This document shows positions 1 through 61,498 of a stretch of DNA of 61,498 bases, one piece after another. Origin of the DNA: an uncultured Methanosarcinales archaeon (lineage in GTDB: Archaea > Nanobdellota > Nanobdellia > Woesearchaeales > ARS49); NCBI GenBank assembly GCA_964360565.1, contig CAYHXI010000001.1, positions 1-61,498 on the forward strand, given 5' to 3'. A program made the position numbers and the translations under genes. The stretch's first letter is position 1. Each line of letters begins with the position of its first letter. The notes beneath the pieces were generated by a model, which saw nothing but the letters and a program-made list of their open reading frames with translations, did not search any database and was not told where the DNA came from.

Positions 1-10
1 ACGGGGGGTT

Positions 11-65
11 GTCCCTTACGGGGACGTAGCGCCTACTGATTATGCTCAAGGATTTTGAAGGCGCT
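11..65. other. two GC-rich hairpins at the truncated left edge
   Basis: GTCCC-ttacg-GGGAC (11-25), and AGCGCCT (28-34) pairing with AGGCGCT (59-65). GC-rich relative to the surrounding sequence. Cut by the window edge. Confidence 0.3.
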
Positions 66-139
66 AAACACGTACATTCTTTCGAATATTTTATAAACCA
101 ACACTACACAAGAAGCAACTAATTAATGGGGGGATAAAA

Positions 140-559
140 ATGACAGAAGCAAACAACAGTTATGAATTAAAAGGAAGAGGATTTGAAAGTGTGAGAGAGT
201 TATGTGCAGATTTAAGGAATAAACTGAATGCAGAAGGATTTAATTTAATTCCTGGTGAGAATTGCACTAATATGGATGGAGTTCCGTTAACAGATGGCAA
301 AGCAGTCGGTTTAGTTTATTTATTAAGTGCAGATGATAAAAATAATGGAGTGGAAATATCAGTAGTATCTGATAAGTCTGCAGTACTTGAAGGTGAATCT
401 TTCTTTGACTATAGATTCTCAAAAGCAACAGTTAGACCATTCGGAGAAGTTGATGATGAAAGATTGAAAAACGGATTAGTTGAAGTGCTTTACGAACAGA
501 TGAGAAGAAATTATTTTAGCAGAAGAGTCGATGCTCTTGTTGCTGGAAAGGAGGATTAA
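140..559 (+). CDS. hypothetical protein, 139 aa, no family recognised
   Basis: Track ORF. G-run at 128-133 acts as a Shine-Dalgarno-like site 6 nt before the ATG. TTTATAAA box at 90-97. Stop lies 2 nt before the next ATG. Confidence 0.6.
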   Translation: MTEANNSYELKGRGFESVRELCADLRNKLNAEGFNLIPGENCTNMDGVPLTDGKAVGLVYLLSADDKNNGVEISVVSDKSAVLEGESFFDYRFSKATVRPFGEVDDERLKNGLVEVLYEQMRRNYFSRRVDALVAGKED

Positions 560-561
560 AA

Positions 562-1011
562 ATGACAGAACAAAAACTTAGTTTGGATGAAATGATTGAT
601 TTGGCGAAAGCGTTTGATAAGAATGGAAAGTGGAGGTTTGGAAAGACTAGAAATCCACAATTCTTTGAGGTTTTAGAAACTGAAAAATTAGATGAGGTAT
701 ATATGAAATTTTCACGTGATTGTAATACTTCGCTCAGATATTCCATCTATTTATCAATCAATGGAAGAGATTCTGAGGACGAGATCATAGTTGAAAATTA
801 TTTCGTTGACAGAGGTATTGTAAAGAATCGTAGGCCTAGTGAAGAATATTTGAAAATATCTGAACTTTATTCCATAGTTAAACTGGGCGCTTACGCTTCT
901 CAATCAGAAAGACAAAGACAAATAGATGCTGAAGCGAGTTACAGACATATTTTAATTTCACAAAGAAAAACTGACGCAATAGAAATAGCAAAAAAATTAA
1001 TTGAGAAATAA
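562..1011 (+). CDS. hypothetical protein, 149 aa, no family recognised
   Basis: Track ORF tightly coupled to 140-559; followed by T6 and T7 tracts. Confidence 0.6.
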   Translation: MTEQKLSLDEMIDLAKAFDKNGKWRFGKTRNPQFFEVLETEKLDEVYMKFSRDCNTSLRYSIYLSINGRDSEDEIIVENYFVDRGIVKNRRPSEEYLKISELYSIVKLGAYASQSERQRQIDAEASYRHILISQRKTDAIEIAKKLIEK

Positions 1012-1012
1012 C

Positions 1013-1030
1013 TTTTTTAATTATTTTTTT
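1013..1030 (+). terminator. oligo-T tracts (T6 at 1013-1018, T7 at 1024-1030), archaeal-type terminator candidate
   Basis: Two T-runs immediately after the stop at 1009-1011. Confidence 0.4.
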
Positions 1031-1056
1031 CAGTTCAAGTCCTGCGGACATTTAGA

Positions 1057-1096
1057 TTAAATTTGTGAGTTCGCAAGCTCACTCAGCAAATTTAAT
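1057..1096. repeat. hairpin repeat H1
   Basis: AAATTTG (1059-1065) pairs with CAAATTT (1087-1093), plus an inner stem. Contains GTGAGTTCGCAA (1065-1076) and TTCGCAAGCTCA (1070-1081), each found exactly elsewhere in the window. Confidence 0.7.
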
Positions 1097-1132
1097 AAAC
1101 TATTAAAAATTGACTTCTATTTTACTTTTGTG

Positions 1133-1324
1133 TTATTTTAACAAAGCTAATCCTGTTTTATATTCTTCTATAGTTTCGCTGGATTGTATTCCTGCTTTTA
1201 TTGCTTCTTGCATCATTTCATTAACAGTTACTCCTATTTTTTCAGCTGCTTTATCAATTGAGCACTTTCCTTCTCGGTATAGTTCTAAGTATTTTTTAAT
1301 AAGTTTCACATTCATAACAGTCAT
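1133..1324 (-). CDS. small helix-turn-helix protein, UPF0175-like (antitoxin-type fold)
   Basis: Motif LYREGKCSIDKAAEKIGVTVNEMM fits the UPF0175 pattern. The track ORF (to 1402) reads through hairpin repeat 1367-1399, so the start was moved to the ATG at 1324, 21 nt from TATA-like box 1346-1353. ATG at 1315 is also possible. Confidence 0.5.
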   Translation of the reverse strand: MTVMNVKLIKKYLELYREGKCSIDKAAEKIGVTVNEMMQEAIKAGIQSSETIEEYKTGLALLK

Positions 1325-1366
1325 AAAAAACATTAAGTATAAGTAATATAAAATATTTTCTGTTAT

Positions 1367-1399
1367 AATTTTTGCTGAGTTTACGAACTCGCAAAAATT
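1367..1399. repeat. hairpin repeat H2, immediately after the cobO stop
   Basis: AATTTTTGC-T-GAGTT tacg AACTC-GCAAAAATT gives 14 bp with one bulge. Read on the minus strand it starts with a T5 run, so it may also serve as the cobO terminator. Confidence 0.7.
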
Positions 1400-2010
1400 C
1401 AATACTCAATCCCTCTCCTTGCCAATATTCCTCTATCGTAAGGGTGCTTTATTCTTCTTACTTCGCTAACGTAATCTGCAACTTCCATTAATTCTTTTGG
1501 AGCGTCACGACCGGTAAATAATAGTTCAACATGCTGAGGTTTTTCTTTAATTAAATCCAGCGCAGCTTGAATGGGAATCAAACCTTTTTTTAAAGAGCAA
1601 TTTATCTCATCCAAAATAACAACATCATGTTCACCTTTTTTAATTATGTTAAACGCATGCTCTAAAGCTCTTCTTGCCGGCTCTGCTTCTTCATTATCTG
1701 AAGGAAAATGATAATATTTGCCTCCTCCTTTTGGACCAACTGGTTTTATTTCTACTTTATTTCCTCCTTCATACTCAAACATTTTCAGCTGTTTATCTTC
1801 CAAAGCATCTTTGCCGAACTGCACAATAGTCATGCTCGGAAGATATTTTTTAACAGCAAAAAGTTCACCAGTGTCCCCGCTCTTAAGAAACTGAATCATG
1901 TAAACCTTGAATCCCTGACCTATTGCTCTCAGTGCAAGTCCTAATGAAGAAGTAGTTTTTCCTCTACCATCTCCAGTAATGACGTGAACTAAGCCGTTTC
2001 TAGATTCCAT
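1399..2010 (-). CDS. cobO: cob(I)alamin/cob(I)yrinic acid a,c-diamide adenosyltransferase, CobA/CobO/BtuR type
   Basis: P-loop GDGRGKTTSSLGLALRA, then ILDEINCSLKKGLI and C-terminal HPYDRGILARRGIEY, all typical of the CobA-type family. Confidence 0.85.
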   Translation of the reverse strand: MESRNGLVHVITGDGRGKTTSSLGLALRAIGQGFKVYMIQFLKSGDTGELFAVKKYLPSMTIVQFGKDALEDKQLKMFEYEGGNKVEIKPVGPKGGGKYYHFPSDNEEAEPARRALEHAFNIIKKGEHDVVILDEINCSLKKGLIPIQAALDLIKEKPQHVELLFTGRDAPKELMEVADYVSEVRRIKHPYDRGILARRGIEY

Positions 2011-2132
2011 GAGTAGTATGTAGTCAGTGGTCTGTAGTCTTTGATTAATGGTTGGTGGCCTGTATTCAGTAGTGTAGATTTATTATCCACCAACAAATGA
2101 CTACTCACTACTTTCTACCGACCACTAACTAC
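2011..2132. repeat. GT/AC-word palindromic element, copy E1 (fills the nrdJ-cobO spacer)
   Basis: Outer stem 2020-2037 pairs with 2115-2132 (16 of 18 bp); inner stem 2050-2058 pairs with 2087-2095. Shares the 11-mer CTACCGACCAC (2115-2125) and the 14-mer TGACTACTCACTAC (2098-2111) with the other copies. Confidence 0.75.
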
Positions 2133-4333
2133 GCTAAGCTGCAAACTGAAAATCCACAGCTAGGACAGGTTGCGCATCCTTCGCTGAAAAAGATTTTACT
2201 GTTGCACTCGGGACAAAGGTCATCAGACTCTTGTTTTACAACAGATGGTTGTTGCACTTGCAAAGAAGGCTCGTTCTTTAATTTCTTTTTCTCTTCCAAA
2301 TTAATATTGAGCACTTGAACATCTTTGCTTCCATCTCTGTAAATAGTCACTCCTTTGCAGCCGAGTTTGTAAGCCAGCAAATAAACTTCTTCAACATCTT
2401 TTGTTGTTGCCCAATTAGGGAAGTTTACTGTTTTGCTAACCGCATTATCTGTAAATTCTTGGAATGCTGCCTGCATTCTGCAGTGCCAGTACGGAGAGAT
2501 GTCGTAAGATATTCTGAAAACATTTTTGACATCATCTGGAATCTCACCGAGGTCTTGAATTGTTCCTTTGTTAGCTATTTTTTTCATCAATTCTTCAGAG
2601 TAAAATCCTCTTTCTTTAGCTACTCTTTCAAAATATTCATTGATGTAAACTAATTCTTTTCCATCCATGACTACTTTTGTAAAGCAAAGCGCAAACAAAG
2701 GTTCTATTCCTGAACTGCAATCTGCTATCATACTAATAGTTCCAGTTGGAGCAATAGTTGTTCTCGTGCAATTTCTTATCGGAGTGCCTCCTTTGTATAT
2801 ACTTATGTCAAAGTTTGGGAATGGTCCTCTTACTTTTGCCAGCTCCATAGATGCTTTGTCTGCTTCAGTAGATACGAACAACATTAAATCTCTTGCAAGA
2901 TTTACTCCTTCTTCGCTGTCGTATTTTACTTTCATCTGGAATAAAAGATCTGCAAAGCCCATGATTCCTAAACCTATTCTTCTGTTAACTTTGCACATAT
3001 AATCTATCTGAGGCAAAGGATATTTGTTCATATCAATTACATTGTCTAAAAAGTGTATTGATGTGTGAACCATGCCTCTTAACTTTTCCCAGTTTACTTT
3101 GCCAGCATCATAAATTTTAGAAAGATTTATACTTCCAAGATTGCAAGCTTCGTAAGGAAGCAAAGGTTGCTCTCCGCAAGGATTTGTGCTTTCTATTTGT
3201 CCAAGAGTTGGAGTTGGGTTAGCTCTTGAATTATTTATTCTATCTATAAAAACAACTCCAGGGTCTCCAGTTTTCCAAGCCATTACAACAATTAAGTCGA
3301 ATACTTGTCTTGCACTTAATCTTTTCATAGCCACTCCAGTTTTAGGATGAACTAAATCATAGTCTTCTCCTTTTTCTAGAGCTTCCATGAATTTTTCTGT
3401 TATTGCTACAGAGATGTTGAAATTAAGAAGAGTTTTGTTATCTTCTTTCATAGTTATAAATTCTAAAATATCTGGATGGTCAACTCTTAGGATTCCCATA
3501 TTTGCTCCTCTTCGTTTACCTCCTTGCTTTACTACTTCGGTTGCGGCGTCAAAGACTTTCATGAAGCTTATAGGTCCTGAAGCAACTCCTTTAGTGCTTT
3601 TGACAATATCATTCTTAGGCCTCAATCTTGAGAAGCTGAATCCTGTTCCTCCACCGCTCTTGTGAATTATTGCAGTGTGTTTTACAGAATCAAATATTTC
3701 TTCCATACTGTCTCCAACTGGAAGAACAAAACATGCAGACAATTGCTGAAGCTCGTTTCCTGCATTCATTATTGTGGGAGTGTTGGGCAAGAATTCAAAG
3801 TTGCTTAAAATATCATAAAATTCTTTTTCAGTTCTTTGAACATCTTGACTGTATCTTGAATCTGCTTGAGAAAGATTATGCGCGATTCTAGTCATCATTT
3901 CCTCAGGACTTTCTATTATACTGCCAGACATATCTTTTTTCAAATATCTTTCTCTAAGAACTGTTAAAGAGTTCATAGATACTTTTAATGCAGTTGTTTT
4001 GCCGTCTAAAAGTGCAGACTTAGAATCTCTTAATTCTCTTCTTTTTTCTCTGTATAAAATGAATGTTTTTGCTGTTTTTGCGTGGCCGTTTTCCATTAAA
4101 ACTTTTTCTACCACATCTTGAACTTGTTCGACTGAAGGAACTTCATTAGGTTTAACATTTTTTTCTAACATCAATACAACTTTTCCAGCTAATTCTTCTG
4201 CTTTGATTCTATCTGAGCCGCCCACTGACTGGGCTGCTTTAAAGATTACTTCAGTTATTTTATCTTTCTGAAATGGAACAATATTTCCATCTCTTTTTTT
4301 TATTTGCGTTATTGTTGTTAATTCTTGAGTCAT
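2129..4333 (-). CDS. nrdJ: class II (adenosylcobalamin-dependent) ribonucleotide reductase
   Basis: N-terminal ATP-cone (IKKRDGNIVPFQKDKI). Catalytic core motifs LSACFVLPV, STNPCGEQPLLPYEACNLGS, APTGTIS. C-terminal CxxC...CxxC zinc ribbon. GGAGG 13 nt upstream of the ATG. Confidence 0.95.
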   Translation of the reverse strand: MTQELTTITQIKKRDGNIVPFQKDKITEVIFKAAQSVGGSDRIKAEELAGKVVLMLEKNVKPNEVPSVEQVQDVVEKVLMENGHAKTAKTFILYREKRRELRDSKSALLDGKTTALKVSMNSLTVLRERYLKKDMSGSIIESPEEMMTRIAHNLSQADSRYSQDVQRTEKEFYDILSNFEFLPNTPTIMNAGNELQQLSACFVLPVGDSMEEIFDSVKHTAIIHKSGGGTGFSFSRLRPKNDIVKSTKGVASGPISFMKVFDAATEVVKQGGKRRGANMGILRVDHPDILEFITMKEDNKTLLNFNISVAITEKFMEALEKGEDYDLVHPKTGVAMKRLSARQVFDLIVVMAWKTGDPGVVFIDRINNSRANPTPTLGQIESTNPCGEQPLLPYEACNLGSINLSKIYDAGKVNWEKLRGMVHTSIHFLDNVIDMNKYPLPQIDYMCKVNRRIGLGIMGFADLLFQMKVKYDSEEGVNLARDLMLFVSTEADKASMELAKVRGPFPNFDISIYKGGTPIRNCTRTTIAPTGTISMIADCSSGIEPLFALCFTKVVMDGKELVYINEYFERVAKERGFYSEELMKKIANKGTIQDLGEIPDDVKNVFRISYDISPYWHCRMQAAFQEFTDNAVSKTVNFPNWATTKDVEEVYLLAYKLGCKGVTIYRDGSKDVQVLNINLEEKKKLKNEPSLQVQQPSVVKQESDDLCPECNSKIFFSEGCATCPSCGFSVCSLA

Positions 4334-4353
4334 TTTCTTTAGGCCTCCTCTTT

Positions 4354-4431
4354 TTAGTCTGTGGTCAATAGTCTAGGGTCTGTAGCTTTTTGTAAATCTC
4401 TACTGACTACCGACCACTTACTATTAACTAC
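4354..4431. repeat. GT/AC-word palindromic element, copy E2 (nrdR-nrdJ junction, inside the nrdR reading frame)
   Basis: TAGTCTGTGGTC (4355-4366) pairs imperfectly with GACCACTTACTA (4412-4423). Contains CTACCGACCAC at 4407-4417. Confidence 0.7.
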
Positions 4432-4896
4432 TTTTTTCGGTTGCTGCAAGCTTTTAATCTCTGCAGTGAATTGTGAAACATCCTTGAATCTTCTGTAAAC
4501 TGAAGCGAATCTAATGTATGCAACTTCATCTATTTCTTTCAAGAAACGCATAACCATTTCTCCAATTAATTTACTTTTAACTTCAGATTGATCTAATCTT
4601 AGCAAAGAAGATTCTATTTTGTCAACTATTTCATCTATTTTTTCTCTTTTAACTGGACGTTTTTCGCAAGCTCTAATTAATCCTTTGAGAAGTTTTTCTC
4701 TTGAGAATTGTTCGATTCTTCCATCTTTTTTAATTACTGAAAGTCCGCTCATTTCAACTCTTTCGTAAGTTGTAAATCTTTTAGAGCAGTCCTCACACTC
4801 TCTTCGTCTTCTTATAGATTCAGAATTTGGAGTCAGCCTGCTGTCAAGCACTCTTGTTTCTTCATTTAAGCAAAATGGACATTTCAGTTTATTCAC
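4354..4896 (-). CDS. nrdR: transcriptional repressor NrdR (zinc ribbon + ATP-cone) with an unusual ~30-aa C-terminal tail
   Basis: KCPFCLNEETRVLDSRLTPNSESIRRRRECEDCSKRFTTYE zinc ribbon followed by ATP-cone VIKKDGRIEQFSREKL. The last ~30 codons are encoded by repeat element 4354-4431. Confidence 0.9.
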   Translation of the reverse strand: MNKLKCPFCLNEETRVLDSRLTPNSESIRRRRECEDCSKRFTTYERVEMSGLSVIKKDGRIEQFSREKLLKGLIRACEKRPVKREKIDEIVDKIESSLLRLDQSEVKSKLIGEMVMRFLKEIDEVAYIRFASVYRRFKDVSQFTAEIKSLQQPKKVVNSKWSVVSRDLQKATDPRLLTTD

Positions 4897-4930
4897 CTTT
4901 TTTATTTTTACAGTTGTTTTTCCAGAGTAA

Positions 4931-4957
4931 AGAAAATTACTGAACTAGTAATTTTCT
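4931..4957. promoter_or_regulatory. perfect 11-bp palindrome in the nrdR upstream or leader region
   Basis: AGAAAATTACT gaact AGTAATTTTCT, 35-60 nt upstream of the nrdR start codon. Confidence 0.4.
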
Positions 4958-5018
4958 AACTCCAAAAAGTCTTTAGCCTTTTCCGAGTAACAACAAACAG
5001 TGTTTTACCGTCGTAAAA

Positions 5019-5034
5019 CCACAATATGTTGTGT
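5019..5034. promoter_or_regulatory. candidate NrdR box
   Basis: CCACAATATGTTGTGT matches 14 of 16 positions of the published NrdR-box consensus acaCwAtATaTwGtgt as I recall it. It lies upstream of nrdR. Confidence 0.5.
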
Positions 5035-5051
5035 TTTATCATTGAACTAAG

Positions 5052-5067
5052 ACACTAGATAAGAATT
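5052..5067. promoter_or_regulatory. weak second NrdR half-box
   Basis: In ACACTAGATAAGAATT only the left half matches. Centre-to-centre distance to box 1 is 33 bp, against the ~31-32 expected. Confidence 0.25.
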
Positions 5068-5073
5068 TCCATG

Positions 5074-5085
5074 TTTATAAATATA
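5074..5085 (-). promoter_or_regulatory. TATA-like box possibly driving nrdR-nrdJ-cobO
   Basis: TTTATAAATATA. On the minus strand the predicted start site (~5050) would fall on the candidate NrdR boxes. Confidence 0.3.
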
Positions 5086-5128
5086 TTGTAATGGAAAAAT
5101 ATATTATATAAAAGATATAGAATTATGG

Positions 5129-5167
5129 CATATTTCCTGAATTCGCAAGCTCATTCAAGGAAATATG
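5129..5167. repeat. hairpin repeat H3
   Basis: CATATTTCCTGAA pairs with TTCAAGGAAATATG (13 bp, one bulge). The loop is the exact 12-mer TTCGCAAGCTCA (5142-5153) shared with H1. Confidence 0.7.
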
Positions 5168-5220
5168 AAAAGTTTATAAATAACTTCGTTTTGAAACTAA
5201 TAAATTAGGAGGTGTTGTGT

Positions 5221-5814
5221 ATGTTTGAAACAATACAAAAAAAATTTGAAAGTTTAGACAGTGTCTTTAACCAAAAAGCATATGACTCTGCCATAGATTC
5301 TGATAAAATTAGTGGGTTTGATCCCAATTCAGATAAACTTGATGAAAAATTAAAGAATTCGTGGCTAACTAGCATTCCTTTTGCGAAATTAACTGGCAAA
5401 GAAACTAAGTATGTTCTTCTTGAAGTAACTTTAGAAAGCGATGGCAAAAAATATTCTCAAAAACTTCTTCGTGGCTTTGAACAAGCAATAGATTCACATC
5501 CACTCATCGCTGAGTATTTTTTGAAAGAAGTAAAGTCCAAATTAGATGGTCTTTTAGAGCTTCCTCAAAGATGGCCAGAATCTGGCGAAGGAATTTATAA
5601 AAATCCAATTCCACAAATTGTAGTGGAAAAAGAAGGAGTGAAATTAACTATCTCCGTTTTAGGCGGTGCAAAGTACGATTTAAAAGATAAACGCATAAAT
5701 CGAAGAGGTCATAGCCAAGCATTTGGAGCGATACATTCTGAGTATAACAACGAAGTGAATGATATGCTGAAAATGCTGGTGAAGAGAGAAGAGTTTAGCG
5801 GGTTTGAAGTTTAA
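5221..5814 (+). CDS. hypothetical protein (~197 aa)
   Basis: Track ORF opens at GTG 5212, but AGGAGG at 5207-5212 sits 8 nt before ATG 5221, so 5221 is preferred. TTTATAAA box at 5173-5180. Confidence 0.6.
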   Translation: MFETIQKKFESLDSVFNQKAYDSAIDSDKISGFDPNSDKLDEKLKNSWLTSIPFAKLTGKETKYVLLEVTLESDGKKYSQKLLRGFEQAIDSHPLIAEYFLKEVKSKLDGLLELPQRWPESGEGIYKNPIPQIVVEKEGVKLTISVLGGAKYDLKDKRINRRGHSQAFGAIHSEYNNEVNDMLKMLVKREEFSGFEV

Positions 5815-6062
5815 TCATAAATATTCTTTCTGTGCCCTACTTTTACTATCAGTACTTGCAGAATATTTTGATTTATTTCTAAAATAACTCTATAATCTCC
5901 TACTCTTAGTCTGAAGAAAGGACTTCCAACAAGTTTTTTAACATATCTGTGAGGGTTTATTCTTAACTGTCCGACTTTGTTGTATATTTGTTTAGCTATA
6001 TTTTTATCAAATTTTTTTATAGAATCTAATGCAGAATCAGCCCAGATTAATGTAAATTCCAT
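5811..6062 (-). CDS. type II toxin, RelE/ParE superfamily
   Basis: 83 aa. Pattern FRLRVGDYRVI...VGHRKNIY is typical of RelE/ParE. 1-nt overlap with the upstream small ORF. Confidence 0.75.
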   Translation of the reverse strand: MEFTLIWADSALDSIKKFDKNIAKQIYNKVGQLRINPHRYVKKLVGSPFFRLRVGDYRVILEINQNILQVLIVKVGHRKNIYD

Positions 6063-6286
6063 TATAATCCCAGCACTGTTTTTGCTTGTTCGTGAGTTTT
6101 AAACTTGCCTTTTCTTATTTCTAATCTTGCATTTTCAATTTCTTTTTTTGTTTCTTCACTAAGTTCTCGGTTATTTTCCACTAATGTTTCTATCAGATCG
6201 TTATACGTTTCTCTCTGAAAAATCTTCATTCCATCCAAGATTTTTTTCAAGGCATAAGTTATTTGTATTGTCGTTGTCTCACTCAT
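6062..6286 (-). CDS. putative antitoxin partner of the RelE/ParE-like toxin
   Basis: 74 aa, directly upstream of and overlapping the toxin. TATA-like box 6308-6315 lies 21 nt from the start. Confidence 0.55.
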   Translation of the reverse strand: MSETTTIQITYALKKILDGMKIFQRETYNDLIETLVENNRELSEETKKEIENARLEIRKGKFKTHEQAKTVLGL

Positions 6287-6360
6287 AATATCAAGAATAA
6301 GTAGAAGTATTTAAATTCTTCTATAATGTACTATAGCACAGTATATTGAGATATAGTTGG

Positions 6361-7146
6361 TCAATCGATTAATTTATTTAATTGTTCGAGTCTTTTGCCA
6401 GATATACTGCGAGAAATATTAATATTAGGCAATTCTGCGTCATTTTCTCCAAGATTATATCTGAACATTTTCCAAGGCATATTATCTCCTAAGTCAATAT
6501 CGTAATTTATTGAAAAAGAATCTCTCCATAATGTTACATTTGCAGTTATTTTAACTCCATCTGAGAAAAAGTATGTTTTTTCTTTAGTAGTACTCACAGT
6601 AAATTTGAACAGGTATCTCACTATTGGAACATCAAATAAAGGTTCATATGTTCTGCTAAGTTCTGTTCCATTCTCTGATACATCATTCATTATTCTTTTC
6701 TCTATATTTCTATAAAAGATATTCATTTTAGCTTGTTCTACTATTTCTTCAATGTCTTGTGAAAAAGGTAATTCTGTTGGTTTATCTTTATTATAAACCC
6801 TACATCCTATGATTTTATAATTGCCAAATCTTTCAGGAGTTAAGTCTTCAACATATGTGCCACAATCATTCTTACTAAAAAATTTATGATTTTTTCCGAC
6901 AGCATGATTTTCAGGTATTGTAAAAACTACAAACTTTCTTCCATTAGATAAAAAGTATACTTTTTTATAACTAGCATATTCTGGACCAATATTTTTGACA
7001 GAATATGATTCAAAAGTATCTTTAATAATTACATCTACCGACTCATTCATAAACTCATTTTGTTCTTCTTTTGATTTAATAAATAATGGAACTGATGCTA
7101 ATACAATTGATGCCAATCCAAGTCCGATTTTAGTTTTTAATTTCAT
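6361..7146 (-). CDS. membrane-anchored or secreted protein, unknown family (paralog B)
   Basis: N-terminal hydrophobic anchor MKLKTKIGLGLASIVLASVPLF. Alignable with 7155-7964 through shared blocks TIPEN, YVED, EQAK, IFYR, KFTV, TKEK and identical C-terminus KRLEQLNKLID. Confidence 0.7.
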   Translation of the reverse strand: MKLKTKIGLGLASIVLASVPLFIKSKEEQNEFMNESVDVIIKDTFESYSVKNIGPEYASYKKVYFLSNGRKFVVFTIPENHAVGKNHKFFSKNDCGTYVEDLTPERFGNYKIIGCRVYNKDKPTELPFSQDIEEIVEQAKMNIFYRNIEKRIMNDVSENGTELSRTYEPLFDVPIVRYLFKFTVSTTKEKTYFFSDGVKITANVTLWRDSFSINYDIDLGDNMPWKMFRYNLGENDAELPNINISRSISGKRLEQLNKLID

Positions 7147-7154
7147 TTTATTCT

Positions 7155-7964
7155 TTAATCGATTAACTTATTTAATTGTTCTAGTCTTTTGGGAGAGATT
7201 ACACTTTCTCCACCCACAAAAGCTTTTTCTTCCGGTTGGGGTTTCATCGCACCATATCTGAATAATACTAATTCAGTATTATTTCCTTTATCTATGAAGT
7301 AGCCAATATTTTTGCAATGTCTTGAAGTATTTCCATAGCATTTTGATGCTTTAGCTTTAATTTTGGTTCCATCATCAAGAATGTATGCCTTTTCTTTAGT
7401 AATTGCCACAGTAAATTTTAATAAATCCTTTAATATAATAACATCCCATATTGGTTCAGAAATCGATGAGACTTCAGTTCCTGTGCTGAAAACATCATCA
7501 ATTATTTTATTTTCTATTTTTCTATAAAATATATCTATTTTAGCTTGTTCTGCAATAGCTTCAATATCTTTTGATGATGCCAATTTATTTTCGCTATCTG
7601 GCTGATAAATTCTTAATCCTGCGATGGTATAATCTTCAAGAATTTGTGGTGTTTCATCTTCCACATATCTTCCGCAATTAATCCACTCAGAAGAATTTTG
7701 TGTTTTTTTTAAATTTTCAGGTATTGTATAGACTCCAAAATCTCTTCCATTTGGCAAAAAATATATTTTTAATAATTCTTTTTTATTATTTAGAAAAGGT
7801 TTTGTTGGAAGTAAACCCTTTCCAGTCGCATCAAAATTATACTCATACACATCTCTTCCAATAATATCTATTGGCTCGTTTTGTTCTTTTTCTTTAGCAA
7901 AGAAAGGAAGCGAAGCAACTACAACAGAAGCTAGTCCGAGTCCGATTTTTGTTCTTAGTTTCAT
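7155..7964 (-). CDS. membrane-anchored or secreted protein, unknown family (paralog A)
   Basis: N-terminal anchor MKLRTKIGLGLASVVVASLPFF. Paralog of 6361-7146. Start overlaps the protease stop by 4 nt. Confidence 0.7.
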   Translation of the reverse strand: MKLRTKIGLGLASVVVASLPFFAKEKEQNEPIDIIGRDVYEYNFDATGKGLLPTKPFLNNKKELLKIYFLPNGRDFGVYTIPENLKKTQNSSEWINCGRYVEDETPQILEDYTIAGLRIYQPDSENKLASSKDIEAIAEQAKIDIFYRKIENKIIDDVFSTGTEVSSISEPIWDVIILKDLLKFTVAITKEKAYILDDGTKIKAKASKCYGNTSRHCKNIGYFIDKGNNTELVLFRYGAMKPQPEEKAFVGGESVISPKRLEQLNKLID

Positions 7965-8911
7965 CCCACAAATCCCTTAACTACATCTGATGCTATAGAA
8001 AATCCAACTCCTTCAAAGCCAGAAACTTTCATCGTATTAATTCCAATTATTTTTCCAGCTTTATTTATGAGTGGTCCGCCGCTGTTTCCTGGATTAATTG
8101 GAACGTCAACCTGCAAATAATTTATTCCATTAATGTTTCTTAGCGCGCTTACTATTCCTTCAGTAACTGTAAAATCAAGCCCTCCAGGACTGCCTAGCGC
8201 AACTGCTTTTTCTCCAACTCTAATATTAGAAACATCTTCAAAAGAGAATTCATTAAAAGTTCCGCTGATTTTTATTAGCGCTAAATCTTTTGTAGAATCT
8301 GTTTTAACAACTTGAGCAGAAAAAGTTTTGCCGTCAAAAGTTTTTACTATTATACTTCCTGCTCCATCAACGACATGATTATTTGTTACTATAACTCCAT
8401 CTGATTTAACAATCGCTCCGCTGCCGATTTTTCCACCTGCATTTATGCTAACAACAGAATTAATTACGTTGCTTATTGTATTGCTGAAGTCCGCTCCAAT
8501 ATCCAGATTTGCAAGGTCTTTTTTAAGATTAGCGCTGGTTACCTGAACTTGATTAAGTTGAGTGGTTAATTGAGATAATTGCTGTTTATTATCCTGCTTT
8601 ACAGATTCAATATTACTCTGAATATTTTGAACATTTCTGTTAATCTCTGTTTTAAGTTCAGTACTTGTGCTTTTAAGTTCTTGGTCAACTTGTTTAAGAC
8701 TTTCCTGAGCGGCAGAAAGTTTTTTATCTTGCTCTCCTAACTTATTTATTTGCTCAGATTTAAAATTCTCTAATTCAGAATTAAGCTGGCTGATTCTACC
8801 AGTATAATCGTTAACAAGCTGTCCTGTAACGCTTTGCTGATATTCATATCCTGTAATTGACATTCCTATAACTAATACTAATGTCAGTGAAAATAAGATT
8901 ACGTCTCGCAT
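7961..8911 (-). CDS. membrane-anchored trypsin-like serine protease (HtrA/DegP S1C-like, no PDZ seen) with coiled-coil linker
   Basis: N-terminal TM segment and a Q/E/K/L-rich coiled-coil region. Catalytic triad contexts TNNHVV (His), DLALIKI (Asp), GNSGGPLIN (Ser). TATA-like box 8934-8941. Confidence 0.8.
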   Translation of the reverse strand: MRDVILFSLTLVLVIGMSITGYEYQQSVTGQLVNDYTGRISQLNSELENFKSEQINKLGEQDKKLSAAQESLKQVDQELKSTSTELKTEINRNVQNIQSNIESVKQDNKQQLSQLTTQLNQVQVTSANLKKDLANLDIGADFSNTISNVINSVVSINAGGKIGSGAIVKSDGVIVTNNHVVDGAGSIIVKTFDGKTFSAQVVKTDSTKDLALIKISGTFNEFSFEDVSNIRVGEKAVALGSPGGLDFTVTEGIVSALRNINGINYLQVDVPINPGNSGGPLINKAGKIIGINTMKVSGFEGVGFSIASDVVKGFVG

Positions 8912-9095
8912 AGGATGGTTTATCTTCTGGAGGTTTTTAAATGTTTTTCCGGTTTAGCCGAAAATTTTCTTGAAAAACGCCATTTATTCAACTGATTTTT
9001 CGGTCAGAACCGAAAGGTTTCCGGTTTTTTCGCAAATCTTTCGGAATTTTTACCATAACACATTTTAATGGTAAATTCGAAAAATTTATTTTGTA

Positions 9096-9305
9096 ATGCG
9101 CATAATCTACACATACCATGCTAAGAAAAGAATGAAACAAAGGGGATTGAATTCGTTACATGTTGAATATATATTAAATCATCCAGATTATGTTAAAAAC
9201 TCTATTGACAACACAAAGGAGGCAACAGGTTCGATTGAAAACAGATCGATTAAAGTTGTATTTGTTGTGATAGAAAATTATATAAACATCATTACAGTAA
9301 TATAA
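9096..9305 (+). CDS. DUF4258-like small protein (toxin-like)
   Basis: 69 aa; opening YTYHAKKRMKQRGL matches my recollection of the DUF4258 family. Paired with the downstream ORF, 4 nt apart. Confidence 0.55.
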   Translation: MRIIYTYHAKKRMKQRGLNSLHVEYILNHPDYVKNSIDNTKEATGSIENRSIKVVFVVIENYINIITVI

Positions 9306-9309
9306 GACC

Positions 9310-9513
9310 ATGAAGCTAGAATACGATAAATCGGCAGATGCAGCATATATCTATTTGCAATTCCCAATAAAAGAAGGAGAAGTAAAGAAAACAGTTGAAT
9401 TTAAGCATAACATAATTCTTGATTTTAATGCTAAAAACAAACTTTTAGGGGTTGAGATTCTTAATGCAAGTAAAATGTTAACCAAAGAAAGTCTTTTGAA
9501 AAATGTTGGTTAG
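9310..9513 (+). CDS. DUF2283-like small protein (antitoxin-like)
   Basis: 67 aa; YDKSADAAYIYL ... LLGVEILNAS pattern as I recall for DUF2283. Confidence 0.55.
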   Translation: MKLEYDKSADAAYIYLQFPIKEGEVKKTVEFKHNIILDFNAKNKLLGVEILNASKMLTKESLLKNVG

Positions 9514-9519
9514 ATGAAT

Positions 9520-10530
9520 TTATATCAAAAATTGATTAAAGTAATAATATACTGTAGCAATCGCTAGCAGAACTTCGCAGAAATGAATTAAGTAAACAAC
9601 TTTTCTTTCACCTGCTCTGCCTGTGGTTTTTCTCCAGAAGGAAACAGCAACATGAGTTAAACTATACCAATGCTTGTATCGGTTGACCAAACCTTTGCCA
9701 GGGATGTTGTTTGCAAAGCTTTCTTTTTGGAACAATCCTCTTAATTTTAAAAAGAACTCGACATAATAAGGAATAAACAATATCAATGCAAATTTTTCTA
9801 CGTTTCCGTAAATCGCAATTATTGCAATTGCCGCTCCAATAGGATAAGTTAAAGTGTCTCCTGGAAATACTCTTGCGGGATATTTGTTGAACAAATAAAA
9901 CGCGATGAGTGATGCAAGAAATACAGCTGCTATAAGAGCGGCCATAGCAGAGCCACTCAAATAAGAAATCAATCCAAGAGTTCCAATTATTATTATTCCC
10001 ATTCCTGCCTCTAAGCCGTTGAAACCAGCAATCATATTAAACGCGTTGGATGCTCCAACCATTCCTCCAGGAATAACTATCAGAGGATATAGTATTCCTA
10101 AATCAACCGCTCCAAAAAAAGGAAATGACATTATTTTTTGTCCTGCATTTACGGCCATTATTGGAAGGGCAATAAGTAGAGAGCCTATCGTCTTTTGATA
10201 CTGCCTCAAACCGATCTTCCATCCTAAAATGTCGTCGACTAATCCGATTACTAAAGCAACAAGTAGGCTAGATGATGCCGCCATGACTAAAAAGATATCT
10301 TTAACATTCTTGTAAACAAAAACATGAATTGCAATATAAATTAATATTCCTATAACTGAAGAAAAAATAACAACTAATCCTCCAAGTTCTGCAACAGGCC
10401 TTTCATCGAGTTTATGAACATCTTTTCCTACAAGATTGTGCTGTCGTGCACGCTTAATCCAGTAAGGAAGTATAAGCAGTGTTAAAAAGAAAGACAATAA
10501 AACAACAGATAAAACGTATGCTGATGGCAT
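9520..10530 (-). CDS. MraY/WecA/AglH-family polyprenyl-phosphate GlcNAc-1-phosphate transferase
   Basis: Polytopic membrane protein with VDDILG and NAFNMIAGFNGLEAG motifs. Confidence 0.8.
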   Translation of the reverse strand: MPSAYVLSVVLLSFFLTLLILPYWIKRARQHNLVGKDVHKLDERPVAELGGLVVIFSSVIGILIYIAIHVFVYKNVKDIFLVMAASSSLLVALVIGLVDDILGWKIGLRQYQKTIGSLLIALPIMAVNAGQKIMSFPFFGAVDLGILYPLIVIPGGMVGASNAFNMIAGFNGLEAGMGIIIIGTLGLISYLSGSAMAALIAAVFLASLIAFYLFNKYPARVFPGDTLTYPIGAAIAIIAIYGNVEKFALILFIPYYVEFFLKLRGLFQKESFANNIPGKGLVNRYKHWYSLTHVAVSFWRKTTGRAGERKVVYLIHFCEVLLAIATVYYYFNQFLI

Positions 10531-10538
10531 TTAATTCT

Positions 10539-12272
10539 TTAGTCTCCCGCGTTTACTTCACTATCCCACTTATCTCTAGGATTGTCTTCTCGAGCAATTA
10601 AAAACTTATCCATAACTAAATAATCTATTCCAGTACCCATCATGCATTTGTAAGCATTTTGAGGAGTACAAACAATAGGTTCTCCTCGAATGTTGAACGA
10701 AGTATTTATCAAAATAGGAACTCCGCTTAATTTTTCAAAAGCTTTTATCACTCCATAATATCTTGAATTTTGTTCTTTTGTTATCGTCTGTAGTCTTCCT
10801 GAGCCGTCGACATGAGTTACTGAAGGAATAATCTTTCTTTTATTTTCTTTAATCGGATAAACAAAAAGCATAAATTCTTCTTCATCTTTATCAATGTCAA
10901 ACCATTCGTGAACATCTTCTGCAGTTATAACTGGAGCAAATGGCCTGAAGTGTTCTCGATGTTTGACTTTCAAATTTAGTATTTCTTTCATGTTAGGATT
11001 GCTTGCATTCGATAGGATGCTTCTAGAACCAAGCGCTCTAGGACCCCATTCCATTCTTCCTTGAAACCATCCAATAACTTTGTCTTCATAAATTAATTTT
11101 GCAGTTGTGCCAACCAGTTCTTCATCGTTTTTGAATTCTGAATAAACAATTTTGTTGTCATCAAGAAATTTCTTTATTTCTTCAGTTTTGTAACCTGGCC
11201 CTAAGTAAGCATTCTTCATAACGTAATGTCTCTTAAAATCAAATATAGAATGATAAACATAAGATGCACATCCTATGCTTGTTCCAGAATCGCTTGCCGC
11301 AGGTTGAATAAAAATATTTTTGAAAGGAGTGTTTTTTGTTATTTTTCCATTAGCCACACTATTTAATGCAACTCCTCCAGCCATGCAAAGATTATCTGAG
11401 CCAGTTAACTTGTGCAGATAGTTCAGCATGGCAAATACTGCTTCTTCTGTTACTTTCTGAAGCGAAGCAGCCATATCTTTATGCTTCTGCTCAACAGTGT
11501 CGTTTTTTCCACGAGAAGGTCCGAATTCTGAAATAAATTTTTTGCTAGGCATAGTAAGTTTATAATGATACTCAAAATAACTCATATCCAAAGCATAGCT
11601 TCCATCAGGTTTTATATCAATTACTTTTCGCAATTTTTCATAATAAATTGGTTTTCCATACGGAGCTAAACCCATAACTTTGTACTCTGAATTATTCACG
11701 CTAAATCCTAAATAAGCAGTAACTGTACTGTACAAAAGTCCTATTGAGTGAGGAAAATGAATTTCTTTCAAAATTTTGACTTCGTTGCCTTTTCCAATTC
11801 CTAAAGTTGTTGACGCCCATTCTCCAACTCCATCAATAGTACAAATTGCAGATTCTTTAAATGGAGAGACTAAAAAAGAGCTCGCCGCATGAGCTAAATG
11901 ATGCTCTATAAAAAATATTTTCTTTTTGAAACCTAATTTCTTTTTGATGATTTGAGGAATTCTTAATTTTTCAGTCAACCAGGAAGGCATGGCTTTAATG
12001 AATTGAGCATATGAAAAAGGAAATTTTTCTAAATGCTGAGACATCAAGCGGTCGAATTTAAGAATAGGCTTTTCATAAAAACCAATCTGGTCAATATTTT
12101 CTATTGTGATTTTCTCATGCTGTAAACAAAAATTTATTGAGTTAATTGGAAAACTAATATCGTGTTTTTTTCTAGTAAATCTTTCTTCTTCTGCAGCTGC
12201 AACAACAACTCCGTCTTTAATCAGAGCTGCCGCAGAGTCGTGGTAAAAACATGAAATTCCTAGTACGTACAT
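10539..12272 (-). CDS. carbamoyltransferase, NodU/CmcH family
   Basis: N-terminus YVLGISCFYHDSAAALIKDG...EERFTRKKHD and C-terminal HVDGSGRLQT...NTSFNIRGEPIV. GGAGG 13 nt upstream. Confidence 0.9.
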   Translation of the reverse strand: MYVLGISCFYHDSAAALIKDGVVVAAAEEERFTRKKHDISFPINSINFCLQHEKITIENIDQIGFYEKPILKFDRLMSQHLEKFPFSYAQFIKAMPSWLTEKLRIPQIIKKKLGFKKKIFFIEHHLAHAASSFLVSPFKESAICTIDGVGEWASTTLGIGKGNEVKILKEIHFPHSIGLLYSTVTAYLGFSVNNSEYKVMGLAPYGKPIYYEKLRKVIDIKPDGSYALDMSYFEYHYKLTMPSKKFISEFGPSRGKNDTVEQKHKDMAASLQKVTEEAVFAMLNYLHKLTGSDNLCMAGGVALNSVANGKITKNTPFKNIFIQPAASDSGTSIGCASYVYHSIFDFKRHYVMKNAYLGPGYKTEEIKKFLDDNKIVYSEFKNDEELVGTTAKLIYEDKVIGWFQGRMEWGPRALGSRSILSNASNPNMKEILNLKVKHREHFRPFAPVITAEDVHEWFDIDKDEEEFMLFVYPIKENKRKIIPSVTHVDGSGRLQTITKEQNSRYYGVIKAFEKLSGVPILINTSFNIRGEPIVCTPQNAYKCMMGTGIDYLVMDKFLIAREDNPRDKWDSEVNAGD

Positions 12273-12296
12273 TTTGAATTAATCCCTCCTGTTATT

Positions 12297-12551
12297 TTAA
12301 AATTGTCTGAAATAACTTTCTTTTGAATTGTTTTGTGTTTTGTCTATCCAGTATGAATTCACGTTCTCCTTTTCCAGCTTTAAAAACTTTTTTCCCACTA
12401 ATTTTGCTGAAACTGATGTAAACCCAACTCCAATAAAATAAACAATTGAGAGAAGGACAGTATTAACTACTAAATTAACTTTGTCAGTAAAAGGTTTAAT
12501 GAATTCTGAAAATCGTTCAAAACCTCCCTTAATACTCCTCCAAATACTCAT
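12297..12551 (-). CDS. small membrane protein commonly seen beside carbamoyltransferases (SxtJ-like, tentative)
   Basis: 84 aa with one central hydrophobic segment (VLLSIVYFIGVGF). TATA-like box 12574-12581 lies 22 nt from the start. The family name is from memory only. Confidence 0.4.
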   Translation of the reverse strand: MSIWRSIKGGFERFSEFIKPFTDKVNLVVNTVLLSIVYFIGVGFTSVSAKLVGKKFLKLEKENVNSYWIDKTQNNSKESYFRQF

Positions 12552-12583
12552 AAGAATTGTTTTGATGATGTGGTTTTTAAAGA

Positions 12584-13708
12584 TTATGCTTCATACATTG
12601 ATTGGTATGCTCTGAGAGTCTTTTCTGCAGTTGCAAGAGTTGTAAATTCTTTCGCTCTCAATCTTCCTTTTTTAATTAAATTTTGTCTCATTTTATCATT
12701 TGCCAATAAATTTTTTATTGCTTGAATTAATTCTTCTTGGTCATTTGGATCTATTAACATTGCTGATTCTCCTGCTATTTCTTTAGTACTTGATAAATTT
12801 GAAGTAATTACAGGACAGCCTGATGCCATTGCTTCAATAACAGGTAAGCCAAAGCCTTCATAAAAGCTAGGATAAACAAATACTTCTGAGTTAGCATATA
12901 AACTTGGAAGGTCTTCATCTGGAACAAATCCTAATAGTTTTACTTGCTCTGAAATTCCTTCTTTTTTTATTAATGAAAATATTTCATCGTACATCCAACC
13001 TAATTTTCCACAGATGACTAAATCTAAATCTTCTCTTGGTAGTTTTGCAAATGCACTGATGAGAGTTGCAATGTTTTTTCTCGGTTCGATTGTTCCGACA
13101 AATAGAAGATATTTTTTGTTAATGTTATATTTGCTTAGAATTCTTTTAGTTTCTTTTTCATTTCTTTTCTCAAAAAAAATATCTTCAACTCCCAAATGAA
13201 CTGTTTGAATTTCGTCTGGCTTTACTTTTAATATTTTGATAATATCCTGCTTCGTGTTTTCAGAATCTGCAAATATTAAATCTGCTCTTTTTGCAGCATG
13301 TTTTATCATCATTGGAAAATAAATTCTTTTTAAGAAAGTGTGATGCTCAGGATAGTTAAAGAATGTCATATCATGGATGGTTACTGCTTGTTTGCAGGTT
13401 TTGATAAATGGCAGGGTAAATCCTGGCGAATGCAGTAAATCTATTTTTTTTGTGACACAATACAGAGGTAGGATGAATTGTTCCCAAAGAACTCTCATAA
13501 ACTTAATTTTAGAATAATTACTCAGCTTTATTATTTTAAAATTAGAATTAGTTATGTTAGCAAACCATTCAAAATTGTCTTCGTTTACGAATATAAAATA
13601 TTTATTTTTATCATCAATTTTAGCCAAGTCATTGACTAAATTAGAAACATATCTTCCAATTCCTGCTTTTAGTTTACTTGGACCTAGAGTGTTTATGGCG
13701 ATCTGCAT
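12584..13708 (-). CDS. GT4-family (GT-B fold) glycosyltransferase
   Basis: C-terminal signature EGFGLPVIEAMASGCPVITS. Confidence 0.85.
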   Translation of the reverse strand: MQIAINTLGPSKLKAGIGRYVSNLVNDLAKIDDKNKYFIFVNEDNFEWFANITNSNFKIIKLSNYSKIKFMRVLWEQFILPLYCVTKKIDLLHSPGFTLPFIKTCKQAVTIHDMTFFNYPEHHTFLKRIYFPMMIKHAAKRADLIFADSENTKQDIIKILKVKPDEIQTVHLGVEDIFFEKRNEKETKRILSKYNINKKYLLFVGTIEPRKNIATLISAFAKLPREDLDLVICGKLGWMYDEIFSLIKKEGISEQVKLLGFVPDEDLPSLYANSEVFVYPSFYEGFGLPVIEAMASGCPVITSNLSSTKEIAGESAMLIDPNDQEELIQAIKNLLANDKMRQNLIKKGRLRAKEFTTLATAEKTLRAYQSMYEA

Positions 13709-13714
13709 TTAATA

Positions 13715-14080
13715 TTATTTTTGTGCAATGGTACTTAAATCTAACGGAGAATCCTGTACATATTTAAGATTTAGTTTAAGTGCTATTTCTGCTTTCTGAA
13801 GCTCTAAACCAAGATAAGCTGCATGTTGAAGAGAGGAAACTAGTTCTTCGCGAAGGATAGTATTGTACAGTTCTTCTGCATTTTTACCAACAATTTCCAC
13901 TCTCAGAACATTATCATTTGTGCAAAAACCTGCGCTTATTTCTTGAGTTTCTCTGTTGATTTTTATCAAAAAGTAGCCAGAAGGGTCTTGCTTCCATTCT
14001 TTATAGGTGTTGTAGCTGGCTTGAATTTTTTGGACTTTGGCTACTTTGATGTTATTCCAGCGGCCTTTTATATAACTCAT
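13715..14080 (-). CDS. DUF4346-like protein
   Basis: PSGYFLIKI ... HAAYLGLELQKAEIAL ... YVQDSPL pattern. Start moved to ATG 14080, 23 nt from TATA-like box 14104-14112; the track ORF extends to 14146. Confidence 0.5.
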   Translation of the reverse strand: MSYIKGRWNNIKVAKVQKIQASYNTYKEWKQDPSGYFLIKINRETQEISAGFCTNDNVLRVEIVGKNAEELYNTILREELVSSLQHAAYLGLELQKAEIALKLNLKYVQDSPLDLSTIAQK

Positions 14081-14171
14081 AAAATAATAATTAAAGAATA
14101 AAGTATTTAAAATGTATGCTATATTAGAAAAGGACAAAAGTAACACATAAAATAGTTTGTCCTTTTCAATT

Positions 14172-14214
14172 TAGTTGAGGCCGAATAATGATGCGTTATT
14201 TATGTCCTCAACTA
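14172..14214. repeat. 9-bp hairpin with 25-nt loop in the AT-rich gap
   Basis: TAGTTGAGG (14172-14180) pairs with CCTCAACTA (14206-14214). Confidence 0.55.
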
Positions 14215-14467
14215 TATGTACAAAACTTATTTTGTTTTATTTGATATTAAAATTTTTGAGTTTGAGAAAATATTTTTTTTTTTAATTTCTTTACAATATA
14301 TCCAATTGTAAAAATGTGAATTCATGTGCCTCGTTTTTAAAAATAAAGAAAATTTATTTAATTTATTTTTTCTTAAAATTAAATTTATGCTGCTGCTAAT
14401 TCTTGAGATTAAATTATTAATGTGGCTGGATTCAAACCATGAGAGAATTTTTTTATTTATTTCCATA

Positions 14468-14923
14468 TTATTCTATGTTGTTTACGTTACCATTTATTGT
14501 TATCTTTTCAGTATTTATAGATAATAAAAAATTGATTTTAACAAATTCATTATTAAGATATAAATTTTCATTTATTTTTTTCATATTTGCAGATATTTTT
14601 AAAAATGTTATATTAGTATATTCAGTAATTTCACGTGATTTATTTGTTATTATCAGCGAAGTATTATCTGAAAAAGTGTAGTTAAATCCTGTTTTTAAAA
14701 TATTTTCTAATATTTCGTTTGTTTCTGATAATTGCAAAGTTATGATTCTATTTATAAAACTGAAATCATTCTTTGGATGTTCTGGTTCTGGAATATTTGG
14801 CCACTGTTTTTGTATTATGTATCTATAGCTGGTGAATGCTAGAAGAACTAATAAAATTAAAACAAATAAATCAAATAAATTAATTAATCCTAAAATCTTT
14901 CCATTTTCATTGATAATTTCCAT
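14468..14923 (-). CDS. DUF4330-like single-pass membrane protein
   Basis: N-terminus ENGKILGLINLFDLFVLILLVLL, as I recall for DUF4330. Confidence 0.5.
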   Translation of the reverse strand: MEIINENGKILGLINLFDLFVLILLVLLAFTSYRYIIQKQWPNIPEPEHPKNDFSFINRIITLQLSETNEILENILKTGFNYTFSDNTSLIITNKSREITEYTNITFLKISANMKKINENLYLNNEFVKINFLLSINTEKITINGNVNNIE

Positions 14924-14924
14924 T

Positions 14925-15056
14925 TTATTTAACCATATCGTTGTATGCTTTTAAAGTTTTTCTTGCTATGCTCTAACAATTAAAATCTTTCGCTTTTTTA
15001 AATCCTTTTTCAATCAGTCACTTTTTTAATGTTTTATTCTTATTTATTAATTTATG
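14925..15056 (-). pseudogene. relic 3-prime end of a GT4-type glycosyltransferase gene with two in-frame stops
   Basis: Minus-strand translation reads HKLINKNKTLKK*LIEKGFKKAKDFNC*SIARKTLKAYNDMVK*. This resembles the C-termini of the intact GT4 genes here (compare NLIKKGRLRAKEF...AEKTLRAYQSMYEA at 12584-13708). Internal stops at 15018-15020 and 14973-14975. Confidence 0.45.
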
Positions 15057-15110
15057 TGTGATGATATATTTATTAAATAGTATATTTTAAAGCTTCAAAA
15101 GATTGAAGTT

Positions 15111-16475
15111 TCAGCCTAAATGAAATATTTTTAATAAATAATGTACTGCAATCCAAGGAGTTTTTCCCATCGCTAAAGCTGAAAAAAGTGCGGCTTGAAC
15201 ATTTACGAATGCGCTTAAATAAATTAACAAATTGAAAGCGTTTTTTGCCAGAAGATTTTTTGTACTATTGTACCAGAACTGAAGAGGAATTATTAAAGTG
15301 AATATTATCGGGAGAATATATCTGTTCGAGTAGCTCCCACCTTCCCAACTAAACGAAGCCATTAATAAATAAAACGGCAGAGTGATTCCTAAAATCAAAA
15401 ATAGTTCTTTTTTGTGTGCTTTAAAGAATCCTTTAAATCCAAATATGCAGAATATTAAAATGGGGGAAAAGAACAAAAGTCCATAACTTGGTGAGAATAA
15501 AATGCCAAATAATCCTTCTAGGGTGTTAACAATAGCATCAGTTCTTCCAGTTTCAAAAATATTTCCAAAAAGAGTATAATTGTATGCCATTTGAGCAAAT
15601 ATAAATAAACAATAACCTGAGCTGAATTTTAATAAACTGGATATTTTTCTTTTTTTATAAAATAGGATGTAGGCTGCAAAAGGCACTGAAAATATTAAAA
15701 AAGGATATTTAATTACGAACATGAGTCCACCAATAAAACCAGCAAGAAGTGTGTTTTTTCTTACTACAACAAAATAAAACATCATGGTTAGAAGTGCAGT
15801 TGCATATGGCTCAGTATAAATTGTTTTAGAATAAAACCAGAGAGGAGTTGCAAAAGCATATAAAAACGTGAAAAAGAGGCTTCTTTTTTTGTTTTCAGAA
15901 AAGTGCAGTAAAGTTTTGTAGAAAAAAGACAATCCTAAAACACTCAACAACATGGTTGTTAATATTATTGTGAATTCAACGTACTGAGTGTTTCTTAAAG
16001 GAAATAAGAATAATCCAAACAGAACTGGAAGCCCTGGAGGAATAGTTGTTATAAATGACATGTTCTTTTCATTTAATTTAATGAACTCGAGGAATTCTGG
16101 TTTAATGCGTGTGGTTAAAGGATCTCTTATCTGTCTATCTAAAATGGTCTTATTAAGCACATAACGATTTCTTCTTTCATTTAAAGCGCCATTAAGATTA
16201 TTTCTGAAATTAACGCCTCCCTCTAAAGATTGATTTATTGCGACAGAATCATAATTGTTTTTTACATCGAAATCAAAGTCTTTCATAAAACTGTTAATTG
16301 CAATTAGATAGTGAGGTTCGTCCCCTGTTAACGCTCTCGGTAAATGTAAACCGACAGAGTCTATTCTCAGTTCCGAATTGAAATTAAATTGTATAAGTGA
16401 AGATAAAAAATAAATTATGAAAATTAAAGCAAAAACTTTTCTCTCAGTATTGAAAAAATTGTTATTCATTGTCAT
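15111..16475 (-). CDS. polytopic membrane protein, putative GT-C-fold glycosyltransferase
   Basis: Many hydrophobic segments; acidic GDEPHY motif in the first loop after TM1. Confidence 0.55.
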   Translation of the reverse strand: MTMNNNFFNTERKVFALIFIIYFLSSLIQFNFNSELRIDSVGLHLPRALTGDEPHYLIAINSFMKDFDFDVKNNYDSVAINQSLEGGVNFRNNLNGALNERRNRYVLNKTILDRQIRDPLTTRIKPEFLEFIKLNEKNMSFITTIPPGLPVLFGLFLFPLRNTQYVEFTIILTTMLLSVLGLSFFYKTLLHFSENKKRSLFFTFLYAFATPLWFYSKTIYTEPYATALLTMMFYFVVVRKNTLLAGFIGGLMFVIKYPFLIFSVPFAAYILFYKKRKISSLLKFSSGYCLFIFAQMAYNYTLFGNIFETGRTDAIVNTLEGLFGILFSPSYGLLFFSPILIFCIFGFKGFFKAHKKELFLILGITLPFYLLMASFSWEGGSYSNRYILPIIFTLIIPLQFWYNSTKNLLAKNAFNLLIYLSAFVNVQAALFSALAMGKTPWIAVHYLLKIFHLG

Positions 16476-16747
16476 TCTACCACTGCAGTTAAATTATTCT
16501 CAATCAAATAATCACTCAATACATTGACGCACTTTCTAGAATAATTGAGCTGTTTGCAAATAAGAGATATTCCACAATCATTGATGCAATTACAGTCTTT
16601 TCCAAAAATTATGCTGAATGGTTTTGCACAATTATTATTAAACGCAACATCTTTTTTAAGAGATGAAACTGAAACTAAAAAAATAATTGAAAGTATAAAC
16701 AAAGCTAAAATACTAAAATTCAAAACTGTGCTAAATTCAAATTCCAT
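16472..16747 (-). CDS. small membrane-anchored cysteine-rich protein
   Basis: 91 aa with an N-terminal TM segment, then 6 Cys within ~40 residues (CAKPF..CNCINDCGISLIC..KC). 4-nt overlap with the downstream GT-C-like gene. Confidence 0.5.
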   Translation of the reverse strand: MEFEFSTVLNFSILALFILSIIFLVSVSSLKKDVAFNNNCAKPFSIIFGKDCNCINDCGISLICKQLNYSRKCVNVLSDYLIENNLTAVVE

Positions 16748-16847
16748 AGCTTAAACCCCTTGTAATCAAACTTTGTATGATTTTGTTTTGTATATTTTTA
16801 TTTTGAACCATTAAGTATATAAATGCTACTACTGTAGAAAAATTAAT

Positions 16848-17561
16848 ATGCTATCTATAATAATTCCAGTTTACAATGAGGAGCGTACTATTTTTGAGCT
16901 TTTAAATAAGGTGGAAAGTGTAGACTTGGCTGATATTAAAAAGCAAATAATTGTCGTAGATGATGGAAGTAAAGATAAAACATTTGAAGAGATACAACTA
17001 TTTTCACAACAAGCTAGAAAAAAATACAGTGAATTAATAATTTTAAAACACGAACAGAATCAAGGAAAAGGAAGTGCAATTAGAACTGGGTTGGAAAAAG
17101 TAACTGGAGAAATCGTGTTAATACAAGATGCAGATTTAGAATTAGACCCGAATGAATATTATTCTTTGATAGCACCAATCTTAAATAATTCTGCAGAGGT
17201 AGTGTACGGTTCAAGAATATTGAAAAAAGAGAATAGAACACGAGAAGGTGTTTCTCCATGGTTTTATGCAGGGGGAACTATGTTGACTCGATTTGCTAAC
17301 TTATTGTATGGGATAAATATCACTGACGAAGCAACATGCTATAAAGTTTTCAAAACGAATGTGATTAAATCTCTCGATTTAAAGTGCAAAAGATTCGAGT
17401 TCTGCCCTGAAGTTACTGCTAAATTAGCAAGAAGAAATATAAAAATACATGAAGTGCCAATAAGTTATTATCCGAGAAGCACTAAAGAAGGGAAAAAAGT
17501 TAGATTCAGAGATGGATTGATTGCTGCATGGACTTTAATAAAATATAAACTGATTGATTAA
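16848..17561 (+). CDS. GT2 glycosyltransferase, dolichyl/polyprenyl-phosphate sugar synthase-like
   Basis: SIIIPVYNE, VVDDGSKD, LIQDADLE and EVPISY motifs. Close paralog of 58435-59142. TATATAAA box at 16816-16823 lies 24 nt before the ATG. Confidence 0.85.
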   Translation: MLSIIIPVYNEERTIFELLNKVESVDLADIKKQIIVVDDGSKDKTFEEIQLFSQQARKKYSELIILKHEQNQGKGSAIRTGLEKVTGEIVLIQDADLELDPNEYYSLIAPILNNSAEVVYGSRILKKENRTREGVSPWFYAGGTMLTRFANLLYGINITDEATCYKVFKTNVIKSLDLKCKRFEFCPEVTAKLARRNIKIHEVPISYYPRSTKEGKKVRFRDGLIAAWTLIKYKLID

Positions 17562-18915
17562 TATGAATTTGAAAAAGATATTGTTGGCATTTTTAATTGT
17601 TCTAATTCCAATAACTGGAGAATTAAAGATTAACCTGGGTGTTAGAATTGATTTTGTGCTGGCGTTACTTGGTGCGGTGTTATTTCTGTTTTTGTTTGTG
17701 AAAAAATTAATTCGTGGAGAAAAATTATTCGAAGCTAATTATGATTATTTGTTATTTATTTTTTTAGTGGTTGCAACATTTTCTTCTATAATGTCATATT
17801 ATTTAAAACCAGAAATAATTCTTCACGAAACTTGGCTTAACTTTCCATTTTTTAGAAGTCTATCTAGACTTGCTTTGCTTTTTTCTTTCTTTTTCTTTTT
17901 TTTGTTCTTGAAAGAGTTAATAAAAGAAAAAAAAGAATATTTGTTTGCATTAAAAACTCATTTCACAGTATCTACAATAGTTTGCATATTAGGTTTAATC
18001 AGCTGGATTCTAGCATACATATATTCCATTTTCAATTTTTCAATAAGCAATTCAATACTGGAGAATTTTATTTTAATAGATCATTCTGTTTATACTGTGA
18101 GAATAACCTCTATTATGGCTGAACCTTTGATTTTAGGTTTGTATCTTATGACTTCTTGGCCAATACTAATTTCTTTATTAAATTCAAAGACTGAAGAATT
18201 TGATAAGAAACAATTAAAATTCATGATTCTAATTCAAACATTTACTCTGATTCTTACTTTTTCAAGAAGTGCATGGTTAGCAATATTGATTATTTCTTTA
18301 ATTGTATTATTTAGGGCTATTAAAAAAATAAATGTAAACCTTTTGAAGATTGGATTGATATTTACTCTATTTTTTCTACTACTAGCAAGCCCAATAATAA
18401 AAACACATGTATTTGATTCTTTTGACTACTCAACAGATAAATCATGGTCAACTAAAGCTAGACTCTATACAATTAAATATGCTTTAGAAGCGTTTAGACA
18501 GCATCCAATCTTCGGAATAGGTTATGAGAATTATCCTTTCTACGCTTCTAAAAAATATCATCCTTGGATAACTGGAAAAGAAACATATGTAGATTTTCCT
18601 GAAGTTAATAATTATCCTATTAGATTACTGGCTGAATTTGGAATTGTTGGATTTTTGATAGTTTTTTCAATCTACTTGACAATAATGCGTCTGTTGATAA
18701 GGGTGGTTAAATTTTCAAAAGACAATTTAATCAGTTCAATCTCTTTAGGTATTTTATTAGGATATCTTGGTTTATCCATACAATCTCTTTTTTATTCAAC
18801 AATAACTTATGCATTTATTTGGTTTTTTGCAGCTTTAATATTTGGTTTGTTCGATTTGACAAGTTTTAAAAACTCTGAGGGGGTCAGTGTTAAGAATGGA
18901 GAATCAACAAAGTGA
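17554..18915 (+). CDS. O-antigen ligase/polymerase-like (Wzy_C/RfaL-type) polytopic membrane protein
   Basis: Polytopic; FSRSAWLAILIISL segment followed by a large loop, as in the O-antigen ligase domain. Confidence 0.6.
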   Translation: MINMNLKKILLAFLIVLIPITGELKINLGVRIDFVLALLGAVLFLFLFVKKLIRGEKLFEANYDYLLFIFLVVATFSSIMSYYLKPEIILHETWLNFPFFRSLSRLALLFSFFFFFLFLKELIKEKKEYLFALKTHFTVSTIVCILGLISWILAYIYSIFNFSISNSILENFILIDHSVYTVRITSIMAEPLILGLYLMTSWPILISLLNSKTEEFDKKQLKFMILIQTFTLILTFSRSAWLAILIISLIVLFRAIKKINVNLLKIGLIFTLFFLLLASPIIKTHVFDSFDYSTDKSWSTKARLYTIKYALEAFRQHPIFGIGYENYPFYASKKYHPWITGKETYVDFPEVNNYPIRLLAEFGIVGFLIVFSIYLTIMRLLIRVVKFSKDNLISSISLGILLGYLGLSIQSLFYSTITYAFIWFFAALIFGLFDLTSFKNSEGVSVKNGESTK

Positions 18916-19066
18916 AAAATCGTTATGGCTTATTTTGGTGATTTTTTCAACAGTATTGTTTTTAGGTATTTTATTATTCAAAGGTTCAGTTCAAGCACTC
19001 ACGAGTTTAGAGTTCATAACAATATTTTTTGTTTTAATGCTATCTTTGAAAACACTATGCGAATGA
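18896..19066 (+). CDS. unlisted 56-aa two-TM membrane peptide
   Basis: My own translation gives MENQQSEKSLWLILVIFSTVLFLGILLFKGSVQALTSLEFITIFFVLMLSLKTLCE. Its TGA overlaps the next ATG (ATGA at 19063-19066). It looks more protein-like than the same region read in the track frame. Confidence 0.35.
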   Translation: MENQQSEKSLWLILVIFSTVLFLGILLFKGSVQALTSLEFITIFFVLMLSLKTLCE

Positions 19067-19389
19067 AATTAATCAATGTGATAAATTATTTTTTAGTTGT
19101 ATTGATTGCTGTAGATTTTATATTTTCAACATTTTTTTTATTATCAATCACTCCCAAATTTAAATACGCTGCATTATTGCTGTGTTATTGCCTACTTTTG
19201 TTCTTGATTTTCAGAGAGAAAAATAGAAATTCTGCGGGATTGCTGTGTTTTTCAGTCAAATATTTATTGATAATCTGGGCGCAGATGTATGGTGCGCAGG
19301 TATTAACTCAAAGTATAACTCCATTGTTGAAATCTGTGAGTGCAATAATAATGTTTATGTTTATTTTTAAAATGAGGATTGGCAAATGA
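19063..19389 (+). CDS. small polytopic membrane protein (108 aa)
   Basis: Track ORF 18925-19389 trimmed to the ATG at 19063, because the upstream part is low-complexity and another frame codes better there. Confidence 0.45.
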   Translation: MKLINVINYFLVVLIAVDFIFSTFFLLSITPKFKYAALLLCYCLLLFLIFREKNRNSAGLLCFSVKYLLIIWAQMYGAQVLTQSITPLLKSVSAIIMFMFIFKMRIGK

Positions 19390-20282
19390 AACAGAATCTA
19401 ATTTTATTGGTCATTTACTTGATGCTTTCAATAGGATTTGTTCAGATTCAAAATAATAATGAATACTTAGTGGGATATCATAAAAATGTAATAGAAAACA
19501 CTAAAGAGCAGTATGGGTCGAGAGTTTTGATTCCATTTGTTTTTGAATATGCAGAAAAACTATCTCAAAAAGTTTATCCTTTGGGTAGAGAAATGGTCAT
19601 TATCTTTTTATATAAAACTAGCTTTGCCATTCTGACTGCAATTACAATTTTGTTGTTTCAGCAGTATCTTCAGAATTGGTTTACAAAAGAAACTGCAATA
19701 ATTGCAAGCTTGATTCTCTTAGCGTCATTTCCTTTTGCGTTTTATAATGGCGGAGGAGTTGATTCTGTACTTAATCTTGCAGTTTTTGTAATTTGTGCAG
19801 ATGCTATTGTGAAAAAAAGATTTTGGATGTTATACTGGATAATTCCCTTTGCAGCACTAAATAGAGAAACGGTCTTGTTTATTCCATTTATGTATTTTCT
19901 TTCAGAATATTCTTTTGATAACAAATTCAAGATATTTAGAAATACTGTATTGCTTGGTTTTTTGGCAGTTATTCCTCAGCTGTTGATAAAATTGGTGAGA
20001 GGTCTTCTGACAAAAACAACATATTCTGATAGATTTGTATGGAATTTTGCATGTCACCAATGCTATGTTTCTATCTTTTTACTCTTTAACATTTTTTGGA
20101 TATTTGCATTCTGGAATTGGGCCAATAAACCGCATACAATAAAAAGATGGCTGATTTTAGTTCCCTTTTTTATTTTAGCCCATTATCATTTTGGATTTGT
20201 TCACGAACTTAGAATGTTTCTGCCACTTGCAGTGATAATTATTCCTTCTGCGGTGTTTGAAATGCAGAAAGCATTGAGTTAG
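19386..20282 (+). CDS. polytopic membrane protein, unknown (possible polymerase-type)
   Basis: 298 aa with multiple TM segments; ATGA overlap with the upstream ORF. Confidence 0.55.
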   Translation: MKQNLILLVIYLMLSIGFVQIQNNNEYLVGYHKNVIENTKEQYGSRVLIPFVFEYAEKLSQKVYPLGREMVIIFLYKTSFAILTAITILLFQQYLQNWFTKETAIIASLILLASFPFAFYNGGGVDSVLNLAVFVICADAIVKKRFWMLYWIIPFAALNRETVLFIPFMYFLSEYSFDNKFKIFRNTVLLGFLAVIPQLLIKLVRGLLTKTTYSDRFVWNFACHQCYVSIFLLFNIFWIFAFWNWANKPHTIKRWLILVPFFILAHYHFGFVHELRMFLPLAVIIIPSAVFEMQKALS

Positions 20283-20317
20283 GATCTTTTATGGATGCAA
20301 TGAATTCGTTTTCTTTC

Positions 20318-21991
20318 TCAAGTTGGTATATTTACTAAGCAAAAATAACACTCTACTTTTAAATCATTTATGTTTGAGTATGTACTGTCGAATAAGTTAT
20401 CGTACTCGTCTACAGAAATATTTTGAACAGTTTGATTAGATTTTTTTGAGTATATGATTAATTTTATTACTTTGTTCTGTGTGATTTGTAGTGTTCTGTT
20501 GAAGCTTTTTTCAATATCTTTGAATGCACTAACATCTTGTTCTCTAATTACAACTAAATCTAAATTATCTTTTACTGTGTCAAAGAATTTTTTCTTTTGT
20601 TCATTTGTGCCGCTGTTAATGCTGTAAAATGAGATTCCATCATCAACTGGGTTTTTTCCAAAGTAGTATTTTGCTACTGGAGTTCCTATTGTGGTGAAAA
20701 TCTTGGTTGAATTATCTGTGTTTCTTCTAATCCAATATCCTGCACTCTTTATACCCCAATTATCTTTAACGTAGTCGCCATAGAAATAATCATTGCCAAA
20801 TACGCCTTTGTCATAATATATTGGGGCTAATGGTTTAAATGAGTTTAATTCATAGGTAGTGTAGACTGTGTGATTTAGCGTTGACAAAAAGAGTATTGCG
20901 ATTATTGCATATTTTATGAATTTAAAACGAATTCTCAATAACATGTCTGCAGTTAATATTATTAATGGAATTATTCCTGGAAGAAGATATGCTCTACTGT
21001 TAGTTCCTGAAGATATTACAAAAAACCAAGGAAGAATATATGAACAGAACCAAATTGTGAGAAATAGTCGATTTTTCTCCTTCTTTGAGAATATTGTTTG
21101 AAAAATTGAGAAAATAAACAGCAAAAAAAGGATAATTCCAACAGAGTATATTAGATAAAGAACTATTTCGCTGTGAAATCCAATTATTTTCGATTTTGCA
21201 AAGTTGTGCGCGATTATGCCTCCATCAATTTTACCTTTTATAAAATAAAAATAGAGAAAAGGAAGTAAAGCAGGTAAATATGTTATCAGAACTAATGAGA
21301 TAAATTTTAAATTTATTTTTGAAAAGAATCTTTTGATATTTTCTGAAGCAAAAAAAGAATTGGCGTGCTTATCATACTCATACCAATAAATTAAAAACAA
21401 AATAACTGGAAAAATAGATATGAATTGATTATCTGAAGATAAATAAATACCTAAGGATATTGGTGCCAAATATTTATATTTTTCATATTTAAGGTATTTT
21501 ATGAATAAAAATATGAAAAGTATCAGAAAAAATGTTGAAGTATTGGCAGCATTGTAAATAGTTCTTGACAAAGATACTGCAAGAGGAGTTATAGAAAATA
21601 TCAGCGAGGAAAGTATTGCAACACGATGATTGAATAGTTCTTTAGTTAGCAAATATATCAAAACACAAGTTAATATTCCGATAATTATTTGTGGAAAAAT
21701 TATCACAAACTCAGTGATTGGAACGTGAAATATGCTTGCAATAAAAATGGATAGTGCTGTTACCAGTAGTCTAACATATCCCCAGCCAAAACTTAAAAAT
21801 CTCAAAGCGGTTGTTTCTATTGAATGAGGGGATGCCTCGATATTGAATACATCTAGTGAAGCTAGTGCAACATAAGCATCATCTCCGCTTATAAATCCAG
21901 TTTCAGGATTAAATCTATAAATTCTCACAAATAAAGAAAGTAAAATTAGTATACCTATGAACAATCTTCTTGAATTAATTGAAGAAATCAT
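20318..21991 (-). CDS. GT-C-fold membrane glycosyltransferase (ArnT/PMT-like)
   Basis: 557 aa; acidic loop ISGDDAYVALASLD after TM1, more than 10 TM segments and a C-terminal soluble domain. Confidence 0.6.
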   Translation of the reverse strand: MISSINSRRLFIGILILLSLFVRIYRFNPETGFISGDDAYVALASLDVFNIEASPHSIETTALRFLSFGWGYVRLLVTALSIFIASIFHVPITEFVIIFPQIIIGILTCVLIYLLTKELFNHRVAILSSLIFSITPLAVSLSRTIYNAANTSTFFLILFIFLFIKYLKYEKYKYLAPISLGIYLSSDNQFISIFPVILFLIYWYEYDKHANSFFASENIKRFFSKINLKFISLVLITYLPALLPFLYFYFIKGKIDGGIIAHNFAKSKIIGFHSEIVLYLIYSVGIILFLLFIFSIFQTIFSKKEKNRLFLTIWFCSYILPWFFVISSGTNSRAYLLPGIIPLIILTADMLLRIRFKFIKYAIIAILFLSTLNHTVYTTYELNSFKPLAPIYYDKGVFGNDYFYGDYVKDNWGIKSAGYWIRRNTDNSTKIFTTIGTPVAKYYFGKNPVDDGISFYSINSGTNEQKKKFFDTVKDNLDLVVIREQDVSAFKDIEKSFNRTLQITQNKVIKLIIYSKKSNQTVQNISVDEYDNLFDSTYSNINDLKVECYFCLVNIPT

Positions 21992-22008
21992 CTGAAGTTC
22001 GTTGGAAT

Positions 22009-22761
22009 TTATTGAATTCCTCCTTTTGTTTCGAAAAATAATTTTATGAGATAAGTTCCCATGGAATAGCTATCTTTTAGTACTTTAACTGTGCTTTTTC
22101 TTCCAGCCACAAAATTTACTTTCGCAGGAATTTCTTTTATTTTGAAGCCTTGCAGATGTGATTTTATCAATATTTCGGTATCCCAAGACCAACCTTTGCT
22201 TTGTATGTTGGGTAACACTTTATCAATTATTTCTCGGTTAAAACACTTAAATCCGCACTGGTAATCTTTAATATTTATTTCTTTAAATAAAATACTCGCC
22301 AGATAAGAATAGCTTCTGCTTAAAAAACGTCTGGTTTTAGAATATGCAACTTCGGATTCCTTTAAATGTTTGGAGCCTATTACTATGTCGTAGCCTTCAG
22401 AAATGTATTTTTTCATTTCATTAAATAAGGTTATATCTATCGCCAGGTCTGCATCTATATATGCAATAATGTCTCCGTTAGCAGATTTGAACGCTTCTGT
22501 CAAAGCATTTCCTCTGCCCTTGTTAACTGAACTGGTGATTATTTGTATGTTTCTGTATTTTTCTTCATTCTTCTCTTTAAGTTGTTTAACAATTTCCAAA
22601 GAATTATCTTTGGAACCGTCATCAGAAAATATAATCTCAAAATTTTCTCCAAGACTTAAAAAATAATCATGGACTTGATTTATGGTATTTTCAATTATTT
22701 TTGCTTCATTAAATGCAGGGATAACTATAGAATATTCGACTCTGTTTGCCAGATTTATCAT
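22009..22761 (-). CDS. GT2 glycosyltransferase, polyprenyl-phosphate sugar synthase-like
   Basis: SIVIPAFNE, FSDDGSKD and YIDADLA motifs. TTTATAAA box at 22785-22792 lies 23 nt from the start. Confidence 0.8.
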   Translation of the reverse strand: MINLANRVEYSIVIPAFNEAKIIENTINQVHDYFLSLGENFEIIFSDDGSKDNSLEIVKQLKEKNEEKYRNIQIITSSVNKGRGNALTEAFKSANGDIIAYIDADLAIDITLFNEMKKYISEGYDIVIGSKHLKESEVAYSKTRRFLSRSYSYLASILFKEINIKDYQCGFKCFNREIIDKVLPNIQSKGWSWDTEILIKSHLQGFKIKEIPAKVNFVAGRKSTVKVLKDSYSMGTYLIKLFFETKGGIQ

Positions 22762-22826
22762 ATTCTCGCTGAAGAAGGCGTAAATTTATAAATATTGGGA
22801 ATTTTTATGTGATAATCAACAAATAG

Positions 22827-23726
22827 TTACTTTTTGTTCGTTATACTGAATTCAAGTGCCTTTTCTAATTTTGTTTGTTTTATTTTAAAGACAGTATTTA
22901 GTTTTTCAATATTATAAACCCTTGACTTATTCATGTTCTTTAATTGCACAATAATAGTCTCATCAATTAGTTTAATGAGGTTTAAAACATTTAAAAATAA
23001 TAATACTGGTGCTAGCCATATGTGTATGATTGATTTTTTTTGATTTTTTACACTTATACAAATTTTCAGAAATGCATTCATAGAGATGGCTTTATTCCCT
23101 GCCAGATCAAAAGTTCCAATGATATTATTTTGTATGGCTTTATCTAGGTATTTACATACATCTTTTACAAATATGGGTTGTAGTAAGTATTTACCACTGC
23201 CAGGTATTATTAGGATAGGCAGAGTATTAATCATACTATTAATTTTTTCTAGGAATCTCTCATTATTTTTTCCAAAAATAACCGTACATCGAAATATCGT
23301 GTGCGCATATATGGTTCTTACAAATTTCTCTGCATTAATTTTACTTTTGCCATAAAAATTATCATAAGAACAATAAACGTTATCTGTACTCATAAATATG
23401 ATTTTTGGAATATTCAGTAGTTTTGCGAGATAAACCGTGTTTCTTGTTGTTTGAATATTAGTGTGTAGACACAAATTATTTATTTTTGTATCTGCCGCCA
23501 AATGCAAAATGCAATCTATTTTTTCATTTAATTCTTCTGCTAATCTTTTAATAGATTCAATGGAGTCTATATCTGTGCGTATTATTCGAAAGTTTTTCAA
23601 TTTTAATAATTTAGGCTCTATTTTAGATGTCTTTCTAACTAGTAATATAAAATTATATTTATTTGAATACATATCTACGAAACACCTGCCAACGAAACCT
23701 GTGGCGCCTGTTACGATAATTCTCAT
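22827..23726 (-). CDS. NAD(P)-dependent epimerase/dehydratase-family SDR
   Basis: N-terminal Rossmann motif VTGATGFVG and a YxxxK context (FYGKSK). 4-nt overlap with the upstream radical SAM gene. Confidence 0.8.
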   Translation of the reverse strand: MRIIVTGATGFVGRCFVDMYSNKYNFILLVRKTSKIEPKLLKLKNFRIIRTDIDSIESIKRLAEELNEKIDCILHLAADTKINNLCLHTNIQTTRNTVYLAKLLNIPKIIFMSTDNVYCSYDNFYGKSKINAEKFVRTIYAHTIFRCTVIFGKNNERFLEKINSMINTLPILIIPGSGKYLLQPIFVKDVCKYLDKAIQNNIIGTFDLAGNKAISMNAFLKICISVKNQKKSIIHIWLAPVLLFLNVLNLIKLIDETIIVQLKNMNKSRVYNIEKLNTVFKIKQTKLEKALEFSITNKK

Positions 23727-25180
23727 GTTATTTTTTTTAATATTAATTTAAGAAAGTCGAGGAGTTGTCCTCTTTTAAATGCTCTTATAATATATTTTGG
23801 AGATAAATAGAACTTATTAAACGCTTCAGTCACTACTTTTTCTAAATATTCCTGAGTTAATTCATCTGAAATTTGCATTGTGGCAGTGTAGCCTCCAAAT
23901 TGATTATAATTCTCTGATTTTAACCATCCTTTCTCTTTAGCCATGTCGTGTAATTTTGTGCCAGGATATGGAGTTGCTATTTTGTATTCGACTTGACTGG
24001 GAAATAAGTCTCTGCTAAATTCAATAGTTTCTTTTATAGTTTCTCCGTTTGAACCAGGCAAACCTATTATGAAGAAGCAACTAGTTCTTATGCCTGAAAT
24101 TTCACAATAATTCACAATTCTCTTAAGATGATTTAAATCTATTGGCTTTCTATTAATTTGATTCAGAATGTCTTTGTGTATGTCTTCTACCCCGAAGTTT
24201 ATCGCGTGACAACCTGCTTTAGATAAAATATCAATCAATCCTTCAGTCAATAGTTCTGGCCTTGTTTCAATTACAAATTCTATTTTGAGTTGATTTTTAA
24301 TTATCAGATTGCATAATTCTTCTACCCTTTTTTGATTTAAAGAAAAAAGAGGGTCTCTAAAAACAAAACCTTTCACACTATATTTATCAACATCATATTT
24401 TAATTCATTAAATACATTTTCAGCACTTCGTGCACGCCATTTTAATCCTTGATTTTTAGTATACGGACAATATCCGCAATCGTAAGGACAACCTCTGGAA
24501 GATAGTATGCTTACAATTGGTTTAACATTTAACATGGGATAATATGAATATTTTTCGTAGGGAAATAAATCCCATTTAGGAAATGAAACTTTTTCTAGTT
24601 CATCTGCTTCAAGATGACTATTTAAATGATTTATTTTTATCTGGCCTGTATTTTGGTAAACTATTGCATCTATTTTGTCTAAGGGTTCTCCATTACATAT
24701 ACTCACTATGTTTCTTTCTACTTCACCTATTATGCCAATGTCAAAAAACGGCAACAGTTCTTTAGGTCGTTCAGTTATCATATCTCCTACACTTATAATC
24801 AGGCAATCGTTCAAATTATCCTTTATTTTTTTAGCAACCACATCTCTTTCGTATAAAAGACAACTTGAAGAAACTGCCATTATAATTAAATTTGGTTGAA
24901 ATTTATTTATTTCAGAAAGTGTAGCTTGAAGATCAATATTTTCATTTAGACTATCTATAACTTTAATATCAAATAATCCCGTTTTGTATAATATTGTGGC
25001 GCAATTAACTAGTTGTAAAACAGGCAATCTTACTGATGTGTTTTTAGCTTTTCTAATAATTTTCGTTAAAAACTTTTTGCCGAACGTATTATGAACGCCC
25101 ATGCCCCCCATGAGATCACGATTTATATAATCTGCATCAGGACTTGGAGGATTTAATATAATTATCTTTTTTTTATTCAT
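23723..25180 (-). CDS. B12-binding-domain radical SAM enzyme (class B)
   Basis: N-terminal Rossmann-like B12 domain (IIILNPPSP...), CxxxCxxC cluster motif SSRGCPYDCGYCPY, and ETRPELL and ATPYPGTK blocks. Confidence 0.85.
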   Translation of the reverse strand: MNKKKIIILNPPSPDADYINRDLMGGMGVHNTFGKKFLTKIIRKAKNTSVRLPVLQLVNCATILYKTGLFDIKVIDSLNENIDLQATLSEINKFQPNLIIMAVSSSCLLYERDVVAKKIKDNLNDCLIISVGDMITERPKELLPFFDIGIIGEVERNIVSICNGEPLDKIDAIVYQNTGQIKINHLNSHLEADELEKVSFPKWDLFPYEKYSYYPMLNVKPIVSILSSRGCPYDCGYCPYTKNQGLKWRARSAENVFNELKYDVDKYSVKGFVFRDPLFSLNQKRVEELCNLIIKNQLKIEFVIETRPELLTEGLIDILSKAGCHAINFGVEDIHKDILNQINRKPIDLNHLKRIVNYCEISGIRTSCFFIIGLPGSNGETIKETIEFSRDLFPSQVEYKIATPYPGTKLHDMAKEKGWLKSENYNQFGGYTATMQISDELTQEYLEKVVTEAFNKFYLSPKYIIRAFKRGQLLDFLKLILKKIT

Positions 25181-25186
25181 CTGGTT

Positions 25187-26740
25187 CTACGGGTGTGCGT
25201 GATTTTTAAAACTATTGTTAACTCGGTATATTGTTGTATTGTCTTTTTTATATACTTGTGTGATTAATTCTCGTTTCTCTTTAAGTGCGGGCGTAAGGAA
25301 AAGCTCACTGAATGAATTTACAGAGTCTTCTATTATCCAAGTAACGTTATAATTTATTATTGCTTTATGAACTTCAGTTGTGTTGTAAGTTAATGGAACT
25401 CCTATGCTCTTCAAGTTAGAATATAAATAATTTCCTTCAGGATATACTGTCATTACAATTTCATTTTTCTGAGCATTATTTTTAAGCCATAATACCACAT
25501 CAAGGTAAGATTTAGTATTATTATTGTTGGAGTTATTTTGCATTTTGACAAATTCGATAACTCCGAATGATGAGCTAATTAGACCTATACATAGCATAGA
25601 AATTATCATGATTTTTCCAATTCTCTTTCCAAATGATGCCGATAATCCAATAAAAATAAAATTGTAGAGTAATGGTAGCAATACAATCATGTAACGATCT
25701 GCTACTTCAAAATTCATTAGCATAAATATGTATGCTAAACAATAGGCAGCACCGTTAAAAACTTTTTCTTTTAAACTTTGTATTATTCCAATTAGAACTA
25801 ATAGAAAAATCAACAAGGATATTATTTTTTTCAAGAAGCTCAATCCAATGAAGTTAAAAACATTATTTAACACTTCATGATATTGGTAAAAAAATAAAGT
25901 GGGTACTGTGGACATTAATCTGAATGTATTTACTTTATATCTTTGTATTAATTTGTTTAAGCTAATAGAATTATCTATGTTTAATGTTTCTCCGTAAATA
26001 AAATATTCTTTATATGTGTGAATTAAACCCATATGATTGGGAAATTGATTCTTTGTTACGTTAGTTTGGGTGTAAATTGTAGGAATTATGTTGATGCTGA
26101 GAAATATAACCATAATTATGATAAGATTTAAGTTTGATTTGATAAATTTTTTTTTCTCTCTCGCATAACAAATGAGAAATAATAAAAATAATTCTGCTAA
26201 AAGAGTTATTCCTATGGACCTTGTTAGCGTGGCGAAAGAGAGAATCACTCCTGAAACTATGCTAACGTTTCTATTTGTTTTTGCATACTTAATTAATGCT
26301 ATGAACAAAATAGAAAAAAACATATATGGAATATCAGATAGTGGGCTGGTTGAGAGAGAAAGAAAGTAATAATTTAATGCTATATTTATCACAGTTAGAG
26401 TACGGATGTATACATTCCAGTCTTTTAAAAAAAACCAAGTTACTAAGAGTGTTAAACTACCAAAAAAAAGAACTAAAAGCCTGATAGCAATATGTTCAAA
26501 TTCAGGTACTATTAATAACACGATTGCCCATAGATAAGAAAAAAAAGGCGGATAAAAGATGTGTGGAGGATTATTTGGCAAGTATATATCAGTGGGAACT
26601 CCAAATTTGATAATTCCTCTAGCAACAGAAGCATAAACTCCACTGTCTGCTAGGAACACGTTTTGTTCATTCATCAAATTATATCCTAAGTAAATAAAAG
26701 AAAATACTAATACTGTGCTAAGAACAATACGACCAATCAT
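25187..26740 (-). CDS. GT-C-like polytopic membrane glycosyltransferase
   Basis: 517 aa with many TM segments and a C-terminal soluble domain. TTTATAAA box at 26763-26770 lies 22 nt from the start. Confidence 0.55.
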   Translation of the reverse strand: MIGRIVLSTVLVFSFIYLGYNLMNEQNVFLADSGVYASVARGIIKFGVPTDIYLPNNPPHIFYPPFFSYLWAIVLLIVPEFEHIAIRLLVLFFGSLTLLVTWFFLKDWNVYIRTLTVINIALNYYFLSLSTSPLSDIPYMFFSILFIALIKYAKTNRNVSIVSGVILSFATLTRSIGITLLAELFLLFLICYAREKKKFIKSNLNLIIIMVIFLSINIIPTIYTQTNVTKNQFPNHMGLIHTYKEYFIYGETLNIDNSISLNKLIQRYKVNTFRLMSTVPTLFFYQYHEVLNNVFNFIGLSFLKKIISLLIFLLVLIGIIQSLKEKVFNGAAYCLAYIFMLMNFEVADRYMIVLLPLLYNFIFIGLSASFGKRIGKIMIISMLCIGLISSSFGVIEFVKMQNNSNNNNTKSYLDVVLWLKNNAQKNEIVMTVYPEGNYLYSNLKSIGVPLTYNTTEVHKAIINYNVTWIIEDSVNSFSELFLTPALKEKRELITQVYKKDNTTIYRVNNSFKNHAHP

Positions 26741-26775
26741 CGTTTAATGTTTCAGCACAGGATTTATAAAATTTT

Positions 26776-28251
26776 CTAATTGCCTCTCAAATTGTGGTAC
26801 TTTCTCACTATTTTGTTTTTGATGATTTCTATTGCTTCGCGACATTCAAAAAAAGATTGTTTATCGAATAAGAAAGTAAAAGTGCATAATGAGATCGATG
26901 CTATGAACAATAAACAGAATAAATTAAATATGTTTATGTTACCGAATATGAGGTTCTTTAACAAAAGAAGAATAATTATGGTCATGCACGTTATTTTAAC
27001 TGTTGAAAAGAGAGTGCTAAAATATTCTTGCATACTTATTGATAGACTTTTTTTCACATATAGTGCAAAAATAATCGCAGAAGTTAATCTTGCAGATAAA
27101 ACTGCCAATAACACTCCATAAATGCCAAATAGATTTAATCCTGGGATAATGATTGCAATTAATATTAAAAATTCCAATAAAAATATTTTTTTTGTCACTT
27201 TTGGTTTTGATTTACTGAGAACTAGACAACTAGATATAATGCAAAAAGATCTCAATATTGCATATATTAGTAATATTCTTATAAGAAATATAATTGGCGC
27301 CCATTTTTGGGATAAAATTGTTCCAATGAGAGTGTCTGTCAGTGCTATTCCAATACCTGTGAGAGGTAATAATATCAAAAAATTCAAGTGTATTGTTTTT
27401 AGAAACATCATTTTTAGTTCTAAATTGTCTTTGGCTTTTGAGAATATTGGAAACATTGTTCCTGCTATTGAATGAGATATGGAAATGATTGGAATTGAAG
27501 CTAAAGAAAATGCCATGGTGTAAAATCCTAATTGTTCAACTCCTAAGAATTTCGCAACAAAAAGATTATCTACATACAAGATACTTATGCTAAACATGTT
27601 CCCTGCTGCGGTTTCTTTAACAAATATTAAAATGGATTTAAAAATTTTCCAGTCAAAAGTCAATGCAGGCATCCATCGAGTTGAGATTATAAAAGATGCT
27701 AAAAGCACTATGGATTGAATCAATTGCGCCAATAACAAACTCCAAACTCCAAAATCTAATTTAGCTAACGTGATTGCAAGTAAAGCAAAAATAACATTTG
27801 AGAAAATTTCACAAAAAGCTTTCTTTTTGAACAGAAGATTTTTTTGCATATATACTAAATATATTATTGTCGTTGCATAAATAATAAAACTGATTGAATA
27901 AATCTTCAGCAGTGAAGCGAGTTCTGGTTGATTTAAAAAAAAAGATATTTTATCTGCTCCCAAAAAAGAAGATATTGTTAGAACGACTGAAGAGATTAAA
28001 AAAACTACAGATATATTTCCTAAGGCTTTTTCTGAGTCTTGTTTTCTCTGAATTATTTCCTCTCCCCAGCCTAAGTTAAAAAATATGTTTATTATGTTGG
28101 TTATACTGAGTACTGCTGCCATAAGACCAAAGTATTGAGGTAATAATAATCTTGCCAAAATTAACTTAGTCAGTATTTGAATTATTTGGCTAAATGTGTT
28201 ACTTGTACTAGAATATACTATTCCCATCATTGCTATTTCTTTTAAGTTCAT
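26776..28251 (-). CDS. Wzx-like (MOP superfamily) oligo/polysaccharide flippase
   Basis: 491 aa, about 12-14 TM segments, typical polysaccharide-biosynthesis-protein architecture. Confidence 0.7.
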   Translation of the reverse strand: MNLKEIAMMGIVYSSTSNTFSQIIQILTKLILARLLLPQYFGLMAAVLSITNIINIFFNLGWGEEIIQRKQDSEKALGNISVVFLISSVVLTISSFLGADKISFFLNQPELASLLKIYSISFIIYATTIIYLVYMQKNLLFKKKAFCEIFSNVIFALLAITLAKLDFGVWSLLLAQLIQSIVLLASFIISTRWMPALTFDWKIFKSILIFVKETAAGNMFSISILYVDNLFVAKFLGVEQLGFYTMAFSLASIPIISISHSIAGTMFPIFSKAKDNLELKMMFLKTIHLNFLILLPLTGIGIALTDTLIGTILSQKWAPIIFLIRILLIYAILRSFCIISSCLVLSKSKPKVTKKIFLLEFLILIAIIIPGLNLFGIYGVLLAVLSARLTSAIIFALYVKKSLSISMQEYFSTLFSTVKITCMTIIILLLLKNLIFGNINIFNLFCLLFIASISLCTFTFLFDKQSFFECREAIEIIKNKIVRKYHNLRGN

Positions 28252-28400
28252 TTTTTAACTCCCACTAATAACAATTTCTCACTGTATTTTGGAAAGATAA
28301 TATCTTCTTTTTTTTTATTTTTTTGCCAGTTCAAATTGCCAGTAATACTTTGCGTATTGAAATCTACTTTGATACCAGTGATAAGGTCCAGAATACTTGT

Positions 28401-29534
28401 TTATTTTTTCCATTTTGAGTATATATTGATGAAATCTTTTACTGCTCTTTCTGGATTGAATATTTGAATATTATTTAATACATCTTTTATGTTTATTCTT
28501 TCTTTGTGATGAATGGCTTTGACTATTCTTTCTGCCAGTTCTTCAGCAGTATTAAAAACTTGCTCACTTTTAACAAATTCTTTGATTCCACCATTGTTGT
28601 TTACAAATACTTTGCATCCTGCACATAATGCTTCTTGAACACTCAAAGCAGATGGTTCCGGCCACAATGGAGATGCGACAAAGATGTTTGCCTTTTTGTA
28701 TTCATGCATTGTTTCTTTGTGTGTTTTTGGACCGAGAAAAATAACTTTTTTTGTCAAATCAAATATTTTTATCAAATCATCTATTCTTTTCTTATCTGAA
28801 TCGTTTTTATTTTGGTTACTTCCAACAATTTTCAACTTTATTTCTGGCAATGTTTTAGTCACTATATTTACTGTGTTTATCAGTAAATCTATTCCCTTGT
28901 AACGAGCCAGTGAACCAACAAATAAAATTGTTTGTTTTTCTCTTACGTTTCCCTTTTGCTCTAATTCACTCACATCAATCCAAGGGAGGATTTTCATCCA
29001 TTTATTATTGAGAATTGAATTTTTCTCATATTGTTTGATAACGAATTCACTTGGCGCGATTCCAATATCACATTTATTTAAATGATGTTTATTTCTCAAC
29101 GAATTAATGTATGAAATTAAACCTATGCAGCATGAACATTTTAATAAATTAGGTCCTTTACATGGTTTTTTGTCTTTGAATAATTTATTTCTTCTTCCGC
29201 AAAAGCCCCAATAATCGTGAGCGCTAAAGATTATTGGCTTATTTAATTTCTTTGCAGCCATAATCGGTCTAACCGATATAGCCACAAGATTATGAACTTG
29301 AACGATATCAATGTGGTTTCTTGTTATTATATGTTTAGTTATCTTTCCAGAATTCTTAGTATTACATTTATGTATTGTTAATCCATCTGAATTGGGAGAA
29401 TTTGCACTATCGTGCTCAAGTAGATGTATTTTTTCAAAATATCTTTTTCTTAATAATTCTTCTATTAAGAGCTTTATTCTAACTTCCGCACCCCCTCCAA
29501 TAATTCCAGAATCGTTTACGACTAGAAGGTTCAT
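28401..29534 (-). CDS. GT4-family glycosyltransferase
   Basis: GT-B layout; N-terminal GGAEV and C-terminal PEPSALSVQEALCAGCKVFV signature. TATA-like box 29558-29565. Confidence 0.8.
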   Translation of the reverse strand: MNLLVVNDSGIIGGGAEVRIKLLIEELLRKRYFEKIHLLEHDSANSPNSDGLTIHKCNTKNSGKITKHIITRNHIDIVQVHNLVAISVRPIMAAKKLNKPIIFSAHDYWGFCGRRNKLFKDKKPCKGPNLLKCSCCIGLISYINSLRNKHHLNKCDIGIAPSEFVIKQYEKNSILNNKWMKILPWIDVSELEQKGNVREKQTILFVGSLARYKGIDLLINTVNIVTKTLPEIKLKIVGSNQNKNDSDKKRIDDLIKIFDLTKKVIFLGPKTHKETMHEYKKANIFVASPLWPEPSALSVQEALCAGCKVFVNNNGGIKEFVKSEQVFNTAEELAERIVKAIHHKERINIKDVLNNIQIFNPERAVKDFINIYSKWKK

Positions 29535-29576
29535 TTTTTAAATATACTGTGTGCCCCTTTAAAAACCTTGGTGCGC

Positions 29577-31310
29577 TCAGCAAGAAAATATTTGTATTTC
29601 TCCATGTTCATAATTCACTTCTTTTGTCAGATTGCAATTTTGTTTTATCATATTTATTTTTTCTTTATTTACAGGATTCATATCTATAACATATTTTTGT
29701 GGATAATTCAGTAGAATTACAGTTCCGCCATATTTCTTTATTGCCTTTTCTATTTCAGAAATATCTGAATCTAAATCATAATATCCATTTTCATCAGAAC
29801 CTAGCTCTTTGGCATAATTTTTTTCGCGCTCATCAATCACGTTTATGTTAAGAAGCGCTTTTCCAGAATATTTGCTCACATAAAAAGGAATGTCTTCATT
29901 CCAACTATATGTGGGTAATTTTATGTAATTATCTTTTGCATAATTTTCAACCACATTAATGAGTTGTCTGTGAGTATTATCTAAAACTGTGGAAAATAAT
30001 AAAAAAGAATTGAATGAAACTGAAAACAATAAAAAAAGAAGAAAGAATATTTTTTTTTGTTTCACTAAAAAAGAAACGAAAAACAATGCAGATAATATCA
30101 AATAAAATAGCATTATTTTTTGATTTAAAGCTATTATTGGCCCTGAGGCACTTAAATAATACCAGAATGTATCGCTGCTAAGATTTAATAGTGCTGAAAT
30201 ATATCCTATTGTAATGCTAATTGCGCTTACTGATAAAACTGAAGTCAAACTAATATTTACCTCTTTTATTGTTTTAGATGCCACAACTAAAATAGGTATG
30301 AAAATAATTGAGTAATATCTTGCGTAATCTGCAGCCGATTGATGTGGGAGTAAAACAAACAATACAATTAAAAGAAATAGCCAAGGCAACATCCATTTTT
30401 CATTTGAGCTAATGAATTCTTTTAATAACTTGAGGAAATTCAACTGATTCCCTGTTTTAATTTTTATGGCTGAGAACAAGTTGATAATATATAAAATAAG
30501 CGTTCCTACAAATAGTGGTGTTAAAACAACAAAAAGATTGATATAAATTATCGGATTAAATTTTGAGAGAGAAATAAACGAAGGAGACGAATGAAATAGT
30601 ATTTCTTGAGCTGAGTAAATGAATGCTCTGCCTTGAATGTAATAATTTGTTAGCGCCCAAGCAGAGAAAACAAATAAGGAAGTTAGAATAGTCTTGATGA
30701 GCATAACAATGGTTTTTCGAAAATCTTTGCAATAAAAGTAAAACCAGAATGAGAGTGGTAATATAAAAATTAAGAATCTGAACTTGGTCATGACTCCTGC
30801 TGCAAAAAGAAGATAAACTAAAAATTCATTTATTTTAGTTGATTTAGAATTCTTTGGAGTATTAGTGAGATTTAATAGCAGATAAAGTATGCTTAGAATA
30901 AAAAAAACCATTACTGAACCATCGCTATCAACTAAAAAACTCATAAATGCAGGGATAAATGTGATTGAAAATAATACTGTGAAAATTCGATTTATTTTTT
31001 TGTCATTATATATTTTATTCACTATTGCTAATGCTAAGAAAAATATTGTGATGTTAAATATTAATGGGACGAGTCTTAAAGAAAAAGTAGAAATACCTAA
31101 AAAATAGGTACTCATTAAAAAAAATAAAGTGGTTAGTGGAGGATGAGGAATTACTATGAGATTGTTTCCCAGCGAATCATAGTATTTTGCTGAAATACCA
31201 ATGAGTGCACTGTCATCATAAAGAGGAATGAATAAATAGCTTATTCTGAAAATAAGCCCAATTGCTATTAAAGTAAACAAAAGAAGATTAACTGATGTTA
31301 TTTTTTTCAT
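29577..31310 (-). CDS. GT-C-fold membrane glycosyltransferase (ArnT/PMT-like)
   Basis: 577 aa; LYDDSALIG acidic loop after TM1, more than 10 TM segments and a C-terminal soluble domain. Confidence 0.6.
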   Translation of the reverse strand: MKKITSVNLLLFTLIAIGLIFRISYLFIPLYDDSALIGISAKYYDSLGNNLIVIPHPPLTTLFFLMSTYFLGISTFSLRLVPLIFNITIFFLALAIVNKIYNDKKINRIFTVLFSITFIPAFMSFLVDSDGSVMVFFILSILYLLLNLTNTPKNSKSTKINEFLVYLLFAAGVMTKFRFLIFILPLSFWFYFYCKDFRKTIVMLIKTILTSLFVFSAWALTNYYIQGRAFIYSAQEILFHSSPSFISLSKFNPIIYINLFVVLTPLFVGTLILYIINLFSAIKIKTGNQLNFLKLLKEFISSNEKWMLPWLFLLIVLFVLLPHQSAADYARYYSIIFIPILVVASKTIKEVNISLTSVLSVSAISITIGYISALLNLSSDTFWYYLSASGPIIALNQKIMLFYLILSALFFVSFLVKQKKIFFLLFLLFSVSFNSFLLFSTVLDNTHRQLINVVENYAKDNYIKLPTYSWNEDIPFYVSKYSGKALLNINVIDEREKNYAKELGSDENGYYDLDSDISEIEKAIKKYGGTVILLNYPQKYVIDMNPVNKEKINMIKQNCNLTKEVNYEHGEIQIFSC

Positions 31311-31337
31311 TTTAGATGTTGTAAATTAACAAAAATG

Positions 31338-31345
31338 TTTATAAA
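31338..31345. promoter_or_regulatory. single palindromic TATA box (TTTATAAA) between divergent genes
   Basis: 27 nt from the minus-strand start at 31310 and 23 nt from the plus-strand ATG at 31369. Confidence 0.5.
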
Positions 31346-31368
31346 CGTTATGATTTGACGGTCTGTGG

Positions 31369-32094
31369 ATGAAATTATCAATTATAATACCTGCATATAA
31401 TGAAGAAAGAAGTATAAAAAGAATTATACAAAATACTCACAAAATCTTATTGGATTTCTTTGACAAACCAGAAGAGTTTGAAATAGTTGTGATGAACGAT
31501 GGTTCAAAAGATAATACTTTGACGTATTGTGAAGAGTCACAAAAAGAAATAAAAAATCTCAGCATATTTTCTAATCCTATCAATTTTGGAAAGACTTTGA
31601 ATCTCATCAGAGGTTTTGATATTGCCAAAGGAGATTATGTTGGATTTATAGATGCAGATTATCAGTATGATCCTATAGATATTCCTAAATTGTTTGAAAA
31701 AACAAAAGAAGGATACGACATAGTTTGTGGTAATAGAAGTTTGAGAAAAGATTCAATATACCGGAAATTTCTTAGCTTTGGCTTTAATTCATTCAACAGA
31801 TATTTTTTTGGAATTAAAGTTCATGACGTAAATTGTGGACTTAAAATAATAAAGAAAACTTCTTTGCCAAAAATACAAATAAAATACTTGAGAGCAAAAT
31901 GGTTCATAGATACTGAGTTTTTAGTTAGAGCATACGAAAAAAAACTCAAAATAACTGAGCTTCCAATAAATCATTATGATAGACTTGAAGGAGTTTCTAA
32001 AGTCAGTGGTGTTAAACTCGCATTAGAGACTGTATTTTATGGAGTTATGCTTAAGACAGAGCTATTAATTCAAAGAATAAAGAATATATTCTAA
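31369..32094 (+). CDS. GT2 glycosyltransferase, polyprenyl-phosphate sugar synthase-like
   Basis: SIIIPAYNE, MNDGSKD and FIDADYQ motifs. TTTATAAA box at 31338-31345 lies 23 nt before the ATG. Confidence 0.8.
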   Translation: MKLSIIIPAYNEERSIKRIIQNTHKILLDFFDKPEEFEIVVMNDGSKDNTLTYCEESQKEIKNLSIFSNPINFGKTLNLIRGFDIAKGDYVGFIDADYQYDPIDIPKLFEKTKEGYDIVCGNRSLRKDSIYRKFLSFGFNSFNRYFFGIKVHDVNCGLKIIKKTSLPKIQIKYLRAKWFIDTEFLVRAYEKKLKITELPINHYDRLEGVSKVSGVKLALETVFYGVMLKTELLIQRIKNIF

Positions 32095-32099
32095 AAAAA

Positions 32100-32972
32100 A
32101 TGAAAAAAATCTTAGTAACTGGAGGCACGGGCTTCATAGGTGAAAAAGTTGTTGAATTACTTTCTAAAAATAATCTAGTTTTCGTGCTAACCAGAAATCA
32201 TGATTTTAAAGATAGTAAAAATGTCAAATATATTTATGGCGACATTTGCAACGAACAAAAAATCAAAGAAATAGTAATTGGAAAAGACATCATAATTCAC
32301 ATGAGCGGGTCAATAAAAGGTTCTGATGAAGAAATATTCAAAACAAACATAGTTGGAACTGAGAATTTAATTAATGCTTGTAAAAATATAAACATTGAGA
32401 ATTTTGTTTTTATTAGCAGCGATGCTGTTTTTCAGAAGCACAGAAGTGGGTATTCTGAGAGTAAAGTTAAAGGAGAAGAAATAATCAAAAAAATAAAAAA
32501 TCATTGTATTTTAAGACCTGCCATTGTCTATGGTGAAGGAGATAAGATAAATCTTGGTAAAATAATTAACTTTGTTAAAAAATGGCCAGTCATAATTATT
32601 CCTGGTAATGGAAATAATAAAATGCAGCCAATATGTGTGGAGGATGTTGCAAAATATATTTCTATTGCTGCAACATCAAACATTCAAGGAGTTTATACTC
32701 TCGCTGGCTCAGATATTTTGACTTTCAATACTTTTATGGATGAAGCATGTTTAGTGTTGAATAAAAAATTACTAAAAATACATCTTCCTTTATTTTTCAT
32801 AATTCCTTTTGTTTGGCTTGTTGAAAAACTATTCCCTAATTTAGGCGTGAGTATTTCTCAAGTAAAAAATTTGAATTCTGATAGAGTTTATGACATTTCC
32901 GAAACAATAAAAACATTCAAACATGAGCCAATAAAAATAAAAGAAGGATTAAAGAGAACCATAGTACATTAA
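32100..32972 (+). CDS. NAD(P)-dependent epimerase/dehydratase-family SDR
   Basis: VTGGTGFIG Rossmann motif and YSESK. Alignable by eye with 22827-23726. Confidence 0.8.
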   Translation: MKKILVTGGTGFIGEKVVELLSKNNLVFVLTRNHDFKDSKNVKYIYGDICNEQKIKEIVIGKDIIIHMSGSIKGSDEEIFKTNIVGTENLINACKNINIENFVFISSDAVFQKHRSGYSESKVKGEEIIKKIKNHCILRPAIVYGEGDKINLGKIINFVKKWPVIIIPGNGNNKMQPICVEDVAKYISIAATSNIQGVYTLAGSDILTFNTFMDEACLVLNKKLLKIHLPLFFIIPFVWLVEKLFPNLGVSISQVKNLNSDRVYDISETIKTFKHEPIKIKEGLKRTIVH

Positions 32973-34444
32973 AGTTTGGTGTTTTGTCTTTTCTCTCTCG
33001 CAATTTCGAATCCGAACTTTGCCAAAATTTTTGCTTTTGAAAACCAGTTGCCTTTTCTAATCTCTCTGAAAAAGTAAGATGGTCGATAATAAAAGTTTTT
33101 GAATGCGAGAGAGCTTTGTTCTTCAAGATATTTTGGAGTTAATTCGTCATTTATTTGCATAACTGAATAATATCCTCCCAATTTATCATAATTTTCTTCA
33201 ATTATCCATTTGTTTTCTAAAGCGCTTTTGTACATTTTCGTTCCAGGATAAGGAGTTGCTACTTTGTATTCTGCATGACTAGGATTTAATTTCAAACTAA
33301 AATCAATAGTCTTTTTCAGAGTTTCTCTAGTCGAGCCTGGAAGACCCAATATAAAGAAGCAGGTTGTTCTTATACCTATTTTTTCTAAATAATTAACTGT
33401 CTTTTTTATAATGTCAGTATTTATAGGTATTCTAACGTTTTTCAGCACTTCCACATTCACATCTTCAATTCCCATATTTATAGCGGAACATCCCGCGAGT
33501 TTAAGTTTATCCATTAATTCTTCATCCAATAATTCAGGTCTAGTTTCTAATGCAAAATCAAGTTTAATTCCTCGCGCAATCATCAAATCACATATTTTCA
33601 TCGTTCTTTGTTTGTCTAGTGTAAACAGTGGGTCTCTGAAAAAAACACCTTTAAAGCCATATTTCTCATAATCTAAAGCCAGTTCTTCTACAACATTTTC
33701 CGGCGAACGCGCTCTCCATTTCAATCCTTGATTCTCAGTGTAAGAACAATAATGACAACCATAAGGACACCCTCTTGTTGAAATCAATGTTGCAACAGGT
33801 TCTTTTAGAATCAGTGGATAATATCTGTATTTTTTATAAGGAAACAAATCCCATTTTGGAAAAGGTAGCGCATCTAAATCTGTTCCAATTAAAAAAGGAG
33901 TATTTGAATTTGTAACTAATTTTCCTTCTTTAACATAAGATATTCCTGCAATATCTTTTAAGTCTTTATTTCTGCATATCTCTAAGAGACATTTCTCCAC
34001 CTCTCCACTTATGCAAATATCAAAAGGAGGTGAAATCAAATGAGGCATATACGGTAATGTTTCTCCAACAGTTATTATCTTACAATTTGGAACTATTTTC
34101 TTAATTCCTGCAGCAACAACATCTTTCTCAAACAAAATTCCTGAAGAAGAAACGGGCATCACTAAAAAATCAGGGTTGAAAAGAGATATTTCTTTAAATG
34201 TGACTGCAAGATTTTTTCCTTCATTCATAGAATCTATTACTTTTACTTCATGCTCTTGACTAGCAATTGTTGCAGCATAAACCAATTGAGTCACTGGAAT
34301 CCTTATAAACTTACTTTTAAAATCACTCAAAAGTTTTGCAAAAAGATCTTTACCAAAATTAATTCTCTGTCCCATACCTCCCATCTGATCCCTATTCAAA
34401 TAATTATTATCAGAAGCGGGTGGATTTAGCACTAAAACTCTCAT
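32969..34444 (-). CDS. B12-binding-domain radical SAM enzyme (class B), paralog of 23723-25180
   Basis: STRGCPYGCHYCSY cluster motif. Shared blocks FPKWDLFPY, NQGLKWRARS, ETRPELL and ATPYPGTK. TATA-like box 34468-34475. Confidence 0.85.
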   Translation of the reverse strand: MRVLVLNPPASDNNYLNRDQMGGMGQRINFGKDLFAKLLSDFKSKFIRIPVTQLVYAATIASQEHEVKVIDSMNEGKNLAVTFKEISLFNPDFLVMPVSSSGILFEKDVVAAGIKKIVPNCKIITVGETLPYMPHLISPPFDICISGEVEKCLLEICRNKDLKDIAGISYVKEGKLVTNSNTPFLIGTDLDALPFPKWDLFPYKKYRYYPLILKEPVATLISTRGCPYGCHYCSYTENQGLKWRARSPENVVEELALDYEKYGFKGVFFRDPLFTLDKQRTMKICDLMIARGIKLDFALETRPELLDEELMDKLKLAGCSAINMGIEDVNVEVLKNVRIPINTDIIKKTVNYLEKIGIRTTCFFILGLPGSTRETLKKTIDFSLKLNPSHAEYKVATPYPGTKMYKSALENKWIIEENYDKLGGYYSVMQINDELTPKYLEEQSSLAFKNFYYRPSYFFREIRKGNWFSKAKILAKFGFEIAREKRQNTKL

Positions 34445-34511
34445 TCAAATCTATCTTTTAAGTAAGATATTTAAATCTTGTTAAAATATTGTTTTGATTA
34501 AGAATGATTTT

Positions 34512-35618
34512 TCATTTTAATAAATTCTTAGATTCTCGAATAACCTCTTCTTCTGTTATGTAATTTATGCAATTGTCATTATATTCTCGACATAATTCTC
34601 TGCTCGCAAAGATTTTATTTAAATTATATTCTCTACATTTTCCACGACAAACTGTGTCTTTTTGAAGAGATATTTGATTTTCATTAATCGGTCCCCAGAA
34701 ATTTAATATTGTTGGTCCATAAATTATTACTGCTGGAGTTTTTGTTGCAGATGAAATGTGGACTGTTGAAGTATCTATTGTTATTAACAAGTCACTTTCA
34801 GAAATTAAGGCAGCTAATTTGTTAAATGTATCTGGAACAATAATTTCTGATTTATTCTTCATTTTGCCAACTATATTTTTAACGTAATCTATTCCTTCTT
34901 CAGGAGAAATAAATAAAACCACATTATTTTTACAGAGTTCTTCTGCAATACTCACCCATTTATCTGTCTGCCACAAATGATTCTTATTTTCTGAATATGT
35001 GTGAATAAGAATAACTTTCCTCCTTTTTTCATTCAGTCTGATTATTTCTTTGGCCCACAGTTCATCTTTTTTAGAGAAAAAAACTTCAGGTCTTTTATTT
35101 TTAATATATTTAACAAATGGTTTTATTATCTCTAAATAATTATCAATCATGTGATTTGAAGGATAATTGATTTCTAAACTCGGCAAAAAACCTCTGAAAC
35201 CGCCTCTTTTAAAGTAAAGTCGGTATTTACTTCCCACTAAAAATGAAAAAAACCATCGTCTAAAATTGCTCAGCGTTATTTGTAAATCAAAACACACTTC
35301 AATATGCAGATTATTTATTTCTTGCACTAAATTAAAATAATCAGGAAGTCTTCCAGAATACAGTATCAATTTATCAACATACTTACATTCTTTTAAAACT
35401 TCATAACCTTTTGAAGAGACAACTACAAAAATATTACAAGTAGAAAAAGTACTTTTTAACTCTCTCAACATGGAAGTCATCATTATTGTATCTCCATAAC
35501 CTTGAGGATTTATCACCAGGATATTTTTCTCAGAGAGATCTATGTTTTTCAGTCTATTTTTTTTAATGAAAAAATAGAAATCGTTCACCGCCCCTATTAC
35601 TAATATTTTTAATTTCAT
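34512..35618 (-). CDS. GT9-family (heptosyltransferase-like) glycosyltransferase
   Basis: GYGDTIMMTSMLRELK near the N-terminus and IDTSTVHISSATKTPAVIIYGPT near the C-terminus. Confidence 0.75.
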   Translation of the reverse strand: MKLKILVIGAVNDFYFFIKKNRLKNIDLSEKNILVINPQGYGDTIMMTSMLRELKSTFSTCNIFVVVSSKGYEVLKECKYVDKLILYSGRLPDYFNLVQEINNLHIEVCFDLQITLSNFRRWFFSFLVGSKYRLYFKRGGFRGFLPSLEINYPSNHMIDNYLEIIKPFVKYIKNKRPEVFFSKKDELWAKEIIRLNEKRRKVILIHTYSENKNHLWQTDKWVSIAEELCKNNVVLFISPEEGIDYVKNIVGKMKNKSEIIVPDTFNKLAALISESDLLITIDTSTVHISSATKTPAVIIYGPTILNFWGPINENQISLQKDTVCRGKCREYNLNKIFASRELCREYNDNCINYITEEEVIRESKNLLK

Positions 35619-36421
35619 TTTCGTAAACTAGATTTTTTTGCCACAACATATAAATAATTGCAAACATTATTTCTTATTAACTGTAAATATGGTGCTAGTT
35701 TATAAGTAATTTTCAAAAAATGATTTTCAATGGATGGCGGGGCGAGGTTTATAACAGTCGGACGAATAAAAATATCTGAAAAACCATTATTTTTTAAGCA
35801 CACGACATAATCTTTTTTCTTCTTAATGTATAAATCAGGATGACAACGATTATAAATAGTTCCATCATTTTTAACTAATCCGCGAATTTTTGCAATATAT
35901 TGGTACAACTCAGAAGTCACACCTTCCAAAAAATCTAGCCGTAACAACCTTAAATATGTTTTAAACCACCTAACATACCATAAAGGTTCATTAAAAAGGA
36001 GATACCCTTCCTTCTTAAGTAAATAAAAACATGTTTTTATTAGATTGTTAAAAGAAGCAGAATCCAAATAAACTAAAACACCGTTGGACATGATGACATC
36101 AAAAGAGTTTATTTTAAAAGGTAGTTTATTTATATCTGCTTGGACACATAATACCTCATATTTTTCTTTTGCTATTTTTAGAAAAGGAAAAGACAAATCT
36201 GCATTTATCAAAAAACAAGAATTATTAATGTATCTGCTAAAATAACCCGCCCCCCCTCCCAACTCAAGAATTTTTTTATTTTTAATATATTTTTTCCAGT
36301 CTGGAACAACACAATTTTGGTTTATGAATTCTCTTTTAAACTGTTTATTTGCATCTTCAATGTATTTTAAATATTCCTCTTCATAATATTTTTTTACGTC
36401 CATTGATTGTTTATGATTCAT
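35615..36421 (-). CDS. class I SAM-dependent methyltransferase
   Basis: ILELGGGAGYF motif I and DVIMSNGVLVYL. Confidence 0.75.
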   Translation of the reverse strand: MNHKQSMDVKKYYEEEYLKYIEDANKQFKREFINQNCVVPDWKKYIKNKKILELGGGAGYFSRYINNSCFLINADLSFPFLKIAKEKYEVLCVQADINKLPFKINSFDVIMSNGVLVYLDSASFNNLIKTCFYLLKKEGYLLFNEPLWYVRWFKTYLRLLRLDFLEGVTSELYQYIAKIRGLVKNDGTIYNRCHPDLYIKKKKDYVVCLKNNGFSDIFIRPTVINLAPPSIENHFLKITYKLAPYLQLIRNNVCNYLYVVAKKSSLRK

Positions 36422-36440
36422 TAGTTGAAAAACTCATAGA

Positions 36441-36453
36441 TTTATATATAAAT
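36441..36453. promoter_or_regulatory. overlapping back-to-back TATA cores between divergent genes
   Basis: In TTTATATATAAAT, the core TTTATATA (36441-36448) lies 22 nt before ATG 36471. The complementary core (36445-36452) lies 23 nt from the start at 36421. Confidence 0.5.
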
Positions 36454-36470
36454 ATATGCTTTGTAGCAAA

Positions 36471-37568
36471 ATGAACTTATCTATCTTGGTGCGGAACGAT
36501 AATAGTATAACTGGAGTCTCAAGATGTGAAACTGAACTTGTTAAGAGAATTAAGAATAAATTTAAAGTAAATGTATTCACATCAAAATTTTATCCTCTGC
36601 CACACAGAGTAATAAGATATTTTAATTTTATTTTTAAACTAATGCTGCCAAGAAAAATCAGAAAAGATAAATCCAGAATCCTACACCTTCTCGATCAACA
36701 GTTAGCAATCATTTTGAACTTTTTATTTTTAAAAGAAACTGTAATTGTAACAGTTTATGATATGTACTCGTTTAGTTATGAATATAAAAGAACTTATGAT
36801 TTTGTTAAGAGAATTCAATATTTCTTAGTTAATTTAGGTTTAAGGAAAGTAGACTATTTTATAGCCATATCTGAGGTGGTGAAAAAACAAATAATACATC
36901 ATCTTAATGTTCCTGAAGATAGAATATCTCTGATGCGTTTAGGAATTGATCATCAAAAGTTCAAAAGAATATCTGTAAATAAAAGAGAATTTCTTAAAAA
37001 ATATGATATTCCAACTGATAAAAAGATAGTCTTATATGTTGGTGCCGAAAAACCACAAAAGAATTTTGAAGCGCTCATTAGAGCATTCTATGAAATTAAA
37101 AAAGAGTGTAATGATTCGATACTTATTAAAATAGGTTCTGCTCAAGATAATGTGATGAGAGATTTTCATATTGGCTTGATAAAAAAATTAAACTTAGGAC
37201 AAGATATATTTTTTACCGGATTTGTTCAAGAGTACGATTTGCCTGCATTTTATAATATTGCTGATGTTTTCGTTATGCCTTCAATAGATGAAGCTGGCTT
37301 TGATTTGCCTGTTGTCGAAGCCATGGCATGCGGTTGTCCGATAATATTCTGTGATGAATCACTAAATGAGACTGTTGGAAATGCAGGAATTCTTGTTGAA
37401 AATAGTCCTGAAAAAATAGCCGATGCAATTTTTAGAGTAACAAACGACAAAAAATTAAAAGCAGAGTTAGAAAAGAAAAGTTTTAAACAGTCTAAATTGT
37501 TCAATTGGGATGATTCCGCACGACAACTTTTTAAAATATATGAACAAATAGAAAAAAACATCAATTAA
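36471..37568 (+). CDS. GT4-family glycosyltransferase
   Basis: C-terminal EAGFDLPVVEAMACGCPIIF. Start set to ATG 36471, 22 nt from the TATA core at 36441-36448; the track start 36456 would leave no room for a promoter. Confidence 0.8.
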   Translation: MNLSILVRNDNSITGVSRCETELVKRIKNKFKVNVFTSKFYPLPHRVIRYFNFIFKLMLPRKIRKDKSRILHLLDQQLAIILNFLFLKETVIVTVYDMYSFSYEYKRTYDFVKRIQYFLVNLGLRKVDYFIAISEVVKKQIIHHLNVPEDRISLMRLGIDHQKFKRISVNKREFLKKYDIPTDKKIVLYVGAEKPQKNFEALIRAFYEIKKECNDSILIKIGSAQDNVMRDFHIGLIKKLNLGQDIFFTGFVQEYDLPAFYNIADVFVMPSIDEAGFDLPVVEAMACGCPIIFCDESLNETVGNAGILVENSPEKIADAIFRVTNDKKLKAELEKKSFKQSKLFNWDDSARQLFKIYEQIEKNIN

Positions 37569-38284
37569 TTTTTAACTCCAACATACAATCCTTTCTCTTT
37601 CACAAGTCCATTTTTAACAAATGTTGTTTTAAGTCCAACAGTTCTCATAAGTTTTAAAGTTTTGTCTACGTTGAACAGTCCTAAAGTGTGTTTATCAACC
37701 AGATATTTTACTGGTTTGTTTTTTTCAGCCAACAAATAATGCATATCTATTAAAGAATTATTTCCAAATATTTTAGAATCTCTTAGCCTTACAATATCTA
37801 CCTCATTCCCTCGGTAGATTGTTGAATGAAATCCAGTTTTGTATGTTTTTTTATTGAACCAAGGTTCTATTATTATCACGCCTCCTTTTTTAAGGTGTTC
37901 AGAAAATTTTTTTATTGTTTTTCTTAAATTCTCATATGTTTTAACATAACCTATTGACGCGAATAAACACAATATCACATCAAATTTTTTATTGAGTTTC
38001 ATATTTATCATATTTGCCTGTACAAAATCTATGCCTTTAATGTTCTTCTTTGCAACTTTAAGAACGCCTCTATTAATATCTACTCCTGTGCAGGAAAAAC
38101 CTTTTTTAAAATATTTCAAATATCTTCCTGTTCCACAAGCAACTTCCAAAAGTTCTTTTCCAGATGATTTTTTATATTTTGAAATTAGTTTTTTAATTTT
38201 ATTTGCTTCTTGCTTATAGTTTTTTGAAGAATAAATTAAGTCATAATGTTTTCCAAAATTCTTGAAAAGTAATTGATCTGCCAC
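37565..38284 (-). CDS. TylM1/DesVI-like sugar N,N-dimethyltransferase (SAM-dependent)
   Basis: Collinear with my recollection of TylM1: YDLIY...LLEVACGTGRYL...DVILCLFASIGY...GGVIIIEPWF...MHYLL. GTG start; TATA-like box 38305-38313. Confidence 0.65.
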   Translation of the reverse strand: MADQLLFKNFGKHYDLIYSSKNYKQEANKIKKLISKYKKSSGKELLEVACGTGRYLKYFKKGFSCTGVDINRGVLKVAKKNIKGIDFVQANMINMKLNKKFDVILCLFASIGYVKTYENLRKTIKKFSEHLKKGGVIIIEPWFNKKTYKTGFHSTIYRGNEVDIVRLRDSKIFGNNSLIDMHYLLAEKNKPVKYLVDKHTLGLFNVDKTLKLMRTVGLKTTFVKNGLVKEKGLYVGVKN

Positions 38285-38315
38285 GAATATTGTATACTCT
38301 AGAATTATATAAATC

Positions 38316-38363
38316 TTGCTGAACTTTTGCAGTTCATATATGAAATAGTCAAAAGTTCAGCAA
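38316..38363. repeat. perfect 14-bp hairpin H5 with palindromic loop
   Basis: TTGCTGAACTTTTG (38316-38329) pairs with CAAAAGTTCAGCAA (38350-38363). The loop contains the palindrome TTCATATATGAA. Confidence 0.75.
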
Positions 38364-38422
38364 ACTATCCTTTTGCGTCAATAAGCCAACACTGGAAACA
38401 CAAAAGTCTAGTCTTGCTAAAA

Positions 38423-38430
38423 TTTATAAA
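38423..38430 (+). promoter_or_regulatory. TATA box for gmd
   Basis: TTTATAAA 36 nt upstream of ATG 38467. Confidence 0.45.
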
Positions 38431-38466
38431 GATGTGTGAAGAAATAACAGATTAGAGGCAATATAG

Positions 38467-39459
38467 ATGACTAAACGCGCACTTATAACAGGAATAACTG
38501 GACAAGATGGATCATATTTGGCCGAACTTTTGCTTTCTAAAGGTTATGAAGTTTATGGAATTGTAAGACGAAGCAGCACACTTAATAGAAAAAATATCGA
38601 TCATTTGCAGAATGAAAGTTCTGTCATGAATTCAAGATTTAAGTTATTATATGGAGATCTTACTGATGCAAATTCAATATCCAAAATTTTGCATGATGTG
38701 AAACCTGATGAAGTTTATAATTTAGGTGCGCAAAGTCATGTTAGAGTTAGTTTTGATGTGCCAGTTTATACTGCGGATACTATCGCATTAGGCACTCTGA
38801 GGCTTCTTGAAGCGATTAGACAGGAAAATACAAAAATAAAGTTTTATCAGGCTTCGAGCAGCGAGATGTATGGTAAAGTGCTCGAAATACCCCAAAAAGA
38901 GAACACTCCTTTTAATCCTAGAAGTCCTTATGCTTGTGCAAAGGTATTTGCGCATCAAATTACTAAATTATATAGAGATTCTTATAATATGTTTGCATGC
39001 GGTGGAATATTATTTAATCATGAATCTCCTAGAAGAGGAGACACTTTTGTTACAAAAAAAATTGTTAAAGCAGTTGTGCAAATAAAGCTAGGAAAACAAA
39101 AAGAGCTGTACTTGGGAAACCTAGAATCAAAAAGAGACTGGGGTTATGCTCCTGAATATGTTGAAGCAATGTGGCGTATACTTCAGCAGGAAAAACCAGA
39201 TGATTTCGTTATTGCAACTGGAGAAACACACACAGTTAAAGAATTTATCGAAGAAGCATTTAACTATGTTAATCTCAACTGGAAAGATTACGTTAAAATA
39301 GATGCTAAGTATTATCGTGCATCTGAAGTGGATTTTTTACAAGGAGACTATGCTAAAGCTAAAGAAAAACTTGGTTGGGAGCCTAAAGTGAAGTTTAAGC
39401 AGTTAGTTAAGTTGATGATTGATGCAGAGTTTGAAGAAGAAAAAAGAGCACGAATGTGA
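38467..39459 (+). CDS. gmd: GDP-mannose 4,6-dehydratase
   Basis: [42 protein letters not shown] and [10 protein letters not shown]. Confidence 0.95.
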
Positions 39460-39464
39460 TTAAT

Positions 39465-39504
39465 AGTGAACGACACAAATAATAGGACACTAGTGTCGTT
39501 CACT
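39465..39504. repeat. perfect 12-bp hairpin T1 downstream of gmd
   Basis: AGTGAACGACAC (39465-39476) pairs with GTGTCGTTCACT (39493-39504); 16-nt loop. Confidence 0.75.
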
Positions 39505-39506
39505 AA

Positions 39507-39554
39507 ATAGTTGGCGACTCAAAAGAGTGTTCAATAACTTTCTTCGCCAACTAT
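39507..39554. repeat. perfect 11-bp hairpin T2
   Basis: ATAGTTGGCGA (39507-39517) pairs with TCGCCAACTAT (39544-39554); 26-nt loop. Confidence 0.75.
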
Positions 39555-39607
39555 AAATACAAATTAATTAGCTATTTCTGCAAATAATATTTTAGGTACT
39601 TTCAGAG

Positions 39608-39812
39608 TACGTGGAAAGCTCAGTCTTTATAATATCAAGAAATTTTTCCGCCATGCAAGATTAGTTATTTGCTGATTCGCTGGTTTTATTCGTTTCCATC
39701 TCCCTCGGACCCGAAGGGAGATGGAAACGATTATCAACAAAAAAAGGGAAAAACAAACAGCGTGGCGGAAAAATTTACCAAAGTGAAATACTTCTCTTAG
39801 CTTTCCACGTAT
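39608..39812. ncRNA. triple-nested inverted repeat: candidate structured RNA, bidirectional terminator or MITE-like element
   Basis: IR-A: TACGTGGAAAGCT 39608-39620 pairs with 39800-39812 (13 bp, perfect). IR-B: AAATTTTTCCGCCATGC 39640-39656 pairs with 39760-39776 (17 bp with one T/G pair). IR-C: CGTTTCCATCTCCCT 39691-39705 pairs with AGGGAGATGGAAACG 39715-39729 (15 bp, perfect). Confidence 0.35.
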
Positions 39813-40933
39813 CTTTCAGAAACTTCTGGTTTTTTTTGTATTTTTCTAAGTATTGATGCGATATATTTTAATTGATCATCAGTTAATTTCGGACTTGAAG
39901 GTAAATAAAGACCTTCTTTTTCAAGCATTTCACTGACTGGAAATTTATCCTGTTGAGAAATGAATTTTTTCAAAGGAGGTTGTTTATGCATTCCTGTGAA
40001 AAAGAATCGCGAATCAATTCCATTTTCAAATAATTGTTTTTTTACTTCATCTCTTTCAACACCGAATTCTTTTTTTATTAATATTCCATACATCCAGTAA
40101 ACATTGCGTACATCTTTACTTTCAAACGGTGTTCGAATCCCAGGAATGTCTTTAAGTAATTCATTATATTTGTATGATATTTCTCTTTTTCGACGTATTA
40201 TTTCTTCTATTTTCTCTAATTGAGCGAGTCCTATGGCTGCTTGCAAATTAGTAAAAGGATACTTAAAACCTATCTCTTCATGAACATACCTTCTTTCTTT
40301 ATCAAAACAAAAGTTAGCCAACCAACGCGCTCTTTCTGCTAACTTTTCATTATCTGTGATGACTATTCCGCCTTCACCTGTTGTAACGATTTTGTTAGAA
40401 TAGAAACTGAATGCGCTCATATGTCCGAAGCTACCGACCTTTTTTCCTTTGTATAATGCTCCGTGAGCTTCTGCTGCATCTTCTATAATATACAAATTAT
40501 GTTTTTTAGCAATTCTTTGTATTTTATCCATATCGCAGGGATGACCATAAATGTGTACTGGCATAATTGCTTTAGTTCGTTCAGTAATTTTTTCTTCTAT
40601 TTTCTCAGGATCTATATTAAACGTCTGAGGTTCAGCATCAACAAATACTGGCTTTGCACCTGTGTAAATTACGCTTAAAGGGCAGGCCATCATAGTAAAA
40701 TTAGGAATTATTACTTCATCACCCTCTTTAATTCCTAGTGTTGAGACTGCTAGGTGTAACGCTGCAGTTCCACTAGGTACACAGATGCCATATTTAACAC
40801 CGCAATAAGAAGCAAATTCTTTTTCAAAAAGCTTGTTGTATTTGCCTCCTGAAGAAATCCAATTTAAATCTAAGCAATCATTCACATATTTCTTTTCGTT
40901 TCCATTTAGAGGAGGTTCATATACTGGAATCAT
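39797..40933 (-). CDS. DegT/DnrJ/EryC1/StrS-family PLP-dependent sugar aminotransferase
   Basis: Family layout with SFYSNKIVTTGEGG, which holds the PLP lysine context. Confidence 0.9.
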   Translation of the reverse strand: MIPVYEPPLNGNEKKYVNDCLDLNWISSGGKYNKLFEKEFASYCGVKYGICVPSGTAALHLAVSTLGIKEGDEVIIPNFTMMACPLSVIYTGAKPVFVDAEPQTFNIDPEKIEEKITERTKAIMPVHIYGHPCDMDKIQRIAKKHNLYIIEDAAEAHGALYKGKKVGSFGHMSAFSFYSNKIVTTGEGGIVITDNEKLAERARWLANFCFDKERRYVHEEIGFKYPFTNLQAAIGLAQLEKIEEIIRRKREISYKYNELLKDIPGIRTPFESKDVRNVYWMYGILIKKEFGVERDEVKKQLFENGIDSRFFFTGMHKQPPLKKFISQQDKFPVSEMLEKEGLYLPSSPKLTDDQLKYIASILRKIQKKPEVSERYVES

Positions 40934-40937
40934 GCCA

Positions 40938-41312
40938 TCATACTCTCACAGTATCATTTTCATAACCATTATTACTCCTTGATTCGGAGTTCATGTCTAA
41001 AAATACAGTGTCTTCCAAGAATTCCATTCTATGAGCTACACCTGCAGGAATAAACACCAAGTCTCCACTTGAAAGAATGTTTTCTGTTAATTTTTTTGGC
41101 TCTTTAATTTGCCAAGTAATTAGTTTTACTTTTCCAGATATTATATAATTGTACTGTGTTTGTTTAATGTGATAATGATTTCCTCTAACAGTTCCTTTTT
41201 TGGAATTTATTATTCCAGTGTGCAATATTGCAACATCATCAAGTATGTCTGATATTGCTCCTCGTTCATCACTGAAAGCAGGAGTTACTTTTTTTATTTT
41301 AATTTGTGTCAT
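40938..41312 (-). CDS. WxcM/FdtA-like cupin (NDP-4-keto-6-deoxyhexose 3,4-ketoisomerase-like)
   Basis: Small cupin with SDERGAISDI and VRGNHYH. Start set to ATG 41312, with GGAGG (41318-41322 on the complement) 5 nt upstream. Confidence 0.65.
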   Translation of the reverse strand: MTQIKIKKVTPAFSDERGAISDILDDVAILHTGIINSKKGTVRGNHYHIKQTQYNYIISGKVKLITWQIKEPKKLTENILSSGDLVFIPAGVAHRMEFLEDTVFLDMNSESRSNNGYENDTVRV

Positions 41313-41332
41313 ATTGGCCTCCAAATGCACTG

Positions 41333-42595
41333 TTAAACTATTTTTGGTTCAGGTATTGGTATAATAAATTTTCCTCCTTGTTTAACATATTCTTGATTAT
41401 TTTTTATAATTTCATCAGCAAAATTCCATGCCAGTAGTAGTGCATAATCTGGTTTGTCTTTCAACAATCGATTGTCTGAAACAACAGGGATGTGCATTCC
41501 AGGAGAATATGTTCCTATTTTAAGGTTAGATTTTTCTGTTAAGTAATCTAAATATTGAGTTCCTATTTTACAATAATTTAATAATGTGTTTCCTTTTGCA
41601 GGAGCGCTAACTCCCACTATTTTTTTCCCTTGTTTTTTTAAATCAACTAAAAGAGATATTAAATCATGTCTGTGCTGACTGACTTTTTTTGAAAAATTTC
41701 TTAAAGACTCTAAATTGTAAATTCCTGTTTCTTGTTCAAGAGTTAGTAATTTGTTAACATTATCTGAAACTTGGTAAACTCCTTTTCTGCCAACAAATAC
41801 TCTTATAGAACCACCGTGAATTGTTACACGTTCAACATCGAATAGTTCCATTTCGTGTTTGTTGAAAAATTTAACTAACGGTTTTATAGATAAATACCCT
41901 AGATGTTCATGATATATTGTATCGTATTCTAGATGATTAAACAGGTCTACAAAGTATGGTGCTTCAAACACAAATACTCCTCGCTCAGATAATTGCATAT
42001 CTATGGCTTTCATGAAATCATTGAGATTACCTATGTGAGCAAACACATTTGTTGCAGTAATTATATCTGCTTTACCTTTGCTTTTAACTATTTGAGGTAC
42101 AACTTCACATCCGAAAAATTCAGGAATTGTTTCTATTCCATTAGCATTGGCTATTTCTGCAATATTTTTTGCAGGATCAACTCCCAGAACTCGCATACCT
42201 TGAATTTTAAATCCTGATAACAAAACTCCAACATTACTTCCTATATCTATGACAAACGAACTCTTAGGCAAATTAAATTTTTTACATACCTCCTCTGCCA
42301 TTTTATAAAAGTGTTCTTTTCCTCGCTTTGTTATGTTTGCTTCGTAGGGATAATTTATTTGGTATAAAATAACTGGAGAAACAACATGTCTGAGCTGTAT
42401 AAATCCACACTCATCGCACAGCAGTACTTTAAGTGGATAGTGTGCTTCACCAGTATGTAGTTCTTCTTCTTTTAAAAATCTGTCTGAAGGAGGTGAGTGT
42501 TCAAGATCCAAAAAGTCAGTGAGCTTTTGACTATCACACATTCTACAATGTAGAATTGTTTGTATTTCCCCGTTTTTATTACTAACTATAGTCAT
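41333..42595 (-). CDS. NDP-hexose C-methyltransferase-like (TylC3/NovU type) with N-terminal zinc ribbon
   Basis: CRMCDS...CDECGFIQL zinc ribbon, SAM motif VIDIGSNVG, and a C-terminal C-methyltransferase-type domain. Confidence 0.7.
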   Translation of the reverse strand: MTIVSNKNGEIQTILHCRMCDSQKLTDFLDLEHSPPSDRFLKEEELHTGEAHYPLKVLLCDECGFIQLRHVVSPVILYQINYPYEANITKRGKEHFYKMAEEVCKKFNLPKSSFVIDIGSNVGVLLSGFKIQGMRVLGVDPAKNIAEIANANGIETIPEFFGCEVVPQIVKSKGKADIITATNVFAHIGNLNDFMKAIDMQLSERGVFVFEAPYFVDLFNHLEYDTIYHEHLGYLSIKPLVKFFNKHEMELFDVERVTIHGGSIRVFVGRKGVYQVSDNVNKLLTLEQETGIYNLESLRNFSKKVSQHRHDLISLLVDLKKQGKKIVGVSAPAKGNTLLNYCKIGTQYLDYLTEKSNLKIGTYSPGMHIPVVSDNRLLKDKPDYALLLAWNFADEIIKNNQEYVKQGGKFIIPIPEPKIV

Positions 42596-42678
42596 TCTTT
42601 GATATTTTGAAAACTGGACGATTTATAAAGCTTACGAACATGAAAAACATAACTGTTTAAAGAACCAAATGGATTTCG

Positions 42679-43650
42679 ATGATGATGAATGAACTGAATA
42701 AACTATTAGTTATCCGCATAGATCAATTAGGGGATGTTCTGCTTACTTTTGCAGTAATAAATAAAATTAAAAAGAAAAACGATGCACTTAAAATAGATAT
42801 TTTAGTTAAAGAAGAATTTAGAGAATTTTTAATCTCTAAAAAATTTTTTAACAAAGTGATTGGATTTCAAAACACTTTTTTTGGCAAAATCATTTGCTTG
42901 ATAAGATTGTCTTTTTTGAAGTATGACTTAACAGTTGACTGTGTAACAAGAAGTGATTTCTTTTCTTCTCTTTGTTTGTTATTTTCAAATGCAAATAAGA
43001 AAAGAGGATTTGCAGTTGGATTGAGAAAGTATTTAATCAATGATGTTGTTAAACCTCCAACAGAACTTTTACACGAGACTGAATTCGTGAAAAAATTAAT
43101 TTATGATTATGAAATTGAAACTGTTGATGTGTATGCTGAACGAGAACTAAAAAGAACTGAGTTAATTATTGCAATTAGTCCTTTTGCAAGTCATTTTGTG
43201 AAAGAGTGGCCTTTAGAGAAATGGGACAAATTTATTGAAAAATTAAAATTGATAAAAAATTGTGAAGTGCATATTTTTGGTTTAAAGAAGCACCAGAAAT
43301 TACTTGAAAAATTATCTGCAGATGGAGTGGTTATTCATTACAATTTAAGTTTAACAGCCTTCTATAATATTCTAAAAAAAACCTCATTGCACATAACTGT
43401 TAACAATGGTGCAATGCATCTGGCTGCTATTGCGGGAGTGCCTCAGATAATTCTTAATGGACCTTCAAGTTTAACACGTTGGAAACCTCTTCAAAAGAAT
43501 CCAACTGTGCTTTCTTCTAATCTAGATTGCACCCAAAGCGAAGAAAAGTTCGGTTCTTTTGAGCGTTGTGTTGAAAATAATGGTGATTGTATGAATGCAA
43601 TAACTGTTGAAGATGTTTTAAAGGCAGTTAAAAAGAAAATTAAAGCTTAA
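42679..43650 (+). CDS. GT9-family (heptosyltransferase-like) glycosyltransferase
   Basis: IDQLGDVLLTFAVI and NNGAMHLAAIAGVPQIILNGPS. Confidence 0.7.
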   Translation: MMMNELNKLLVIRIDQLGDVLLTFAVINKIKKKNDALKIDILVKEEFREFLISKKFFNKVIGFQNTFFGKIICLIRLSFLKYDLTVDCVTRSDFFSSLCLLFSNANKKRGFAVGLRKYLINDVVKPPTELLHETEFVKKLIYDYEIETVDVYAERELKRTELIIAISPFASHFVKEWPLEKWDKFIEKLKLIKNCEVHIFGLKKHQKLLEKLSADGVVIHYNLSLTAFYNILKKTSLHITVNNGAMHLAAIAGVPQIILNGPSSLTRWKPLQKNPTVLSSNLDCTQSEEKFGSFERCVENNGDCMNAITVEDVLKAVKKKIKA

Positions 43651-43675
43651 CAATCAAGCATTGTTTATTTGATAC

Positions 43676-44356
43676 TTAAATAATACTTTCAGGTTTATCT
43701 TTGAAAAATTCGTCTATTGCGGTTTTAACTCCTTTTGCAGTAGGGTAATCATGCGATAAAATAAATCCGCCTCGATTCATTTTTGAATAGATGAAATTAA
43801 GGGAATTTACTGTACTTTCGTGTGTGTCAACATCTAAATTGACAAAACAAAATCTTTTATCAGTCATGTTTTCAGCATCCTTGGGAAAATAACCTTTGTA
43901 AACTGAAACATTGACTTCTTTAGAGAATAATTCTTTAACTGCACTATAATCTGAATTAAAATCGCCATTTACAAATGTGTTGTCGCTTTCTTTGTCAACT
44001 TCTTTTGCGTCTTTTAGTCCTTCAAATGTATCAAATAAATACAAACTCTTAGCTCCTTTGACAGCGCATATTAATTTTGCGCTACCTCCTTTGTAAACAC
44101 CAATCTCCAACATATCTCCAGCTACTTTTGTTGAAGATTTCGCTAAAGAGAATAAAACAAATGCTTGGTGTGCAGACATTAACAGTTCTGTTTCTTTTTG
44201 AACTTGTTTAAAGATATTGAAGAAATCCGAATCAAATTGAACTATTTCTTTATTCTTTCGATTAAGATATCCTAGAGTTATGCGTTTAATGAATGATTTT
44301 GGTAAGGAAAATATTTTGTTTTCTAATACTCTGTAAAAAAGTTCTTTGAGTTTCAT
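43676..44356 (-). CDS. TylF/MycF-like (macrocin O-methyltransferase family) methyltransferase
   Basis: GDMLEIGVYKGGSAKLI, LYLFDTFEGL and VNLDVDTHEST. Confidence 0.65.
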   Translation of the reverse strand: MKLKELFYRVLENKIFSLPKSFIKRITLGYLNRKNKEIVQFDSDFFNIFKQVQKETELLMSAHQAFVLFSLAKSSTKVAGDMLEIGVYKGGSAKLICAVKGAKSLYLFDTFEGLKDAKEVDKESDNTFVNGDFNSDYSAVKELFSKEVNVSVYKGYFPKDAENMTDKRFCFVNLDVDTHESTVNSLNFIYSKMNRGGFILSHDYPTAKGVKTAIDEFFKDKPESII

Positions 44357-44358
44357 TA

Positions 44359-46401
44359 TTATTTCTCCATTAAGTTTTTGTAAACCTTCAAAGTCTCTTC
44401 AGCAGTATTCTTCCAACTGAACTTCTTTGCTTGCTCAAATCCTTTATTTATTAATTCTTCTCTCAATCTTTTATCTGTGAGAATTTTTTCCATTGCATTT
44501 TTTATTTCTTCGATTGATAAGGGATTTACCAATAATGTGGCATCTCCTGCAACTTCAGGCATAGAGGATGTATTTGCAGTGACAACTGGACATCCGCAAG
44601 CCATTGCTTCTAAAATTGGCAGTCCAAAGCCTTCGTAAAGTGACGCTAAAACGAATAAATCTGCAAGATTATATAAATAAGGCAAGTCTTCTTCATCAAT
44701 GTAGTCTGTGAAAATAATTTTATCTTGAAGATCGAGTTGCTTTATCTTTTCAAATATTGGACTGTAAAGCCAGCCTTTCTTTCCAACTATGACAAATTTA
44801 TGTGGAAAATTATTTTTCTTCAGATGGTGAAACGCTTCAATTGTTCTTTCCAAATTTTTTCTAGGCGAAAGTACACCAGTGAAAAGCAAGAATTTTTCTG
44901 GAAGAGCATACTTAGTTCTAATAGTATTCAATTTGGCAACATTTGTTATTCTTTTGTATTTTTCACCTACGCCTAAGTAAATTACTTTAATTTTCTCGTC
45001 CAATATATTGAAATACTGCATTATGTCTTTTTTTGTCGATTCTGAATCTGCGATTATTATGTCTGCATTGTTGACTGACTTTTTAAGAAAAAATTTAAAA
45101 TATAATTTATTTTCCATTGTAAAGCTTTCAGGATACTTAAAAAAAGATAAGTCATGAATTGTTATTGTGTATTTGCATTTTTTACTAAATGGCGCTAAAA
45201 AAGATGGACCGTGAAAAACATCTACATTGTTGTACTGTATTTCCTTTGCAAGCCAGAATTGCTCCCAGAATATTCTCATAAATCTTATTTTGGTTGGAAT
45301 TGAAGTTATGTAGTTTACAAAATTGTACTTTTTTTCAAGAGCGATTAGTGGCTCATGGTTGTTGAAGAATAAAACATACTTGTTCTTTTCATCTATTAAA
45401 GAGAGGTTTTTAACTAATTCTAGCGTGTATCTTTCTATTCCACTCATACTTCTTTGTAAATATCTGGCATTGATTCCTATTGTAGAATAATACGGCACAA
45501 ATTCAAAATTATGGTCTGATTGGTTGGGAAAATTTCTGCTAACTAACGCCTTGAGAAATCTTTTAACTATTGTGTTTTCTCTGCGTATCAAATTCAAAGT
45601 GATGAATGCTGGGCTGTAAAAAAACATATATGTGTGGAACAAAATTCTTTCAAAAAATGGTAAATTTCTATTGACAAATCTCAAACGATTTTTTGTAAAC
45701 AAATAAACAGATAATGGACTTTTATATCCTCCTGTGGAAGAAGAAACTTTGTGCCAAACTTTTGCTTTGTGAGAATAAAATATTTTTTTGCCTTGCTTTT
45801 GAATTTTATAGCAGAACTCAACGTCTTCACAATATGCAAAATAATAGGGGTCGAAAATATCTGAAGAAATATATTTCAAATTAATGAACATGGCGCATCC
45901 AGAAGCAAAAGATATTTCTCCATCAGAGTCATATTGCTTATTGTCTTCTTCTCCATATCCTATTGGAACACTCTTCGACTGCCAAGTTTTCAAAATAAAT
46001 CCTGCTGATTCTAAATTGTTTTTATTATGATAATTATATATTTTTGGGCTTACAATGGCAATATCTTCTCTTGAATTTGCAGTACTTACTAATTCTTTGA
46101 GAAAATTTGTATCTACAGTTGTATCGTTGTTTAATAGAAGAACATATTTTGAACCATTTTTTATTGCGGCTCTGACACCAATGTTGTTTCCCTCTGCAAA
46201 TCCATAATTTTTTGGATTTTTTATAAATATAACTTCAGGAAATAATTTAAGAAGATACTCTGCAGAATCATCACTGCTACCATTATCAACAACTATAAGT
46301 TCATAATTGTCATAATCAACATTTTTTATAGAGTTCAAACACTCTTCAGTATCTTTCTTTCCATTCCAGTTAAGGATTATTATGCTTATTTTTGGGGTCA
46401 T
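44359..46401 (-). CDS. bifunctional GT2 (N-terminal) + GT4 (C-terminal) glycosyltransferase fusion
   Basis: N-terminus ISIIILNWNG..VVDNGSSD..LLNNDT; C-terminus EGFGLPILEAMACGCPVVTA. Confidence 0.85.
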   Translation of the reverse strand: MTPKISIIILNWNGKKDTEECLNSIKNVDYDNYELIVVDNGSSDDSAEYLLKLFPEVIFIKNPKNYGFAEGNNIGVRAAIKNGSKYVLLLNNDTTVDTNFLKELVSTANSREDIAIVSPKIYNYHNKNNLESAGFILKTWQSKSVPIGYGEEDNKQYDSDGEISFASGCAMFINLKYISSDIFDPYYFAYCEDVEFCYKIQKQGKKIFYSHKAKVWHKVSSSTGGYKSPLSVYLFTKNRLRFVNRNLPFFERILFHTYMFFYSPAFITLNLIRRENTIVKRFLKALVSRNFPNQSDHNFEFVPYYSTIGINARYLQRSMSGIERYTLELVKNLSLIDEKNKYVLFFNNHEPLIALEKKYNFVNYITSIPTKIRFMRIFWEQFWLAKEIQYNNVDVFHGPSFLAPFSKKCKYTITIHDLSFFKYPESFTMENKLYFKFFLKKSVNNADIIIADSESTKKDIMQYFNILDEKIKVIYLGVGEKYKRITNVAKLNTIRTKYALPEKFLLFTGVLSPRKNLERTIEAFHHLKKNNFPHKFVIVGKKGWLYSPIFEKIKQLDLQDKIIFTDYIDEEDLPYLYNLADLFVLASLYEGFGLPILEAMACGCPVVTANTSSMPEVAGDATLLVNPLSIEEIKNAMEKILTDKRLREELINKGFEQAKKFSWKNTAEETLKVYKNLMEK

Positions 46402-46404
46402 AGT

Positions 46405-47382
46405 TTATTTTTGAAGGATGTATTTGTTCATCATTTTGTCTATGAGAAATTTAGGAATTATTTTTTCTAAATTTTTTATGTAATTTATATCGAAACCTCT
46501 GTGAAATCCTAACCAGCAATTGTTGCAGGTGGAGTTGTACTTCTTTTGCAATGAAACGGTATTTTCTGAACTCCATATTTTATCAAATTCTTTTTCATTT
46601 ATGTTTCCTAGAATTATGTTTTCATGCTGACATAATGGAACGTCTCCAGTTGGTAGTATTATTACTCTGGTAAATATGCTCATACAAGGCATTTTTATTT
46701 CTTTATTCAACCAACCATTATAATTTTTTAGATAAGTGCTTTTATGATTATCTAAAAAGTTTATTTTTTGCAGTGGTTGTTTTGTTTCCATTAAAGGCAT
46801 ATCACTGTAAATATTTTCGTATCCGAACTCCAAATTATTATCTTCACATAGTTTATTAACGTGATTAAAATCATCTTCAGTGTTCCATGGCGTGAACGTG
46901 TATGCTATTCTTATTTTTGTTATGTCTTTTAATTCTAAAATAATTCTCATAATGTTATCATATTTATCAACTCCTCTTATGTTTTTGTAAGTTTCTTTGT
47001 TTCCTTCTATACTTAGTTGCAATTTGGGTATTTTAAATTCCTTCACTGCACCTATAACTAAATCAGTCATTATTCCGTTAGTTAGAAGTACATAATTTTT
47101 CCCCTTCATTAGAGAAAGTATTTCTCTCCATCGAGGATGCATAAAAAACTCTCCTCCTTCCAATCCTATGCTCGCTGATTTTAATAAGTATTTTGAATTT
47201 AGTGCGTTTTTTATTGTTTCTATACTCAAATCATATTTTGGTTTTGCTTCCCAAATGTAGCAATGTTTGCATAATGAATTGCACCTATTAGTTACATAAA
47301 TCATTAAATTAGATATTTTTCTGCTTTTTATTAGATAGCTGTACATTAATATTCGTTTAATTGCATTTATTTGTTCTTTCAT
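46405..47382 (-). CDS. radical SAM enzyme with C-terminal SPASM/twitch-like Cys-rich domain
   Basis: CNSLCKHCY cluster motif and C-terminal CMS...PLCQH...CNNCW cysteines. Confidence 0.75.
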   Translation of the reverse strand: MKEQINAIKRILMYSYLIKSRKISNLMIYVTNRCNSLCKHCYIWEAKPKYDLSIETIKNALNSKYLLKSASIGLEGGEFFMHPRWREILSLMKGKNYVLLTNGIMTDLVIGAVKEFKIPKLQLSIEGNKETYKNIRGVDKYDNIMRIILELKDITKIRIAYTFTPWNTEDDFNHVNKLCEDNNLEFGYENIYSDMPLMETKQPLQKINFLDNHKSTYLKNYNGWLNKEIKMPCMSIFTRVIILPTGDVPLCQHENIILGNINEKEFDKIWSSENTVSLQKKYNSTCNNCWLGFHRGFDINYIKNLEKIIPKFLIDKMMNKYILQK

Positions 47383-48401
47383 GAGCTTACTTTATTTCCT
47401 GCAAATTTGCAAATTCTTTCTATTATTTCTATGGTTCTTATAGAGTCTTTAAGAGAATTGTGAGGAGTTTTGTTATTTTCTATAGACTCGATAAAATGTT
47501 TTAACTCGGGAACGTATCCATTAGTATATACTGTATTATTTTCCAGACTTGGAACTACTGGATTTAATTCCCACACGGATTTGTTTCTGAGAGTTAATTT
47601 AGACATATTTTCAGCAATTGCTGAATTTAATTCACCAATTACTTCTATTTTTTCAGTGTCTTTGCATTTTTTTCTTGATGATGATATAAATAATTTCCCA
47701 GTAACATTATTTTTGAAGTTTAAAGTCAAAGTTATTGAATGAGGAGAACTATTTTTTGTTTCATAATTTATGCTTACTATCTGTCCCATCAAATATTGTG
47801 CTAAGTCAATGTGGTGTATTCCTAGTTCATACAACATCTCCTCAATGGAAGAATGTCGTCCAACATAAAATTCAGATTTATATGAAGTTATTTTTCCCAA
47901 TTCTCCATTTACTATAACTTCTTTTAGTTTAGTATAAATTGTACTAAATCTTTTTTGGTAACCTACCATTACTTCTTTTTTCTTTAGTTTAGCCAGCTCA
48001 ACAATATCATTCAATTCTTTAACTGTTGAAACTGGAGGTTTTTCCACAAAAACGTGTAAATTATTATTTATTGCTCTAGTTATTATTTTAGGATGTAATT
48101 TTCGATTCACACAAATAACCACTCCATCTAATTTTTCTTCTTTCATCATTTTTTCATAATCTAAATAATGCCTTTCTGCGCCAAAACGTTCTGAAGTATT
48201 TATTGCACTGTAATAATGTTTTGCGCATACAGAAACTAGATTCGCGTCAGTATATGTTAATGCAGGGTAAAGATTTATTGTCGCGTGTTTTCCACAACCA
48301 ATGAACCCTATTCTCATTTTTCTCTTCTTATAAATTATCATATTTTTTAATTGATTTTTTAAGATTCTTCCAAAATTCAAAATGTTATTCATAGATTTCA
48401 T
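47379..48401 (-). CDS. Gfo/Idh/MocA-family NAD(P) oxidoreductase
   Basis: MRIGFIGCGKHA Rossmann motif and EKPP. TTTATAAA box at 48424-48431, 22 nt from ATG 48401, supports the long start; internal ATG 48317 is an alternative. Confidence 0.75.
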   Translation of the reverse strand: MKSMNNILNFGRILKNQLKNMIIYKKRKMRIGFIGCGKHATINLYPALTYTDANLVSVCAKHYYSAINTSERFGAERHYLDYEKMMKEEKLDGVVICVNRKLHPKIITRAINNNLHVFVEKPPVSTVKELNDIVELAKLKKKEVMVGYQKRFSTIYTKLKEVIVNGELGKITSYKSEFYVGRHSSIEEMLYELGIHHIDLAQYLMGQIVSINYETKNSSPHSITLTLNFKNNVTGKLFISSSRKKCKDTEKIEVIGELNSAIAENMSKLTLRNKSVWELNPVVPSLENNTVYTNGYVPELKHFIESIENNKTPHNSLKDSIRTIEIIERICKFAGNKVSS

Positions 48402-48497
48402 TGTTCTTGAAGAGTATTATTCGTTTATAAACATTCACTCCACAAATTATCGAATTAGTATATTTTATAAACTATCCTGATACATCGAGGAATTAGA

Positions 48498-49757
48498 ATG
48501 GTTTTAATATTTTTTATAAATCCCTCTGATGTTTTTTTGGAAAAAAAAGGAGACAGACCTCCTTTAGGATTGATGTACTTGAGTAGTTATATTAAACAAT
48601 TTAACTATACTGCTAAAATATGGGATTTGAATCACGATTCTCAGCAAGAATTAGAAAAAAACATTATTTCTGAAAACCCCGAGTTTTTATGCTTCAGCAT
48701 AGCAGTAACTAGCTATAGATGGTCTGTAGATTTTATTAAAAAAATAAGAAAATCAGGTTATTCTGGAAAAATTATTGGAGGCGGAAATCACATAACTAAC
48801 ATAGCTAATGATTCAGAACCTCAACAATATTTTGATTTTTTAGTTATTGGTGATGGTGAACTCGCTTTAAAAGATATTTTAGAAAATAAAGCAACAAATA
48901 AAATTATTAGAAGTCCTGATATCGAAGATATAAATTTGTTGCCATTTCCAGATTATGCTGGGATAGATATGGACAGATATACGATGACTGTTGAGGGCAA
49001 AAAAGGAGCTCAACTGGTTTCTAGCAGAGGGTGCGTTTTTTCATGTGTTTATTGCGGTTCTGCAAAAATCAAGAAAGTTAGGCAAAGAAGTCCTAAAAAT
49101 GTACTTGAGGAAATGAACTTGTTGTATGATAAATATCAAATTAGAGGATTCTATTTTGGGGATGATATTTTTACTCTTAATTTTAAAAGAACGATTGAAT
49201 TATGTCAACTGATTAAGGAAAATTTAGCAGGAGTTGTTTTTAGAGTGACAACTAGATCAGATTTATTAAATTATGAGGTTTGCAAAGCTTTGAAAGATGC
49301 GGGATGTTCAATTGTTTGTATTGGTTTTGAAAGCGGAAATAACACAATTCTTAAAAATATAAATAAGGGAGAGACTATTGAGCGTCAACGTAAGGGTGTT
49401 GAATTATGTCATAACCTTGGACTAAAGGTTAAAGGGTTTTTTATCATTGGTTTACCTGGCGAAACACGTCAAACTGCTATGGAAACAATACAATTTGCCA
49501 AAAGTTTGAATCTTGCTTATGCGGATTGTTATCCGATAACTCCATATCCTGGAACTCCTTTGTGGGATAACCCTGAAAAATATGGTTTAGAAATAATTAA
49601 ACCTATTGATGGCAATTGGGACGAATATTATCAAGTAGGCATTAAAGGAGCGAAACACGAGATAAAATTAAAGCACAACAATTTGTCGCAAGAAGAGATA
49701 ATAGAATTTGTTGAATTATTTAATAAAGAAGTATGCAGAAAAGGATTAACATACTGA
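48498..49757 (+). CDS. B12-binding-domain radical SAM enzyme (class B)
   Basis: SSRGCVFSCVYCGS cluster motif and an N-terminal Rossmann-like domain. TTTATAAA box at 48464-48471. Confidence 0.8.
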   Translation: MVLIFFINPSDVFLEKKGDRPPLGLMYLSSYIKQFNYTAKIWDLNHDSQQELEKNIISENPEFLCFSIAVTSYRWSVDFIKKIRKSGYSGKIIGGGNHITNIANDSEPQQYFDFLVIGDGELALKDILENKATNKIIRSPDIEDINLLPFPDYAGIDMDRYTMTVEGKKGAQLVSSRGCVFSCVYCGSAKIKKVRQRSPKNVLEEMNLLYDKYQIRGFYFGDDIFTLNFKRTIELCQLIKENLAGVVFRVTTRSDLLNYEVCKALKDAGCSIVCIGFESGNNTILKNINKGETIERQRKGVELCHNLGLKVKGFFIIGLPGETRQTAMETIQFAKSLNLAYADCYPITPYPGTPLWDNPEKYGLEIIKPIDGNWDEYYQVGIKGAKHEIKLKHNNLSQEEIIEFVELFNKEVCRKGLTY

Positions 49758-49776
49758 TTTTTGGAGAAAATAAAGA

Positions 49777-51285
49777 ATGAGCAAGAAGAAAATACTTTTA
49801 TTCAGCCCGAAACCAACAAAGAATCAGTACTATAAATACGCTCCTTTATCTCTTTTAGCAATATCTTCTTTATTATCTGAAGAATATGAAATTAAAATAA
49901 TTGTCGCTCGTCCAGGAATAGATTACGTGGCTCAAATTATTGAAGAGGCAAAAGATTCATTTGCAGTTGGTATAACAGTTCTGACAGGATATCCTATTAA
50001 GGAAGCATTGGACGTTTCAAGAAAGATAAAAAAGATACGTTCAGACATTCCAATAATCTGGGGAGGCAGACACCCAACTATAGCGCCTAGGCAGACTATA
50101 TCTGACTGTGCGGTAGATTTTGTAATTGTTGGGCAAGGAGAGCGTTCTTTTTCCGAGTTAGTTAAACAAATAGAAACAGCAAAAGAATTCGAAGAAATTT
50201 CCGGTTTAGTTTGGAAGAAAAATGGGGAAATAATTTTTAACAAAGAGAGAGCATTTGAAAATATTAATAATTTTCCTTCACTGAATTACTCTTTGCTGGG
50301 AAATGTTGATAAATATATTCAAACGTCTGAATTGGGTAATAGAACAATAAATTATATATCTAGTATTGGCTGTCCTTACAAATGCAAATTTTGTTCTGAG
50401 CCTAAAACTTGTTATTGCAGATGGAGCGGACTGACTGCAGAAAGAGTAGTATCTGAAATAACTCAGTTAGTTAAAGATTATAGAGTTGATGGTGTAATAT
50501 TTAATGATAGTAATTTTTTTGTTGATAAAAATAGAGTTAAGAAAATTGCAGAAGGATTCATAAATAATAAATTAAATATTCGTTGGGGAGAAGTAAATGG
50601 TAGAGTTGATACTTTATTAAACTTGGATGATGATTTGTGGCAATTAATTGCTAAAAGTGGCTGTCATAGAATATTAATTGGAGCTGAATCCGGCTGGCAA
50701 AACGCGCTGGATTTAATCGACAAAAGGATAACTCCTGAACAAATCTTAAAAGTCACTGAGATTTGTAATCACCATAATATTTGTTTGATTTTTTCTTTAA
50801 TGATTGGACTGCCATTCTCAGATTTGAAAAATATGGCTAAAAATACTTTTATAGAGATGGAATTTACACAGACGTGTAAATTAATAGATGATGTACTGAG
50901 AATTTCCTTAATTAAACATCATTTTTTGCTTTTTGTTTATACTCCGTATCCAGGCTCAGTTTTCTATGAAGATAGTATTAAATTAGGATTTAAACCTCCA
51001 ACGAATTTGGAAGAATGGGCAGAATTTGAATTAAACAAACTGTATATTCCTTGGGTGCCTAAGAAGTATAATTTTATTTCAGGCCAACTTACAGAATACA
51101 TTTTTCCTTTATTGTCTCAGATTTATAAATCGAGATTGAATTCATTCAAACATTTCAAATATCTTGCAATTGTTGCCTATTCTTTTTTTCAAAATCTTGC
51201 TGTGTTACGTTGGAAATTAAAATTCTTTCATCTGTCTATTGATTATTTTTTATTTAGAAAATTAATTTTTATGAGAAATAAATAA
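49777..51285 (+). CDS. B12-binding-domain radical SAM enzyme (class B)
   Basis: SSIGCPYKCKFCSE cluster motif and an N-terminal Rossmann-like domain (ILLFSPKP...). Confidence 0.8.
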   Translation: MSKKKILLFSPKPTKNQYYKYAPLSLLAISSLLSEEYEIKIIVARPGIDYVAQIIEEAKDSFAVGITVLTGYPIKEALDVSRKIKKIRSDIPIIWGGRHPTIAPRQTISDCAVDFVIVGQGERSFSELVKQIETAKEFEEISGLVWKKNGEIIFNKERAFENINNFPSLNYSLLGNVDKYIQTSELGNRTINYISSIGCPYKCKFCSEPKTCYCRWSGLTAERVVSEITQLVKDYRVDGVIFNDSNFFVDKNRVKKIAEGFINNKLNIRWGEVNGRVDTLLNLDDDLWQLIAKSGCHRILIGAESGWQNALDLIDKRITPEQILKVTEICNHHNICLIFSLMIGLPFSDLKNMAKNTFIEMEFTQTCKLIDDVLRISLIKHHFLLFVYTPYPGSVFYEDSIKLGFKPPTNLEEWAEFELNKLYIPWVPKKYNFISGQLTEYIFPLLSQIYKSRLNSFKHFKYLAIVAYSFFQNLAVLRWKLKFFHLSIDYFLFRKLIFMRNK

Positions 51286-51311
51286 GTACTCTGATGAATG
51301 ACTCAATAGAA

Positions 51312-51971
51312 TCATTCTAACTTTTTAACGCAAAATAATTGATACGCATACTGAGGTTTATTTCTAACAAATAACTGAGTCAAATCTGAAATCATCAACC
51401 ATAATAGTCTCGGTTTAAACTTAATTTGAGATTTAAGCGTCCTGAGATTGATTAGACCATTCATTCCTGAAACAAAATATCCTAATTTTTTAAATTCATT
51501 AACTGTCCAGCCACTTTTATGTTCTTGATATTTGTTAACATACCCATCCTGAGCAACAAAACTGTGTGCGCCCTGAGAAATAAACCCATTTGGAGTAAAT
51601 ATTATTACTTTTTTCTTTGCGATTTTTTCCATTTTGCGAATAAGCTCTAATCCGCCGTTTTTATCTAAGTGCTCTATTAGGTCTAATGCTACAACACAAT
51701 CGAATTGTTTTGGTTGAAAATATTTATCGATTTGCATTACATTTGCGCAATAATATTTATCATGTATTTTGCTAGTTTTACTCTTTAATAGAGCTGGTTT
51801 GAAAATGTCTATGCCAACTTTGTAAACGTTTTCAGTTATTAGTTTGAGGGGAGATGATTTTCCACAACCAACATCTAAAATACTTCGCACATTTCTTAAT
51901 TCTTTCAATAATTGCTCTTCATATCCTGGCAAAATTTTTTTATACTCTTTTTTCATTGCTTCTTTTATCAT
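51312..51971 (-). CDS. class I SAM-dependent methyltransferase
   Basis: ILDVGCGKSS motif I and VVALDLIEHL. The track ORF opens at TTG 52004; the first ATG at 51971 is chosen, and 51956 is also possible. Confidence 0.7.
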   Translation of the reverse strand: MIKEAMKKEYKKILPGYEEQLLKELRNVRSILDVGCGKSSPLKLITENVYKVGIDIFKPALLKSKTSKIHDKYYCANVMQIDKYFQPKQFDCVVALDLIEHLDKNGGLELIRKMEKIAKKKVIIFTPNGFISQGAHSFVAQDGYVNKYQEHKSGWTVNEFKKLGYFVSGMNGLINLRTLKSQIKFKPRLLWLMISDLTQLFVRNKPQYAYQLFCVKKLE

Positions 51972-52749
51972 TTTGTAATTTCCACAGTTTAGCTCGTTCA
52001 ACAAATAAGTAAAAAGTCACTAAAACACTCAGAACTAAGCCATAAATGCCGTCTTTATAGTTTTTTCGAAATATGAAATAATGTGGAAGAAACAAGGCAG
52101 GTTCTATAAACAAATAATAAAAATTAATTCGTCCGATATTTTTTGCCAGCAAGCCAGATTTTTGTCCGTCGTTAGATAAATTTGCAGACCAAGTAGTATA
52201 CAGATTCATTTTTCTGATAAATGTTTCGATGTCTGGATAACCATAATGATAAATTGGACTGTGTATTCTGCCAATTTTGCCTTGCACATCTAGAGGAGTG
52301 TGGGAGTCTAAACTGCTGTAAACTCCTTTGTTTTTTTTGAATAGTCTAATTATTTTAGTTTTTGTCCACAAAGGCCCAACAAATTCTTTACCAAAAAAGA
52401 ATGGTTTAAAATTGAAATAAAACGAATCATATTGATTTTCTTTTATTTTTCTTAAAATTTCCTGCTTGCAGGAGTCGGTTAACACTTCATCTGCATCAAC
52501 AGATAAAATCCATTCGCCCGAGGCTTTAGTGAATCCGAAATTTTTATTGTGGAGTGAGGCATCATATTTCCCTCCATTTCTAATGTAAAATTTACTTGTG
52601 TATTTTTTAGCTATTTCTGCAGTCTTATCTGTGCTTTCATTATCAATAAATATTATTTCATCAACCCATTTTATACTTTCGAGACAGTTCTTTATTTTAT
52701 CTTCTTCATTTTTAGCTACTATTACTGCAGATATTGTTATTTTTTTCAT
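51940..52749 (-). CDS. GT2-family glycosyltransferase
   Basis: ISAVIVAKNEE, IDNESTD and SVDADE motifs. Confidence 0.8.
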   Translation of the reverse strand: MKKITISAVIVAKNEEDKIKNCLESIKWVDEIIFIDNESTDKTAEIAKKYTSKFYIRNGGKYDASLHNKNFGFTKASGEWILSVDADEVLTDSCKQEILRKIKENQYDSFYFNFKPFFFGKEFVGPLWTKTKIIRLFKKNKGVYSSLDSHTPLDVQGKIGRIHSPIYHYGYPDIETFIRKMNLYTTWSANLSNDGQKSGLLAKNIGRINFYYLFIEPALFLPHYFIFRKNYKDGIYGLVLSVLVTFYLFVERAKLWKLQNDKRSNEKRV

Positions 52750-52752
52750 TTT

Positions 52753-54033
52753 TCACTTGAATACACAAGATATGTTTTTTATATCTTTCGTATTTACTGA
52801 GAGCGAATAAGTTGTGTTTAATTTTCTTTTGATGAACAGCATATATGCCAAGATAGTTAGTGAATATAGAACTGAGTGAATTATTCCTATTCCTTCTATT
52901 CCATTATTTGGAACAATCAAGTAGGAAAGAAATATTGTCATTACAAGTAACAAAATATTGTTTAGTAATATGATTCTTAGTTTATTTATTGCTATGAGAA
53001 TCGTGCTAGAATATGTTCCGAACGCCAATATCGCTCCTAAAGTCACAAATAAAAACAAGTATTTTTGAGCCCCGACATACTCTGCAAAAAATATTGGGAT
53101 AAATCCATCTAGCAAAAAATATAACGCTGCGCTTAGAAATAGAAGAGAATAAACTGCGAGTTTTAAATAGGCATCAGACAGTTTCTGAAATTTCACGAAA
53201 TCTTTTTTAAAGTAATATTCTGAAAAATACGGTAGCAAAACTTTATCTAAAGCCAGCGGAAATATTGAAAGGACAAATATGGTTATCTTAGATAAAAAAT
53301 AATAGTATCCTAACTCTTCGGGAGGTCTGTAGTTGGTTAAAAAATATATGAATACGAACACTATTGATTGGGCCAATATGGGTATTATTGTCGATTTTTT
53401 GGCAAAAGATAAAAATTTTCCATCTGAGTACTCGGGACAAATTATGTTGAAATCAACATGTTTGATTAATGCCGAAGATACTGCGAGAGAGAGGAGTGTT
53501 GCAATTAACAAACTGTATAGTGGAGAATAAATATTGTAGCCAAGCCAAAAGAAGAAAAGCACCATTAAAAAATTCGAAGTGTATAATATGGTTTCGACTA
53601 TCACAAAATAGTTTACTTTTTTTAATCCTAAAAAAGTTCCTTTAAATACTTCATAAATTGAGGTGATAAAGAATAATGCTGCAAGTAATTTGATGTATTG
53701 AGATATTTGTTGCGAGAAAACATACGAGATAAAATCTGAGAAAATGTAAATTAATATACTGAGTGCAATTCCAGATAGTATGGCCCACTTTAAACCTTTA
53801 AGATATATTGATTTTGAATTTCTCTCTGAAATAAATTTTGTAACTGTGTTAGAAATCGCTTGAGGAAATATCGTGAAAAAAAACAACACACTTAAAGCAA
53901 GACTTAAAGAACCAAAATCCTTCGGACTCAAAAACTTTGCAATAACAAAAAAAGTGAATAAATTAATCAATTTAGATAAATGAAACCAGGTTCCTAACAA
54001 ACCTATGTCTTTGATGATTTTTATTTTTTCCAT
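52753..54033 (-). CDS. Wzx-like (MOP superfamily) flippase
   Basis: 426 aa, about 12 TM segments. Confidence 0.65.
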   Translation of the reverse strand: MEKIKIIKDIGLLGTWFHLSKLINLFTFFVIAKFLSPKDFGSLSLALSVLFFFTIFPQAISNTVTKFISERNSKSIYLKGLKWAILSGIALSILIYIFSDFISYVFSQQISQYIKLLAALFFITSIYEVFKGTFLGLKKVNYFVIVETILYTSNFLMVLFFFWLGYNIYSPLYSLLIATLLSLAVSSALIKHVDFNIICPEYSDGKFLSFAKKSTIIPILAQSIVFVFIYFLTNYRPPEELGYYYFLSKITIFVLSIFPLALDKVLLPYFSEYYFKKDFVKFQKLSDAYLKLAVYSLLFLSAALYFLLDGFIPIFFAEYVGAQKYLFLFVTLGAILAFGTYSSTILIAINKLRIILLNNILLLVMTIFLSYLIVPNNGIEGIGIIHSVLYSLTILAYMLFIKRKLNTTYSLSVNTKDIKNISCVFK

Positions 54034-54041
54034 CTGATTTT

Positions 54042-56378
54042 CTACCTCTGAGTTCTATCTCCTGTTTCTATCTCAATCCAGTCTATTTCTGGAACTATGT
54101 TTTTGCCAAAAAATTTAACTTCTTGGTTTATTCCAATTATTTCAATAGGATTAGTTAATAATCTATTGTCAATTTCTATGCTACTTTCGCTAAATTGAAG
54201 CTTATCTGAGATTTGAGATATTTCTTTTGTGAAATTACCTATTTTAATTTCTATTTTTAGCGGTTGCCAAAATGTTAAATGTTTTATGTGAATAGTTGAT
54301 GTGTCAGTTGATATGTTAGTTGATATGTTTCCAGGATATGAATTATTGATTTTCAGTTTAATTTGCTGATTTAATGGCAATTTAACTGTTTTTATTCCAA
54401 TTGTTTTGCCATAAGTATAGTCTTGGACTGAGTTTTTGGCATCATTGGTATCAATAAAATCTTCTGCTTCTAAATGAACGACTTGTTTATTATTTGTTTT
54501 TTCAGTATTCAGTATCTTTGCACCGTCTTTTCTGTATAGGATATCAAATTTGTTAAGCAACTCTTTGTCGTAGTTTAAATTTTTGTTTGAATTGAGTGAT
54601 GCTGTTGAAGGCAGGTAAATTAATGAAATGTTATTTTCATCAACGATTTCTTTAATTTTATTTGGAGATTGATATTCATATAATTCAAAAGATTCGCGCA
54701 CCAATTTATTGACTGATTCTAGTTTAGTTAAGTCATGATAACTTTCTTCATAAAATAATACTTGGGAAGGTTTTTCAGTGTAAACTGGGGCGAGATATCC
54801 TGCGAAGTTATCCATATTCATTATTTTTCCTGAAAAATTATTTTGTTTCAAATACTCTAATGCTGCGAAATCTCCGGAATTAACTGCAGTATTTCTTGAC
54901 GATAATCCTGCAATTAAAGAACCGGAACCTCCACGATATATGTTCTGTAAGTTGAATGTTTCATAGTCTAAGAAAACAAATAAAGAAAAAACAAATAATA
55001 CTAGAAAAAATATGTTTGCTTGTTTTATCCTGGTTGATAAATAATAAATTCCCATTCCTGACAATAAGACTATTGGGATGGTCAATCCAGTCCACATTAT
55101 TATATTTAATGGGTAAATGTGAAGCAATGGCTTGACTAAATAATGTATGAATTGATGATTTTGAATGTACAAAAACCCAGTAAAAAAAAACAAAGCTAAT
55201 TTAATTGTTTTATCTATCTTAATGAAATATAGTGTTATAATTCCAAATAGAGACAGTATTAAAGAGATATTTCCTACAAATAAAGAAATATAGCTAATAT
55301 CTTTAGCTCTTGATTCTCCATTTATTTTGTCAATCCACATTTGTTCGGTCCAAAAATCGGTTACTTTATGACTATTGCTCAACGCGTAGTATAAATATGG
55401 TGATGCAACAAGGAATATTATGAAGAATACTGCAGAAAAATCAAGAAAAGTTTTCTTTTTAGCAATAACCGCAAATCTAGAGATAAACAAAGCCAACATA
55501 AACCATGAAAATACAATAAATATATCTGCATGACTTAGCAATATTCCTCCTGAGAAAAATCCTGCGAACAACAACTGACTTTTATTATTTGTTTCTAAAT
55601 ATTTAAAAAAGAAAATAATAAATAATAGAAAAAAGTTCGTAGCTAATAAAAATGAATAAGTAGAGCCTCCGATAACTGCATTTTTTAATGTTGCAATAAT
55701 CATTGCTGCAAGTAAAAAACTGAGAGCCATGTTTTTATTTTGAAAGTTAATCACTCCTATCAAATAGAACAATCCATAAATAAAGAATGCAACTAAAGGA
55801 AAAATAAACATCATTAATTTATTTATGTTAACATTAATTAAATTAGAGAAAAAAACAGTTAAACTCGGAACTAATGGAGGATAATAGTTTTCAATGTTGT
55901 AAAACGGCAGAACAAATTCTCCTGTTTGCTTAATTCCTAGAGCAAAAATATCATAATCTCTTGTAAAACCATAATCGATTAGTAACGGTGGTATTAAGTA
56001 GTACAGAAATAAAAAAGAGAACACTGCATAAGTAATCACAGAATAAAAATCGATTTTTCTGGAATCTGCGTTTATTTTTTTTTTAGAAAGTGTTTTTTTT
56101 AAATGTACTATGATTGTGTGTGTGTTAAATGCCAATAAAAATACAGTGAAAAGAGAAAATGGAATTTTTAACAGGATTGAGAAATAGTATAATATACTCA
56201 ACGCAGATAAACCACAACTAATAGAGAATAAAAAACTGAATCTTTCAGTATTTATCAAGCATTTATTTTTGATATAATTTCCGAGAGGATATGCAAAAAT
56301 AATCAGATAAAAATAAAACAAAAATAAACTAACTATATTCTGAGAAGAAATATTTATTATTGAATTAATAAAGCCCAT
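54042..56378 (-). CDS. large polytopic membrane protein with ~280-aa C-terminal extracytoplasmic domain (GT-C-like; not recognisably AglB/STT3)
   Basis: 778 aa. The N-terminal ~480 aa are multi-TM. No WWDYG motif seen. Confidence 0.5.
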   Translation of the reverse strand: MGFINSIINISSQNIVSLFLFYFYLIIFAYPLGNYIKNKCLINTERFSFLFSISCGLSALSILYYFSILLKIPFSLFTVFLLAFNTHTIIVHLKKTLSKKKINADSRKIDFYSVITYAVFSFLFLYYLIPPLLIDYGFTRDYDIFALGIKQTGEFVLPFYNIENYYPPLVPSLTVFFSNLINVNINKLMMFIFPLVAFFIYGLFYLIGVINFQNKNMALSFLLAAMIIATLKNAVIGGSTYSFLLATNFFLLFIIFFFKYLETNNKSQLLFAGFFSGGILLSHADIFIVFSWFMLALFISRFAVIAKKKTFLDFSAVFFIIFLVASPYLYYALSNSHKVTDFWTEQMWIDKINGESRAKDISYISLFVGNISLILSLFGIITLYFIKIDKTIKLALFFFTGFLYIQNHQFIHYLVKPLLHIYPLNIIMWTGLTIPIVLLSGMGIYYLSTRIKQANIFFLVLFVFSLFVFLDYETFNLQNIYRGGSGSLIAGLSSRNTAVNSGDFAALEYLKQNNFSGKIMNMDNFAGYLAPVYTEKPSQVLFYEESYHDLTKLESVNKLVRESFELYEYQSPNKIKEIVDENNISLIYLPSTASLNSNKNLNYDKELLNKFDILYRKDGAKILNTEKTNNKQVVHLEAEDFIDTNDAKNSVQDYTYGKTIGIKTVKLPLNQQIKLKINNSYPGNISTNISTDTSTIHIKHLTFWQPLKIEIKIGNFTKEISQISDKLQFSESSIEIDNRLLTNPIEIIGINQEVKFFGKNIVPEIDWIEIETGDRTQR

Positions 56379-56382
56379 AAAA

Positions 56383-58308
56383 TCACATCTCCACCCTAAC
56401 TACATCTCTATCTATTTTGCCAATGGCGTAATCGATTTTGTCAGATAGATTTCTGTCTTTTGTCGCTCGTTTTATCTGTTTCATTATATCTATCATTCTT
56501 CTGAAAAATCTTATTATGTCTCCTTCTTCATAATTGCAGAGCTCTAAAAGCTCTTCGAAGCTTCCTTCGCTCGTCCAATGTAGCACAGTTCTTATCATTC
56601 TAAGAAGACTAGTTCTATTTATTTTTTTTGCAACGTATTGGTTGCATTCTAATTTTTTTATTAATTGCTCATATGTTTGTTTTGCTTTTCTAGTGCTGAA
56701 ATAGTCTGAACCTTTCGGTTCGTAAACTATAGATGCAACTACAACAAGCAATTCATCTACGCTGAAACTTTTGTATAATTCTGTACTGAAAATTTCTGAC
56801 ACTAATATTTCTTCATAATATATGTGCAAGCTAAATTTTCCTTTATTAGTTAAAGTTAAATCATCAGTTATGTATCCTAGCTTTTGCAGAGTATCTACTC
56901 TATTGTGAAATGTTGACATTATTCTTACGCTCGGACTTTCTTTCTTTTTTAAGAAATAATCAAAATTGCTTTTCAGAATTATTTCTCTTTCCTCAGGAGT
57001 GTGAGAATTGATTAGGTGAAGCACAGTATTGTAAATCAACCTGAATTGAGAGATTATTGGTTCTATATCTTTTGCAGTGAAGTGCTCCACTTTTTCAAAA
57101 TTAGTATAGTGCCTGTCAACAATGGCAAAAACATAGCCTATTTCATCAATTCCTCGTCTTCCTGCTCTTCCAGCCAGCTGAAAATATTCTTTTGAATTAA
57201 GATATCTAAAACTAAAGCCGTCGAATTTTTCCAACCCTCCAAAACAAACACTTTTTGCAGGCATATTTATTCCAACTGCAAAGGTTTCTGTTGCATACAA
57301 AACTTTGATTAATCCCTTGGCAAACAAATCTTCAACAATATCTTTCAATATTGGAAGAAGTCCTGCATGATGATATGCAATTCCTCTCGGAAGCACTTCT
57401 CTAATTCTTCTTACGGACTCGAGATTTCTAAGCTCTTCAGGAACTCGACTTCTAATGAAGCTAATAATTTCCGATTTTTGTTCTGGCGAAGTAAAATCAA
57501 ATCTTTGTGCAAGTTCTCTCGCATGAATTTCGCAGTTTTTCCTGCTGAAATAAAAAAATATTGCCGGAAGTTTGTCTTTTATTTCTCTTATTAAATCAAG
57601 ATGTATTTTAGGATCCAACCCTTGCGACCTTTCATGGTCTCTTCCTCTGCCTCTTCTTACTCGGAATATGGATTCTTCAGGAATCTTCATATTCTCTTTA
57701 AGCTCAGCTAATGTTGCTATTCCAAGCATTTTATCATATACAAAGTGCTGAAGTGGAACTGCCCTTTTTTCGTACTTTACAACATCCACTGTGTGTTTTT
57801 TTATCGAAGCAATCCAGTTTGCGAATTCTTCTGCATTCGGAATTGTTGCAGATAAGCAAATAAATCTAATGTGTTCAGGAGCAAAAATTAATGATTCTTC
57901 CCACACAGTTCCTCTTTCAATATCGCTCAAAAAATGAATTTCGTCAAAAACAACGTATGTAACTTCATCTATTTGAGGGTCTTTTGCAAGAAGCATATTT
58001 CTAAAAATTTCAGTAGTCATTATAAGCAAAGGCGCCCTGTCATTTATTACAACATCTCCAGTTAGCATTCCAACCATTTCTGCTCCAAAAGCTGCCTTAA
58101 AATCCTTATACTTCTGATTAGAGAGTGCCTTTATTGGAGCGGTGTAAATTATTTTTTTATCCAAAGGAAGATATTTTGTTATAACATAGTCTGCAATAAG
58201 AGTTTTTCCAGTTCCAGTTGCTGCGCTAACTATGACTGAATGATTCTTTTCTATAGAATTGATAGCATCTATTTGAAATTGGTCTAGTGTAAAATTCTTG
58301 AATTGCAT
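56383..58308 (-). CDS. Ski2-like DExH-box helicase
   Basis: Motif I AATGTGKT, motif II DEIH, motif III SAT, motif VI QLAGRAGRRG, plus a C-terminal helical domain. Confidence 0.85.
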   Translation of the reverse strand: MQFKNFTLDQFQIDAINSIEKNHSVIVSAATGTGKTLIADYVITKYLPLDKKIIYTAPIKALSNQKYKDFKAAFGAEMVGMLTGDVVINDRAPLLIMTTEIFRNMLLAKDPQIDEVTYVVFDEIHFLSDIERGTVWEESLIFAPEHIRFICLSATIPNAEEFANWIASIKKHTVDVVKYEKRAVPLQHFVYDKMLGIATLAELKENMKIPEESIFRVRRGRGRDHERSQGLDPKIHLDLIREIKDKLPAIFFYFSRKNCEIHARELAQRFDFTSPEQKSEIISFIRSRVPEELRNLESVRRIREVLPRGIAYHHAGLLPILKDIVEDLFAKGLIKVLYATETFAVGINMPAKSVCFGGLEKFDGFSFRYLNSKEYFQLAGRAGRRGIDEIGYVFAIVDRHYTNFEKVEHFTAKDIEPIISQFRLIYNTVLHLINSHTPEEREIILKSNFDYFLKKKESPSVRIMSTFHNRVDTLQKLGYITDDLTLTNKGKFSLHIYYEEILVSEIFSTELYKSFSVDELLVVVASIVYEPKGSDYFSTRKAKQTYEQLIKKLECNQYVAKKINRTSLLRMIRTVLHWTSEGSFEELLELCNYEEGDIIRFFRRMIDIMKQIKRATKDRNLSDKIDYAIGKIDRDVVRVEM

Positions 58309-58309
58309 A

Positions 58310-58355
58310 TTATTTCCGAACTCACTTCGCTGCGCTCAGTTCATTCAGGAAATAA
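58310..58355. repeat. hairpin H4a abutting the helicase start codon
   Basis: TTATTTCC (58310-58317) pairs with GGAAATAA (58348-58355); inner GAACT pairs with AGTTC. Confidence 0.6.
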
Positions 58356-58388
58356 TAGTGTGGAAAAGCTTTTAAAACTTACCATCAT

Positions 58389-58432
58389 TAATTTTGCTGA
58401 ACGAACACTCAAAGTGTGAGTTCGCAAAATTA
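58389..58432. repeat. hairpin repeat H4b, ending 2 nt before the GT2 ATG
   Basis: TAATTTTGC (58389-58397) pairs with GCAAAATTA (58424-58432). Contains GTGAGTTCGCAA (58416-58427), identical to H1. Confidence 0.7.
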
Positions 58433-58434
58433 AA

Positions 58435-59142
58435 ATGAAACTATCAATAATTATTCCAGTCTACAACGAAGCAAACACTATAAAAGAGGTTCTTGATAGA
58501 GTTAATAATGTTGATTTATCAAGTTTAGGACTTAAAAAAGAAATCGTTGTAGTTGATGATGGAAGCAAAGATGGAACTCAAAATGTTCTGCTGGCGAACG
58601 CCCACGCTTATGCCAAGCTGATAATTCATGAAGTCAACAAAGGAAAAGGAAGCGCAATAAGAACAGGAATTGCGAATTCAACTGGAGACATAATCTTAAT
58701 TCAAGATGCAGATTTAGAATACAATCCTGACGAATACATTACAGTATTAACTCCAATCATTCACAAAAAAGCAGAAGTAGTATACGGCTCAAGATTTTTA
58801 TCACAGCCGCATTCAAGCAAACAAAAATGGGCAATACCCTCTCATTATTTAGGAAACAAATTTTTATCTATGTTAACTTCTCTTCTTTATTTCGAACCGA
58901 TAAGCGACATGGAAACATGCTACAAAGCATTCAAAAAAGAAGCACTTAATGGAATAACTCTTAAAGCAGAGCGTTTTGAATTCGAACCTGAAATTACTGC
59001 AAAAATACTTAAGAAAGGAATAAGAATTCTTGAAGTTCCAATCTCATACAAATCACGAGATTACAAAGAAGGCAAAAAGATTAAATGGAGTGATGGATTA
59101 ATTGCAGTGTGGACGTTGATTAAGTATAGGTTTGTGAATTAG
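58435..59142 (+). CDS. GT2 glycosyltransferase, dolichyl/polyprenyl-phosphate sugar synthase-like
   Basis: Paralog of 16848-17561. Shared blocks SIIIPVYNE, VVDDGSKD, GKGSAIRTG, LIQDADLE, AEVVYGSR, RFEF and EVPISY. Confidence 0.85.
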   Translation: MKLSIIIPVYNEANTIKEVLDRVNNVDLSSLGLKKEIVVVDDGSKDGTQNVLLANAHAYAKLIIHEVNKGKGSAIRTGIANSTGDIILIQDADLEYNPDEYITVLTPIIHKKAEVVYGSRFLSQPHSSKQKWAIPSHYLGNKFLSMLTSLLYFEPISDMETCYKAFKKEALNGITLKAERFEFEPEITAKILKKGIRILEVPISYKSRDYKEGKKIKWSDGLIAVWTLIKYRFVN

Positions 59143-59243
59143 TTAGTGGTTAGTAGCGGGTGGTCGGTAGTCTGTTGATAACTATTTACTGCTTACCACA
59201 GACTACTTCCAACTAACTACTGACTACTCACTACCAGCTACAT
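59140..59243. repeat. GT/AC-word palindromic element, copy E3
   Basis: GTAGTCTGT (59167-59175) pairs with ACAGACTAC (59198-59206). Contains GTGGTCGGTAG (59160-59170, reverse complement of the shared 11-mer) and TGACTACTCACTAC (59221-59234). Confidence 0.75.
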
Positions 59244-59278
59244 ACTAATTTAAAAACATCCCTCTCCAATTCTCACAT

Positions 59279-60310
59279 ATGAACTTTCAAAATCTAAAAA
59301 ACGTCGAAGGCCCTCAATTTTATCTAGATTTAGCGTTCCATAGAGCAAGCCGGCAAACTTCTGAATTAAGAGGAAAACTTAAAGGAGGCGGGGCATCATC
59401 ACTGCAGAAAGCAAGAACATTCGAATTTGAAAGAGTTAATATTGTTTATATGACTTTAAGAGAATCTTTTAGAGAAATATTGAAAGGATTCCCTCGTCTT
59501 GAAAGCTTAGACCCTTTTTATCTAGAGCTCGTTAAATGTACAATTGATTATGACCAAGTAAAACTTTCTTTAGGAGGAGTGACTTGGTTTATACAACAGT
59601 TAGATAAAATTTATATCGAGTCTAAAATAAAAATAAAGAGCTGTAAAGATATTGGCACAATAAGCAGATATAGAATAGAGTTCTACGGCAGAATTTCTTC
59701 TTTCGTAAAACAAATAAAAGACCGTTTAGAATATTTGGAAGTTGCTAGAAAAAAAATGAAAGAGTTTCCTCCTGTAAAAACATCTATTCCAACAATTGTT
59801 ATTGCAGGATTTCCAAATGTTGGAAAAACAACTTTGCTGAGAGCATTAACCGGCTCTGAACCGAAAATCGCAGATTATCCTTTCACCACTCAAAAACTAA
59901 TGATTGGATATAATATAGACAAAACTTTGCAGTTCATAGATACTCCAGGTCTTCTAGATAGGCCTTTGCAGAAGAGAAATAAAATAGAATTACAAGCAAT
60001 ACTTGCATTAAAATATTTGGCCAAAGTAATATTTTTCGTATTCGACCCGACTGAAACATGCGGATATACTTGGGAAGAGCAGAAAAATCTTCTTTCAGAT
60101 ATTCAGAAAAATTTTGATGCTGAAATACAAATAGTATTCAACAAAACTGACATCGCTGAAAAAGAAATTGTTGAGAAAAGAAAGAAAGAATTCGACAATG
60201 TGGTTGTAATAAGTGCTGAAAAAAATACGGGAACTGATGAATTAAATAAAATTGTAGAAAAATTCATAGAAATTGAAGTAAAAGAAAAAGAAATGGATGA
60301 AGTGGAATAA
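59279..60310 (+). CDS. NOG1-family GTPase (archaeal/eukaryotic type)
   Basis: NOG1-like N-terminal domain, then G1 GFPNVGKTT, G3 DTPG and G4 NKTD. TATA-like box 59248-59256 lies 22 nt before the ATG. Confidence 0.85.
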   Translation: MNFQNLKNVEGPQFYLDLAFHRASRQTSELRGKLKGGGASSLQKARTFEFERVNIVYMTLRESFREILKGFPRLESLDPFYLELVKCTIDYDQVKLSLGGVTWFIQQLDKIYIESKIKIKSCKDIGTISRYRIEFYGRISSFVKQIKDRLEYLEVARKKMKEFPPVKTSIPTIVIAGFPNVGKTTLLRALTGSEPKIADYPFTTQKLMIGYNIDKTLQFIDTPGLLDRPLQKRNKIELQAILALKYLAKVIFFVFDPTETCGYTWEEQKNLLSDIQKNFDAEIQIVFNKTDIAEKEIVEKRKKEFDNVVVISAEKNTGTDELNKIVEKFIEIEVKEKEMDEVE

Positions 60311-61350
60311 TGCTAAGCATAGTTGCAAACACTGGACGAGAAGTATCTGGAATACAAAATTACTCTGATTTTTTGATTAAAGAATTAGATAAAAGAAAAA
60401 TTAAGCATTCTTTGATAAATCCTTCTGAAGAGAATAAGTTGTTGAAAAAAGTAATTTCATTGTTAGGTTTCAACAGCGAAAAAATATTGAGCGATTTCCC
60501 AATCTTTTTGAAAATTCCTAAAATAGGCACAACTCATTTCACGAGCCAACAACAAGCAATTGCGCTTTTATTCTCCAAACAGACAAAATCAATCGTAACA
60601 GTTCATGATATTATTCCTTTAGCTACAAACATGTATGCCTCGTTCTTTGAAAAAATATTGTACTATTTATCTTACAAAGGATTAAAAAAAGCAGATTGTA
60701 TCATTGCAGATTCACAGAGCACTAAAAATGATTTAATTCATTATTTGAAAATCGAAAGCAAAAAGATAACAATAGTTCCTCTAGGAGTTAACCTTGAAAT
60801 TTATAAAACATCAAAAGCAAATAGGGAGAAAAACACAGTTTTGTACGTCGGAAGTGAAATGCCACGCAAAAATCTAAAAATTCTTTTTGAAGCGATTGCA
60901 ATAGTAAAAAAGAAAATTCCAGATATCAAATTAATTAAAGTTGGAGTTTCTCAGTGGAAGAACGCCCGCGAAGAATTAATACTTCTTGCTTCCAAATTAG
61001 GAATTTCAAATAATGTTGTTTTCAAAGACCACTCAGATAATCTGGCAGAAGAATACAACAAATGCACAATTTTTGTTTTTCCTTCACTTTACGAAGGATT
61101 TGGACTTCCTTTGCTTGAAGCGATGGCCTGCGGATGCGCAATTGTATGTAGTGATAGAACTTCACTTCCAGAAATTGCGGGAGATACTGTGAAATATTTT
61201 GAACCAGAGGATAAAAATGAACTTGCTGTTGAAATTTATGCTCTACTAAAAAACGAACTTCTTAGAAAAGAACTTAGTTTGAAAGCCCACAAAAGAGCGC
61301 AGGAATTCAGCTGGGCTAAAACTGCAGAGAGAACAATTAGAGTTTACTAA
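60310..61350 (+). CDS. GT4-family glycosyltransferase
   Basis: EGFGLPLLEAMACGCAIVCS. The start overlaps the NOG1 stop (TAATG). Confidence 0.85.
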   Translation: MLSIVANTGREVSGIQNYSDFLIKELDKRKIKHSLINPSEENKLLKKVISLLGFNSEKILSDFPIFLKIPKIGTTHFTSQQQAIALLFSKQTKSIVTVHDIIPLATNMYASFFEKILYYLSYKGLKKADCIIADSQSTKNDLIHYLKIESKKITIVPLGVNLEIYKTSKANREKNTVLYVGSEMPRKNLKILFEAIAIVKKKIPDIKLIKVGVSQWKNAREELILLASKLGISNNVVFKDHSDNLAEEYNKCTIFVFPSLYEGFGLPLLEAMACGCAIVCSDRTSLPEIAGDTVKYFEPEDKNELAVEIYALLKNELLRKELSLKAHKRAQEFSWAKTAERTIRVY

Positions 61351-61385
61351 TTAAACACTTAGATACTGAAGAATAGAATAATATG

Positions 61386-61469
61386 TCAAGAACCACCAGT
61401 CAAAGACTGGTGGCATGTGAGAGGCAATCTGCCTCGAACTTCAACACCGAACAACTAGTGGTTCTTGAG
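61386..61469 (+). ncRNA. GC-rich nested stem-loop element, candidate small structured RNA of unknown class
   Basis: Outer stem TCAAGAACCAC (61386-61396) pairs with GTGGTTCTTGA (61459-61469). Inner hairpins are CCACCAGTC-aaa-GACTGGTGG (61393-61413, competing with the outer stem for CCAC) and GAGGCA-atc-TGCCTC (61421-61435). Confidence 0.3.
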
Positions 61470-61498
61470 CAATTAGCGAATTCCACCTAATTGGTTTA

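What the first reader, a model, noticed from the sequence alone, without database searches (positions are those of the whole stretch)
39608..39812. 205-bp triple-nested perfect inverted repeats between convergent gmd and aminotransferase genes
Three concentric inverted repeats share one centre near 39710: IR-A of 13 bp (39608-39620 / 39800-39812), IR-B of 17 bp (39640-39656 / 39760-39776) and IR-C of 15 bp (39691-39705 / 39715-39729, locally GC-rich). The right arm of IR-A lies inside the last codons of the aminotransferase gene. Each IR-B arm reads AAATTTTTCCGCC in the direction of the incoming transcript, so it presents a T5 tract to both convergent genes. The single non-Watson-Crick position in IR-B is a T/G pair on the plus strand and would be A/C on the minus strand, a weak hint that a plus-strand RNA folds. 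Candidate explanations are a bidirectional terminator, a stable non-coding RNA, or nested MITE insertions.
Basis: seen in the sequence. Interest (0 to 1): 0.6.

Follow-up and report, generated by a model that had tools for sequence, protein, structure and literature searches.

The report
IS66-type miniature transposon (MITE) in archaeon
The 205-bp nested palindrome is one of seven copies of a small non-coding transposon (a MITE) that borrows the ends of an IS66-family insertion sequence and landed in the last codons of a sugar aminotransferase gene of a tiny groundwater archaeon; this is an ordinary kind of element with an unusually structured interior.

Summary
Three concentric inverted repeats centre on about 39709, and the fold z-scores are -10.3 (+ strand) and -8.9 (- strand).

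It is a mobile element, not a locus-specific terminator or RNA gene.
- The same 205-220-bp element occurs exactly 7 times in this 1.46-Mb archaeal genome.
- It has 14-bp terminal inverted repeats (TIRs), GTACGTGGAAAGCT.
- Four copies carry 8-bp target-site duplications (TSDs). Here the duplication is CTTTCAGA, at 39599-39606 and 39813-39820.
- Only the outer repeat layer has a duplication, so this is one MITE and not nested MITEs.
- The insertion changed the aminotransferase C-terminus from ...SEST* to ...SERYVES*.

The same TIRs bound 1.56-1.58-kb insertion sequences in related archaea and in metagenomes. These encode an IS66-family transposase (zf-IS66 + DDE_Tnp_IS66) and show perfect 8-bp duplications. 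No such transposase is present in this genome bin.

The two inner repeat pairs are unrelated to the IS. They are conserved across copies: about 90% identity against about 50% for the spacers. They keep pairing through compensatory changes but show no strand bias (G-U 7, A-C 9). The apical loop is flipped between close copies, which points to events at the DNA level.

No canonical terminator or Rfam family matches.

Verdict: a new member of a known kind, of modest interest.

The parts
39599..39606 (.). Left copy of the 8-bp target-site duplication, CTTTCAGA
   Evidence: Identical to 39813-39820. In this genome, 8-mers 214 nt apart match 8/8 at a rate of 6.2e-5.
39607..39812 (+). Complete MITE copy ('family Z'), 206 bp, non-coding and palindromic
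   Evidence: One of exactly 7 copies found by BLAST, nhmmer and a covariance model. The homology boundaries coincide with the outer inverted repeat.
39607..39620 (+). Left terminal inverted repeat, GTACGTGGAAAGCT (continues CAGTC). It matches the left end of the IS66-family IS.
   Evidence: The first 19 nt match the left end of the intact IS in L235/L236 (GTACGTGGAAAGCTCAGTCG). The 14-mer also bounds the 1580-bp IS in G166.
39640..39656 (.). Left arm of the middle inverted repeat (AAATTTTTCCGCCATGC), with a T5 tract
   Evidence: The core TTTTCCGCC is invariant in all 7 copies bar one base in C65.
39687..39705 (.). Left arm of the inner GC-rich hairpin (core GTTTCCATCTCCC)
   Evidence: Across the family this helix is 100% paired, and 3 pairs carry compensatory changes.
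39706..39714 (.). Apical loop
   Evidence: The sequence between the conserved cores is TCGGACCCGAA here. In the co-oriented close copy C50 it is the exact reverse complement, TTCGGGTCCGA.
39715..39733 (.). Right arm of the inner hairpin (GGGAGATGGAAAC)
39760..39776 (.). Right arm of the middle inverted repeat (GCGTGGCGGAAAAATTT), which gives a T5 tract on the minus strand
39799..39812 (-). Right terminal inverted repeat (ATACGTGGAAAGCT on the minus strand, then AAGAGAAG). It resembles the right end of the IS.
   Evidence: The IS right end reads GTACGTGGAAAGCTTAGAGGAG, which matches 19 of 22. This repeat encodes the new C-terminal residues YVES and the stop codon of the aminotransferase.
39813..39820 (.). 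Right copy of the target-site duplication, CTTTCAGA; it lies inside the aminotransferase coding sequence
39797..40933 (-). DegT/DnrJ/EryC1 aminotransferase gene whose 3' end received the insertion
   Evidence: PF01041, covering residues 11-362 of 378. With the element the tail is ...PEVSERYVES*. With the two flanks joined it is ...PEVSEST*.
38467..39459 (+). GDP-mannose 4,6-dehydratase (gmd), the convergent neighbour
   Evidence: PF16363, 6.7e-142.
39461..39556 (+). A separate, unrelated two-hairpin repeat element ('family X', 7 copies) directly after the gmd stop codon; not part of the MITE
   Evidence: (I4, I5).

Best explanation
The nested palindrome at 39607-39812 is one non-autonomous transposon, a MITE. 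It belongs to a 7-copy family in a small groundwater DPANN-type archaeon. Its termini are those of a single-transposase (ISBst12-like) IS66-family insertion sequence that circulates in the same archaeal order and phylum.

Mechanism. An IS66-type DDE transposase supplied in trans recognises the 14-19-bp termini (inferred). It inserts the element with 8-bp staggered target cuts. The 8-bp duplications are shown for this copy, for 3 other copies and for intact IS copies.

Here the element landed two codons before the stop of the aminotransferase gene. The gene now ends inside the terminal repeat.

No cognate transposase is present in this genome bin. The copy is therefore probably immobile at present, or it depends on a transposase that was not assembled or is carried by another population (inferred).

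The middle and inner inverted repeats belong to the element's own conserved interior and are not separate insertions. Their pairing is kept by changes on both arms without strand bias, and the loop flips between copies. This fits DNA-level hairpin and template-switch processes plus selection on the element. Whether they help transposition, or now serve the host as a 3'-end hairpin with oligo-T stop signals, is not shown.
For: Repeated element:
- Exactly 7 copies in the genome (C1, C2, C15, C47, C50, C65, C68), and homology ends at the outer repeat.
- All copies are intergenic.

Target-site duplications:
- Perfect 8-bp duplications flank C1 (CTTTCAGA), C68 (TAGATAAA) and C65 (TAAAAATA). C47 matches 7 of 8.
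- The chance rate is 6.2e-5 per site.
- Joining the flanks restores an ORF ending ...SEST*.

Link to an IS66-family element:
- The TIR motif GTAYRTGGAAAGCT is found in 22 of 400 other genomes of the phylum, with 2-10 matches in each of eight of them. The reversed control pattern gives 0-1 hits per genome.
- In G166 the motif bounds a 1580-bp element encoding zf-IS66 (5e-8) and DDE_Tnp_IS66 (1e-33).
- Intact 433-440-aa homologues at 70-81% identity are abundant in metagenomes.
- Full copies of 1555-1564 bp carry the same TIR and perfect 8-bp duplications: TGATGAGG, GTTCTTCA and GAATTTAG.
- Another MITE family with the same TIRs, in G118, also has perfect 8-bp duplications.
- An ISBst12-group IS66 element with a single 449-aa transposase and an 8-bp direct repeat has been described experimentally (PMC12898284).

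Context:
- The C2 copy is itself interrupted by another MITE.
- DPANN genomes are known to be MITE-rich (PMC11602168).
Against: - No empty-site allele or insertion polymorphism was found. The two nearest population variants (Hainich groundwater and Logan contigs) carry the element at the same site.
- No IS66, IS4/IS5, IS256, IS1595, ISL3 or IS6 transposase is present in this genome bin.
- Three of the seven copies (C2, C15, C50) lack a recognisable duplication, and C50 has lost its terminal repeats.
- The interior is not a deletion derivative of the IS. It has no similarity to the IS beyond about 20 nt at each end, so its origin is unexplained.
- The conserved blocks evolve more slowly than the spacers even among close copies (93-95% against 71-79%). 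A purely selfish, decaying element does not obviously predict this.
Confidence: 0.92

Rival explanations
1. Host-level function: the element, or at least its conserved middle and inner palindromes with their T4-T6 tracts, acts as a bidirectional transcription stop or 3'-end-protecting hairpin for the convergent gmd and aminotransferase genes. The same would hold for the genes next to the other copies. Its mobile origin would not exclude this.
For: - The first T5 tract downstream of each convergent gene lies in a middle arm.
- Archaeal RNA polymerase terminates at oligo-T (established knowledge).
- 0 of 7 copies lie between divergent genes, and 5 of 7 lie within 20 nt of a stop codon.
- The blocks are more conserved than the spacers even within the close subfamily.
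- Pairing is strongly maintained: 92.9% of cells paired against about 48% when the partners are slid.
Against: - No hairpin followed by a T-run exists on either strand.
- T4-T6 tracts are commonplace at 33% GC.
- Three copies (C2, C47, C50) sit 0-62 nt upstream of the next co-directional gene, where a strong terminator would be polar.
- Absence from divergent intergenic regions is not significant (0.75^7 = 0.13).
- Intergenic spacers in this genome are so short (about 36 nt here before the insertions) that any insert lies near a stop codon.
Confidence: 0.12
2. A family of structured non-coding RNA genes: a long three-stem hairpin RNA transcribed from one strand, dispersed by transposition.
For: - Very stable fold.
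- 14 pairs carry compensatory changes, and no shuffle out of 500 reaches the observed score.
- Spacer lengths are conserved while spacer sequences drift.
Against: - No Rfam family matches.
- G-U and A-C mismatches are balanced, 7 against 9, so neither strand is favoured.
- Copy orientation relative to genes is mixed: 3 the same, 2 opposite, 2 convergent.
- No conserved promoter lies in the variable spacers.
- The loop is inverted between close copies.
- No copies were found in 300 genomes of the order.
- Two-fold symmetric DNA constraints and quasi-palindrome template switching explain the covariation equally well.
Confidence: 0.05
3. Nested insertions of three different small palindromic elements, one inside another.
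For: - Nested MITE insertions do occur in this genome. A 97-bp family-Y element sits inside the C2 copy, and a family-X element sits inside a family-Y copy in C63.
Against: - There are no duplications around the middle or inner layer in any of the 5 copies examined.
- The middle and inner motifs occur only inside the 7 full elements.
- All three layers are present at conserved spacing in every copy.
Confidence: 0.02

Closest known systems
MITEs of prokaryotes in general, including the dense MITE populations reported for DPANN archaea (PMC11602168)
   Same: Small (206 bp), non-coding and intergenic. [quoted passage not shown]
   Different: It is not a simple internal-deletion derivative. Only about 20 nt at each end come from the IS. 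The interior is an unrelated three-layer palindrome whose blocks are far better conserved than its spacers.
IS66 family, ISBst12-like single-transposase group (for example ISDge4, PMC12898284)
   Same: The partner IS has zf-IS66 and DDE_Tnp_IS66 domains and a transposase of about 435-440 aa. It lacks tnpA/tnpB-type accessory genes. Its TIR begins with GTA and it makes 8-bp duplications.
   Different: The partner is archaeal (DPANN). Its TIR reads GTACGTGG rather than GTAAGCG-type. A small upstream ORF of 40-52 aa with a weak DUF2080 hit accompanies the transposase. The window holds only the MITE, not the IS.
Correia elements (CREE) of Neisseria and other palindromic bacterial MITEs (RUP, Nezha, RPE)
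   Same: They are palindromic MITEs that insert next to, or into the ends of, genes. They can alter C-termini and fold into long hairpins in transcripts.
   Different: Correia elements duplicate TA and have 26-bp TIRs, and their promoter, terminator and RNase III roles are documented. Here the duplication is 8 bp, the host is an archaeon, and no transcript-level role is shown.
Archaeal MITEs of Sulfolobus (SM1-SM4) and haloarchaea
   Same: Non-autonomous elements in archaea that share TIRs with resident IS families.
   Different: Those families derive from ISC-type or other IS families and are usually found together with their partners. This one uses IS66-type ends, and its partner is absent from the bin.
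Minute hairpin-loop inversions and quasi-palindrome template switching (known from chloroplast non-coding DNA and E. coli mutagenesis; recalled from memory)
   Same: The loop is an exact reverse complement between otherwise co-oriented copies, and the stems change on both arms together.
   Different: This is only inferred here from seven sequences. No experimental system exists for this organism.

Membership tests
MITE (non-autonomous DDE transposon) | Short and without coding capacity | tested here: met
   The element is 206 bp. No ORF of at least 50 aa lies inside it except the last codons of the aminotransferase. The spacers are not conserved.
MITE (non-autonomous DDE transposon) | Terminal inverted repeats | tested here: met
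   GTACGTGGAAAGCT / AGCTTTCCACGTAT here. Both ends are present in 6 of 7 copies.
MITE (non-autonomous DDE transposon) | Target-site duplication of fixed length | tested here: met
   The duplication is 8 bp: perfect in C1, C68 and C65, 7 of 8 in C47, absent in C2, C15 and C50. The chance rate is 6.2e-5.
MITE (non-autonomous DDE transposon) | Multiple dispersed copies | tested here: met
   7 copies on 7 contigs.
MITE (non-autonomous DDE transposon) | Ends shared with an autonomous IS that encodes a transposase | tested here: met
   IS66-family elements of 1555-1580 bp carry the same 14-19-nt ends in G166 and in metagenome and NCBI contigs. None is present in the own genome.
MITE (non-autonomous DDE transposon) | Direct evidence of mobility (empty site or insertion polymorphism) | tested here: inconclusive
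   Population variants L198 and L200/L201 carry the element at the same site. The 83%-identity relative L202 has a different gene order.
IS66 family (as mobilising partner) | DDE_Tnp_IS66 catalytic domain with an N-terminal zf-IS66 | tested here: met
   PF03050 at 1e-33 and PF13005 at 5e-8 in the G166 element. The precomputed Pfam annotation of the intact homologues agrees.
IS66 family (as mobilising partner) | 8-bp target duplication | tested here: met
   L233 TGATGAGG, L235 GTTCTTCA and L236 GAATTTAG. An 8-bp direct repeat is reported for ISDge4.
IS66 family (as mobilising partner) | Canonical tnpA-tnpB-tnpC three-gene layout | tested here: not met
   There is a single transposase ORF plus a 40-52-aa upstream ORF. 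This corresponds to the ISBst12-like subgroup, not classical IS66.
Intrinsic bidirectional terminator | GC-rich hairpin immediately followed by a T-run on both strands | tested here: not met
   The terminator scan finds none in 39607-39812. GATTATC follows the inner hairpin on the + strand and GAATAAA on the - strand.
Intrinsic bidirectional terminator | Transcript 3' ends map to it | not testable with these tools
Structured ncRNA family | Match to a curated RNA family | tested here: not met
   Only sub-threshold hits to microRNA-precursor hairpin models.
Structured ncRNA family | Covariation that favours one transcribed strand | tested here: not met
   Pairs are maintained, but G-U 7 against A-C 9. 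Copies lie in both orientations relative to genes.
Nested MITEs | Each layer has its own duplication and occurs alone elsewhere | tested here: not met
REP/BIME-type extragenic palindromes | Short palindromes without TIR or TSD, mobilised by a RAYT (Y1) transposase | tested here: not met
   TIRs and 8-bp duplications are present. The presence of a RAYT gene was not tested.

The most novel reading that the evidence does not exclude
The conserved middle and inner palindromes have no counterpart in the IS66-type partner. They keep their spacing and pairing while the spacers drift. They could be a functional cargo module carried between borrowed IS66 ends. One possibility is a cis-acting hairpin that boosts IS66-type transposition of very short substrates. 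Another is a host-exapted symmetric signal, such as an archaeal oligo-T stop plus 3'-end hairpin or a protein-binding site, spread through a streamlined DPANN genome by transposition.
Probability: 0.13. Interest if true: 0.55.

Novelty: new member of a known kind. Interest (0 to 1): 0.3.

Why it matters
- It explains an eye-catching structure as a transposon scar. This prevents it from being annotated as a terminator or an sRNA.
- It shows that the aminotransferase C-terminus is encoded by a transposon end.
- It links a MITE family in a DPANN archaeon to a specific, widespread IS66-type (ISBst12-like) insertion sequence of that phylum. This gives a concrete pair for studying IS66-family transposition, which is poorly understood, and MITE dynamics in ultra-small archaeal genomes.
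- The block-wise conservation and the flipped loops are a small natural data set on how palindromic DNA evolves.
- None of this changes current concepts.

Tried and rejected
1. Searches for the whole element outside the genome found nothing real.
- BLAST in 40 relatives.
- Covariance model in 300 genomes of the order, giving one weak hairpin-only hit, G183.
- GTDB-wide pattern TIR + middle motif, giving 4 chance hits in bacteria.
- JGI metagenome scan for the inner hairpin, giving 12 unrelated hairpins.
- Two viral scans, giving chance hits only by nhmmer.
- Plasmid and phage BLAST, no match.

From these I first concluded, wrongly, that the family was confined to this genome. A later scan for the TIR alone showed that the ends are shared widely.

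2. My first alignment (A1) had copies C68 and C15 in the wrong orientation. That made the spacers look saturated. A comparison of the arms exposed the error and alignment A2 corrected it. The pair statistics and the G-U/A-C totals are unchanged by the flip.

3. My argument that intact duplications prove the insertions are much younger than the divergence between copies is weaker after this correction. Within subfamily B, spacer divergence of 21-29% is compatible with decay in place.

4. A possible inversion of the whole middle-bounded segment relative to the outer arms (C1 against C68) is hinted at but not resolved. The identity differences are only about 0.1 over about 30 nt.

5. The IS66 and IS4 loci of the nearest relatives (L037-L044) have no Z-like ends.

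6. The empty-site search through aminotransferase homologues found only occupied sites or rearranged loci.

Full report
**Observation.** The three concentric inverted repeats exist at, or within 1 nt of, the stated coordinates.
- Outer: 39608-39623 / 39796-39811.
- Middle: 39640-39656 / 39760-39776.
- Inner: 39687-39705 / 39715-39733.
- The segment 39600-39820 folds at -84.6 kcal/mol (+ strand, z = -10.3) and -83.3 kcal/mol (- strand, z = -8.9). No shuffle out of 200 does as well.
- The flanking ORFs are a GDP-mannose 4,6-dehydratase (38467-39459, +) and a DegT-family aminotransferase (39797-40933, -).
- The genome encodes a TATA-binding protein, which in the control panel is found only in archaea. 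It is 1.46 Mb, 33% GC and about 90% complete.
- Contigs of the same population come from Hainich groundwater assemblies.

**It is a repeated element with transposon hallmarks.**
- BLAST, nhmmer and a covariance model all find exactly seven copies in the genome: C1:39607-39812, C2:19177-19482, C15:11057-11275, C47:3414-3628, C50:about 8455-8657, C65:7536-7742 and C68:7067-7284. Homology stops at the outer repeat.
- Six copies end in GTAYRTGGAAAGCT-type terminal inverted repeats. C65 carries a variant that is changed on both arms. C50 has lost its ends.
- Immediately outside the ends lie 8-bp direct repeats: CTTTCAGA (this copy, 39599-39606 and 39813-39820), TAGATAAA (C68), TAAAAATA (C65) and GAAAAAAA/GAAAAAAT (C47).
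- An 8/8 match at that spacing occurs at 6.2e-5 per site in this genome.
- The flanks of the middle and inner repeats show no such duplication (2-5 of 8). Those motifs never occur outside the seven full elements. This is therefore one element, not a nest of three.

**Effect on the gene.**
- Removing the element and one copy of the duplication gives an aminotransferase ending ...KKPEVSEST*. With the element it ends ...KKPEVSERYVES*, and the new residues and the stop codon are read from the terminal repeat.
- The Pfam domain ends at residue 362 of 378, so the change is probably harmless (inference).
- Without this element and the neighbouring one (see Context below), the two convergent stop codons would be about 36 nt apart.

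**The partner.**
- The genome bin has no IS66, IS4/IS5 (DDE_Tnp_1), IS256, IS1595, ISL3 or IS6 transposase.
- A scan of 401 genomes of the phylum for the terminal motif alone hit 22 other genomes. Eight of them have 2-10 matches each. The reversed control pattern gave 0-1.
- In G166 two perfect copies of GTACGTGGAAAGCT, in inverted orientation, bound a 1580-bp element. Its reading frame carries zf-IS66 (PF13005, 5e-8) and DDE_Tnp_IS66 (PF03050, 1e-33). That copy is interrupted by one in-frame stop.
- More than a thousand homologues exist in metagenomes. The best 120 are mostly intact proteins of 430-451 aa at 60-81% identity, typically on IS-sized contigs.
- Full copies on longer contigs are 1555-1564 bp, start GTACGTGGAAAGCTCAGTCG and end ...CTCTAAGCTTTCCACGTAC. 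They are flanked by perfect 8-bp duplications: TGATGAGG, GTTCTTCA and GAATTTAG.
- The left end of the window's element matches that IS left end over 19 nt. Its right end resembles the IS right end in 19 of 22 positions.
- A 166-bp MITE in G118 uses the same ends and also has perfect 8-bp duplications.
- A single transposase of about 440 aa, a GTA-initial TIR and an 8-bp direct repeat match what is described for the ISBst12 group of the IS66 family (PMC12898284).
- The chain 'same ends, same duplication length, transposase in trans' is thus shown, except for the biochemical step itself.

**The interior.**
- Beyond about 20 nt at each end the element has no similarity to the IS. It is therefore not a plain deletion derivative, unlike the G118 MITE.
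- After two mis-oriented copies were corrected, copies fall into a close subfamily (C47, C68, C15; 80-85% overall) and four more distant lineages.
- The six conserved blocks (two ends, two middle arms, two inner arms) are about 90% identical between lineages and 93-95% within the subfamily. The spacers are 46-53% and 71-79%. Spacer lengths are kept within a few nucleotides.
- On the corrected alignment 92.9% of cells pair, against 33-50% when the partners are slid. 14 pairs show changes on both sides, and no shuffle out of 500 reaches the observed score.
- This covariation does not point to an RNA. G-U and A-C cells are balanced (7 against 9). Copies lie in both orientations relative to their neighbours: three the same, two opposite, two convergent.
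- The apical loop is the exact reverse complement between co-oriented close copies. C1 has TCGGACCCGAA and C50 has TTCGGGTCCGA. C68 has ACTTCGGATCCGAGT and C15 has ACTCGGATCCGAAGT.
- Such minute loop inversions and paired arm changes are what hairpin-mediated template switching in DNA produces (established knowledge, inferred here).
- Why the blocks are conserved remains open. Possible reasons are a requirement for transposition, a host-level use, or both.

**Terminator and RNA ideas.**
- No Rfam family matches.
- No hairpin-plus-T-run terminator is present in the element.
- The T5 tracts in the middle arms are real. They are the first T5 downstream of each convergent gene, and archaeal polymerases do stop at oligo-T.
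- However, T4-T6 runs are frequent at this base composition. Three copies also sit 0-62 nt upstream of a co-directional gene, where strong termination would be harmful.

**Distribution and mobility.**
- The whole element was not found in 40 relatives by BLAST or in 300 genomes of the order by the covariance model. It was also not found in GTDB-wide, JGI-metagenome, viral, plasmid or phage searches.
- Two population variants of the aminotransferase carry the element at the same site. One is 100% identical apart from an A8/A9 homopolymer difference, and the other is 94% identical. Short-read contigs break inside the inner hairpin.
- A relative at 83% identity has the aminotransferase followed 35 nt later by a co-directional gmd, with no element.
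- No empty site was seen, so recent mobility is not demonstrated.

**Context.**
- The genome is crowded with other small repeat families.
- A 96-bp two-hairpin element (7 copies) sits at 39461-39556, right after the gmd stop codon.
- A 97-bp family has about 27-30 copies. One of them is inserted inside the C2 copy of the present element.
- A family of about 165 bp has about 10-12 copies, and the window ends inside one of them.
- High MITE densities in DPANN genomes have been reported (PMC11602168).

**Verdict.** This is a well-supported MITE of an IS66-type insertion sequence, a new member of a known kind. The only unexplained feature is the conserved, non-IS palindromic interior.

Noticed in passing
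window 39461-39556: A separate 96-bp repeat element ('family X') begins two bases after the gmd stop codon. It consists of two tandem hairpins and occurs in 7 copies at 80-86% identity. The stem of the first hairpin differs between copies on both arms (GTGAACGACAC / GTAAAAGAAC / GAAAACGAAAC). The second hairpin (ATAGTTGGCGA...TCGCCAACTAT) is conserved.
   Followed up: partly
G000 contig C2:19361-19457 (and about 27-30 other sites, e.g. C104:4220-4316, C15:4282-4384): A 97-bp repeat family ('Y') has ends ATAGAGG...CCTCTAT and copies at 78-99% identity. One copy is inserted inside the C2 copy of the MITE studied here. Several Y copies are themselves interrupted: C81, C31, C66, and C63 by a family-X element.
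   Followed up: partly
window 61380-61498 (contig end): The window ends inside a repeat family of about 165 bp ('W') with about 10-12 copies at 85-97% identity. Several copies lie at contig ends, so this repeat breaks the assembly.
   Followed up: partly
window 39706-39714 versus C50, and C68 versus C15: The apical loop of the inner hairpin is an exact reverse complement between otherwise co-oriented, closely related copies. These are minute hairpin-loop inversions.
   Followed up: yes
window 39826-39833 (the A8 run of the aminotransferase on the minus strand); L198:6080-6120: A Hainich H52 groundwater contig of the same population has A9 instead of A8, plus an A-to-G change. This shifts the frame, so the aminotransferase ends ...KKTGSF* inside the target-site duplication. 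It is either a homopolymer polymorphism or an assembly error.
   Followed up: partly
L213:1003-2582 (G166:C37:3702-5281): The only complete copy of the IS66-type partner in the sampled representative genomes has one in-frame stop codon between the zinc-finger and DDE parts. Intact copies exist in metagenomes. They carry a small upstream ORF of 40-52 aa with a weak DUF2080 hit.
   Followed up: partly
L220-L222 (G473) and L211 (G476): These are 43-bp mini-palindromes made of the IS right-end repeat, 5 nt, and its inverted copy: GTACGTGGAAAGCTTAGAG-CACTC-CTCTAAGCTTTCCACGTAC. At least four were seen in one genome (three were read) and one in another. None has a visible 8-bp duplication, and their origin is unexplained.
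   Followed up: no
C65:7536-7742: This copy has a variant terminal repeat: GTGTTTAGCTC at the left end and GAGCTAAACACGTAC at the right. GGAAAGC is replaced by GTTTAGC on both arms, yet it has a perfect 8-bp duplication (TAAAAATA). Whether a matching IS variant exists was not checked.
   Followed up: no
L202 (JGI 3300076124 contig): In a relative whose aminotransferase is 83% identical, gmd follows the aminotransferase on the same strand after 35 nt. It is not convergent there, so the gene order around this sugar-modification cluster is rearranged between relatives.
   Followed up: no
G000 contig C36:2843-3966 and 4119-5242: A tandem duplication of about 1.1 kb at 97.8% identity.
   Followed up: no

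Follow-up and report, generated by a model that had tools for sequence, protein, structure and literature searches.

The locus described here raises the question of what would be modified by a radical SAM (rSAM) enzyme and a Gfo/Idh/MocA oxidoreductase whose genes lie back to back with a tandem pair of B12-binding-domain rSAM genes. The host is a tiny groundwater archaeon with a small, DPANN-type genome, and the genes sit inside a cell-surface sugar island in the 61,498-nucleotide stretch of DNA that was analyzed, hereafter the window. The reading that we favor, with moderate confidence, is that this part of a surface-glycan island comprises two sugar-tailoring modules that are independent of each other, are transcribed in opposite directions and have a TATA box each. 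Operon spacing, domains, cysteine motifs, the conserved neighborhoods and the lack of peptide genes are observed; the identity of the substrate, the sequence of steps, the preferred cofactor and the types of reaction are inferred.

Gene arrangement and promoters

The coordinates and domains given for the four central genes in a preliminary description of this DNA both hold: open reading frames P0001-P0004 in the ORF listing of the window match the coordinates exactly, and Pfam recovers the domains, all Pfam scores cited here exceeding the curated cut-offs. The features are as follows.

43676..44356, minus strand: TylF-family (macrocin-type) sugar O-methyltransferase (Pfam TylF 69 bits, cut-off 23)
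44359..46401, minus strand: GT2-GT4 fusion glycosyltransferase, 680 aa (Pfam GT2 and GT4)
46405..47382, minus strand: P0001, predicted Twitch-type rSAM enzyme, 325 aa (Pfam Radical_SAM 50 bits, SPASM 41.8 bits)
47379..48401, minus strand: P0002, Gfo/Idh/MocA oxidoreductase, 340 aa (Pfam GFO_IDH_MocA N- and C-terminal domains)
48402..48497, no strand: divergent spacer, 96 bp, with two palindromic TATA boxes (word search)
48498..49757, plus strand: P0003, first B12-binding-domain rSAM enzyme ("a"), 419 aa (Pfam B12-binding 49.9 bits, Radical_SAM 104 bits)
49777..51285, plus strand: P0004, second B12-binding-domain rSAM enzyme ("b"), 502 aa (Pfam B12-binding 57.9 bits, Radical_SAM 53.6 bits)
51312-52004, minus strand: class-I methyltransferase (Pfam)
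51940-52749, minus strand: GT2 glycosyltransferase (Pfam)
52753-54033, minus strand: Wzx-like flippase (Pfam), forming with the two preceding genes a convergent block, 51312..54033
23723-25180 and 32969-34444: the other two rSAM genes of the window

On the minus strand the order is P0002 first, then P0001, the GT2-GT4 fusion and, last, the TylF O-methyltransferase, with junctions of -4, 3 and 2 nt; the start of P0001 overlaps the stop of P0002 by 4 nt, and the fusion is followed by the TylF gene after 2 nt. P0003 and P0004 are separated by 19 nt on the plus strand, and this spacing supports the division into two operons. A single divergent promoter had been proposed to drive both. The two TTTATAAA boxes assigned to it are indeed present in the spacer, at 48424-48431 and 48464-48471, but each lies 23-27 nt upstream of the start codon that it faces, so the arrangement is better described as two back-to-back (near-)leaderless archaeal promoters with a separate TATA box for each operon. 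The same word occurs 23-37 nt upstream of the start codons at 5173, 22785, 26763, 31338, 38423 and 42622. As a word, TTTATAAA shows only weak enrichment over the window (19 occurrences against 12 +/- 3.6 expected, with 5 of 100 shuffles reaching 19); what is informative about it is its position.

Five rSAM genes had been counted in the window, and this count is correct; the density, initially called very high, is modest compared with related islands: glycan islands rich in rSAM genes turn up repeatedly in DPANN, CPR and Omnitrophota, so that five such genes in 61 kb are not exceptional. The CX3CX2C motif is present in P0001, P0003 and P0004, with PF04055 above cut-off in all three, and the NCBIfam matches of these three families all fall 3- to 10-fold under the family cut-offs; no member of the families has been characterized so far. 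The window also encodes a B12-dependent ribonucleotide reductase and a BtuR/CobO corrinoid adenosyltransferase, and cobalamin is therefore available to the cell.

A predicted Twitch-type radical SAM enzyme

P0001 had been labeled SPASM-type, which does not agree with its cysteines. The SPASM motif comprises seven cysteines (CX9-15GX4C ... CX2CX5CX3C ... C) for two auxiliary [4Fe-4S] clusters, whereas P0001, beyond its SAM-cluster motif (C34/C38/C41), has four in the C-terminal region, C233, C251, C286 and C289, invariant in 36/36 sequences of the family and with C251 preceded by G-x4; neither CX5CX3C nor a seventh cysteine is present. Four invariant cysteines fit one auxiliary cluster, and P0001 is thus predicted to be a Twitch-type enzyme with a single auxiliary cluster. 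The Pfam SPASM model still matches at 41.8 bits because it covers the shared first half. In the AlphaFold2 model (pLDDT 95.4) a beta-hairpin at 239-260 is followed by helices, and the N-terminus carries a basic amphipathic helix. In profile comparison, residues 28-289 of P0001 align with SkfB, itself a Twitch enzyme (E 3e-19), and residues 230-286 with the Twitch region of BtrN. The family is small: 5.8e9 proteins yielded 43 clusters, another set of 1.84e9 yielded 259 representatives at E<=1e-30, and P0001 was not found in any of 60 relatives from the same family or order.

Among known systems, the aminoglycoside Twitch dehydrogenases/epimerase BtrN, SpeY and HygY resemble P0001 in having an rSAM core of ~250-330 aa followed by a short C-terminal one-cluster domain; their auxiliary [4Fe-4S] cluster is fully Cys-ligated and their substrates are secondary alcohols of sugars or cyclitols. 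The cysteine pattern of P0001 is C-x17-C...C-x2-C, which we take to be that of BtrN as well. Kinship to BtrN is, however, marginal (E 0.24 with a single sequence, 0.0016 with a profile), the 50 best fold matches of P0001 do not include BtrN, and SpeY is a poor fold match (rank 39, TM 0.32), so that the dehydrogenase analogy rests on cluster arrangement and not on close kinship. These enzymes also differ in having no known obligate Gfo/Idh/MocA or GT2 partner and in belonging to antibiotic clusters rather than surface-glycan islands. The best structural match of P0001 is BlsE, the cytosylglucuronate decarboxylase of blasticidin S (PDB 7VOB; TM 0.66, E 3e-11), which is also its third-best profile match and acts on a sugar nucleoside, but identity is 14%, the sequence match is limited to residues 28-138 of the rSAM core, and no uronic-acid genes adjoin P0001. 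The Foldseek matches that follow BlsE are SkfB, CteB, SuiB and anSME; these enzymes modify peptides and were counted against a sugar substrate for P0001.

Conserved partners and a candidate first module

What is new here is the conserved neighborhood of the Twitch-type rSAM enzyme, the Gfo/Idh/MocA oxidoreductase and, usually, a GT2. The first two are adjacent in 26/31 genome loci, and their pairing persists despite changed order and orientation: the genes are co-directional with gaps of 1-4 nt in L009, L020 and L034, in reversed order in L012, L004, L006 and L008, and convergent in Chitinophagaceae. In ~21 loci the pair is accompanied by a homologue of the GT2 half of the fusion in the window, which completes a triad. 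The loci with the pair or triad include ~24 Chitinophagaceae, three of them cultured; the set also occurs in culturable soil bacteria, in which its predicted sugar chemistry could be tested in the laboratory. In Chitinophagaceae the gene directly upstream of the rSAM gene encodes a conserved protein of ~500 aa that resembles a GT-C glycosyltransferase, has a DDYD motif and is predicted to span the membrane nine times.

P0002 is a Gfo/Idh/MocA protein by its motifs GFIGCGKHA, VEKPP and IHHID, which are conserved in the partners at other loci; its EKP and HxxD catalytic motifs are intact, and it has a basic amphipathic N-terminal extension. Its best NCBIfam matches are UDP-GlcNAc 3-dehydrogenase (118 bits) and IolG (114 bits), both far under cut-off. 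All 14 of the 14 aligned partners have C-[AT]-[KR] in place of the usual Asp after strand beta-2. P0002 therefore probably prefers NADP(H), and the loss of this NAD-specifying residue supports NADPH dependence of the reduction proposed below. The GT2 half of the fusion (~residues 1-290) is a homologue of the Chitinophagaceae triad GT2 and is 29-34% identical over residues 1-290 to the triad GT2 of L009, L014, L024, L027 and L031. Its best NCBIfam match is rhamnosyltransferase TIGR01556 (64 bits, under cut-off), and the triad GT2 looks more like a rhamnosyltransferase-type GT2 than a polyprenyl-phosphate sugar synthase.

The first module that we infer is the minus-strand operon of oxidoreductase, Twitch-type rSAM enzyme, GT2-GT4 fusion and TylF-type O-methyltransferase, for which substrate, order of steps, cofactor and reaction types might be as follows. 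P0001 would abstract hydrogen from a carbon of a sugar (or cyclitol), with its only auxiliary [4Fe-4S] cluster serving as electron sink, and a keto intermediate would result through either BtrN/SpeY-type dehydrogenation or loss of a neighboring hydroxyl. P0002, probably with NADPH, would reduce the ketone to give, on balance, an epimerized or deoxygenated residue, which the fused GT2-GT4 could add together with the next residue to the growing glycan and which the TylF-like enzyme may O-methylate. This two-enzyme logic is like that of AprD4/AprD3, the rSAM 1,2-diol dehydratase and NADPH reductase of apramycin C3' deoxygenation, where likewise a radical step to a ketone precedes nicotinamide-dependent reduction. 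AprD4 differs in being a B12-domain-type enzyme with no auxiliary cluster, whereas the partner of the oxidoreductase in the window is the Twitch-type enzyme.

The B12-domain radical SAM pair

P0003 and P0004 both have an N-terminal Rossmann-type B12-binding domain (PF02310 at 49.9 and 57.9 bits, cut-off 32.1) ahead of the rSAM core, with CX3CX2C at C179/C183/C186 in P0003 and at C199/C203/C206 in P0004; the latter has a hydrophobic C-terminal tail. They are only 25% identical, so the tandem pair is not a recent duplication. The P0003 orthologous group is mainly confined to DPANN archaea, with ~50 clusters sharing at least 42% identity, some carrying inteins, whereas P0004 has >470 relatives in DPANN, Patescibacteria and Verrucomicrobia; the 60 relatives of the same family or order yielded one orthologue of each. 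A near relative, L089, has the two enzymes at 86% and 73% identity and retains the tandem pair with the methyltransferase, GT2, flippase and a helicase, while the left-hand genes differ. The juxtaposition of the two operons is thus not conserved, and the presence of the pair beside different genes indicates that the two halves are independent modules. The second would consist of P0003 and P0004 with the convergent methyltransferase, GT2 and flippase, and might introduce further radical changes into glycan sugars, by cobalamin-dependent C-methylation or AprD4-like dehydration.

The assignment of this pair to class B stands as far as the domain is concerned, the B12-binding domain being detected in both, but not as a functional label, because P0003 is closest to the cobalamin-free AprD4. 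Of the named class B subfamilies (HpnJ, PhpK, BchE, AprD4, QCMT/MJ_0865, HpnR, BzaD and GenK-like), none scores above its NCBIfam cut-off; HpnJ leads the matches for each of the four B12-type rSAM enzymes that the window encodes, at 109-196 bits (P0003 171, P0004 109) against a cut-off of 578, and other matches of the pair are lower still relative to their own cut-offs. Either or both enzymes may instead be cobalamin-independent 1,2-diol dehydratases of the AprD4 type that make deoxysugars with a reductase partner, a possibility we take seriously while holding it to be somewhat short of even. AprD4 is the best PDB sequence match of P0003 (1e-22) and P0004 (1e-11). Of the solved structures it stands nearest to P0003, which it equals in size and in the order of domains, and it ranks first in Foldseek with the AlphaFold2 model of P0003 (pLDDT 91.7; full-length TM 0.79 and 0.74). 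A short-chain dehydrogenase/reductase (SDR) gene follows P0003 orthologues in L092, L095 and L104, and a 37%-identical relative of P0003, P0222, is fused to an SDR epimerase/dehydratase. AprD4 lies inside the B12-rSAM similarity network without binding cobalamin, and AprD4 and ArsL both carry related domains that do not bind it (PMC12931638). Against this, the Pfam B12-binding domain exceeds its cut-off in both proteins, the N-terminal domain of P0003 aligns with the cobalamin domain of TokK (E 3e-6), and no SDR adjoins the tandem pair in the window. Identity to AprD4 is 21%, and the NCBIfam model rSAM_AprD4, with its cut-off of 500, scores P0003 at 94 bits and P0004 at 60 bits.

The class B methylases GenK, GenD1, Fom3, TokK and QCMT, whose substrates are sugars or small activated compounds, share the order of Rossmann B12-binding domain and rSAM core, and the P0003 model aligns full-length with TsrM, QCMT, OxsB, CysS and TokK, which follow AprD4 at TM 0.62-0.76, the cobalamin-dependent TsrM, QCMT and OxsB scoring almost equally with it. 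There is, however, no family-level membership, and the additional C-terminal domain seen in the 550-680-aa methylases is missing from P0003.

Alternative lipid, phosphonate and peptide readings, and support for a sugar substrate

Tailoring could act on a membrane lipid, or on a sugar or cyclitol carried by polyprenyl phosphate, as in HpnI/HpnJ/HpnK or calditol synthesis, rather than on a soluble nucleotide sugar. The ArnC/ArnD/ArnT and HpnI/HpnJ/HpnK schemes begin with the transfer of a sugar to a lipid by a GT2; the sugar is then altered by tailoring enzymes, and a membrane transferase or another enzyme finishes the product. Similarly, GT2, tailoring enzymes and a GT-C-like membrane protein adjoin in Chitinophagaceae, where that protein is encoded upstream of the rSAM gene, and in several archaeal loci, and PMT_2 genes occur in L002, L009 and L089. 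Unlike in those schemes, the tailoring enzymes here are an rSAM enzyme and a Gfo-type oxidoreductase, and the GT2 is not clearly a polyprenyl-phosphate sugar synthase. The leading match to HpnJ, the basic amphipathic N-terminal helices of P0001 and P0002, the hydrophobic tail of P0004 and the nearly equal match of P0002 to inositol dehydrogenase IolG and UDP-GlcNAc 3-dehydrogenase also fit. We nevertheless consider this unlikely: the HpnJ scores are far under the cut-off, no transmembrane segment is predicted in any of the four proteins, and the best match of the triad GT2 is of another type than polyprenyl-phosphate sugar synthases. It also overlaps the sugar-tailoring reading, differing solely in the carrier of the sugar.

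It is quite improbable that P0003 is a Fom3-like cobalamin-dependent C-methyltransferase acting on a cytidylylated phosphonate, the glycan being decorated with a methylated phosphonate. One P0003 orthologue, 53% identical and on a marine archaeal contig (L092), directly follows and overlaps a Fom1-like cytidylyltransferase-PEP mutase fusion in a Fom-like cluster, with genes for a TPP decarboxylase, an Fe-alcohol dehydrogenase and a cupin protein upstream, and among the NCBIfam matches of P0003 the PhpK P-methyltransferase family comes second. As a mark of fosfomycin-type (Fom1-Fom4) synthesis, however, PEP mutase was found only beside that orthologue: PF13714 is absent from the host's own 1.46-Mb assembly (89.6% complete), the orthologue loci L091, L093 and L095-L104 have no phosphonate genes, and L095 shares the downstream SDR, NeuB and B12 block of L092, yet has no PEP mutase.

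The preliminary description reported no small precursor-peptide ORF beside the genes, and this is borne out: no non-overlapping short ORF fits, intergenic gaps ranging from -4 to 26 nt except at the 96-bp promoter spacer, whose sole short ORF (32 aa, AT-rich) overlaps the oxidoreductase start. The search of flanks for conserved short ORFs that it called for gave no meaningful cross-clade match among 210 intergenic short ORFs within 4 kb of an rSAM gene in 36 loci; of two hits, one was the same contig counted twice. Maturation of a ribosomal peptide by the Twitch/SPASM-like and B12-type enzymes (thioether or epimer formation, C-methylation) is thus barely credible. In its favor, the solved enzymes nearest to P0001 in profile and fold comparisons are, next to BlsE, the peptide maturases SkfB, CteB and SuiB and the epimerase EpeE/YydG, and the RiPP methylases ApyD and rSAM_ocin_1 are among the weak NCBIfam matches of P0003 and P0004. 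Against it, the window leaves no room for a precursor gene, a leader-binding (RRE) domain, protease and typical RiPP-cluster transporter are all absent, and the conserved partners are an oxidoreductase and glycosyltransferases.

A sugar or glycan substrate, in line with the initial preference for a sugar or lipid over a RiPP, is consistent with this lack of peptide genes and with the glycosyltransferase context, and a sugar-tailoring role is well supported. All of the relatives of P0001, P0003 and P0004 examined, in archaea, CPR and other bacteria, lie among GT2, GT4, GT9, PMT_2, flippase and methyltransferase genes, and homologues of all four proteins adjoin glycosyltransferases, methyltransferases, flippases and GT-C-like genes.

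Results

The open reading frame map reproduced exactly the gene coordinates of the preliminary description, and Pfam domain calls on the module genes of the window all exceeded curated cut-offs.

Pfam domains of the module genes
43676-44356, minus strand, TylF
44359-46401, minus strand, GT2 and GT4
46405-47382, minus strand, Radical_SAM and SPASM (P0001)
47379-48401, minus strand, GFO_IDH_MocA N- and C-terminal domains (P0002)
48498-49757, plus strand, B12-binding and Radical_SAM (P0003)
49777-51285, plus strand, B12-binding and Radical_SAM (P0004)

With two further cassette enzymes (23723-25180 and 32969-34444), the contig does hold the five radical SAM (rSAM) genes previously counted for the glycan island, but the very high density read into that count did not stand, as five is ordinary for an island of this class; comparable islands have four rSAM genes in 17 kb (L002) and three in 13.6 kb (L133). 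The whole 1.46-Mb assembly has 19. This host assembly (30% GC, 156 contigs, 89.6% complete) is marked as archaeal by a Hel308-type helicase and an AglJ-like GT2, and homologues of its proteins are labelled Woesearchaeota, Nanoarchaeota or Aenigmarchaeota, many of them from Hainich groundwater samples. The methyltransferase ORF with a TTG start at 52004 runs 65 nt (51940-52004) into the end of the upstream GT2, and translation probably begins a few codons further on, at an ATG within the ORF.

P0001 has its CX3CX2C motif at C34, C38 and C41 and only four further cysteines in the C-terminal domain, C233, C251 (after G-x4), C286 and C289. All four are invariant in the family alignment (n=36), where C179 (30/36) is the only other conserved cysteine column. 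With the latter half of the SPASM motif lacking, one auxiliary cluster is expected, and the enzyme is of Twitch type rather than SPASM-type as first described. The AlphaFold model (pLDDT 95.4) is closest in the PDB to BlsE, described as a sugar-nucleoside decarboxylase (TM 0.66), and also resembles SkfB, CteB, SuiB and anSME. Profile matches were best to SkfB (3e-19), followed by CteB and BlsE, with BtrN reaching just 0.0016 over the Twitch region; NCBIfam matches were all far below cut-off. Kinship to a BtrN-like dehydrogenase would fit the cysteine spacing, but similarity in sequence is marginal and BtrN falls outside the top 50 fold matches, and we keep it for P0001 as a mechanistic analogy only. 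We claim no role for C179 as a hydrogen-donor cysteine of the HygY/NeoN type, since the model places it close to where helix 169-181 ends and not in a barrel-top loop. The family is small, with 43 clusters among 5.8 billion proteins and, among 1.84 billion representatives, about 65 full-length members above 200 bits and 259 at E<=1e-30.

The oxidoreductase P0002 retains the Rossmann motif, EKP and the HxxD pair. NAD-specific members of the Gfo/Idh/MocA family carry Asp at the position after strand beta-2; C-[AT]-[KR] takes its place in 14/14 aligned P0002 partners, a substitution that presumably favors NADP(H). This suggests that P0002 uses NADP(H), and such a preference would imply a reductive role. 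At the N terminus all P0002 partners have a basic, amphipathic extension some 28 aa long, which supports the upstream start codon.

The genome scan for the P0001 family was based on an alignment of 13 closer sequences. An oxidoreductase lay within about 1.3 kb of the Twitch rSAM gene in 26/31 genome loci, and two of the loci lacking one nearby are contig ends. The oxidoreductase gene precedes the rSAM gene, at gaps of 1-4 nt, in the window and in L009, L020 and L034; the rSAM gene comes first in L004, L006, L008 and L012, and the two genes are convergent in Chitinophagaceae. Adjacency that survives rearrangement is a classic sign of functional coupling, and because here it outlasts changes in both order and orientation, the rSAM enzyme and the oxidoreductase appear to be functionally coupled. 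A GT2 of about 350 aa comes next in about 21 loci and is 29-34% identical to residues 1-290 of the GT2-GT4 fusion in the window, so that the window operon holds the same triad, to which a GT4 is fused and a TylF-type sugar O-methyltransferase added.

The loci nearest to P0001 (41-49% identity) come from an unclassified archaeon, Anaerolineales, WOR-3, Omnitrophota and Bathyarchaeia, and these also hold B12-type rSAM genes, PMT_2, GT4 and GT9. P0001 was found in 0/60 genomes of the same family or order, which argues that the module was horizontally acquired. Cultured Chitinophagaceae with the module are Flavitalea sp. BT771, Terrimonas sp. NS-102 and Paraflavitalea speifideaquila. In this family a conserved protein of about 500 aa is encoded immediately upstream of the rSAM gene; nine transmembrane segments are predicted in it, the first of them followed by a DDYD motif, and it resembles a GT-C glycosyltransferase but has no Pfam match. 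Two Chitinophagaceae loci, L037 (10001-11103, P. speifideaquila BL16E chromosome) and L038, have the Twitch rSAM gene broken into two ORFs, with the GT2 intact in both and the oxidoreductase intact in L037 only; the split genes may be pseudogenes or the result of a sequencing frameshift.

The divergent operons had been placed under one promoter region; the spacer fits two separate promoters instead, and the two halves are separable. In a close relative (L089), in which P0004 is 86% and P0003 73% identical, the right-hand order of tandem pair, methyltransferase, GT2, flippase, helicase, GT2, GTPase and GT4 is kept, but the genes to the left are an acetyltransferase, an amine oxidase, PMT_2, another B12-rSAM, a GT2 and a deacetylase, and the oxidoreductase/Twitch triad is absent from the 10 kb to the left on this 48-kb contig. 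Among 60 relatives P0003 and P0004 each had an orthologue in one genome, and not the same one. By gene order and distribution, the island is a mosaic of what look like exchangeable cassettes.

The palindromic box TTTATAAA, which equals its own reverse complement, occurs twice in the divergent spacer:
48424-48431, first copy
48464-48471, second copy
These copies end 23 nt from the P0002 start codon and 27 nt from the P0003 start. Other copies, at 5173, 22785, 26763, 31338, 38423 and 42622, also lie 23-37 nt upstream of start codons, giving at least eight such starts with the spacer copies included, and the box is mildly over-represented in the window (19 versus 12 +/- 3.6 expected). From the systematic placement, the TATA box of this organism is very regular and its mRNAs would be mostly leaderless, and in the spacer it fits two separate archaeal TATA boxes with leaderless or near-leaderless transcripts, one per operon. 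On the minus strand, successive genes first overlap by 4 nt and are then separated by 3 nt and 2 nt, and P0003 and P0004 are 19 nt apart; from this tight spacing alone, two operons are likely.

Origin of P0003 and P0004 by tandem duplication was rejected, since they share 25% identity. The P0003 orthologous group is tight, with about 50 clusters at >=42% identity, almost all from DPANN. Inteins usually occupy conserved, important proteins, and intein/Hint domains occur in two DPANN homologues, P0174 (724 aa) and P0199 (702 aa); one 37%-identical relative, P0222, is joined to an SDR epimerase/dehydratase. Neighborhoods of P0003 orthologues are always glycan loci in which partners vary (GT4, GT2, SDR, PterinBD-DUF4346, methyltransferases), with no universal partner across them, and two loci have SDR, NeuB and a further B12-rSAM nearby. 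In three unrelated loci a gene for a small PterinBD-DUF4346 protein, possibly an accessory factor of the P0003 enzyme family, lies directly beside the orthologue; in the window it is 35 kb from the P0003 gene.

PterinBD-DUF4346 genes
8262-8678, L091
2258-2599, L098
6824-7177, L104
13715-14146, window

The P0004 family is larger and unnamed; its more than 470 relatives come from DPANN, Patescibacteria and Verrucomicrobia and lie always in operons rich in glycosyltransferases and methyltransferases and often with more rSAM genes.

AprD4 is the nearest solved relative of P0003 in sequence (1e-22 over the core) as well as in fold (TM 0.79, whole length), with TsrM, QCMT (9CCB), OxsB, CysS and TokK close behind in fold, and its N-terminal domain aligns with the cobalamin domain of TokK. 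According to a recent review, AprD4 clusters with B12-rSAM enzymes yet does not bind cobalamin (PMC12931638), so methylase and dehydratase both stand for P0003, and we consider methylase and AprD4-like chemistry roughly equally probable from these comparisons. The earlier class B label holds for the B12-binding and Radical_SAM domains, but the closest solved relative of P0003 is a cobalamin-free enzyme.

The preliminary description had seen no precursor-peptide ORF and held that a conserved short one would point to a RiPP pathway instead. Among 210 intergenic ORFs of 18-95 aa lying at most 4 kb from the Twitch rSAM gene in 36 homologous loci, none was conserved across clades, the only pairings being a same-contig duplicate pair and a 26-residue match at chance level; no precursor candidate exists.

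Discussion

The window contributes a conserved oxidoreductase/Twitch/GT2 module that culturable bacteria also carry. A full-text literature search found no paper on an rSAM, Gfo/Idh/MocA and GT2 module or on such islands in DPANN, and the closest known systems, namely BtrN, SpeY and HygY (aminoglycoside Twitch enzymes), BlsE, AprD4/AprD3 and the class B methylases, gave no match at the family level. The substrates are probably glycan sugars, whether free, nucleotide-linked or lipid-linked. In module 1, the minus-strand operon, the Twitch rSAM with its fully ligated auxiliary cluster would turn a sugar carbon into a ketone by oxidation or dehydration, reduction by the NADPH-type Gfo enzyme would give an epimer or deoxy sugar, the GT2-GT4 fusion would transfer the modified sugar and the next residue, and the TylF-like enzyme would O-methylate the modified sugar; module 2, with the tandem pair, would add C-methyl or deoxy modifications. 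This is the mechanism we favor, with the specific redox-pair chemistry of module 1 held as less likely than not. Tentatively, and with some doubt, the oxidoreductase, Twitch rSAM and GT2, joined by the GT-C-like protein in Chitinophagaceae, may form an undescribed, horizontally mobile rare-sugar pathway, which in DPANN and CPR would be an interchangeable cassette beside B12-type rSAM cassettes in a combinatorial, surface-varying radical toolkit. If so, the module makes and installs an epimer or a deoxy or keto sugar beyond the reach of ordinary nucleotide-sugar enzymes, and the pathway is common to culturable aerobic soil Bacteroidota, uncultured anaerobic bacteria, DPANN, Bathyarchaeia and at least one phage-like contig.

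To our knowledge, radical SAM sugar chemistry is known almost only from antibiotic pathways (butirosin, apramycin, gentamicin, hygromycin), and here it is seen in ordinary loci for cell-surface glycans, in ultra-small archaea and bacteria that attach to hosts through their surfaces. The cultured Chitinophagaceae could make the reaction accessible by knock-out and glycan analysis, which would in turn annotate the uncultured archaeal copies. Annotations to be corrected are SPASM to Twitch for the 325-aa protein, class B methylase to class B methylase or AprD4-like for the 419-aa protein, and the divergent operons, which are not one unit.

Near the start of the window two cobalamin-related genes adjoin:
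1399-2010, BtuR/CobO-type ATP:corrinoid adenosyltransferase
2129-4333, B12-dependent ribonucleotide reductase NrdJ
Since both are encoded there, the cell uses cobalamin, and as a small-genome archaeon with these genes it relies on salvage for its supply, a point relevant to whether the B12-domain rSAM enzymes can be loaded.

A marine archaeal scaffold from Tara (L092, 515-8260) carries fosfomycin-like phosphonate genes, with a Fom1-like cytidylyltransferase-PEP mutase fusion, a TPP decarboxylase, an Fe-alcohol dehydrogenase and a cupin protein. Directly after this set, its start overlapping the preceding stop, comes a P0003 orthologue of 53% identity that is possibly an archaeal Fom3 analogue. 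A Fom3-like role for P0003 itself was rejected: PEP mutase was not found in its own genome, so a phosphonate role is not supported for the window, and the other orthologue loci likewise lack it.

On a phage-like 48-kb Logan contig (L007), two rSAM genes (8001-8948 and 12547-13350), one from the Twitch family at 42% identity and a second of rSAM/SPASM type, lie beside GT2, GT4 and methyltransferase genes; the contig has many small ORFs, and its PHROG matches are an HNH endonuclease, a DNA repair exonuclease and an RNR fragment.
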